Below, piece after piece: positions 1 through 64,000 of a DNA stretch of 64,000 nt. The position numbers and the translations under genes were made by a program. Numbering within the stretch: the first letter of the stretch is position 1; the number at the start of each line of letters is the position of its first letter. This DNA comes from Schmidtea polychroa (taxonomy: Eukaryota), in assembly GCA_044892525.1 (NCBI GenBank), contig CM097885.1, positions 2,172,001 through 2,236,000 on the forward strand. The letters are read 5' to 3'. The notes under the pieces are model-generated. The model was not told the origin of the DNA. It ran no database searches and saw only the letters and a list, made by a program, of their open reading frames with translations.

Positions 1-160
1 TTATTATTATAAACTCTTCTCGCAAACATTCGGTTAAAGGGTCACAATAAATATTTACACTTTTAATGAGCATGACCAAATGTGGCTTGCACTGATTCCT
101 GTCCCTGGCTTTTGTACACACCGCTAAAAGCAGCTCATGATTTTGCAACAAAACATTCAC

Positions 161-202
161 CATATAAGATTTATATAGATTTCGATAAGGCCGTCTAACA
201 GT
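161..202 (-). ncRNA. Planarian-type spliced-leader (SL) exon followed by GT; SL RNA gene, pseudogene or 5' end of a trans-spliced retrocopy
   Basis: Minus strand reads ACTGTTAGACGGCCTTATCGAAATCTATATAAATCTTATATG|GT. This is 42 nt ending in the flatworm-typical ATG and differs at 3 positions from the Schmidtea mediterranea SL as I recall it. No clear Sm site downstream. Confidence 0.8.
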
Positions 203-376
203 TCACTAGAACAAATAAATATATGGATAAACTAATAATCGGGCTTATATATAATGATTCTTTTTAGGCCCCCCCCCCCTGAAAAGAAGTAACACCGAGG
301 AAAGTGATACATTCTAATCTTCATTATTATTAGTATGCCAAGTCCATAAGGTGAAAGGATTAATTTATATTTACAG

Positions 377-1382
377 AGAAATGGCTGACAGCAAATTATA
401 TCCACGATTTGAAGCAGCAAATAGAAATGAATTTCTTTGAGAAAACAATAGAATTGAACGACCTGAAGTATAAACGCAAGGAAGACTGCCAATTACTAGA
501 GTCCATTGACGTGCCGAGTATTGACGTAAGGTCTGTCGGGAGTTCTCCAAATGCAAGACATGAAAGGGATTTATCAAATAATGTCTATATTACCAAATAT
601 TTGAACAACCTGAGAACTTTATCCAAAGGAAAACTGGAAAATGTTCTCATAGGAAGAAATGAATACGAATTTCCCGTGACTTCTCTCAAGGATAAGTCCA
701 GTAATAACTGTTGTATTTCGTTTCCCCCATCAGATTGTTCCAGTTTTAGGAATTGTTATCCAGAATTTCAATGAGAATCTTTTGAATTGGAGCATCGTCC
801 ATATAAACCCACAAGACTCGATGGCGATCATCGGGGAGAGCAAAGGCACAATATCAGATTTCCAAGTAATCCCGATCCAGTTCCAACCGCAACTTATTGG
901 GAAAATATCCTGTGAATTCATAGTGAGAGTCTGGAATTCCGAAGACGATTCGTATAAAGAAAAGCTAATCAAAATAAAAGGAATTTGTATAAATGTAAAT
1001 GTATTTTGCTATTGGATAAAATATCTAATTTATTATTTAGACAAGCGCAACTCAGCTCTCAGTCCCCTGTGTCCCTTCTAGAATTCCAGGATTCAAAGCG
1101 GATCGGGAAATTATATTCGAAATCCAGAAAATGAAGTCTCCAAGAAAGATTTCCAAATCCATCAAAATATCCAATGACAAAAAGAATTTCATGCAGATAT
1201 TTACCTGGACTCAGCTACCGTTCCAGATAAAGAGGTATTTACAGCTCGAGGTACACAAACAATCTGTAAATGTCGTCCTTAATGTGAAAAATCTGACAAA
1301 AGATTTTTCGAGTCATAAGTTAATTTTTTTCGATATTGAAGGAAACGCATCAGTCACGAAATTATTTGTCCGGGAAACTTAG
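377..1382 (+). CDS. 3' exons of a gene with tandem ASH/PapD-like Ig-fold domains, possibly CEP192/Spd-2-like; 5' part outside window
   Basis: Exons ~377-700, ~745-995 and 1041-1382 are joined by short GT-AG introns. Peptides YEFPVTSLKDKS..IVIQNFNENLLNWSI..IPIQFQPQLIGKISCEFIVRV and ..KSIKISND..TQLPFQIK.. resemble ASH domains. The family assignment is tentative. Confidence 0.45.
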
Positions 1383-3342
1383 CAAGGGGTCGAGGATATG
1401 GAGATTTTCTTTTGACGAGATTATTTAATAGATTTTATTCATTATCGCTTATTTATCGTTCTGATGGTCATTTTGTGGAGAGGGGAGAAAGGGATACTTT
1501 TATATCTTTTATGATTGGTAATTACAGGCTTACCGGAGGAGGGCAAACGGATGAAAGCAATAAAGGTAAGCAAATGAAAGGTCAATGTCAATGCATTTGC
1601 TGAATGGGCACGTTTCAACTAAAAATTTAAATAATAAAATACAATTCAATAAAAAAAATTCATTCAATAAAAATCCTTCGTTGCTATGTTTCGGTCACCA
1701 GCTTTTCTCTTCTTCCCCTTCCTCAGTCTAAGCGCCTGATCTACAAAATAACAATTTTAAGTAAAAAATATCTTAAATCATCAGCCCATCACAAGCTACT
1801 ATATTGTGTTTTAAATAAAATTATGTTTAAATTACCATTCCGACAACGGTTACACGATTGAATTCGTAAAACACAATTTTCGATGATTTCAAATAACCTC
1901 ACAAAAACTTATCCAAAAGAGTTCAACCAAAACTCCTTGTATGCCATTTAACCATTGAATCTCTTCAACAAACTTGACTTGACCCAACAAGAAACCTATA
2001 GGAATCTGAACAACCAATAAGCGACGACGTTATGAAAGCTTGGCCAGCGCAGTTTAGTTATCCCTGTGATAATGGGATGGAATTATATTGTTGAAATCAT
2101 TTGAAAAGACATGACCCAATAGTGCTACCATGCCAAAACAGTGTGACATTGTTGTGATGGAAATGCATCATGTAGTTCATTTCTACACAAAAAACCAAAA
2201 TTTGGCTTATTTTCACAAAACATGAGCATCCTCACAAAAGAGCGATTATTTATCAAACATTATATATTATCTATACTATATATTATCTATAGGCCAAAAA
2301 CAAATGAAAATAAGGAATTATTATAGACAACAATTTGAGCCATTATTTGTACTATTAAATCAAGAGATTGATTACAGATTATCAATATGTGTTATTCGAG
2401 TTAATTGATTGCAAGTGATTCATTGATTAGTTTTGTATTTTTTACCGAGTTTAAATATTTTATCAAATAAGCTTGTTTGTTTCTCTCTGCATGTCAAAAT
2501 TTTAATTATTGAATATGCATTACAATTTTTTTCATACTTTTGTTTCATCTTATGTATTTGAATACACTCAGAAATAAGAATTACTGTCTTAAAACCTTTG
2601 GAGTTTAGGAGTTTGTGGATGTCAAAGTACTTGTGAGAATTTATGTGAAACTAGTGTGAGATTGTATAATGTTTCTTTTATATTTCTTTTGAGCTCATTT
2701 TATTTCTTTGATAATTATGTTTTATGGAGTGCTAGGTTGAATGAGCAGTTTATACCAATCTGTTTAGGTTCAGAGAAAACCTTTCATTATATACCTAAAT
2801 CAAAAGACCTCCACAGATGCTACAGTTTTATGATAACCTTTAATCAAGTCTTATTGGTTTTACTCAAGAAATATCAATGATTCCAGAGGAGCACAAAGCA
2901 ATATTACTCAAAAAGGAGAACAATAAAAAATTTAGTAGACATGTTGAACTACTGGAGTGTAAATAAATATTAAGAATGGAAAAGAATCTTGTCAAAAAAT
3001 GTACAACGTTATTGAGGTATCTGAGTCGATGCGAAAGTGAGGCTGTATGAAGCTGAATGAAAATTAGCATATTATTCGAATTTCAATGCAAAGAAAAGTG
3101 TTGGATGATGAGGGTAGGGCATAGCCCCCACATCCTAAAGTGGACCCCCAGGCCAGGATTTTCGGCGGGTCCCAAATTATATACCTCTTGTTGCTCTATA
3201 GGAATTAGGATAAAATAGGGTGGATTAAATGATGGAAAGAAAGTAACATTAAAAATTTATTAAAAATAAACTACAGTTTTTAGCTTTACATTTAAAAAAA
3301 CATAGATTGTGGTAAAATCTTACAATAATATCAAAAATTATC

Positions 3343-4522
3343 TCAAAGTAGACTATATTTTCTAGCTTTTGTCAATGCAAATTTTTCAATGACATCATTA
3401 AAATCAACTTTCTTTGCTAAATCATTTTCGATACTTAAAATTGCTAGATAATTGAGTCGATCTTGACTAGTTTTGCTTCTTTGCCATGTTTTTAATGAAT
3501 TTGCCAGCCTGCTGAATGACCTTTCAACTGAAGAAACCGTAACTGTACGGTACAAAACAGGTTAATGACGAGGCACATATTAGCAAATACACCTTGCAGT
3601 TTTTTGTTATAAATTGCATTCAGAAGTTTAATCGGAAAGCTGTTTTGTGAATACTTTTAAGATGAAGGATTTCGTGCAGTAAATCTTCTGACAGATCTGT
3701 CTCATGTTTTTACAAGCTTTGATACTTTTGCGGTAAGTTGACTATCGCCTAAGTTCTGGAAGTTCAAAATGGGTGAGAATAATTCCCATATGGTTTCTGC
3801 TGCTTCAAATCTTGTCTTTAAATCATTGATAATATAATCCAATACTGGGTAAACCACGGAAATTCTGAAACCTTGTTCAGGTTCTACAGCGGTTTTTCTG
3901 TTTTCGCCAAATTGGGGTTCCACCACCACTGCTTCAGCAACTATTTTTGTCTTTTGAAAAGAGCTTTCACTCGTGTCACGGAAGTGCTGCATATCTTGCA
4001 CCAAGTCTATTATAAGTGCGGTCTCAACATCCAATGATATTCTTTCACTTTGTATGACAATGTTCTTGTTGTCAATACTTGCTAATATTTTGTGCCAAAA
4101 CACTGTCAGACCTTTATAAGATCCGAAATATTTTTTCAGACCTTTTGTTGTGTTCAGTGCTGCATGAGTTAAAAATGTACCCATTTCTCCAAAAAGGATA
4201 TTTAACACAGCAAGTACGCTCCTGAATCAATAATTAGACAAACTACCAATATAATAGACGTCTATCACTTCCATCTGATAACTGAAATACCAGATCGCTT
4301 AGGACCGACTAACCCATGTTCAAATACTGTTCACATGGAACCGTTGCTTCTCCTTCGAATGGTTTTTGAACTTGTGAATCCATTCGATAATGATTTTCTG
4401 CTTGGACTTCAATGTCATATATATCATCATCACAACTGTTTTAGTTTAAGATCTGTTTTAGTTTCAGTTTTTAGTTTCCTCTTCTGAGCGCCAGATTTGT
4501 GTTTATAAATTAAATCAGACAT
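3343..4522 (-). mobile_element. Degenerate hAT (ZMYM1/hATm-like) transposase; element probably ~3100-5255
   Basis: N-terminus MSDLIYKHKSGAQKRK (ATG 4522), central YPVLDYIINDLKTRF, and hAT dimerisation domain VTVSSVERSFSRL..RLNYLAILSIE..IEKFA..KARK. Broken by deletions and frameshifts; GC-rich degenerate ends. Confidence 0.85.
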
Positions 4523-7500
4523 AATCGTTTAATTGCCTAAAAAATACACAAATTTTACAATAGTAGCTAATCAAAATTATCAACCAACCAGCAGGGCAGT
4601 CACTGCAAGAATGAAGACTTTTGCTTAGAAGTAAGCCCTTTTATACAGCGTGTTTTCGGCGAAATAAAATAGGACGGTATAATTTTCTTTGTCAGCAAGC
4701 AAGTGGTCAAATTTTAAAAACAAACAAACATTAAAAATCACTAGCTGGTAGCATTGGAATAGGCTTCTCTATAAATAAAAAAAACATTTTTGTACAAATA
4801 AAAGATAAGTATAACTTCTTTACCTGCATCATCATGTTGATGCATCATGCATGTTCTGACGAAGTTCAAAGACACCTCCAGCCCGGAACTAGCTTGCTGT
4901 CGCATGCAGCGTTTTTAATTGTATTTGCAAATTTGAGCTTTAAATCAAAATACGATTGAAATTTTTTTTAATTTATCAATACAGACATATATAAATGGTG
5001 ATAAATCACCAACACGATGATGAGAGGATTAGCGGAATAGTATCATGTGCCTATAGCAAAATGCAGTAATTAATTTTAGTTGATATGTACAAAACAAAAG
5101 TCAATATTTAATAAGTTTCTTTCTGTCTTATGTTCATCTCATTTAGCTAACCGACCTGCCACGACAGGCCCCATTAATCCCGGCCCCTAGGGCTAGAGTC
5201 TTGTCAGCCTCCCCATGTGGGGGCCATGGGGTAGGCCTATCACCACATTCATCCTCAATAAATATTACAAGACGGGGCCTAGGAATAACCGAATTAATGT
5301 ATGCGTTGAAGATAGGCAATAGATTGAATTATTCCGAAACATCTATTCAAAACAATCCATACAATATTCAATGGAGTAAAATATTTTTTACGGATGTCTA
5401 ACATGAAAATAATATAAACATTACAAGCTTTGTGATACCCAGTGCAAATCCCAATAGTGGAGCTTTTGGCTCTCATCAGTACTATGCAGGAGACACGAAG
5501 ATTTCTCTTCGCACCAGGTAAGTATAAAATATTTCTAATTCAACTCTATTATATACTTTACCTGGTACACTGGAAATCACTTGCAAATTAGCTAAATCAC
5601 AGCTATTCAATCAGAAGCAATCGAATATATCCTGCATATATCTAACTAACAATTAACTATCATTTGTGATTATCCTTTGTTTTATCATTATCAACTATTT
5701 ATTTTGATTATTGGTGTATGTTTTAATTATTTTTATCTTATGTATAATAATAGAATTTTGTATATATTACGGATTGTGTGTTTGTTTTATTTAATATACA
5801 GATTGGGATATATCTTTCCTTGTACATATCTAATATTTTACAAAAGGGTAAATTAAATTATTAATCATTAGTTTTATAAGTAGAAATAAATAATATTATA
5901 AAATAATAAAGTTAAATAAATACTAATTAGAAATATAAAGCAATTATAAGTTTCGTCGTTGAAAGAAAAAAAAACATAGTGCACGCGATTCTTTCATTAT
6001 TAAATTTCATTATTAAAATAAATAATATTATTATTGAGTGCGCGATTTTTGTAATAAATAATAGTAGTATTCCATGCATATAGGCCGGAAATAAATTAAT
6101 TTTTTATTAAAATTTATATAAAAAAATTAATATAAATACCCCAGTAAAATTCAGTTCAATAACCCAAAAATTAGCGTTTTAACACGCTATTCGAAGATAA
6201 ATCCTGAGAATAACATAAAACCAGAATCAGACAAAAACGATGCACAAGTAACTAAACATACTAAGACACAGCACGCACTACACAACATGAAACAAAAAAG
6301 AAGTAATTGAACTAAATCAAAGAAGCGATTGATTAAAGGAACCCAGCTGATTGTTAATTTTTAGAAACTAATATTCTTTTTATTTACTTAAGAACCAGTA
6401 AAGTTGAGCATCTCAAATATTGAGACTTCAAGAAAAGCAACATGCAATACTAATGAACCCCATATTAGGTAAAGAGCCAAACCACGGACAATTTTAAAAC
6501 GACTCTGGAACTCTCAGTTATTTGAGAAAAACGTTTTTCACATCCAAGTGTACACTGCAGTTAAACCGAAAAGTCTTGCCGCCAAAACTAAAAACCAATA
6601 AATTGAAAAAAAGAAAAGATTATGTTTATGAAGTAGAAGGATAAAAAGGATATATGCTTATTAATAACTATCCATAACACCGAAATTATCATCACGCATG
6701 AAATATATATAAACGTGAATGAAATATTCAAGCGGAAACTATTTAATTACAACCACCCAATGAGAATAGAAGATCGTCAAGGCTAACATAATGAAATTAT
6801 ACGAAAGAGAAGAAGTTTTACAAAAAATATTTTTAAACCTTTTGGATATAGCACTATGGAATTATTTAGTAGTCTATTAAAGAAAGGAAGAGAAAATGAC
6901 AAATTTACAGTATCGAAAACCCTTTGTAGAGAAAGTAGTAATAAATTACCATTCGGATCAAAATTTACAAAAAGAGGTGCAATGTAACTTGTTTTGTAGA
7001 CTCTTTTCATAACTGTGTCATGTAAATATGATTGAAAGTATAAAATGCTATTGTTAAAAAATACAAAAGAAAACTATTTCATGGAAATACAGTTGTAATC
7101 AAGTGTGGAAGTGGTTAGCCAAAATTTTCGTTCTATTTGAAAATGATAAGGTAACGGAATATTGGTAACCAAAGCTAAATTATCAGTTTAACAGACAAAA
7201 TAGCTATTCAAGAATATTATAGTGCTTTATCAATATTAATTTTACAATTGTAATCTGTATTACGTTCTATTTTGACTGAGTATGATTTACTGTAAAATTT
7301 AAAATCGTTTTGTGACCGATGCTAGATAAAAGGATATTTGACAATGCGATTGAACAAAAAATAAATGCAGGCCGTATTTACATTCTTTATTAAAAGAGGC
7401 TCAAAGTACATTAGCTTTAGTATAAATATGTTTTTCGGTACGCTTTCCAAATTTTTATTGATTTGTAAAATGAAAAATACGTACACACTTACTAGAATTT

Positions 7501-7624
7501 ATTAAGAACCAGTACAAGCGTACCGGTGCGTACCGGCTGAATCCCATTATAGGCTATACTAATAACAATTTGAAACATTTCATTAACGTTTGATAAAAAC
7601 TAATTAATTATATATTGTTTAGAT

Positions 7625-7971
7625 CAGGGGTTCTCAACCCGTGTTCGGCGAAAATAATGACATTTTATCTTTAAATTTGCATTTAAGATACATATCATCA
7701 AAAACTTCAATTAATTTATTTATAAGCTGATTCAATAAGAAAGCCGTTACACAGATATATAAACATACAAATATAAATTTGTTTTTATTGGTTGTTATTG
7801 TTGCGCGTGGTATTTTCTTTGCTTATAAGAAGGCATTGTTTACGTTTACGACAGATATATAGTAATTTGTGATTGGTCACTCATTGTGGGCAAGTATTTT
7901 TTAGTCAGTGTTCCGCGTAAAAAAATCATGTGAATGGTGTTCCGCGCCTTTATATTAATTGAGAACCACTG
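7625..7971. mobile_element. hAT-family MITE
   Basis: TIRs CAGGGGTTCTCAA / TTGAGAACCACTG; 8-bp TSD GTTTAGAT / GCTTAGAT (7/8). Confidence 0.85.
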
Positions 7972-8177
7972 GCTTAGATACTTAGATCAATTTCTTTATA
8001 ACTTTTAAACATAACTTTTAAAGTAAACTAAAATAATAAAAAAAACCTCTAAAAATTTTATCAAATTTCAATAATAAATAAATTAATAATGTTAATTCTA
8101 TTTTGTGAAATTCATTTTTGTTTAAAAAATCCACAGCTTAACAACCGTTGGTGGTAATAATTTGAATTAGTCTAGCA

Positions 8178-36980
<28,803 letters not shown>

Positions 36981-37025
36981 CTTATCAATCATTTTCAATT
37001 CATTCTCATCATTTATATGTTTAAG

Positions 37026-39027
37026 CAGTTTAAATCATTTAGGAAGCACAAATAATAAAAAAATAAAACCCTTACTCAAGCAATCATAAAATGCATGCAC
37101 AAACAATATAGATACAGTCCACACATCCACAAACAATATAGATACAGTCCACACACCAACAAACAATATAGATACAGTCCAGGCATCAACAAACAATATA
37201 GATACAGTCCAGGCATCCACAAACAATATAGATACAGTCCACACACCAACAAACAATATAGATACAGTCCAGGCATCCACAAACAATATAGATACAGTCC
37301 ACACACCAACAAACAATATAGATACAGTCCAGGCATCAACAAACAATATAGATACAGTCCACACATCAACAAACAATATAGATACAGTCCAGGCATCCAC
37401 AAACAATATAGATACAGTCCAGGCATCCACAAACAATATAGATACAGTCCACACACCAATAAACAATATAGATACAGTCCAGGCATCAACAAACAATATA
37501 GATACAGTCCACACATCAACAAACAATATAGATACAGTCCAGGCATCCACAAACAATATAGATACAGTCCAGGCATCCACAAACAATATAGATACAGTCC
37601 ACACACCAACAAACAATATAGATACAGTCCAGGCATCAACAAACAATATAGATACAGTCCACACACCAACAAACAATATAGATACAGTCCAGGCATCAAC
37701 AAACAATATAGATACAGTCCACACACCAACAAACAATATAGATACAGTCCACACATCAACAAACAATATAGATACAGTCCACACATCAACAAACAATATA
37801 GATACAGTCCAGGCATCCACAAACAATATAGATACAGTCCAGGCATCCACAAACAATATAGATACAGTCCACACACCAACAAACAATATAGATACAGTCC
37901 ACACATCAACAAACAATATAGATACAGTCCACACACCAACAAACAATATAGATACAGTCCACACATCAACAAACAATATAGATACAGTCCAGGCATCCAC
38001 AAACAATATAGATACAGTCCACACACCAACAAACAATATAGATACAGTCCAGGCATCAACAAACAATATAGATACAGTCCAGGCATCCACAAACAATATA
38101 GATACAGTCCAGGCATCCACAAACAATATAGATACAGTCCACACACCAACAAACAATATAGATACAGTCCACACATCAACAAACAATATAGATACAGTCC
38201 AGGCATCCACAAACAATATAGATACAGTCCACACACCAACAAACAATATAGATACAGTCCAGGCATCAACAAACAATATAGATACAGTCCAGGCATCCAC
38301 AAACAATATAGATACAGTCCAGGCATCCACAAACAATATAGATACAGTCCACACACCAACAAACAATATAGATACAGTCCACACATCAACAAACAATATA
38401 GATACAGTCCACACATCAACAAACAATATAGATACAGTCCACACATCAACAAACAATAAAAATCAATTATTCACTCCATTTTCTGAATTTCATTTCATTA
38501 ATTTATTTCTCTATTTCATATCGGTTTAAATATTATTATTTTCATTTTTTATAATAGTAAGCAGCAGTAAGTTTTAAATTTACCGCGCAAATATTTTATC
38601 TGTAAACAAAGATTCGAGATCTCTGTTATGAATTACATCTAGAACCAGAACATTGGTATTAATATTCATGTGGGCTCTATATATTATTAGAATGAGTTTA
38701 TTTAAACAAAGATTCATATTTCGCGCAATAATATTAGCATATGAACAAATACATTCGACATCTCCATTGAAAACTATTAAGGAAAGTTTAAAGTCTCGTT
38801 AAAATGTCTCAAATTTTCGATGAACTGTCATAAATAAATAGGATGAAAATATTTCAAAGTCCATTCGGACATCACCGAATTTTTGAAAATTATCGATTGA
38901 TTTTACATTTTCTTAATTCCTGGAAGAACTTATAAACTTTTCGAGGATTTTATTTTTGAGTTTTCTTAGTTACATCAAGACGCAAATCTTTTATGAAGAA
39001 TGCCTCGACTAATTATGTCGCGTTCCC
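37026..39027 (-). mobile_element. Inverted second copy of the 30860-31840 element with an expanded array
   Basis: 38460-39027 is the near-identical reverse complement of 30860-31430; 37026-37100 mirrors 31768-31840. Confidence 0.9.
37101..38457 (+). repeat. 30-bp minisatellite, 45 units: AAACAATATAGATACAGTCC plus a variant 10-mer
   Basis: 10-mer variants ACACATCAAC, AGGCATCCAC, ACACACCAAC, AGGCATCAAC recur. Confidence 0.98.
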
Positions 39028-39142
39028 AAGATAACACCAAAATATTGATTGATTACACTTTATTAATTCCTAGGAGAACCAGGAAACCTTTCATTTATCA
39101 TAATAAATCATTTATTAAACAATCAAAAAATACATGTACAAA

Positions 39143-40295
39143 AGTAGTAAGATGTGTCACCTCCAGGACATGTCACCTCCAGGACACATATATATAAGTA
39201 GGTCAAGTTAAAATTAAGTAGATCAAGTTAAAATTATGTAGGTCACGACTATATAGGTATTAAAATATGTAGGTCAAGTTACTTTAAATATATGTTACCT
39301 CCAGGACACTATATAAATAAATAAGTCAAATTAAGTAGGTCACGACTATATAGTTTATAAAAAATATGTAGATCAAGTTATTTTTAACATGTATCCCTAT
39401 AATATATACATCATTCAAAAGATATTTGAGAGTAGAGTACAATGATCATACCTTCAAAGGTGTATGGTGAATCCCTAACCTTCAAAAGGTGCAAAACCCT
39501 CGAATTTTTTCAAACTCTATAATACATGTCATTCAAAAGGTAATTGAGATGTGAGTATGATGGTCATACAATCAAAGGTGTATGGTGAGTCCTTCACCTT
39601 CAAAGGGTCAAAAAATTTCGAATTTTTTCAAACTTTATAATATATATACATCATTCAAAAGGTATTTGAGAGTAGAGTGTGATGGTCAAACCTTCAAAGA
39701 TGTATGGTGAGTCCTTACCCTCAAGTGTCAAAAACTTTGATTTTTATTCAAACTGTAAATTGATCATTTCAACAAATCTTTCAATCCCCAAAATAAATTT
39801 CCCAACTCAAAAATTTCCCAAATTTTAAAAATTCCCAAAAACAATTTTCCCAACTCAAATTTTTTCAAAAATTAAAAAGTCCCAAAAATGAAATTCCCCA
39901 AATTTCCCAACTCAAAATTTTTCAAATTTTAAAAAGTTTTCAAAACTATTTTCCCAAATTTTCCAACTAAATAGTAAAAGAATGTTTTACAATTTTTTTT
40001 TTCCTCGAATACATCAAACCAAAAATTTAACAAGGTTCGTCACACAAATCTAATTTTGAAATCAAACAAATGAATTTAATAAAAATTAAAATCATCGACA
40101 TACACAACAGCCGTTCGCCCGCCCGCCCGCCGCCGCCCGCCCCGAAGGGGCTGGCGCGGTAGTTTGTAAATTTGGTTTAGTTTGAATATTATTTTGAGTA
40201 TTAATAACAAAGGTAAAGAAATAAATGTTTATTAAATGTATATAGTATGATACTCATTAATATACATTGAACATGCTTTACATTTGCGAACATTT
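39143..40295 (+). repeat. Left terminal inverted repeat (a further segment, 40855-40911, also matches the right end)
   Basis: Reverse complement of ~54144-55389; contains 16-bp ATGTCACCTCCAGGAC repeats, three ~120-bp subrepeats and a GC island. Confidence 0.95.
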
Positions 40296-40789
40296 GAATC
40301 ATGGCATTTAGAACATACAATTACATGTCCGCAAGGTAAAAACAAAACCGATACTTGATTTTCTTTACAAATGTAACAAGTTAAATACATTTTCCTACCA
40401 TCATTGAGTTTTTTCCTTAGCTTATTTTCAATCAATTCGGATTTCGATATCCATTCATAAATCAATCTACTACTATATTCTGGTTCCAGCCTTAAATCCA
40501 TACAATTCCAAAAGCATTCATTCAATGAATCATTATCTACTATTGCTTTGTCTAAATGCATCAAATAAATCGATAACTTCAAAATGCATTTATTGTAATT
40601 AAATCAATCAATCAAATATCCAATGGAGGAATGTTTGAAAATTTCTAAAATTTTTATGGTTTCCTTTTCAGTGAGAGTATCATAATTGTTCATAAAATCT
40701 TCAACGGTGCAGTTTAAAAACTTGAATGATCTCGTGGTCATCAGTAATTTCTTAATAAATTTATGAAAATACTTATATTCTGCACACAT
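40232..40789 (-). pseudogene. Polinton IAP-type C3HC4 RING protein (putative E3 ligase) with one in-frame TGA
   Basis: ORFs 40604-40789 and 40232-40582 share a frame (GYLID*FNYNKCILKL). C-terminal CYICKENQVSVLFLPCGHVIVCSKC..KCKACSMYINEYHTIYI. No BIR seen. Confidence 0.8.
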
Positions 40790-41149
40790 TTATAAAAGAT
40801 ACATTAAAACAACTCATTTATTAAACAAGAAAATAATTTAAAATCAATAATGGTAATTTTAAGGATTATCTTCGATAGATTTTATTGAATAATGGTTCAT
40901 TAAAAAGGTCTTGAAGAGCTCTATCCAATGGTTATATATTTGAAGATATAATGTTTGTGCACAATATAGTAAGTATTATTATTTTTATTATTATTTTTAT
41001 TAACAAACTACATTCTAATAAAATACTTTTACACATCAAATTATTAAAAAAAAAAAAAAAAAGAAAACCGATAATTATAAAACGAAAAAGAGACTTTACA
41101 ATAATTTCTATTTTACAAAAATTCAAACAAGTCCGATCACAGAATTAAA

Positions 41150-44100
41150 TTAATCTTGTAGATGTTGATTGATGAGATCGGGATCTGCTCCTGATTGAAT
41201 ATCATTATCGTCATTATCAATGACATCAACCCCTAAATAATGACCATATGCAAAACTAGAGTTTTTCTCTACCCAAGCTCTTTTATCATCATGATTAGTT
41301 AAAGCAATCTTTGAGTTTTTAAAGGTAAAAAGCTGATGATTTCGGGTTCCTATTCTAGTCTGAGGTACAGAAATAACTGTGTTGTTGTTGTAACAGTCTA
41401 AATAAGATTGATGTTTTATATCTGTACCTGGTAATTTTACGCCCTTAGCTCTCATAGTAGATTTATTTCCTAAAAGACTGTAGCACTTTGGTCGCAAGAA
41501 AACCCACTCACTATATCCTACACCCTTACTCTCATCCTTAAACTTTCCTATAACTGAGTCGAGTCTCCTAGAATATAAAGGATGAGAGGGATCATAATTT
41601 GAGGTGTCTAACAAGTCATCCGAAATCATCGCTGGCAAAAGAACGTCAAGCTTTACATTTTTGACCTCTAAGAAGAAACTATCGGTATCACCCGCAACTA
41701 TATTTATATCACAGTTAAACTGACTCCTATATTTTGATAATTCTATGTACTGTAATTGATACATCCTTAGTTTGGATAAATCCAGCACTGATTGTCCGAT
41801 GTAGCTGGGTCTATCCAAACATATAGACTCCTTATTGAGATGTACACCAAAAAGATCATCATCAATTTTGATGGTTTTTCTAAATGATGGTTTTGATGAA
41901 TATGTAATTAATTTTTCCGCGGAATTACATAGTCGTAAATTTAATCTCTTCTTAAGGTTTTCAACGGATTTACCGTACAAGCTATTATTATACAATTTGA
42001 ATAAATCTCTGTACAGTTCACTGCTTGCTTCAGCTCTTAGCTGTGTATTTTTATTTATATAATTTTTAAAAATCGGTGCTTGCTTGAATTTTGTAGCTCT
42101 ATGGATGTGTACAACTTTGGCACCAAGAGACAAATAAAGCTTGAGAAGCCTCCAATGAAGAACATGGTTCTTCTTTGGCCAATGCGTGAGCATCAACTTC
42201 TCAACTTTCGAACCAGGCGGGCACATTTTCTCAGGAGCAAGAGGAAAGTCATTTAAGAAATCATGAAAAATTTCTGGAATATCTATATCCACTTCTATGG
42301 TATAACCATAGGGAAGGATTTCAATGTCAGCATTCATGCACTCAAGCAATACATCATTCAATCCATCATACACCCAAGTGAAATCAGCAAAAGGAAGATT
42401 TTGGCTAAGAGCCCAACCATACAGATTATTTATATCAATATATAATAATTCTGTATTATCAGAAGCAGCAACGTAATGTTTGTTAACAAATGTTAACCCA
42501 CCACGTATTCCTCCTTCGTAAAAATTGAACATTTCCATGTCCTGTAAAAGTTCTATAGGCTCAGTTAATGTCATAAGCGCTGAGGCCCATGACATACCCG
42601 GAATACCATAAAAGTTTAGAGGTTCTAGACCATTGTATGCAATGGCCTTGGCACGGAATTGTTGGAAATAGTCCGCAAGGAGGAATACATCCAATTTTTG
42701 ATAAGTTAACATATAGTCAGCCAATTTAGTACAACGTTGTTGAGTCCAAATAAGTTGAGCCTTAGCATACTCATCTTCAGTAACACCAGACCAAATAGGA
42801 GGCAATTCATAAGTGGTTTCAAGTACATCCAAATCAGTCGCATAATCATAAGGAAATATGGCTTTAGCATCTATTATTAACCTATCAAAAACCGACGAAG
42901 TCAAAGGAAGATCAGTTAGAGTTTTTACAGCCTTAGCCAAAGAACAATTAACAAATTGTATGCTGTCGATAAAACGAACAGCTAATTTTTTAATGTGAAC
43001 AATCATCGAGATAAATTTCTCTGTGCTTGTGGGTATTATATTCAAATTCCAAGAAGGAAAGCCATTGAGACCATATTTTAAAATATGGTGTAAGTCGTAG
43101 CCTCGTAAATTATGAAATACAATCGGCAGCTGTTTATAAATTCTGCGAGCCATATTACATTTCCTACAGGCTGCACCGAGATAATTACCAGTAAAATGGT
43201 CATGATCTCGAACAGCAAGGGATAAAACCTTCTTGCAAAGATAGCAGTTCCTACAAGATTTGAATTGTCGTTCCTCAGCAAAAGTCATAGGTCCTAACCG
43301 TTTTTTCCCTTCAAGCTCATAATAAGGTAGGACAATTGTGACAGCAATTTCCTCTACTTTTTTAAGAAATTGAGGTATACAATCAGGACCATAAAACTCG
43401 TAATACGATTTTCTATTGTTAAGATTATTTATTAATAAAAGACCTGCTGAAATAGGTAAATGTATTTGATGATGTTTAACATCTTTAGGTAAAACCGATT
43501 CAAAATCGGCATAAATAACAAAGGGTGGGGTGATTCTCTTTGAATGATTTTGAAACTCTAAATATTTATTTTCGGGTAAAGTGTAAAGGGTTGTACCCGT
43601 TTGATTTTTACTGCATAGGGCCACATGTTTAGTGAAAGCATTGTCTAATCGAAAACCGTTAAGACAATGTGGGCACCATTTGCATCTTATTTGAATACTA
43701 CAGTCATTATTACGATGGCAGTTCATTAAACGTGTAATGTTGGTCACTGCGGTGTAATGATAATTATCCTTATTTTCCAAGAGTAATAAATAAATTGGAG
43801 TACCGATAGTAACCGTTGATCTGTGAATTATACTTAAGTGGGGGTGTTTAAAAACATAGTCATTAGGAACCTGATCATCATCAACTATCACAGTAGGGGT
43901 ATAAGCCAGAACATTTATGGCAAGATTTAAGTCTAAATTTTTCTTTTCGAATTTAGGTATATTACACAATTTCATCGGACAATCCGTGACTTCATTGTAA
44001 TTAAGAATATTTAAAAGATTTTCATATTTTGAAACTCTTTCAGGGTGGCTACCTATTTCATCTTTTTTCAAGAGCGCGAGAATACTATAAAGGAAACACT

Positions 44101-45227
44101 TATGATCCTTATTTTTAACATTAATAATTGCTCCTTTAGATTTCAAATCTGCGGGTGTACGAATGTAACTATGACCAGATAGGCGACAAATAGGAGCAAA
44201 TTTAGTCAGAATGAAATCAATCTCTAAGATATTAATTACTCTCCAGCCACTACCTAAATAGGTAAACTTTTCAATTTTTTCGTTTAACTTATTAACTCCC
44301 TCAATTAAAAAGTTATCCGAAAAGATCTCCGCGTTATTTGAAAAGTAGTTGTCACGGATTTCCCCATCTTTTTCAAATCTTATAAGAATAGCGAATTGAA
44401 TTTTGACGCTACCCATGTTATTTATTTCAGATGTTAACTTTTCAGTGATTTTATCCGTTATTATAATTTTAATTAATTGTGAATCGGCAATATTAAATCG
44501 AATAGTTCGAATGGCGCCATTTAAATTTGATTCTATTATCGGCTCAATCGCTAAAGATGATCCACCTATTTGATTTATAGTATTTATAGTATTATCATTA
44601 TTTATATTTTCATTTATAGCATTTATAATATCATGATTTATAGTATATGTAATATTATTACATTCGTCATCACTGAGTAGAATGACTTCATTTTTAATAA
44701 TTTCGTCGTCACTGATCTCAATAACTTCAGTTTTTATAATTTTATTTTTAATTTTAGACACCCTATGTTCAGCAGGTCTTTTATTAGATTTCTTTTTTGT
44801 GTTATTATTTAAAATATTTACAATTTCAATGTTATTCTTATTTATTATTTTAAACAGTTCTTGTTTATTTGTTTTGAAAGAATTTAAGTGCTGAGAATGT
44901 TGACTATAAAATTCCTTATACCTTACACTCTGGGAAGTTTTGCATATGGGGCAAATAAAAAAGTTGATGCCATTAAAAGGTTGGCGATAATATTTCTTCA
45001 TATTTTTGTGGCATTTATTGTCATGACCCATAGACGAATTACAATATTTAGGATAAAATTTGCCTAATAAAAGTTAAATAATTATTTATTGAATGAAAAT
45101 GTATTATTTATTTAATAATAATAATAATAATAATAATAAATGTAATTTAATCTTTCATTTAAAATTTGTCTATAATATTATCAACTATAAAATAATTAGT
45201 TAATGTTAAATAATGCTAAGTTATTAA

Positions 45228-45317
<90 letters not shown>

Positions 45318-45950
45318 TACTACTACTATTACAATTACTATTATAATTATTACTATTACAATTACTATTTTAATGATAACTGAAATAATTTACATAAAGT
45401 TATATTTACATTATATTTACATAAAATCTATATTATTATTAAGTTATTAATTAATTAAAAACTATATATTAATAAAATGAAACATACATTTTGATTCGTT
45501 ATTCGAAACTGAGTCCCCAATAGGGATGGGAGCATTCAAATTATACGCAACGGAGGTATCCACTACTGCGGCATTTATTATTGGAAAATTCTTGTTATGA
45601 GAAACAGAAGATTCTAAAATGTTAATGGTAATACAATTTTAATTAAACTAATAAATTACCATTTTGGAATATGTTTGAAATATCTAATATGTCGTCATTT
45701 TCGGTAATTGCGGCCCAATCACCAAAATAATTGTCTAAATAATAAAGATAATAATAATAATTAAAGTATTTATAATAATTATAAATATACCATTTCCATC
45801 ATTTCCAGAACCTAATCGCCTATTGAAGACTGACGAGTTAACGGTACGAGTTTCTAATTGTAAATTTAATTATTTAATATAAATAAATAAATAAAAATCC
45901 TTACCATTTCTCGAAAGAACCACATTGATTTTAGTATTAATTGATGACAT
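41150..45950 (-). CDS. Protein-primed family B DNA polymerase (pPolB), 5 exons, ~1407 aa
   Basis: Exo motifs IYADFES, FHNLRGYD, YQKLDV; pol motifs YIDINNLYGWA, KLYNNSLYGK, GDTDSF; EndoVII-like insert CYLC..RDHDHFTG..GAACRKCN. Exons 45950-45905, 45853-45791, 45734-45660, 45613-45488 and 45063-41150 splice in frame via GT-AG. Confidence 0.95.
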
Positions 45951-46114
45951 TTTAAAATTGTAATAAAATAATTATGATGAAATTTGTATTACAATTGTTT
46001 ATAACGTGATAATATGCCTTTGTTAATCATGCACGGAGCATGCACCGTTCATGACGGACTTTGTTATTATTGTAATAATATAAAACATAATAATAATTAT
46101 AAAAATAATAAAAC

Positions 46115-46155
<41 letters not shown>

Positions 46156-46206
46156 ACATAATAATAATTATAAAATAATAAAAACACATTTTTATAAAAA
46201 CATTTA

Positions 46207-46582
46207 TTATTTAATAGACATAAGCCATCCTAAACAATGTTGTCCGCACGTACGAGTTAAAGGGTGTTGATACATTGTTTTATTATATACAATAGGTTTG
46301 CCCATTGTTTGTAGTTTCGAAACCAATAAAGCAGGATAATAGAAACCCATAGGATCGAATACATGTATCTTATCTGGTTTCATATAGATTGCAATCCAAT
46401 GCTCTCCGCCGAGATGAGATGAATGGGTATTGACGATTATGGCTTGATTATTTTTCAAAAATGGTATTTTATCGAGAGGAAAACTCCTAAAAATTCATTT
46501 CCTAATATTTGTTTTCCAATTCGATTAACCTGAACAGAACTATTTTAATAAATTAAACAGTATAAAAAACAACTTACTCCAT
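46207..46582 (-). CDS. Adenain-like cysteine maturation protease; one intron (46540-46577) and a 1-nt frameshift at 46480-46483
   Basis: Reconstructed MDSVQVNRIGKQILGNEFLGVFPLDKIP..IVNT..GEHWIAIY..FDPMG..YQHPLTRTCGQHC (catalytic H, D, Q, C). An in-frame upstream ATG lies at 46609. Confidence 0.9.
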
Positions 46583-46609
46583 GACAACTTTCTGTATTTC
46601 TGTATACAT

Positions 46610-47831
46610 TTATACCAGAACCGTTCTATTTGCAGTAATTTGAACTTCATTTTCAAATACTCCATATATTATAACATGCACAGGTTCTGTAATAGCTTTT
46701 GCAAACTTTATATCTAATCGTAAATTTCCATTTTGAGGTAATTGACTCTGATTCAAATCAAAATCTGGGGCCAAAACAAATGTAAAGAATGGATATTTGG
46801 TTTTGAATTCTTCAAGAGTTATGCCGCAATTCAAATTTTTATCTAAATATCCCATATTTCTAACAATACTCTGCATATATGTAGCACAGTAATTGTCACT
46901 ATCGAAATCTTGAGTATATGTTTCTCGATAATCAGTATTTTTCGACAAAGTTAGAGATGTAACACCAAAGGTTTTGAAAATTGAGCTTGAGGCACTATAT
47001 GAACCATTATATTGTGCTTCACCTTGAAATGTTACCAGAATAAAGTTTGGCATTCTTCTATCTCCAAATATTTGTTCCTTATAGAAGGAAGAAGCACCTT
47101 TGGCTATTGCAAATGAAACAATTTCTTTTTTTTTCAGAGGATAGATTGCATGCTTAGAATTAAGACCCAACTGATGACCTGCTAATACCGACGGATCAAC
47201 TCGAACTCTTCTTACTAGTAATTTTGCATCAACTAATTGACATATTGGTTGACCAGCACCACTAGTTAATGATAAAGAAGAATCGGTTCTTTTCAGTCTA
47301 ATGTGTACATTGACTCCTGGAAGTAAATATTTTGGTTGATCCATAAAATCGAGTTGTAATGATGAACACATGGTGAAAATCTTTGAGCCTTTAATCCATT
47401 TTTTCCGTTCGTCATCACTTGCTGCATAACCCATAGGAGTAAGACATGTATTTTTGGTGTCGGTATTATAATTTAAAAGTTTCTATTATCGCCTTGTGGA
47501 TATATGTATTGTTGCCACCTTCAATCTTGATATTATTAAATCCAAGAATAGCATCTTTAAAAAGTGTATGAAACAAAAAATTATTAGGTATTGTAGCATC
47601 AGCATCACCCAAAGCCTTTTTATCTTTATCTATAACCTTGATTTGAACAGTCAATAAAGTATCATTCAAATCTAAATATTCTGTTTGAGAACCATTGATG
47701 TAAAATTCTACATCATTTCTACTATCGGTAATTGAATTCATAGGAAAAACTTCCTCAAATGCCCCAAATTCTATTACAGCCTGGGGCGATGGTCTATCAA
47801 ATATGCATAATTCAGATTTACCACAAATCAT
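46610..47831 (-). CDS. Double jelly-roll major capsid protein (PY) with a frameshift at ~47475-47478
   Basis: KSELCIF N-terminus, VEFYING..YLDLNDT, NTYIHKAIIET/LNY, DFMDQPKYLLPGV, GNLRLDIKFAKA..VIIYGVFENEVQI. The two ORFs join at a T-run. Confidence 0.92.
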
Positions 47832-48196
47832 TTTGCAAATATAGTTCCATGTCCTTTCATTCGTTTGTTTATACGTGATATTCCATGTCTTTTACGTTTT
47901 GGAGCTGGAGCTGGAGCTGGAGGTTTTTCTTTTTGAAACATACCTGCAACCCCGGGTAAAACTTTCCCTAATTCAGCTAAAGCATTTGATTTTAGAGATG
48001 GTAATATTTTCTGTTCATTCATAATAACATCTTTTGCAGTTTTCATACCAAAACTACCAATACGTTTAAGAATAGGCAATGCAAATCTACCAATTGTTCT
48101 CAACCATCCCGATCCGTACTGTTTACCAATAAAATATGGTAATTCACCGCCAGATTGGCTATCACTATACATACTAATAATATCAGAATTAGCCAT
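47828..48196 (-). CDS. Conserved Polinton virion protein (PW/gasderminX-type) with amphipathic helix
   Basis: QSGGELPYFIGKQYGSGWLRTIGRFALPILKRIG motif, basic C-terminus, located between mCP and MCP. Confidence 0.75.
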   Translation of the reverse strand: MANSDIISMYSDSQSGGELPYFIGKQYGSGWLRTIGRFALPILKRIGSFGMKTAKDVIMNEQKILPSLKSNALAELGKVLPGVAGMFQKEKPPAPAPAPKRKRHGISRINKRMKGHGTIFAK

Positions 48197-49232
48197 CTAC
48201 TTTACGAAAATGTAATGTCAAATGAGTTTTTGAACCTTTTGGAAAGTTTATAAGTTTTCCACTATCATCACGAATATTTATTTCTATATTGTTTATACAT
48301 GAACTTGCTATTGGTAAATACATGGGATTATCGATATTTATATTGACAACTTCATCATGTTCATATTTTCCAATCCATACCGATTTCAAAAGAGGAACAC
48401 TGGAATCACCAACAATTATGGGTTCGATAATGTTAGTATATATGAACATTTGTTGATGATGTTCTAGTATTCTTGGTTTGCGTATACCAGTCGATTTTTC
48501 TCTATATTTTTGCTTATCTAATCCAAGTGAATTTGCCAAATTTTTATCAAATGTAACTTCGCAAATATCCTCATTCAAACTGAAGGTAAACATCAAATCT
48601 TTCACAATTTCCAAATTTTTAAATATGTGTGAACAATTGAACTTTAAATATTTAAGTAATACATCAAGTTTATCAAAATATAATTCATCAGCAAAGGTGA
48701 ATGATTCTTCAACTTCATCATTATACGACACAGATATTTTGATTTCTTCTTTCACTATACTGTTTGCTTCAAATAGATTAAAACGTAATAAATACTCGGT
48801 CTCCATAACAATATTTTTCAGCTTATTGCAACCCATTCGTTTGGCATCTTCAATAGTTTCGAATGTTATTGTAAATGGTTTAAAATCACAACTGATATTT
48901 AATCCATCCTTGTAAAATATATAGCAATGCGAATCTAATATTTGGTTCGGAATATGATATGTTTTATCATAATTACTGATAATAAAGATACCGCTACATG
49001 TTTTCACAATATTCCTTTTGAAATCAATCTTACATTGACTATAAAATGGGAATGTGTTGTACACGAATGTAAAATCTTGCAGTGCAACTTCCCAGTCACC
49101 ATTTAAAGAAATCGGATTCTGGAGATTGACCATAAATTTACTGGCTTGATTGTCTAGATGAATTAATGGGCAACTATTGCTCGGTAAAATAGTATAAAAA
49201 TTCACTTTACTAGGTCCTTTGCTGATATCCAT
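48189..49232 (-). CDS. Single jelly-roll minor capsid/penton protein (PX)
   Basis: FYTILPSN..DNQASKF..LQNPISLNGDWEVAL; MFIYTNIIEPIIVGDSSVPLL; IEINIRDDSGKLINF..LTLHFRK. Start at ATG 49232 (or 49256). Confidence 0.92.
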   Translation of the reverse strand: MDISKGPSKVNFYTILPSNSCPLIHLDNQASKFMVNLQNPISLNGDWEVALQDFTFVYNTFPFYSQCKIDFKRNIVKTCSGIFIISNYDKTYHIPNQILDSHCYIFYKDGLNISCDFKPFTITFETIEDAKRMGCNKLKNIVMETEYLLRFNLFEANSIVKEEIKISVSYNDEVEESFTFADELYFDKLDVLLKYLKFNCSHIFKNLEIVKDLMFTFSLNEDICEVTFDKNLANSLGLDKQKYREKSTGIRKPRILEHHQQMFIYTNIIEPIIVGDSSVPLLKSVWIGKYEHDEVVNINIDNPMYLPIASSCINNIEINIRDDSGKLINFPKGSKTHLTLHFRKVDG

Positions 49233-49831
49233 GACGGGTTTTGATAACCATGCCATTTGACATAGTATTGTTTATCCTTGCCGACCTTTTTAGTTTTCAA
49301 TATTATTTGAATTCTAAATACCTTTGGAGGAGGAATGACTTGTAATTCCTGCCCATAAAATTTCCCTTGTACAATATTATTATCACTGTCTTTGATGACA
49401 TACATTACAGGATTCTGTTTAGTATTTATTTTTGAAATTACAAAGACTTCATCACTCCAATTTGTATCAAAATTTTTAATAAATGGTGATGCACTAATTT
49501 TACTAATTCTAACATGATCACCGACTTTATATTTAGGTTTTGCAATTTTTACAGATTTCTTAGAATAGAATGTTTTTGATGTAATATCAACCGGTCTTAA
49601 TCCATTCAGTCCTCGATGTGATGAATGATTATAACTTGTTATTATTTTCGGTAAAGCATTTACCCATTTTTTATTACCTTGATGCACGAACAATTTCTTT
49701 AATCTATCTCTCAATGTTCGATTAAATCTTTCAACATGGGCAGCTTTGTATTGAGAATGTACCGAGTAGTGATTTATTTTCAGTTTATCGAGGATTAGCT
49801 TAACTTTGCTATTGTAGAATTCTTTACCTAA

Positions 49832-49914
<83 letters not shown>

Positions 49915-50302
49915 CCAAATCTGTTTGCAAGTTATTAGGATGTCCATCTTTAAATAAAATATTAATTGCCTTGGACATTTCATCTGCAGATTTTGCCTTG
50001 ACTGGTATTGCTCGTGCAAACCTGCTGGTTACATTAATACATGTTAAAATATATTTATTCCCATTGTTAATTTTCGAATAGGGTATCATCTCCATCAAAT
50101 CCATTTGCCATAAATCGTCAATACCAAATGTTTTATAGGCTCTTGTTGGAAATCTTTTCCGCATTGGTTTGTTCAAACTGTACGCAAGCTGATCTGATAA
50201 CCACTTCTGGGTTTCTTTTTTCGAATTCGGAACTCTTTTCTTTAATTTTGCCACTCCATCGAAACCGGCTTCGTCTTCTGGGTTCGTCCAAATCTTCTCC
50301 AT
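49202..50302 (-). CDS. Retroviral-like DDE integrase with C-terminal chromodomain; 87-nt intron 49828-49914 (337 aa spliced)
   Basis: WQMDL, LQTDLG|KEF, VERFNRTL, YNHSSHRGL, YYVKWHGY..SWI. The poly-Ile insert is a GT..AG (ATT)n intron. Confidence 0.95.
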
Positions 50303-50360
50303 TACAGCAAGAAGATTTAAAATTAAAATTTAAATTAGGTAATGAAGGATTAGCACCCAT
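50133..50360 (-). CDS. Small overprinted ORF with N-myristoylation motif (hypothetical)
   Basis: MGANPS (G2, S6), SSCC and basic RRRSRFR; ATG 3 nt after the upstream stop; overlaps the integrase in another frame. Confidence 0.45.
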   Translation of the reverse strand: MGANPSLPNLNFNFKSSCCNGEDLDEPRRRSRFRWSGKIKEKSSEFEKRNPEVVIRSACVQFEQTNAEKISNKSL

Positions 50361-50363
50361 TGT

Positions 50364-50897
50364 TTATGATTGATTTCCTACAACTCCACCTAATAATGAT
50401 AATGCCAGAGGTATCAATGCACCAATAAATCCACCTTGTTGTTTATATATAATTTTCCTCATTTGCTTACGATTTTTATTATTTACTAATGATAACAAAG
50501 TTTTCCTATGTTTGCTCAATAAATGCTTTTTTGATTTACTGATTTTAATTTTGCCTTTGACTACTTTAAGTATAATATTGAGTAAATCATTGACAACAAA
50601 ATTTGGGAATGATTGCAATATATTCATTCTTTTCATACTCGGGGCCTTTAACAATGCATTAAAAAATGGAAAACTGCGATGATTTTTAATTACTTTTTTA
50701 CCGGCTTTACGGGTTTTACGGGTTTCACGTTTAGGTTTAGGATTTTTCGAAATAAGATTCATTGCAGAGAAATTTTCAGTTACAAGTTTTTTAGATGGTG
50801 TATAACTAGTTGTTGGTGGAACCTTTTGAACTTTAATACTCTTTTTAATACTTTTTCTTAATTTCCTAATATTTTTCACCCTTGCTTTTAGAAACAT
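50364..50897 (-). CDS. Lys-rich core protein with adenovirus pX/Mu-like C-terminus
   Basis: Highly basic body ending KQQGGFIGALIPLALSLLGG, resembling adenovirus pX GG/ILPLLIP. Confidence 0.75.
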   Translation of the reverse strand: MFLKARVKNIRKLRKSIKKSIKVQKVPPTTSYTPSKKLVTENFSAMNLISKNPKPKRETRKTRKAGKKVIKNHRSFPFFNALLKAPSMKRMNILQSFPNFVVNDLLNIILKVVKGKIKISKSKKHLLSKHRKTLLSLVNNKNRKQMRKIIYKQQGGFIGALIPLALSLLGGVVGNQS

Positions 50898-50915
50898 TAT
50901 TATTCATAGAGGTTT

Positions 50916-51542
50916 TCAACTTTGTTTATAAACCATGGCACCTTTTGGGTTGAAAATATCTGTTTTTACTCGTAAATCATCGGGACATTGTTGTGTGAAA
51001 TCAAGAAATATATATCCATGAGGTATTTTTGTAGCATCTTGAAATGCACTGATAAGAAAATTACGATTGTTAGGGTATGCTTGACGTGCAAGAAAATCAA
51101 TCACTGTTGCATCTCTAGGATTCTTGAAAATAACTAAATATTGTACATTTAAATTACGTGTTCGATGTGCACCACCTTGATGAAATAGATTTTGAGTTAT
51201 AAAAATAACAGTTACACCAACGTGTCTACTGATTTTGGTAAATAAATTATTGAAATTCTTTTCTTTATTAGCTTCTTGATACAAGTCATCAATAATTATG
51301 ACATCCCCCTTCTTTAGTCTACTGGACCAATTTTTATCAAATCCCTCTACTATTTTCATATTTTTCAATTTACAGAAACTTGATTGAGTCAATCCGTGTT
51401 CTTGATCAGCACCTCGATGCCAATACATTTTGTTAAATTTTGATTCAAATAAATGTGATTTTAGTAATTTGCAAACAAACAAAGTTTTGCCGCTACCACT
51501 TGGTCCGACTATTTGATATACAGCATCATTTCTTAGTTCCAT
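50916..51542 (-). CDS. A32/FtsK-HerA family DNA-packaging ATPase
   Basis: Walker A GPSGSGKT, Walker B IIIDD, SRH..VIFITQNLF, YLVIFKNPRD. Confidence 0.95.
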   Translation of the reverse strand: MELRNDAVYQIVGPSGSGKTLFVCKLLKSHLFESKFNKMYWHRGADQEHGLTQSSFCKLKNMKIVEGFDKNWSSRLKKGDVIIIDDLYQEANKEKNFNNLFTKISRHVGVTVIFITQNLFHQGGAHRTRNLNVQYLVIFKNPRDATVIDFLARQAYPNNRNFLISAFQDATKIPHGYIFLDFTQQCPDDLRVKTDIFNPKGAMVYKQS

Positions 51543-51666
51543 TTTTAATATTTATTTAAAAATTAATTTTGTTTATATCGTAAAGAATAAATTGATTTAA
51601 TTACTCTATAATATAACATATATATATATATATATATATACTTGATTTTTTAAATATTCAGTAGAA

Positions 51667-52172
51667 ATGTTGACAAATATTAATTATAGAGGTCGTGTGT
51701 CTTTGGAAACTGTTGGTATGATGAATTTCCCCAAGTGTAAACCACAACAATATGTTGACAAAACTGGAAAATATACTATTATATTTTTCAAAAATGGTAA
51801 ATGTCGTATAATGGGTTGTAAGAAGCCTATCGAATTCGAGAATTTGCAATATAATATCAAAGATATTCAAGTCTTACTATAGCTACCAAGGTTGAACAAT
51901 CTATTAATTTGAATAATTTAGCAAAGTTATTAGATGGAGATTGTATATATGAGCCTGAATTATTTCCCGCTCTGCGTTATACAAAATATAATCCACTATG
52001 TGTTAATATATTTTCGAGTGGTAAAATAGTTGTACTAGGTATTAAAAATTTAGATTTTCATACTATTGTTGAAGGAATTATAAACGATGTAAAGGATTTG
52101 ATTGGATCTTTAACAATTTCTTCAAATATAAGTAACGAGGATTTGCTTGAATATTTATTCAACAATGATTGA
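51667..52172 (+). CDS. TATA-binding-protein (TBP)-like protein, ~168 aa, with a frameshift at ~51870
   Basis: Repeat 1: LTNIN..TIIFFKNGKCRIMGCK. Repeat 2: IQSLTIATKVEQSINLNNLA..YEPELFPALRY..PLCVNIFSSGKIVVLGIK. Compare TBP IQNMV..IRLEGL..YEPELFPGLIY..LLIFVSGKVVLTGAK. Confidence 0.88.
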
Positions 52173-52533
52173 ACATGAAGGTAACTGTTTTTATTTTAAA
52201 TTTACTGATTTTTGTTTAGAAACTATACTAAAAATTTTGATTGATAAAATTGAAGATTTTTATCCGAATTTGAACAATTCCTTAATGTATTGTGCTCCAG
52301 AAGTTGTGTTTTACAAAATTTATGAAATAACTGGAATAAATGTAATAGATTTAATTCATATGGATCATGCTACGATTACATGTTATACCGATGATGTTGA
52401 AAATTGTGATTTTTGTAAAAATAATATGCAGAATACTTGTGGGGATGATAGTTGTACATGTTTTGTAAATCTACAGAAACGAGAAATAATTCATGCATTA
52501 CTTGTGGAATTGCGAAAAAATGTATTGTTGTAA
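52165..52533 (+). CDS. Hypothetical Cys/His-rich protein, possible Zn binder
   Basis: ATG 52165 overlaps the TBP-like 3' end; H..TC..CDFC..C...SCTC cluster; AATAAA right after the stop. Confidence 0.6.
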   Translation: MIEHEGNCFYFKFTDFCLETILKILIDKIEDFYPNLNNSLMYCAPEVVFYKIYEITGINVIDLIHMDHATITCYTDDVENCDFCKNNMQNTCGDDSCTCFVNLQKREIIHALLVELRKNVLL

Positions 52534-52735
52534 TAAAATATAATTATATTTGTTTTGTGATAACCTTAATTAACCTATAATATTTCTTTGTGTACAATAA
52601 ATCATTTCAGACTTTGTTATTTAGCATAAAATGAACTAGTTGATCACGTTTTGATCATGCCTGTCACTTGAAACTTGTTTACAATGAAATTAGTATAAAA
52701 TATCTGGTTCAAATTATTAAATATTATAACTACAA

Positions 52736-53330
52736 ATGGATAATCAAATTACAGGTTTGTTGTCGTTTACACATATTCCATTTAGTAGTTTTTTAATCTA
52801 GGAGTTTTGAAGAGAAAAAATGCAGATGCCGCTCAGGAATTCGGAAAAAGGAAATTTAAAGAAGCGACATTATCCACGGAAACCTTGGTCAATGTTCGAG
52901 TGGATACAAAAAAGCCAGTCGAATTCATGCAATACAAACTAAATTATTTGTATTGTCCAATTTCCTATACATTTAAGGTAAGTTTCTATAAATTATTTTG
53001 GATTTTATTATTATTATTATTTATTGTTAGGAACCAGTAACTCTGGAAAAATGTTTCTACAATGTGAGACTTTCCAAAATCAAGTTTCACGACAAGATGC
53101 TATTGGGACAATTATTTCAGAGGATCAATGAAAATATTGAATTTGATGATGAAGATATGTTCATTAGAAACGATTTGGATATGATTCCCAATGGTGGTAA
53201 GATGAGCAAAATAACCTGCATGGTTACCATATTAATTCAAGGGTATAATGTAAGCAGAGACCGAATCAAACCAATTTGGAAAATTATAAAAGCCGAAGAT
53301 AAGTTTGAAGAGGAACATTGTTCATGTTAA
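52736..53330 (+). CDS. Spliced hypothetical protein, putative OB-fold ssDNA-binding protein; exons 52736-52754, 52802-52977, 53031-53330
   Basis: In-frame GT-AG splicing; TATAAAA at 52694; KRK motifs (NLS-like); C-terminal VTILIQGYNV..IKPIWKIIKA plus acidic tail. Confidence 0.6.
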
Positions 53331-53402
53331 ATTTATTTAATACATCTTTATTAGTGTTTTGGTGTTTTTAAATCATTGAAAATAACTAAAGTTTTAAATT
53401 TA

Positions 53403-53790
53403 TTAATCTTCAATACAATCTCTTTTCATTATATTTTCAACAATATGATCAATACAATTAGTAAAAACAATAGATTCATCTTCTTGTTTAGATTCATTTG
53501 GTAATTTATCTGTTGTAGAATTCTCAATACATGACTTAAGTTCTTCACTAGGCAAATCAGTATATTCATCTTCTTGCTGGGAAATATTTTCAGATTCATA
53601 TGACATATCATCTTCATTAATTTCATCGTCTGAATACGGCCATTTTAATTTCTCTGGAACATTCATAAATTCTCTAATTTTTACATTAGATATTTCCTCT
53701 AATTTTTCAATCAAAAAATTGATTATATATGCTAAATAAAAAAAAAAGAATTAATAAACATAAAATTCATATTTTACCTTTTTCCGACAT
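53403..53790 (-). CDS. Spliced acidic hypothetical protein; exons 53790-53778 and 53731-53403
   Basis: MSEK|AYIINFLIEKLEE.. in frame across a 46-nt GT-AG intron; D/E-rich. Confidence 0.6.
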
Positions 53791-54078
53791 GGTTGAAAAT
53801 AATTAAAATGAAAAAATAATTATGTTTATACTATTATTCAAAAGTAACAAGATGATCGATAGATAGATTATAAGAAAATTAGATATTTCAACACGATACA
53901 TATAATAAAAAGACAAGCAAACTTGCAATGATATTTAACGTTTCAGTTTTTACATTTTTTAAAATATTTATTTCAATTATTTCAACAACACAAAAAGTGT
54001 CAATTTTTTTACTAATTAATTTTCAGCCTAACCTACAACTTTTCACAAAAATCCAAAAAAAAAAAAAAAAAAAAAAAG

Positions 54079-55389
54079 AGACCTTTTTAATGAACCATTA
54101 TTCAATATAATCTATCGAAAGTAATCCTTAAAATTCAAATTTAAAATGTTCGCAAATGTAAAGCATGTTCAATGTATATTAATGAGTATCATACTATAAA
54201 CATTTATTTCTTTACCTTTGTTATTAATACTTTGAATATTGTAAATAATAAAACTATGTATCAAATAATAATATTCAAACTAAACCAAATTTACAAACTA
54301 CCGCGCCAGCCTCTTCGGGGCGGGTGGCGGACGGGCGGCGGGCGGCGGGCGGCGGGCGGCGGGCGGCGGGCGGCGGGCGGCGGGCGGCGGGCGGCGGGCG
54401 GCGGGCGGGCGGGCGGGCGGCGGTTGTGTATGTCGATGATTTTAATTTTTATTAAATGCATTTGTTTGATTTCAAAATTAGATTTGTGTGACGAACCTTG
54501 TTAAATTTTTGGTTTGATGTATTCGAGGAAAAAAAAAAATTGTAAAATATTCTTTTACTATTTAGTTGGAAAATTTGGGAAAATAGTTTTGAAAACTTTT
54601 TAAAATTTGAAAAATTTTGAGTTGGGAAATTTGGGGAATTTCATTTTTGGGACTTTTTAATTTTTGAAAAAATTTGAGTTGGGAAAATTGTTTTTGGGAA
54701 TTTTTAAAATTTGGGAAATTTATTTTGGGGATTGAAAGATTTGTTGAAATGATCAATTTACAGTTTGAATAAAAATCAAAGTTTTTGACACTTGAGGGTA
54801 AGGACTCACCATACATCTTTGAAGGTTTGACCATCACACTCTACTCTCAAATACCTTTTGAATGATGTATATATATTATAAAGTTTGAAAAAATTCGAAA
54901 TTTTTTGACCCTTTGAAGGTGAAGGACTCACCATACACCTTTGATTGTATGACCATCATACTCACATCTCAATTACCTTTTGAATGACATGTATTATAGA
55001 GTTTGAAAAAATTCGAGGGTTTTGCACCTTTTGAAGGTTAGGGATTCACCATACACCTTTGAAGGTATGATCATTGTACTTTACTCTCAAATATCTTTTG
55101 AATGATGTATATATTATAGGGATACATGTTAAAAATAACTTGATCTACATATTTTTTATAAACTATATAGTCGTGACCTACTTAATTTGACTTATTTATT
55201 TATATAGTGTCCTGGAGGTAACATTTATTTAAAGTAACTTGACCTACATATTTTAATACCTATATAGTCGTGACCTACATAATTTTAACTTGATCTACTT
55301 AATTTTAACTTGACCTACTTATATATATGTGTCCTGGAGGTGACATGTCCTGGAGGTGACATGTCCTGGAGGTGACACATCTTACTACT
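54079..55389 (-). repeat. Right terminal inverted repeat with internal deletion and expanded (GGGCGGC)n
   Basis: 54144-55389 mirrors 39143-40295; 54079-54135 mirrors 40855-40911. Confidence 0.95.
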
Positions 55390-55392
55390 TAC

Positions 55393-55813
55393 AAACAATG
55401 CTTAGCAATACACAAACAATGCGTAGCAATACACAAACAATGCGTAGCAATACACAAACAATGCTTAGCAATACACAAACAATGCTTAGCAATACACAAA
55501 CAATGCTTAGCAATACACAAACAATGCTTAGCAATACACAAACAATGCGTAGCAATACACAAACAATGCGTAGCAATACACAAACAATGCGTAGCAATAC
55601 ACAAACAATGCGTAGCAATACACAAACAATGCGTAGCAATACACAAACAATGCTTAGCAATACACAAACAATGCTTAGCAATACACAAACAATGCTTAGC
55701 AATACACAAACAATGCTTAGCAATACACAAACAATATAGATACAGTCCAGACATCCACAAACAATAAAAATAAATTATTCACTCCATTTTCTGAATTTCA
55801 TTTCATTTATTTA
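55393..55813 (+). repeat. 21-bp minisatellite AAACAATGC(T/G)TAGCAATACAC (16 units) grading into one 30-bp unit and its usual flank
   Basis: After the array, AAACAATATAGATACAGTCC...TTATTCACTCCATTTTCTGAATTTCATTTC matches 38431-38500. Confidence 0.95.
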
Positions 55814-56663
55814 TGAATTCTATTAGCCTCTCGTAATTGTTGTCTTCTTTCTTCTGATATCTCTAATTTTAATAACATTCTTTTTCCGTTCTCAGACATT
55901 ATCTATATTATAAGAGTGAAGGATTGTCTGTCAAATTATCCTTACTATTATTATATCAATAAGTGATATTATATTAATGCAATTATACATATATGTATCA
56001 TATGGACAGACAAACAGACAAACCTTTATTCTTATAATATAGATTACCATTTCAGCTGTCGGTAGGGAAAATAACTCGAAACTCAAATGATATAGAAAGT
56101 TGAAAATAAGATAATTATAAGTTTACTCGGATATACTAATTAGACTTCAATATGTCATAGGTAGAGCGTTTGATGAATCATTGGCTTAAGGTTGAGATTG
56201 AAACAGTAAAATTTCTATCATTTTACAGGTGAGGACCAGCATAGGTATTTGTATATACATATGATCCTTTTCTTTCTGGCTGTTGCTACAAGGCTAACTG
56301 ACCTATCATCAAAGTATCTGTCCACAACCGATTGCTGACGTAAAAGATGGAAGCACGTGCATTTGACGGTGGAAAATCCGTGATCTCACCTTGAATAACT
56401 AGTTTAGTTTTACTTCAAACCAAATTTCCCTGGATTACACAATATTACACAATTCTCCATTTATTCGATTTATTAATCTTTATACGGCGCACTGACAATT
56501 GAGCGCAGAATCGCAGCGCGCAGTATAACTAATATATAAATAACATGCTTATCGATAGAAAGTAAAGTGCTGACATCACAAAAATATGGAACGTTGTGAA
56601 TCATCCCAACTTTCTAAATTTCGGGAGAGTATATATACTATGAAAAATATGAAAGATTGGAAG

Positions 56664-56903
56664 CAGTGGCGGAACTTCAAAATTTGCCCCCCCCCCGCAC
56701 AATGTAAAATATTTCCACTTAAATTTTTCGGTTAAAGTTTAATAGATAGTTATTCACAGCAGCCGCTATTCAATGATAGTTTTATGTTTGTAGGCAAATA
56801 TAACTGAGGGGGGAAAGTTTCAGAAAATGATTGTAAATATTTTTTTAGTAATAATTTTGGGCCCCCGCAACGCAGGGTCCTGCGTCCTTTAGTTACGCCA
56901 CTG
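56664..56903. mobile_element. hAT-family MITE
   Basis: TIRs CAGTGGCGGAACT / AGTTACGCCACTG; perfect 8-bp TSD ATTGGAAG. Confidence 0.92.
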
Positions 56904-57196
56904 ATTGGAAGCTATTATTCCAACTTATGGCAGCATCAGTAAAATGGAGTTTCTAAGAATAATCTCCAATAATATTGAAATTTGAAATTTTTATATATTA
57001 ATTATATTTTATTATCAATGTCTAAAAATAAAAGTTCTAATTTAGTATTATTGGAGTTTAATTAACTATATATAAAATAATTACTTGCGCGTAAAAGTCG
57101 CTGCAGCCTATATGCATAATTTCTATGTAACAATGAATGAATATTAATTAATTATTAGTTATTGATTTTTTGTATATATTTTGTATATCAATTTTG

Positions 57197-57562
<366 letters not shown>

Positions 57563-57909
57563 GCTCTGTGGTTTGATTTTAAACTTTTAAAACAAAGAAA
57601 TAACAAATTATCTAAAATTGAAATTTAAACATGAAAAATACAATTTTATAATATCTTATCATATAATTTTTTAATTTAAATTAGTAAACTGTTTTAATAT
57701 TAATTTTATTGAAATAGATTTTGAATTTAGAAGTAAATTGTTTTATTTATTATTTATTATGTCGAGGCGTCTCATCTGAGCATTTACTTTTAATTATTTA
57801 TTTACTATTGATTAAAACAGAAAAATGTTATTTTTCTGGGATTAACGCAACAATTCCTATAGAAAGCACTCTTACTAGAAATTGTTCCCGTATAATTTCT
57901 TTCTATTCA

Positions 57910-58690
57910 TTCATTTCTATTCATCGCATCATCTTCCAGAATTCCTCCCTGCAATTGGTAAATCGATTGTAATGTTTCAAACTTGCCTCTTCTTTATTCA
58001 ATACGTATTATATTGAGGTTTGTCATTCTTCTGTGAATCATTTGCCTTTCTCCTTGTTGCAACGCGCATCTCTCCAATATCACAAATTCCCAATAAATGA
58101 TTCGTGAGTGTTCATAATTTCAGCAAAACAGATAGTGAATGACAAATCAAATCAGGAACTCTCATAGCCCCATTTTCATCAATTCTGACTCCATTACGTT
58201 CTTATAAACTTGATTTAGTGAACATATAGAGAAATTAGGGAAATATGATCGTACATTTATTTAGCTGAAGATTCGACAAGGACTTGACAAGTTGTCTTCG
58301 TGGGTTACCCAGACATCAAGTACATTATTCACCCCTCCTTTTGACGGATTGGTAAAGAATTCTGAGCACATTTATACTATCGCATCTGCCGGTTGCATCA
58401 TTAACCCGGTTTGTTGGTTATGTTTCTGGAACATTTCAATAGCCCTTATCATTTAGATCCCATTTGATGTTACCAAGGAAAATGTGCGCCTCCTCTCGAA
58501 TGCCTTGAATCCGATATTGTCGAGGCCCATCACAAATGCGCCGCAACTTTCTAAATTTCTCCAAGATTCTCTGAAAATTGACTTTTGAAACGAGTTTTTA
58601 TTTAATAAATTTTGTTCTTCGTTTTTATTCTATTACCAGTTTATGTTTCCCCTTTCCAACTGTGATTTCATGAAGCCTCAAATAATTCTA
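57910..58690 (-). other. Possible short-intron coding region of unknown identity
   Basis: Higher GC and several GT..AG pairs with open stretches (RILEKFRKLRRICDGPRQYRIQGIREEAHIFL). No consistent model or family recognised. Confidence 0.3.
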
Positions 58691-59890
58691 TACCATTTTA
58701 CGCTCATTTGAAACATTTTACTAATCAATTGAAAAAATAAATCTTTGATTGAAACATTCTATTATTATTTGAGGAATTACTGAGGGACTAAAAGTACAAA
58801 TGCAATTATTATGCAAAAAAAGCTTAATTATACAAAAATCAATATAATTAAAAGACATGCCTCATGCATATGGACGAAGCAAATGAAACAGTTGTCGACA
58901 ATCCAAACGCAATTGAGGACAAATGTAATTGTTAGAGTTGGGTCAACAGAGATTGGCGGAAAATGACATAATTTGGTAAATAAATAAAAATAATAATTTT
59001 ACAATTACTAAAAATAGAATTTATATATGAATAGCAATATTTTACTACAACAATAGGGTTAGCCTACTTATAACATTTATTTATTAAAAATAGTTTAACC
59101 TTTGACAACGAATTGTAAAAAATTAAATTTCTGTAACTTTAACGTTAAAAATCAGCTATATGACTTGTTTAAAACGTGTAATGTTGATATATTAACGAGT
59201 ATAGACGAAACTAGTCGAAAATACTATAAACACTAGTGGAACAAGCGTTGGTTGTAATAGGACAGAGAATAAGGCATCTATATTTTTTTTAAATTTGACT
59301 AGGACATATATGTGTCCCGACAGTGGTCAAAGGGTTAAAAAGGTAATTAATTATTATTAATTTTAGAAAAATAATATTAATTAATTTTAAGGTCTACATT
59401 TTGATGGCAATATCACACACGTGCAAGTTTTGGGCGTCTGCAATTCTTAATAGTAATTTGAATGAATTTTTGAGCACAGTATAAATACCAAGAATGTTTA
59501 TTAAGCTGAAAACTTTAGTGTTAGGTATTAGCTTTTTATAAGTTAAGTTACCGATTGTCATTCAACAGACTGCTTCGTCGAGTGTTTCTTTGCAAATTTA
59601 ACATTTGAGAAGTGAAGTTATTAGGAGACGTTGTTACCAATTCTTTGGGAATCCATCATCTTTTATCTATCAATTTTGAGCGAAGCTGTAGATAAATTAG
59701 AATCCAGCTCGCCATCTTTTAGAATTATCTGAGGACTGTCGGGCAAAACCGATATCTTTACTTCAGAGTTTTGTAGCAGCATTTTTTGGGTAGTTTTATT
59801 TTTCCAATATTTTTGCTATATATTGTGTACTTTATATTTTATTATTGAAAGCGAGTTGTTTTATTTACTTAAACGCGCAGTATCTTTTAT

Positions 59891-60620
59891 CAAATTATCA
59901 ATAAAATATAATCAATAATTTATCCAGTACAAATTATCAATAAAATATAATCAATAATTTATCCAGTACAAATTATCAATAAAATATAATCAATAATTTA
60001 TCCAGTACAAATTATCAATAAAATATAATCAATAATTTATCCAGTACAAATTATCAATAAAATATAATCAATAATTTACCCAGCAGAAATTATCAATAAA
60101 ATATAATCAATAATTTATCCAGCACAAATAATCAATAAAATATAATCAATAATTATCAAATTATCAATAAAATATAATCAATAATTATCAAAATATCAAT
60201 AAAATATAATCAATAATTTACCCAGCACAAATTATCAATAAAATATAATCAATAATTTACCCAGCACAAATTATCAATAAAATATAATCAATAATTTACC
60301 CAGCAGAAATTATCAATGAAATATAATCAATAATTTATCCAGCACAAATAATCAATAAAATATAATCAATCATTATCAAATTATCAATAAAATATAATCA
60401 ATAATTATCAATAAAATATAATCAATAATTTATCCAGCACAAATAATCAATAAAATATAATCAATAATTTACCCAGCACAAAATATCAATAAAATATAAT
60501 CAATAATTTATCCAGCACAAATAATCAATAAAATATAATCAATAATTTATCCAACACAAATAATCAATAAAATATAATCAATAATTTATCCAGCACAAAT
60601 AATCAATAGAATATAATCAA
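59891..60620. repeat. ~39-bp minisatellite AAATTATCAATAAAATATAATCAATAATTTATCCAGTAC
   Basis: Tandem copies with variants. Confidence 0.92.
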
Positions 60621-60650
60621 TTGTGAAAGCCAGTGAAAAATTCCAAAAAA

Positions 60651-62255
60651 TTAATTGAAAAACATTTTAGTCCTAGTGACGATGCCAGCCTTACAGAAGG
60701 GGCATTCAAATAACTCCATGGAGCAAACATTACATGTCAAATGGCCGCATTGGAATCCAATTTCCACTTTATTATCTGAGCAAATTTGGCACATCTAAAT
60801 TGTGATAAATCAATACAAATTCATCATATAATCTTACTGGTATTTCCTTATCATGTTCATTTCCTTCATTATCAGGTCTGGCACTGTTTCTGTGACATTT
60901 CTCGATCTCCCCTTAGCAACAATGTCTGTGCACGCATCAATTATCCGCTGGCCACGTGACGTCCTCTTATAAATGTCACCGCCCAATGAAATTATTGTTT
61001 TAATAGCTGAGATTAATTTCCTTTTAAAATTTGCCTAGAAATCGATCAATGCGATAAATCAATAATCAATCAATACATTATTGGCAATCGATATTTTCTC
61101 CAATAATTGTGTCAGTGAACATTTGCCGCTTTTATCCTCCCCATCGAATTCCTTTGATTCAGTGATCAATGCGTTCACCAGTTCCATTTCTCCCATTTCA
61201 ATTGCAATTTGGAGAGGAATTTGATTCCTTATATTTCGCAACATGACAAATTTGCCTTGATTTACCGAATTCAATAATTTCCATGCAAATTCCATCTTCC
61301 TTTCTTGCAATATAAATGTGAGTAAATTTTCACCGTTTCCAAATGTCCTCGGTGCCGATATTTCCGTTTGTATCAAATGGACAAATAGCTCGATATCATC
61401 ACTGTTTACAGCTTTGTAAAGGAGATTCTGTATAACCGACTGCTGCAATATGGAACTCGATTTATTGAATAGTAATCTTATTAGGTTAGCTCCAGCAATC
61501 TCGCATGATTGAAAGGTCTCATTAGAAATAGCTGACCGCAAAAAATTGTCAGGTAAAAGCTCTATCAATGCTTTTGCATATGAGAACCACTGATTTAGGA
61601 AAGCCGTTTGAAAATCATTTGAAGTGAAATTTCTCAACCTCGCCTTATTGGACACGAGAGCAAGCATTAATCTGATCAATTGATTTATTATCAATGATTT
61701 ATTGATAAATTTCAATAAATTCTACTTTTCACTTCCAATATTCGATGCCAATTGAAATACGGTGATTAGATTGGTTGATTTAACATTGGCATTTGCTCCT
61801 TTTCCAATCAATATATTTGTGATATCGATTAATTTATTCAAGTTCTACAATTGATATTTACAAGCCAATCAAAATATTTAATTACCTCATCATTGATATC
61901 AATTGGTGGCTCGACAAGCATCTCACGCAATGGAGAGTTTCCCAAATTGTTAACACTATCAACCTGTGCTCCAGCATTGAGTAGTGAACTGCACATATTT
62001 GGTTGCAGGCATTTCACCGCGAGATGCAGGAGTGAATTGTTGTCTCCGTCATGAGCATTCGAACTACTTAAATCGAGTCGTTCGAGAAAACACGGAAAAA
62101 GAATTCCATGAAATTTCAATGACAATGTCAACGCGTTTTCATAGCAAGTCAAAGAAATTATTGATTGTGCAAATGGAATAACTGAAAATATTCAAATCAT
62201 TAATATTAATTGAATCGTGTCTTTTATGGCCCATTACCCCTCCATTCATCTACTG
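60651..62255 (-). CDS. Ankyrin-repeat plus C-terminal RING E3 ligase (Mind bomb-like C-terminus); 5' end unresolved
   Basis: Ankyrin motifs SLLHLAVK..LLNAGAQVDSVNNLGNSPL and QIPLQIAIEMGEMELVNALI. Last exon MCQICSDNKVEIGFQCGHLTCNVCSMELFECPFCKAGIVTRTKMFFN*. Needs +1 G at 60909-60912. Confidence 0.8.
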
Positions 62256-63581
62256 CTTCAAAATAAAATGTTAAATTTAAGTTATGCAAATTGATTTGAT
62301 CAGTTATTATTAATTTATAATAATAATTAAACAAACAAAAATGGGAAAATATTTTTAATTCCAGAAATTCAATTTAAACAAAATTAAACCTTTATAAAGA
62401 AGTATAACAGCATTAAGAAATGAAAATGAAAATATTATTTACACTATAAAAAATCCAATAAATACACGAAAGTAAAAATCCTAAACATTGCGAAACATTG
62501 CAAATGCATTCAGTCAACAATCAGAATGGGAATTTCACTGACTTCATCAGTAAATGTTTATTACTGGATGCGCGCATCTATGATAAGGATGACCTCTTTT
62601 AATCTGAGATTTTATAATTGTTGTCGCTGGCTAAACTAATCTCACCCTTTTTGGCTTTGGAGTCAAACATATTTAAAGAGTTACAAAACTTATTGAGTGC
62701 CATAAATAGTTAACTCACATTAAAAAGGTAAAATCATTGACTCATTAAAACAACTTCGATAAATTAAATCATAAAAAAGATTTCGTTTATTTTCATTACG
62801 ACAAAAACATTAATTTTCTATGCAACACAAATTCCGATTTCATAACATTTGATAAAGGCTTTATAATATATATTTTTATTATTTTAATGTTTCTAATGAT
62901 TTGTAAGTGCCATAAAATATTTATTAGCAGGAATTGATGTAAATCAGCGCCTAAGATTAACGACCCCATCATCATATTGAATCATAGATACCAAGGTATG
63001 GAGCATCAGGATTACTATTAGCAATAGAGAAAATGTTTTGAAAGTATGATGATAAATGAAATACGTAAGGAATATAGAACAAGAATTAATTTATTCGAGT
63101 CATTCAGCAAAAAGATAAGGGACAATTTCATACTATGCGGCAGGGATGTCCAACCCGTAGCTCACAACGACTTTTGATGTGGCTCATTTTATCAACTCGG
63201 GCAATAAATGTCTAAAAGATTATTTGCTCTATAAAATACAATATCGCTGTAATTGGCCATATTTGTTCAGGCATTTCTTTAATTTGATAGTTAAATATAT
63301 AGAATGAAAATACTTTTATTGTAGGTATTATTTTGATTGATTATTTGTAGTTTTCTGTTTTATTAAATTGTTACGCCACTGACCAGGAATATTTTCCTTT
63401 CAAAAGGACATTAGGTGATATTGATAGAAAATGAAGTCAATTATTATAGACTCCATGAAAACATTAAATCTTTACACAAAGGAAAGTTTATGTGTCTCGA
63501 TAATCTAACTTTATTGATTTTTTTAGGTTATAGAAACTCTTGTTCATTGAATGTTTCATTTATGTTAGTCATTATTATATA

Positions 63582-63831
63582 CACTCATACCTCGCTTTAC
63601 GGCCTACATACGTTCCACGAAACTTGGCCGCAAAGCGAAAAGCCGTATAAGAAATCGAGATTGCGCTTGCGTAAGATTGGCAACATGTAGATATATCGAC
63701 ATCGAAAAAAAGTTTTTTTATGCCGTTATAGCGAAACATTTTAGGCCGTAAATCGAAAACGTGCCTTAATTAAAGAGGGCCGTTATAGCGAAATGCCGTA
63801 TAAAGAGCGGCCGTATAGCGAGGTATGGGTG
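63582..63831. mobile_element. Tc1/mariner-pogo-type MITE
   Basis: 23-bp TIRs CACTCATACCTCGCTTTACGGCC / GGCCGTATAGCGAGGTATGGGTG, with TA on both sides. Confidence 0.88.
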
Positions 63832-64000
63832 TATTAGCAATTACTTTGTAGTTACCTTAATCATGTTGGAACAGGAACAAATTAAAATTTTTCAGAAAGC
63901 TTGACACTATAGCACGACAAAAGATGACTCAAAATATCTTGTTTATCATAAATCTTTTTTTAATCTTATACTGAAAATTTAAAAATTCTCTAATTACAAA

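Follow-up and report, generated by a model that had tools for sequence, protein, structure and literature searches.

TATAAACAW, a candidate shared core promoter in Maverick/Polinton elements that encode their own minimal TBP

The 64,000-nt stretch of DNA analysed here (the window) holds a virus-like Maverick/Polinton element of 16.2 kb (39155-55361) in which one short box recurs ahead of the genes. Is this box a promoter and, if so, which protein reads it? A sequence-only reading of the same DNA had put forward a TBP encoded by the element itself as the reader. On balance we favor, by a little more than even chances, the view that genes for packaging, capsid, integrase and polymerase share TATAAACAW as their core promoter in a Maverick/Polinton clade encoding its own minimal TBP. 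The box TATAAACA lies about 30 nt before most core genes and does the same in dozens of distant TBP-carrying relatives, which points to a built-in promoter system.

The element and its boxes

The element is bounded by a left (39155..40002) and a right (54530..55361) terminal inverted repeat, to which no strand is assigned, formed by the arm pairs 39155-39822/54694-55361 (668 nt, 99%) and 39811-40002/54530-54721. The core gene block behind the boxes (41150..51542, minus strand) encodes the ATPase, a pX-like protein, a small ORF plus the integrase, the minor capsid protein (penton, mCP), PW, MCP, the protease and pPolB, with Pfam matches to Pox_A32, rve, Chromo and Peptidase_C5. The same gene set is found in the same order in relatives. 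MCP is split in the window copy and is a single 407-aa ORF in 8/8 other copies.

Exact copies of TATAAACAA occur nine times in the whole window, all on the minus strand, and six of them lie at 45995-51577. All six, along with the gaps to ATG originally given for them, were found again. The box at 51569..51577 is 26 nt from the ATPase ATG (51542), in the non-coding stretch that separates the divergent genes for TBP and the ATPase. The next, at 50922..50930, falls in the codons Y-K-Q of the ATPase C-terminus, 24 nt from the pX-like ATG (50897), and that at 50439..50447 is 78 nt from ATG 50360 of a small ORF starting MGANPS, which overlaps the integrase start; a CATAAACAA variant (50360..50368, minus strand) adjoins the same ATG. 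The boxes preceding PW (48289..48297, 92 nt to ATG 48196) and MCP (47865..47873, 33 nt to ATG 47831) sit within mCP codons C-I-N-N and PW codons R-I-N-K, respectively. The sixth, at 45995..46003, is 44 nt from ATG 45950, where the gene for pPolB, the protein-primed DNA polymerase, probably has its first exon; one splice solution keeps a single frame open between 45950 and the stop of the polymerase at 41150. Downstream of this box, two GT..AG introns on the minus strand (45790-45735 and 45659-45614) are absent from a contig of run X1; all four runs, X1 and X3 included, are contigs and none is recorded as RNA.

The near-matches described before were also present. On the minus strand, a GATAAACAA variant (49268..49276) is 11 nt from the mCP ATG (49256), with the next in-frame Met 35 nt away, and a TATAAACAT variant (53822..53830) is 31 nt from the ATG (53789) of an acidic ORF with a short first exon that continues at 53666-53403. 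A TATAAAT (46608..46614) overlaps the MCP stop about 25 nt from ATG 46582, which leads into a 5-nt first exon of the protease (ATGGA, then GTAAGT). The plus strand carries a TATAAACGA variant (52079..52087), 77 nt from ATG 52165 of a 122-aa ORF overlapping the TBP stop, and a canonical TATAAAATA (52694..52702), 42 nt before ATG 52736 of a predicted multi-exon gene ending at 53330; a contig of run X1 is unspliced over this region (52028-53747).

The claim that six boxes exceed chance was upheld by dinucleotide shuffles, none of which (0/5000) reached six; the means were 0.33 (8,001 nt) and 0.52 (14,527 nt) and the maxima 3 and 4. The claim did not survive correction for multiple testing. While TATAAACAA is the top non-repeat 9-mer of the minus strand at 45900-53900 (Poisson 2.6e-5, order-3 Markov model), the value rises to ~0.19 after Bonferroni correction over 7236 distinct 9-mers. 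The window count is thus weak alone, and the case rests on the relatives. The expected enrichment over codon-preserving shuffles did not reach significance for the four exact boxes inside upstream codons (YKQ twice and RINK, both peptides named before, and CINN): synonymous-codon shuffles gave a mean of 2.25, and 158/2000 reached four. Both results would suit an explanation in which AT-rich composition and conserved peptides (YKQ, INK/INN) generate the repeats, which would then have no regulatory role. Of the peptide sites in the window that could encode the box, those at most 120 nt from an ORF end all have it (4/4), versus 2/13 internal ones (p=0.006).

The box in relatives

Through the TBP gene, 179 relatives were retrieved and the best 80 loci, Mavericks on metagenome contigs, were kept; Maverick core genes were also found in 39/80 of these TBP-positive loci. 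As all 80 were fetched by way of the TBP gene, they cannot show a box without a TBP. With naive ORF calling (first ATG, introns ignored), TATAAACA was the most enriched 8-mer at -60 to -10 of the ORFs in these best 80 of 179 (81/607 versus 6.57 expected), and TATAAACG was enriched as well (16 versus 1.16 expected). The top upstream k-mer was ATAAACA in a distant clade (42/261 versus 4.35 expected) and TATAAAC in an intermediate set (16/124 versus 1.77 expected). The box persists across elements whose proteins are only 25-60% identical.

In 62 de-duplicated loci, 64/131 boxes start 30-49 nt before an ORF ATG versus 7/131 in the antisense control, and a correctly spaced box is present in 23/33 loci of at least 3 kb. 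Its first T mostly takes the place that canonical TATA boxes have at the TBP genes of these elements. The enrichment in this slot is 19.7-fold. The box occurs outside coding sequence (52 of the 80 that are correctly spaced) as well as within the upstream gene, where it uses two reading frames (17 boxes in phase 0, 11 in phase 2). Box-compatible peptides carry the box at 41/64 sites near ORF ends and at 13/79 internal ones (p=5e-9). The slot enrichment, the non-coding majority, the bias to ORF ends and the top rank in three separate subsets bring the by-product explanation close to refutation, and we give it almost no weight. We conclude that this orientation-specific box is a core-promoter element that occupies the TATA position. 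The promoter half of the sequence-only reading is well supported by enrichment, position and relatives.

Gene by gene, the box precedes 19/24 ATPase and 17/20 pX genes (36/44 together), and NATAAACA or TATAAACN is present at most 100 nt upstream of 21/24 orthologous ATPase genes. The YKQ at the ATPase C-terminus is conserved across clades. Members of the MGANPS small-ORF family have a [TCG]ATAAAC[AG] box in 6/7 cases, and relatives show CATAAACA 24-25 nt upstream of the ORF of this type. All nine MCP orthologues (9/9) have a box at most 100 nt upstream, six of them exact. For PW orthologues, the gap (measured from the 8-mer) is 90-91 nt in 4/6 and 25 nt in one. In locus L055, GATAAACA lies 12 nt upstream of the minor capsid gene; in loci L012 and L020, AATAAACA and GATAAACA stand 25-26 nt ahead of a mini-exon (ATGAA, then GTAAGT) equivalent to that of the protease.

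In genomes as compact as these, the box is often at or just beyond the end of the upstream gene, and the motif might be, or double as, the polyadenylation signal of that gene. The final codons of the upstream ORF contain the box in 28/80 cases, in many others it comes right after a stop, AUAAAC is similar to AAUAAA, and a contig of run X3 has a 17-nt T run at 50872; on the minus strand this would be a poly(A) end, 58 nt past the first T of the box at 50930. That end, however, follows an AATAAT by 25-34 nt, which is a more usual distance. Neither the box at 51577 nor the one at 53830 has a gene upstream of it on its strand, and spacing is tight with respect to the downstream ATG but variable with respect to the upstream stop, with boxes in non-coding DNA and in two coding phases. 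A role in polyadenylation is therefore highly improbable.

The letters tolerated in the slot bear on another possibility, raised in the sequence-only reading: ATAAACA could be a forkhead (FOX) site that lets host FOX proteins activate viral genes. Position 1 is T in 51 cases, C in 13, A in 4 and G in 2; position 2 is only A; position 7 is C in 51 and T in 9; position 8 is A in 51 and G in 9; and position 9, in the 80 boxes, is A in 70% and T in 24%. The forkhead core is RYAAAYA, which ATAAACA fits, with C or T at position 7 and mostly A at position 9; its preferred form is GTAAACA. In the slot, though, G at position 2 was found in 0/24, G is accepted at position 8, and A is rare at position 1 even if AATAAACA is frequent elsewhere (48 occurrences). 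The strict spacing and fixed orientation are those of a core element, and box-bearing promoters have no other box in the TATA position. The exact 9-mer is reported to occur in the full text of papers on FoxF/Biniou targets. Taken together, the spacing, orientation and base preferences disfavor forkhead binding, which we regard as very unlikely.

The TBP-like gene and its own promoter

The TBP-like gene of the window (51667..52172, plus strand) encodes two repeats, which score 37.7 bits (51909-52172) and 14.1 bits (51667-51882) against Pfam TBP, where the cut-off is 22.9. It is frame-broken near 51868-51882 in this copy; the 170-aa ORF is intact in 8/8 other copies. The protein belongs to a short-TBP family of Mavericks on metagenome contigs. 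Sequence comparison aligns its C-terminal repeat with solved TBPs at E values of 6e-15 to 1e-7, and no such match was found for the N-terminal part, in line with the intact C-repeat and diverged N-repeat described earlier. The AlphaFold model has a pLDDT of 93.6, and Foldseek matches 1-44 are all TBPs; by this prediction, the complete chain folds as a TBP saddle. Like cellular and archaeal TBPs (PF00352; 1cdw, 1ytb, 2z8u, 1mp9), the model is a two-repeat saddle, with TM 0.58-0.67 over 167-178 aligned columns. Family members share the stirrup EPELFPAL as well as F41, F102 and F118; an alignment with cellular TBP, read by eye, shows the EPELFP stirrup retained along with three of the four Phe positions that kink the DNA. 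Unlike cellular TBP, the viral protein has a shortened N-terminal repeat without the long second helix and no N-terminal tail. It also has an invariant Arg and Met (R47 and M49, in the N-terminal repeat) as opposed to the cellular Val and Thr.

The predicted promoter of the TBP gene (51618..51662, plus strand) consists of a (TA)n tract at 51618-51640 and a TCAGT at 51658-51662, the A of which is 7 nt before ATG 51667, a canonical TATA-plus-initiator geometry. No TATAAACA box is present in this interval. The same holds among relatives, where the box is upstream of 0/73 TBP genes versus the 36/44 ATPase and pX genes (Fisher, p=1e-22). By the pattern used, 19/73 TBP genes have a canonical TATA, a frequency not significantly different from the 8/44 of ATPase and pX genes (p=0.37). 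Some of the 59 upstream regions of TBP genes show TATATAAG/TATAAAAG followed by TCATT/TCACT. An initiator-like TCA[GTC]T follows 21/68 canonical TATA boxes versus 2/73 boxes of the Maverick type.

In loci L018-L020, the TBP gene is directly behind a box-carrying ORF, an order that fits poorly with a simple early-to-late cascade.

Which factor reads the box

The canonical eukaryotic TATA box, TATAWAWR, lies at about -31 to -24 and is bound by TBP within TFIID. The Maverick box agrees with it at positions 1-6 and 8, is likewise orientation-specific, and has the same distance to ATG as the canonical TATAs of these elements. It could be a weak TATA variant, a real core promoter recognized by the host, either through TBP/TFIID or through a TBP-related factor, with the viral protein otherwise employed, for instance in competing with host TBP or at other sites. 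The frame break in the window copy is in keeping with this, and in L018-L020 the box would have to fire before viral TBP is made. However, the Maverick box prefers C at position 7 (51/60 slot boxes having C, T or A there), with A in 0/55, and the initiator is nearly absent behind it. Box and TBP gene also go together in phylogeny. Boxes are present in both deep TBP-positive ATPase clades, and locus L091, which is TBP-positive, has two in 3.8 kb. Four relatives without a TBP by profile search have 0 boxes in 30,920 nt, as the sequence-only reading would predict; these four loci form one outgroup clade with weak support (90/75), and three have a GC of 0.51-0.56, so that the single contrast is confounded by composition. 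Reading by host TBP is, in our judgment, unlikely, though it keeps a substantial minority share.

We consider it likely, from co-occurrence in that one phylogenetic contrast, the lack of the box at all 73 TBP genes and the scarcity of initiators behind it, that the viral TBP reads the box. Under such a model, the 170-aa protein would nucleate a pre-initiation complex on the boxes, the conserved C-terminal repeat taking the TATA half and the remodelled N-terminal repeat the AACA half. RNA polymerase II would then start about 30 nt downstream, giving very short leaders. Should a canonical TATA plus initiator drive the TBP gene in many elements, the outcome would be a two-step programme, where host TFIID makes viral TBP and viral TBP in turn switches on the core genes.

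Known systems offer partial parallels. Virophages and polinton-like viruses share promoter motifs that match late promoters of their giant-virus helpers, and these motifs serve the helper's own RNA polymerase in a cytoplasmic factory. The Maverick is similar in having one short motif before most genes of a small dsDNA element; unlike them, it carries a Pol II-type factor and genes with spliceosomal introns, and it lies in an animal-type genome. Among elements related to adintoviruses and Polintons, a TBP-like gene has a precedent in Starrett et al. 2021 (PMC8502044; preprint 10.1101/697771), with 'TBP' marked on maps of non-animal midsize linear dsDNA viruses; in the accessible text of that paper it is just a figure-legend label, and the promoter motif, the link to a gene class and the family are not described there. 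A functional comparison may also be made with beta- and gamma-herpesviruses, as far as the accessible sections of PMC7498053, PMC8360532 and PMC12529657 describe them, in which TBP mimics (KSHV ORF24, HCMV UL87, EBV BcRF1) act at late TATT-box promoters. Those too are nuclear DNA viruses that use host RNA polymerase II, place a non-canonical box at the TATA position of a subset of genes and encode their own TBP-like factor in a two-tier programme, which for the Maverick is proposed here from sequence. The herpesvirus mimics are large and remote, whereas the Maverick factor is a 170-aa TBP recognizable by sequence (Pfam PF00352), and the boxes differ, being TATAAACA in the Maverick and TATT in the herpesviruses.

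The element and its TBP-like protein

The window carries a Maverick/Polinton of 16.2 kb (39155–55361) with inverted repeats of ~850 nt on both sides (39155–40002 and 54530–55361). On the minus strand the genes run in the order acidic ORF, ATPase (Pox_A32), pX-like ORF, a small MGANPS ORF that overlaps the start of the integrase, rve/chromo integrase, minor capsid (mCP), a "PW" ORF, major capsid (MCP), adenain-type protease, a long polymerase gene and a RING-finger gene. On the plus strand lie two more genes and one for a TBP-like protein (51667–52172), arranged head to head with the ATPase gene. The Pfam scores of the ATPase (Pox_A32, 29.4 bits vs a cut-off of 22.8) and of the protease (Peptidase_C5, 26.9 vs 21.3) lie above threshold. 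For the integrase, both rve and Chromo are below the Pfam cut-offs and identity to the integrases of related loci is 33–58%. The polymerase has no Pfam match and was named via tblastn to long polymerase ORFs of relatives (31–53%); its family name is the assignment of the sequence-only reading and ourselves, not a library match. MCP and mCP are putative, being named by position and homology to relatives. The inverted repeats and the predicted gene content, which includes a virion module, place the element among the Mavericks/Polintons (adintovirus-like).

In the 781 Mb host genome the ATPase region is matched at 100% identity in at least 40 places (40 scored of 2902 candidates). The TBP-like frame is broken near 51868–51882 in the window copy and the MCP gene is split into 121 + 274 aa (47434–47466), yet all eight other copies compared encode an uninterrupted 170-aa TBP-like ORF and a single 407-aa MCP ORF. 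The protease of the window copy also appears to carry a frame shift, probably near 46479.

The sequence-only reading had described the TBP-like protein as having an intact C-terminal and a diverged N-terminal repeat, and the family searches agree: with Pfam PF00352 the C-terminal repeat scores 37.7 bits (cut-off 22.9), whereas the N-terminal part falls short of the cut-off at 14.1 bits, and only residues 55–147 can be aligned when solved structures are searched. An AlphaFold model (pLDDT 93.6, pTM 0.80) has a shortened N-terminal repeat without the long second helix. Foldseek matches 1–44 are all TBPs (E ≤0.001, TM 0.58–0.67, 167–178 columns) and place the whole chain on TBP cores, so the predicted structure is that of a saddle formed by both repeats. 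Residues were compared with cellular TBP by eye, from the family and structure alignments. The stirrup EPELFPAL, the equivalent of which contacts TFIIB in cellular TBP, is conserved in the viral TBP-like family, as are three of the four kinking phenylalanines (F41, F102 and F118). In the N-terminal repeat the Val and Thr of cellular TBPs give way to an invariant Arg47 and Met49, and in the C-terminal repeat Ser and Leu replace Asn and Thr.

Several structural features of the element were observed in passing. The integrase is interrupted by an in-frame spliceosomal intron that is an (ATT)n microsatellite (49830–49920), and the 5' region of the polymerase gene has four small exons (45063–45905). 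The RING-finger gene (C3HC4, 40232–40561) sits at the polymerase end; its last codons recur just inside the right inverted repeat (54172–54200), and these residues also begin a plus-strand ORF there. Next to the inner edge of the right inverted repeat there is a GC-rich tandem repeat of CCGCCCG type (54290–54460, 9-mers present 10–13 times), although the element is otherwise 30% GC. Minisatellites occur near both ends (37035–38530 and 55356–55770), the first having a common unit with another minisatellite at 31357–31843, and the Maverick may have inserted into or beside a minisatellite array. Two related metagenome loci (L012 and L020) agree with the window in gene order but not in orientation: their TBP gene points in the direction of the ATPase block, with an inverted polymerase gene, whereas in the window it is the TBP gene that diverges from the ATPase, and the polymerase runs in the direction of the core block.

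A TATAAACA-type box upstream of the core genes

A TATAAACA-type box had been proposed from the sequence as the candidate cognate promoter for the viral TBP. The six exact copies of TATAAACAA, with gaps to the ATG of 44, 33, 92, 78, 24 and 26 nt, are all as that reading wrote them, as are three near-matches and the placements inside codons. Its claim that the count is well above chance stood only in part. Six copies, all on a single strand, compare with 0.33–0.52 expected, none of 5000 dinucleotide shuffles reached six, and the rest of the window holds three copies in ~48 kb. Of 7236 9-mers, TATAAACAA ranks first outside repeats (Poisson 2.6e-5), but this becomes ~0.19 after correction, and the window count by itself is not decisive. 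The codon-preserving shuffle suggested in the same reading was not significant: 158 of 2000 trials reached the four in-ORF boxes, since this AT-rich codon usage leaves Y-K-Q and I-N-K/N little choice but to spell the box. Position within the ORF restores the lost signal: among box-compatible peptide sites of the window, the box is used at 4/4 sites within 120 nt of an ORF end vs 2/13 further inside (p=0.006). The boxes are also kept (3/3) in 8/8 other copies of the element in this genome, which says little because these copies are 97.7–99.8% identical.

To look further afield, the natural 170-aa protein of L001, another copy in the same genome, was used as query. It retrieved 107 short TBP-like proteins, mostly of 144–164 aa and 33–94% identical, all from metagenome or raw-assembly sources and with both halves well conserved in the family. 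A scan of metagenome contigs with the TBP family alignment gave 179 relatives, of which the best 80 loci were kept; Maverick core proteins can be recognised in 39 of the 80 as well, frequently in the gene order of the window, and the ATPases of TBP-encoding loci are 25%–76% identical to that of the window. TATAAACA shows a strong gene-strand bias in these loci (for example 9 to 1 in L020, 8 to 0 in L047 and 9 to 1 in L068). No other 8-mer is as enriched in the −60 to −10 region of ORFs of 60 aa or more, where it is found at 81/607 vs 6.57 expected. Members of this k-mer family also rank first in two subsets taken separately, ATAAACA in the distant clade (42/261 vs 4.35 expected) and TATAAAC in an intermediate set (16/124 vs 1.77 expected). 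When the loci were collapsed at 90% identity into 62 clusters, 64 of the 131 boxes had their first T 30–49 nt before an ORF ATG, vs 7/131 in a reverse-complement control, and at least one correctly spaced box was present in 23/33 loci of at least 3 kb.

The 80 correctly spaced boxes, those of the window included, are non-coding or lie over a stop in 52 cases and fall in phase 0 (YKQ) in 17 and phase 2 (xINx) in 11; the signal therefore lies in the DNA. As in the window, box-compatible peptide sites of the relatives use the box near ORF ends (41/64 vs 13/79 internally, p=5e-9). Y-K-Q is kept at the ATPase C-terminus across both clades, so that the final ATPase codons contain the promoter of the gene that follows. 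Taken together, this is very probably a conserved core-promoter element, in TATA position, of the core genes of a TBP-encoding Maverick clade. In a collection of viral contigs, scans with the ATPase, the MCP or the ATPase alignment found no relatives, and the TBP-alignment scan found one match, L009, a 44.7-kb contig with a distant TBP and no TATAAACA box. The L009 TBP-like gene has 33% identity, over the C-terminal repeat only by tblastn, and TATATAA-type words are the commonest upstream of its ORFs.

When gene families were counted with a loose form of the box at the right distance, it was present at 19/24 ATPase genes, 17/20 pX genes, 6/7 small ORFs before the integrase, and 16/27 and 10/12 members scored of two unnamed families (28 and 15 members, respectively). 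It was present at 0/73 TBP genes, compared with 36/44 for ATPase and pX combined (p=1e-22). Within 100 nt, a box is present for 9/9 MCP orthologues and 5/6 PW orthologues. An exact box was found at 0/10 protease genes, which seemed to go without because the protease ATG sits in a 5-nt mini-exon before an intron: in L012 and L020, AATAAACA and GATAAACA lie 25–26 nt before the mini-exon ATG, and in the window TATAAAT lies ~25 nt before the protease ATG. Four sequencing runs were aligned to the window, all as contigs and none recorded as RNA, and they gave no places where the ends of many molecules gather. For the polymerase, a contig of one of them, X1, lacks two minus-strand GT..AG introns (45790–45735 and 45659–45614) downstream of the box at 46003. 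With two further predicted introns, a single open frame links ATG 45950 to the polymerase stop (three splice solutions, 1393–1407 aa), and the box with the 44-nt gap therefore probably serves the polymerase gene. Contigs of a second run, X3, carry poly(A)-like runs of T or A at 44789, 47924, 49306, 50872, 53747 and 54539, which are hints only because each is a single contig and some lie beside genomic A runs.

Candidate readers of the box

The exact 8-mer is 19.7-fold enriched in the slot 30–42 nt before ATGs, which holds 51 of its 131 occurrences, and base preferences were read from the boxes in this slot. Position 1 is T in 51, C in 13, A in 4 and G in 2; position 2 is A only (G 0/24); positions 3–6 are essentially invariant; position 7 is C in 51 and T in 9, with A in 0/55; and position 8 is A in 51, G in 9, T in 3 and never C. 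At position 9, the 80 correctly spaced boxes have A in 70% and T in 24%. These preferences give the motif YATAAA[C>T]R-W.

The sequence-only reading had also raised the possibility that the box is a forkhead (FOX) binding site. Forkhead proteins recognise the core RYAAAYA, which ATAAACA fits, but GTAAACA is their preferred form and the last core position has to be A. In the slot, TGTAAACA, with G at position 2, is used 0/24 times and G is accepted at position 8 in nine cases. Set against these preferences, and given the fixed spacing and orientation that also oppose it, the forkhead reading is disfavoured. The box departs from the consensus TATAWAWR at position 7 only, all other positions fitting. 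The N-terminal repeat of cellular TBP covers the 3' half of the TATA box, and the 3' half of the candidate box is, judged from its bases, the one that differs from canonical TATA.

A comparison of TBP-positive with TBP-less relatives, which the sequence-only reading had put forward as a check, came out as it anticipated: boxes occur in the former and none was found in four of the latter, this being one contrast. Prokaryote genome bins scanned with the ATPase alignment contained five stray Maverick contigs. Only one of them (L091) has a TBP gene by tblastn and profile search, and it holds 2 TATAAACA in 3.8 kb. The other four (L090, L092, L093 and L094) gave no TBP gene in the same searches and 0 TATAAACA in 30,920 nt. 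Their best upstream 7-mer is GTCCGTC (7/83 ORFs vs 0.65 expected), and these contigs may use a different promoter system. L090 taken alone also gives ACTTCCG/CCGGAAG. In a tree of the ATPases, boxes occur in both TBP-positive clades and the four TBP-less rows form the outgroup (support 90/75). The comparison agrees with a link between box and TBP, but as a single contrast, in which three of the four TBP-less loci have a GC content of 0.51–0.56 and L093 is truncated shortly before its ATPase. The best available explanation, which we hold at even or slightly better, is that the box is read by the TBP of the element itself; its main rival is reading by the host TBP.

A second promoter class and a possible two-tier programme

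By the pattern used, a canonical TATA precedes 19/73 TBP genes, and several of 59 TBP upstream regions contain TATATAAG, TATAAAAG or TATAAATA, textbook TATA boxes followed ~25–30 nt later, a few bases before the ATG, by an initiator-like TCATT, TCACT or TCAGT. The TBP promoter of the window, on the plus strand, has (TA)n at 51618–51640 and TCAGT at 51658–51662, with the ATG 7 nt after the A of TCAGT, and the other plus-strand multi-exon gene has, read by eye, TATAAAATA 42 nt before its ATG. The geometry of TATA and initiator close to the ATG suggests that very short leaders are normal in these elements. The distance from box to ATG is equal in the canonical-TATA and TATAAACA classes, and the geometry of the box matches that of the TATA + TCAGT promoter of the window TBP gene. 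An initiator-like TCA[GTC]T follows 21/68 canonical TATA boxes vs 2/73 TATAAACA boxes, a difference in sequence that suggests a different initiation complex at the two promoter classes. With a simple pattern, canonical TATA was not significantly commoner at TBP genes than at ATPase and pX genes (19/73 vs 8/44, p=0.37).

A tentative model, to which we give somewhat less than an even chance, is that this animal-associated Maverick clade runs a self-contained two-tier RNA polymerase II programme leading from TFIID to the viral TBP and from there to the TATAAACAW genes. Host TFIID would transcribe the minimal viral TBP from canonical TATA and initiator. The remodelled N-terminal repeat of this TBP, with its invariant Arg47 and Met49, would accept the C:G pair at position 7 of the box, and the protein would assemble initiator-independent complexes on TATAAACAW boxes, so that the packaging, capsid, integrase and polymerase genes would be expressed from mRNAs with almost no leader. 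Judging by the accessible parts of the sources, the closest known system in working principle is the TATT box of herpesvirus late genes together with the viral TBP mimic, a likeness of principle only. If the model is true, the herpesvirus strategy of pairing a viral TBP with a variant of the TATA box had a separate origin in a far simpler lineage of viruses.

To our knowledge, no virions have been seen for most Mavericks/Polintons. The literature searched, with subscription journals mostly outside its range, gave nothing on how these elements switch on their genes and no such motif for Mavericks, Polintons or adintoviruses; in the accessible part of the adintovirus paper (PMC8502044), "TBP" is confined to figure legends, where it labels a gene. 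A conserved box with an element-encoded TBP offers a direct experimental handle on Maverick regulation and a small natural example of a TBP that would have altered TATA specificity. The box can also aid annotation of true start codons, mini-exons and gene boundaries in Mavericks.

Two smaller groups of TBP genes are organised differently. In L016, L023, L025, L027, L028, L010, L021 and L013, no canonical TATA is found upstream of the TBP gene; this subgroup has a conserved TTGTTT(T/A)AATG(Y)ATTAAT ~55–60 nt upstream and ATCATAATT directly before the ATG. In L018–L020 (1990–2869) the TBP gene starts 2 nt after a 142-aa ORF with its own TATAAACA box, and the TBP may there be made from a box-driven RNA, giving a feedback loop instead of a simple cascade.

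Follow-up and report, generated by a model that had tools for sequence, protein, structure and literature searches.

Ordinary TATA-binding proteins (TBPs) are saddles built of two tandem repeats, each in the order S1-H1-S2-S3-S4-S5-H2, and in their crystal structures with DNA each repeat provides two intercalating Phe residues. Central Asn and Thr residues hydrogen-bond to the minor groove, the C-terminal stirrup (E-P-E-L) contacts TFIIB, and the side that carries the stirrup and helix H2 of repeat 1 is the TFIIA side. Giant viruses (Nucleocytoviricota), some of which encode TBP-like proteins, bring their own RNA polymerase, and the TBP mimic of herpesviruses binds late promoters at a variant TATA word, where it recruits host RNA polymerase II (Pol II). 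To our knowledge, Polintons have no RNA polymerase gene of their own and therefore, unlike giant viruses, must use that of the host; both they and the adintoviruses are thought to be wholly host-dependent for transcription. A first-pass annotation of the locus described here reported a TBP gene in a Polinton and knew of no earlier account of one. Our literature search found no description either, beyond a 'TBP' gene label given to MELD viruses with an adintovirus-like PolB in the legend of Figure 5 of Starrett et al. 2021 (PMC8502044), so that the claim holds for a full description but not for the bare label. The parts of that article available to us contained no description of a truncated repeat, distribution, selection or promoters, and the one supplementary file available contained neither 'TBP' nor 'TATA'.

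The window analysed, a stretch of 64,000 nt from Schmidtea polychroa, contains a ~16-kb Polinton that encloses a TBP-like gene at 51667-52172. Its terminal inverted repeats (TIRs), at 39155-40002 and 54530-55361, consist of a 668-nt pair (39155-39822/54694-55361) and a 192-nt pair of arms (39811-40002/54530-54721), both 99% complementary, and span 39155-55361, a feature of the 15-20-kb Polinton/Maverick unit. As a 20-aa fragment of a RING-finger ORF is repeated at 54145-54204, the right TIR may extend farther inward. The TBP-like gene lies on the plus strand, divergent from an A32-like genome-packaging ATPase on the minus strand (50916-51542; Pfam Pox_A32, E=6.9e-07, 29.4 bits with a cut-off of 22.8), which bore out its initial placement inside the TIRs and divergent from the virion operon. 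Also on the minus strand are a 177-aa ORF between ATPase and integrase (stop-to-stop frame 50364-50903; its homologues are referred to as X179), an integrase with rve and chromodomain interrupted in frame by a poly-Ile microsatellite (49202-50329), a putative major capsid protein (46610-47891) in two overlapping ORFs of different frames (47466-47891 and 46610-47482), a 95-aa fragment of an adenain-like protease (46207-46494; Pfam Peptidase_C5, E=4.6e-06, 26.9 bits with a cut-off of 21.3), and a protein-primed type B DNA polymerase with a 1307-aa frame (41150-45073).

The hallmark pair of Polintons is present, the type B DNA polymerase by homology and the rve integrase above cut-off in relatives. 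The sole Pfam match of the window polymerase itself is an Endonuclease_7-like stretch; by tblastn it matches the polymerase of the related locus L034 with E=0, and this one matches the polymerases of L085 and L089, where Pfam DNA_pol_B_2 gives E=7.4e-24 and 2.1e-21. In the interrupted integrase of the window both rve (E=2.5e-4) and Chromo (E=3.9e-3) remain under their cut-offs, and in the homologues from L085 and L089 they exceed them. The putative capsid matches metagenomic loci by tblastn down to E=1e-120, its assignment being by homology to these loci only; capsid and penton genes alike were assigned by position and conservation in related contigs only. Downstream of the TBP-like gene, a 122-aa Cys-rich ORF on the plus strand (52165-52533), whose own ATG overlaps the TBP stop, has no Pfam family and no match among the metagenomic loci, and is conserved in the genomic locus L121 and weakly in L112. 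The window copy is damaged in several places apart from the TBP-like gene, with its capsid gene in two frames, its short protease ORF and the microsatellite in its integrase.

The TBP-like gene itself is made up of two adjacent plus-strand ORFs, frame A (51667-51882), which starts with MLTNINY, and frame B (51855-52172). Frame A provides the N-terminal part (51667-51870), 68 codons up to a break at 51868-51872 that encode a shortened first TBP repeat and that sister copies continue in frame. Frame B provides the C-terminal part (51873-52172), 99 codons and a stop, with a complete second repeat, which has both the YEPELFP stirrup and helix H2, and an additional C-terminal helix of acidic/hydrophobic character. 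At the break, 7 nt are missing with respect to intact sister copies, shifting the frame: the gene measures 503 nt in the window and 510 nt in the intact copy L004, and the intact sister frame yields a 170-aa protein. One contig of run X1, a sequencing run whose kind was guessed, carries 7 extra letters at 51868. The first-pass annotation had assumed a 1-nt break near 51870, and this single-nucleotide frameshift was rejected given the deficit of 7 nt. A short intron was discarded as well, because the GT...AG stretch at the break, of 12 nt, is too short. Contigs of run X1 cover the TBP gene and those of X2, also of guessed kind, cover its 3' end; the X2 contigs show non-templated A/T runs at 50872 and 53356.

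That the two ORFs join into a two-repeat TBP was upheld by Pfam, hhalign, a structural model and Foldseek, with the proposed length of ~168 aa corrected to the 170 aa of the intact form. Frame B matched the Pfam TBP family PF00352 with E=2e-12 (47.2 bits with a cut-off of 22.9), and frame A matched it weakly, under the same cut-off (E=0.044, 14.1 bits). A profile search of the PDB returned 35 sequences, every one of them a TBP (best E=4e-22), and hhalign against ordinary TBPs covered both repeats with a probability of 99.5% and E=1.3e-22, leaving a 13-column gap at the position of helix H2 of repeat 1. The AlphaFold model, built from an intact sister copy (pLDDT 92.0, pTM 0.79), predicts a saddle of two TBP repeats, of which repeat 2 is complete and repeat 1 lacks H2. 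Repeat 1 was modelled with strands at 2-10, 28-31, 37-41 and 45-51, a short five-residue helix H1 (13-17) and no long H2; the C-terminal half includes helices at 134-156 and 159-168. The 44 Foldseek matches listed against the PDB at E<=1e-3 were all TBPs or TBP-containing complexes, with E ~1e-9, TM scores of 0.59-0.67 and 20-27% identity over ~170 columns for solved TBPs.

In an alignment of 26 sequences, E98, P99, E100, F102 and P103 of the YEPELFP stirrup and F118 of IFSSGK were invariant, and position 101 of the stirrup was L or I. In repeat 1, F41 of FFKNGK was kept in at least 90% of the sequences and the Asn of the N-terminal NINY in most rows; there is no YNPKRF-type stirrup, and the site aligned to the PKRF Phe is variable, being mostly Y, F, C, I or L. 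The asymmetry first noticed in the window, with a C-terminal repeat that keeps YEPELFP and both Phe residues and an N-terminal repeat that keeps the first Asn and one Phe and lacks YNPKRF and, apparently, most of the basic helix, recurred in the alignment and the model. The Asn/Thr set of ordinary TBPs is replaced at three positions: the central Asn of repeat 2 by an invariant Ser71, and the Thr of the TGAK strand by an invariant Met49 in repeat 1 and by Leu126 in repeat 2. The isoelectric point was at least 8.2 in 22 of the 26 members. Given these three replacements and the variable N-terminal Phe position, TATA binding of the ordinary type is not assured; the replacements make an altered DNA specificity plausible. 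By virtue of its invariant stirrup, the protein may be competent to bind TFIIB.

At least 150 near-identical copies of the TBP gene are present in the genome. All 150 scored matches (from 3482 first-look candidates) were 100% identical over 99 aa, and 140 of them had open frames of at least 170 aa; a corresponding search with the ATPase gave 150 scored matches out of 150 at 98-100% identity (5022 first-look candidates). The frame was full-length in 26 of 30 sister loci, the ATPase adjoined the TBP gene in 29 of 29, and three genomic subfamilies share the same ATPase<->TBP architecture. Comparison of L004 and L121 gave a dN/dS of 0.18 (14 synonymous and 11 non-synonymous changes), and values between subfamilies were 0.15-0.31 with dS saturated. 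Young pairs, which differ by very few changes, gave 0.66-0.78, in line with the expectation for inserted copies, and the close pair L004/L117 gave 0.12 on 6 changes. Purifying selection acts between the diverged lineages.

The wider family comprises 76 proteins, all with PF00352 (56-63 bits in L034, L085 and L089), and 65 family clusters at E<=1e-30. Confirmation was obtained for 181 of 373 metagenomic stretches, and homologues of ATPase, integrase, PolB, capsid or penton genes were found in 26 of the 36 metagenomic loci of at least 3 kb. The TBP gene does not always occupy the same position: in the window it diverges from the ATPase, in many metagenomic loci it lies upstream of that gene, and in L057, L063, L070 and L072 it follows the capsid gene. 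In the viral_contigs collection, neither the window ATPase (0 of 5 stretches) nor an alignment of ATPases (0 of 216) retrieved a relative, and the TBP alignment retrieved one distant locus, L031 (1 of 21); a phage collection gave no match. The family, metagenomic homologues included, forms a single clade (support 100/97, in 100% of 200 bootstrap trees) apart from plant and archaeal TBPs and from those of the host, the paralogues L122-L124. Recent capture from the host was rejected on the dN/dS between lineages and this separate clade. As a side observation on host factors, the TFIIB core P0214, from a close relative of the host, is 92% identical to a host exon. The gene is a bona fide conserved gene of Polintons (adintovirus-like), encoding a minimal TBP paralogue of 150-170 aa, and the asymmetric TBP fold proposed from the window alone belongs to the element in three subfamilies and in Polinton-like metagenomic contigs.

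A 9-mer, TATAAACAA, was over-represented in the 80 metagenomic loci, with 82 sites, near-duplicate contigs included, against a shuffle mean of 11.4 (sd 3.2, maximum 21); only 34 of the 80 loci have a site. Most sites (70/82) are on the TBP strand, and 61 of the 82 precede an ORF start by at most 60 nt, most often by 23-36 nt. The word precedes 8 of 26 ATPase, 6 of 9 X179, 3 of 10 capsid and 3 of 14 PLA2 genes; no exact copy was found within 70 nt of the first ATG of integrase (0/16), penton (0/11) or PolB (0/3) genes, nor ahead of TBP genes (0/75). TBP genes have TATA and initiator-like motifs in its place, ATCATAA being observed 16 times upstream of them against 0.9 expected and TATAAAT 11 times against 1.5.

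Six of the nine sites in the window are on the minus strand within 45995-51577, ahead of genes of the virion module. The one at 51569-51577 is 26 nt upstream of the ATPase ATG, and all three genomic subfamilies conserve its core, TTGTTTATAT. That at 50922-50930 is 24 nt upstream of the ATG of the 177-aa ORF, and another (50439-50447) is within the 3' part of this ORF, upstream of the integrase; the word likewise occurs after the homologue of the ORF and before the integrase in L049, L053, L055 and L082. A fourth (48289-48297) is 92 nt upstream of a 122-aa ORF starting MANSDII, a fifth (47865-47873) precedes by 33 nt the start (MICGKSEL) of the putative major capsid protein, and the last (45995-46003) is downstream of the protease ORF, with no ORF of at least 60 aa within the next 200 nt. 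As there are no other Polinton genes in the window, the three sites outside the element (17214, 23034 and 25073) were taken as chance occurrences. Between the ATPase and the TBP gene, the 124-nt divergent intergenic region (51543-51666) is the putative promoter of the latter; it contains an (AT)n run at 51618-51640, whose length differs among sister copies (giving upstream YIYI... reading frames), and an initiator-like TCAGT at 51658-51662, 7 nt before the TBP ATG. Since TATAAACAA holds a canonical TATAAA, host TBP could use it without help. The word presumably also fits the forkhead-factor consensus, and it could double as a polyadenylation signal in such tightly packed genes. A literature search with the string gave no Polinton paper among the matches listed.

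We consider that there is about an even chance that the gene encodes an early viral TBP paralogue driving the element's own TATA-type promoters with the host RNA polymerase. According to this scheme, the gene would be transcribed early from a host-type core promoter, made up of a TATA box or (TA)n run and an initiator-like word that ends a few bases short of the ATG, to which many relatives add a CCAAT box. Its product would sit as a saddle on the TATA-type word 23-36 nt upstream of the ATPase, capsid and other starts, and its invariant stirrup would recruit host TFIIB, or a TFIIB-like factor, and Pol II. The virion module would then be expressed independently of host TBP/TFIID or in competition with it, so that the TBP probably serves to switch on the coat-protein genes of the element. 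DNA binding, target sequence, TFIIB contact and the early/late order are what we infer in this scheme. We hold more tentatively, as a possibility rather than an expectation, that two-tier transcription extends to the whole animal-associated Polinton/adintovirus-like clade, in which a virus-encoded minimal TBP, with a host-type TATA and initiator promoter and a remodelled DNA-binding underside, would recognise the clade-specific word ~25-35 nt before virion-gene starts and recruit host TFIIB and Pol II.

The same kept stirrup would serve a decoy or competitor, which, with its DNA underside crippled, would titrate host TFIIB (or BRF1, NC2 or Mot1) and so damp transcription of the host or of rival elements. 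An invariant stirrup combined with replaced central Asn/Thr residues and a repeat 1 without H2 and stirrup would fit such a function, as would the near-neutral pI of 7.6 that an acidic tail confers on the window-type protein. Nevertheless, we regard it as unlikely, because there is little or no variation at three of the four intercalating Phe positions, most members are basic (22/26), the saddle is predicted at high confidence, and a pure decoy leaves unexplained a TATA-type word sharply placed ahead of virion genes. Neither is it probable that the protein binds DNA outside transcription, bending or marking AT-rich DNA for packaging, initiation of terminal replication or integration, together with the packaging ATPase. 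Its gene does adjoin the A32-like ATPase in the window, in all 29 sister loci and in many of the metagenomic ones, and TBP-like folds have other DNA-related roles in some proteins, but this adjacency is not universal, as the four loci with the gene after the capsid demonstrate. Moreover, the most conserved surface is the stirrup, which binds TFIIB in ordinary TBPs, and not an ATPase-specific feature, and the TIRs have no repeated TATAAACAA or comparable word, only the one-mismatch form ATATAAATAA at 39311 and 55205.

A part in RNA polymerase III transcription (or that of another polymerase), in which the protein would pair with BRF1/TFIIIB-like factors and drive small RNAs of the element instead of Pol II mRNAs, seems very improbable to us. 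Among the structural matches are solved Pol III complexes (4roc, 6cnb, 8ffz) in which the same stirrup region of TBP touches BRF factors, and the host genome encodes BRF1-like proteins as well as many TFIIB-like ones; however, the promoter word is found at a fixed distance from protein-coding start codons. Finally, the frameshift in the window copy, whose other genes also look damaged, could suggest a decayed, functionless one-off capture of host TBP. We give practically no credence to this explanation, as 26 of 30 loci carry the gene intact, and it is shared by three subfamilies and 181 confirmed metagenomic stretches, evolves with a dN/dS of ~0.18 between diverged lineages, shows the 20-27% identity to solved TBPs mentioned above, and falls in a clade (100/97) apart from the host paralogues. 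The first-pass annotation had itself raised such a decayed capture nesting beside host TBP; what was found are sister copies, selection and a separate clade.

A TBP paralogue that the element encodes, conserved and under selection, provides with its sharply placed promoter word a concrete and testable model of early/late control in these viruses. If the two-tier reading is true, a 15-kb virus would possess a core-promoter recognition factor of its own and form an independent parallel to the TBP mimics that herpesviruses use for their late genes. With 150-170 aa, the protein is among the smallest natural two-repeat TBPs, and its missing H2 helix offers a natural test of which TBP surfaces are required. 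Given the number of near-identical copies, any derepression of the element would bring with it expression of a paralogue of a general transcription factor, with possible effects on the host; in a planarian, piRNAs are reported to silence Polintons (PMC10558129).

Compared with known systems, the 'TBP' of MELD viruses resembles this gene by label, as a TBP homologue in mid-size linear dsDNA viruses related to Polintons, and differs in being a label only, in a section on non-animal datasets, in the parts of the article available to us (PMC8502044). TBP-like proteins of giant viruses share a virus-encoded TBP fold and were the best matches in a viral structure library (25 matches at E<=1e-3, top E=4.5e-08), including putative TBPs of Heterosigma akashiwo virus 01, Terrestrivirus and ChoanoV1, as well as B263R homologues from asfarviruses. 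Most of these 25 exceed the Polinton protein in length (186-842 aa); their identity to it is 8-21%, and they match it less well than cellular TBPs do. The beta-/gammaherpesvirus late-gene mimics (BcRF1/ORF24/UL87) are functional analogues, TBP-fold proteins of a nuclear DNA virus without its own RNA polymerase. The Polinton protein is not a member of this family, to which it has no sequence-level homology and only weak structural matches (BcRF1 E=9.2e-3, U58 E=1.2e-3; TM 0.34-0.42); the mimics, at 577-1005 aa, are large proteins that work within a multi-protein complex, and no such partners were identified in the Polinton. Likeness is greatest to cellular TBPs and TRFs (PF00352; TBP, TBPL1/TRF2), with two tandem repeats predicted as a saddle, a whole-length structural match, and a C-terminal repeat with the YEPELFP stirrup, both Phe residues and helix H2. 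The Polinton form differs from them in its 150-170 aa without an N-terminal tail, in a repeat 1 without helix H2 and the YNPKRF-type stirrup, in the change of Asn to Ser in repeat 2 and of the TGAK Thr to Met (repeat 1) and Leu (repeat 2), and in conserved Cys residues in GKCRIMGC and PLCVN, and it is encoded by a mobile virus-like element, in a clade separate from the host paralogues L122-L124.

Two plus-strand ORFs in different frames were found at 51667-52172 in the ORF reading of the window: frame A (51667-51882), which opens MLTNINYRGRV, and frame B (51855-52172), which contains YEPELFPALRYTKYNPLCVNIFSSGK. Frame B is recognized by Pfam as PF00352 (TBP; E=2e-12, 47.2 bits against a cut-off of 22.9 bits), and frame A gives a weak match to the same family (E=0.044, 14.1 bits). 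Since sister copies read straight through, the two frames are one gene. Thirty loci, counting the window, were extracted; a full-length frame encoding a 170-aa protein is present in 26, and the frame is shortened in four, to 105 aa (window), 114, 136 and 147 aa. The first-pass annotation had joined the two ORFs across a single-base break; the joining was right, but the break is larger, as the gene measures 510 nt in intact copies versus 503 nt here, so that 7 nt are missing at about 51868-51872.

The predicted protein has the TBP fold that had been proposed for it, according to Pfam, AlphaFold2 and Foldseek. The AlphaFold2 model reached a mean pLDDT of 92.0 and a pTM of 0.79, and in the Foldseek search of the PDB every match listed down to rank 44 (44 at E<=1e-3) was a TBP or a TBP-containing complex, with E-values around 1e-9, TM scores of 0.59-0.67 over ~170 columns and 20-27% identity. 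A profile search of PDB sequences returned 35 sequences, TBPs without exception, and hhalign against seven ordinary TBPs covered both repeats (probability 99.5%, E=1.3e-22), leaving a 13-column gap at the place of helix H2 in repeat 1. The model agrees with this gap: repeat 1 is predicted to consist of strands 2-10, 28-31, 37-41 and 45-51 with one 5-residue helix, and repeat 2 to be complete; the H2 of repeat 2 is long (134-156) and is followed by an additional C-terminal helix (159-168).

Residue conservation was assessed in an alignment that combined 25 homologues from databases with one intact natural copy (L004:1288-1797). E98, P99, E100, F102, P103 and F118 are invariant in all 26 sequences, F41 is conserved in at least 90% and NINY is found in most rows, bearing out the earlier claim that the second repeat keeps its stirrup and both intercalating Phe and the first its Asn and one Phe. 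In the hhalign register against ordinary TBPs, an invariant Ser71 takes the place of the central Asn in repeat 2, and the TGAK-strand Thr corresponds to Met49 (invariant) in repeat 1 and to Leu126 in repeat 2; one Phe position of repeat 1 is variable. In ordinary TBPs the aligned residues serve in intercalation, minor-groove hydrogen bonding and TFIIB contact. The pI is at least 8.2 in 22/26 family members. The tail (52132-52172) and its homologues in subfamilies 2 and 3 (L112, L113) form a short acidic/hydrophobic helix (NEDLLEYLFNND, EEYEILNFLL, EGNEFLDFLL), which is restricted to the genomic subfamilies, the metagenomic homologues lacking it, and resembles a motif for interaction or activation.

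The gene lies, as first annotated, within the inverted repeats of a Polinton (39155-40002 and 54530-55361, 99% complementary) and is divergent from the packaging ATPase, across a spacer of 124 nt. On the minus strand the element carries, in order, a polymerase frame of 1307 aa, an adenain-like protease fragment, a putative capsid gene, a penton-like gene, an integrase with rve and chromodomain, a 177-aa ORF and the A32-like ATPase. The putative capsid gene (46610-47891, -), with two overlapping frames, and the protease ORF (46207-46494, -), of 95 aa only, look damaged or altered. The integrase (49202-50329, -) also looks damaged or altered, containing a run of ~30 Ile codons in frame, with a similar run in the subfamily 3 locus L113. 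At the inner edge of the left arm lies a RING-finger ORF (zf-C3HC4_3, E=2.2e-10; 40232-40603, -) whose last 20 aa recur in the right arm (54145-54204, +), so the inverted repeat seems to extend into the coding region. A Cys-rich ORF of 122 aa (52165-52533, +), whose ATG overlaps the TBP stop codon, has 72-90% identity in the diverged lineage L121, is weakly conserved in subfamily 2, and had neither a Pfam family nor a match among the metagenomic loci. In run X2, whose kind was guessed, contigs terminate in runs of non-templated T or A at 50872 (-), 44 nt beyond the ATPase stop, and at 53356 (+), 26 nt beyond that of ORF 53031-53330, in the manner of polyadenylation sites. The element is flanked by a long simple/tandem repeat open in several frames (37035-38529), a 21-nt-type repeat directly outside the right arm (55344-55778) and a trinucleotide run of ~400 nt (57148-57628).

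The C-terminal 99 aa served as query to seek further copies in the genome from which the window comes (781 Mb, 1012 contigs). There were 3482 first-look candidates; each of the 150 scored matches showed 100% identity, and 140 are located in open frames of at least 170 aa. Over 3.3 kb, identity between the window and its 29 sister loci is 93.4-99.6% (median 99.3%); this sample is skewed to young copies because it was picked by identity of the TBP C-terminus. The ATPase adjoins the TBP-like gene in every one of the 29. At least three genomic subfamilies (170, 156 and 154 aa) share this arrangement. ATPase and penton of subfamily 3 are 92% identical to those of the window, compared with a TBP identity of ~50% across subfamilies, where BLAST covers the conserved core alone (67 aa, 64%); the accessory arm has thus diverged faster or been exchanged, with the TBP gene retained. 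Nei-Gojobori dN/dS was 0.18 between L004 and L121 (14 synonymous and 11 non-synonymous changes), 0.15-0.31 across subfamilies, where dS is saturated, and 0.12, from 6 changes, in the close pair L004/L117. Two young pairs gave 0.66-0.78, from 4-15 changes, as expected of decay after insertion. That the gene itself is a decayed one-off capture of a host TBP is contradicted, and we give this reading next to no credence.

Relatives extend beyond this genome. PF00352 was found in each of 76 proteins at E<=0.01, among 80 candidates, and in a full profile search the number of representatives was 3613 at E<=1e-3, falling to 786 at E<=1e-10 and to 65 at E<=1e-30. Of 373 metagenomic stretches, 181 could be confirmed and 80 were retained. 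According to Pfam, the 36 ORFs of three long loci place the TBP gene beside an A32-like ATPase, an rve (+ chromodomain) integrase and a DNA_pol_B_2 polymerase, with PLA2-like, C2H2, RING and KilA-N genes nearby, and tblastn detected at least one Polinton hallmark in 26/36 loci of at least 3 kb. In one group of contigs (L085:3982-4395, L089:9086-9487 and 12 more metagenomic loci) a gene with a parvovirus-type phospholipase domain (Phospholip_A2_4, Pfam E ~1e-10) lies directly upstream of the TBP gene. In an unrooted 46-row tree, the 37 family rows, their Polinton label confirmed through gene context for part of them, formed one clade (support 100/97, 100% of 200 bootstrap trees) apart from three host TBP paralogues, a plant TBP, two archaeal TBPs, an IMG/VR locus and two small TBP-like proteins; rows P0197 and P0145 were flagged as long.

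The ATPase-TBP spacer retains TTGTTTATAT in all three subfamilies, the remainder diverging, and its reverse complement contains TATAAACAA. This 9-mer occurs at 9 sites on both strands of the 64 kb, compared with a shuffle mean of 4.18. Six of the nine are on the minus strand within 45995-51577: 26 nt ahead of the ATG of the ATPase, 24 nt ahead of that of the 177-aa ORF (50364-50903), 33 nt ahead of that of the capsid gene, and at three other places. The metagenomic set (80 loci, 289.6 kb) holds 82 sites, confined to 34 loci that include near-duplicate contigs, versus a dinucleotide-shuffle mean of 11.4 (sd 3.2, max 21, 100 shuffles). The strand of the TBP gene carries 70 of these, and 61/82 lie at most 60 nt upstream of an ATG opening at least 60 codons, their distances peaking sharply at 23-36 nt. 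Counted up to 70 nt from a gene's first ATG, the word precedes 8/26 ATPases, 6/9 homologues of the 177-aa ORF, 3/10 capsid and 3/14 PLA2-like genes, together with 37 unclassified ORFs, and 0/16 integrases, 0/11 pentons, 0/3 PolB and 0/75 TBP genes. Upstream of 46 non-redundant TBP genes we found instead TATAAAT (11 vs 1.5 expected), TATATAA (9 vs 1.4), CCAATCA in several, and ATCATAA right before the ATG (16 vs 0.9); the window gene is preceded by an (AT)n run (51618-51640) and TCAGT (51658-51662). Judged from sequence, we read these as two putative promoter classes: host-type TATA plus initiator for the TBP gene versus, for some of the virion-module genes, a TATA-type word specific to the clade. 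The word includes the canonical TATAAA; it also fits the forkhead consensus, and could overlap with polyadenylation signals.

With moderate confidence, we propose that the element-encoded TBP paralogue would nucleate initiation on the element's own TATA-type promoters, bringing in the host polymerase probably through a putative contact with TFIIB. A decoy, an option also raised in the first-pass annotation, that titrates TFIIB would suit the altered underside but not a promoter word placed before genes, and we consider it improbable. A role in packaging or replication, to which the adjacent ATPase would lend itself, is scarcely less improbable, given that the gene position varies and follows the capsid gene in four metagenomic loci (L057, L063, L070, L072). 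Pairing with BRF for Pol III appears very unlikely. The host's canonical TFIIB is intron-split, and a full-length TFIIB was found in a close relative. Separately, an intronless ORF of 301-310 aa for a complete TFIIB-like protein with zinc ribbon and cyclin repeats (L137:1180-2094, -; L139:2274-3188, -) has at least 13 genomic copies, with clusters on C3 (38.2-39.1 Mb) and C1 (23.8-24.2 Mb). The L139 copy lies in a ~7.77-kb tandem unit, the flanks of which recur at up to 100% identity, with no other ORF of at least 120 aa than a 137-aa frame in repeat DNA. The host genome also holds several TBP paralogues (L122-L124, L126, L127). Passages of a planarian chromatin paper, whose species may differ from the window host, place Polintons among the transposons silenced by piRNAs and TATA boxes in only 5% of planarian promoters (PMC10558129).

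The Polinton TBP gene is real and broader in reach than first assumed. The first-pass annotation knew of no description of one; the Figure 5 legend of Starrett et al. 2021 (PMC8502044) carries a TBP label for MELD viruses with adintovirus-like PolB; 'TBP' is absent from one supplement file of that paper, and full-text literature searches returned no precedent beyond the legend. TBP homologues are mentioned in a passage on mirusvirus-like elements of a green alga (PMC10675990), and the viral structure library contains TBP homologues from giant viruses. That such viruses may carry a TBP gene is not a wholly new idea; as far as our searches reach, its truncated architecture, clade-wide distribution, selection and promoter word are undescribed.
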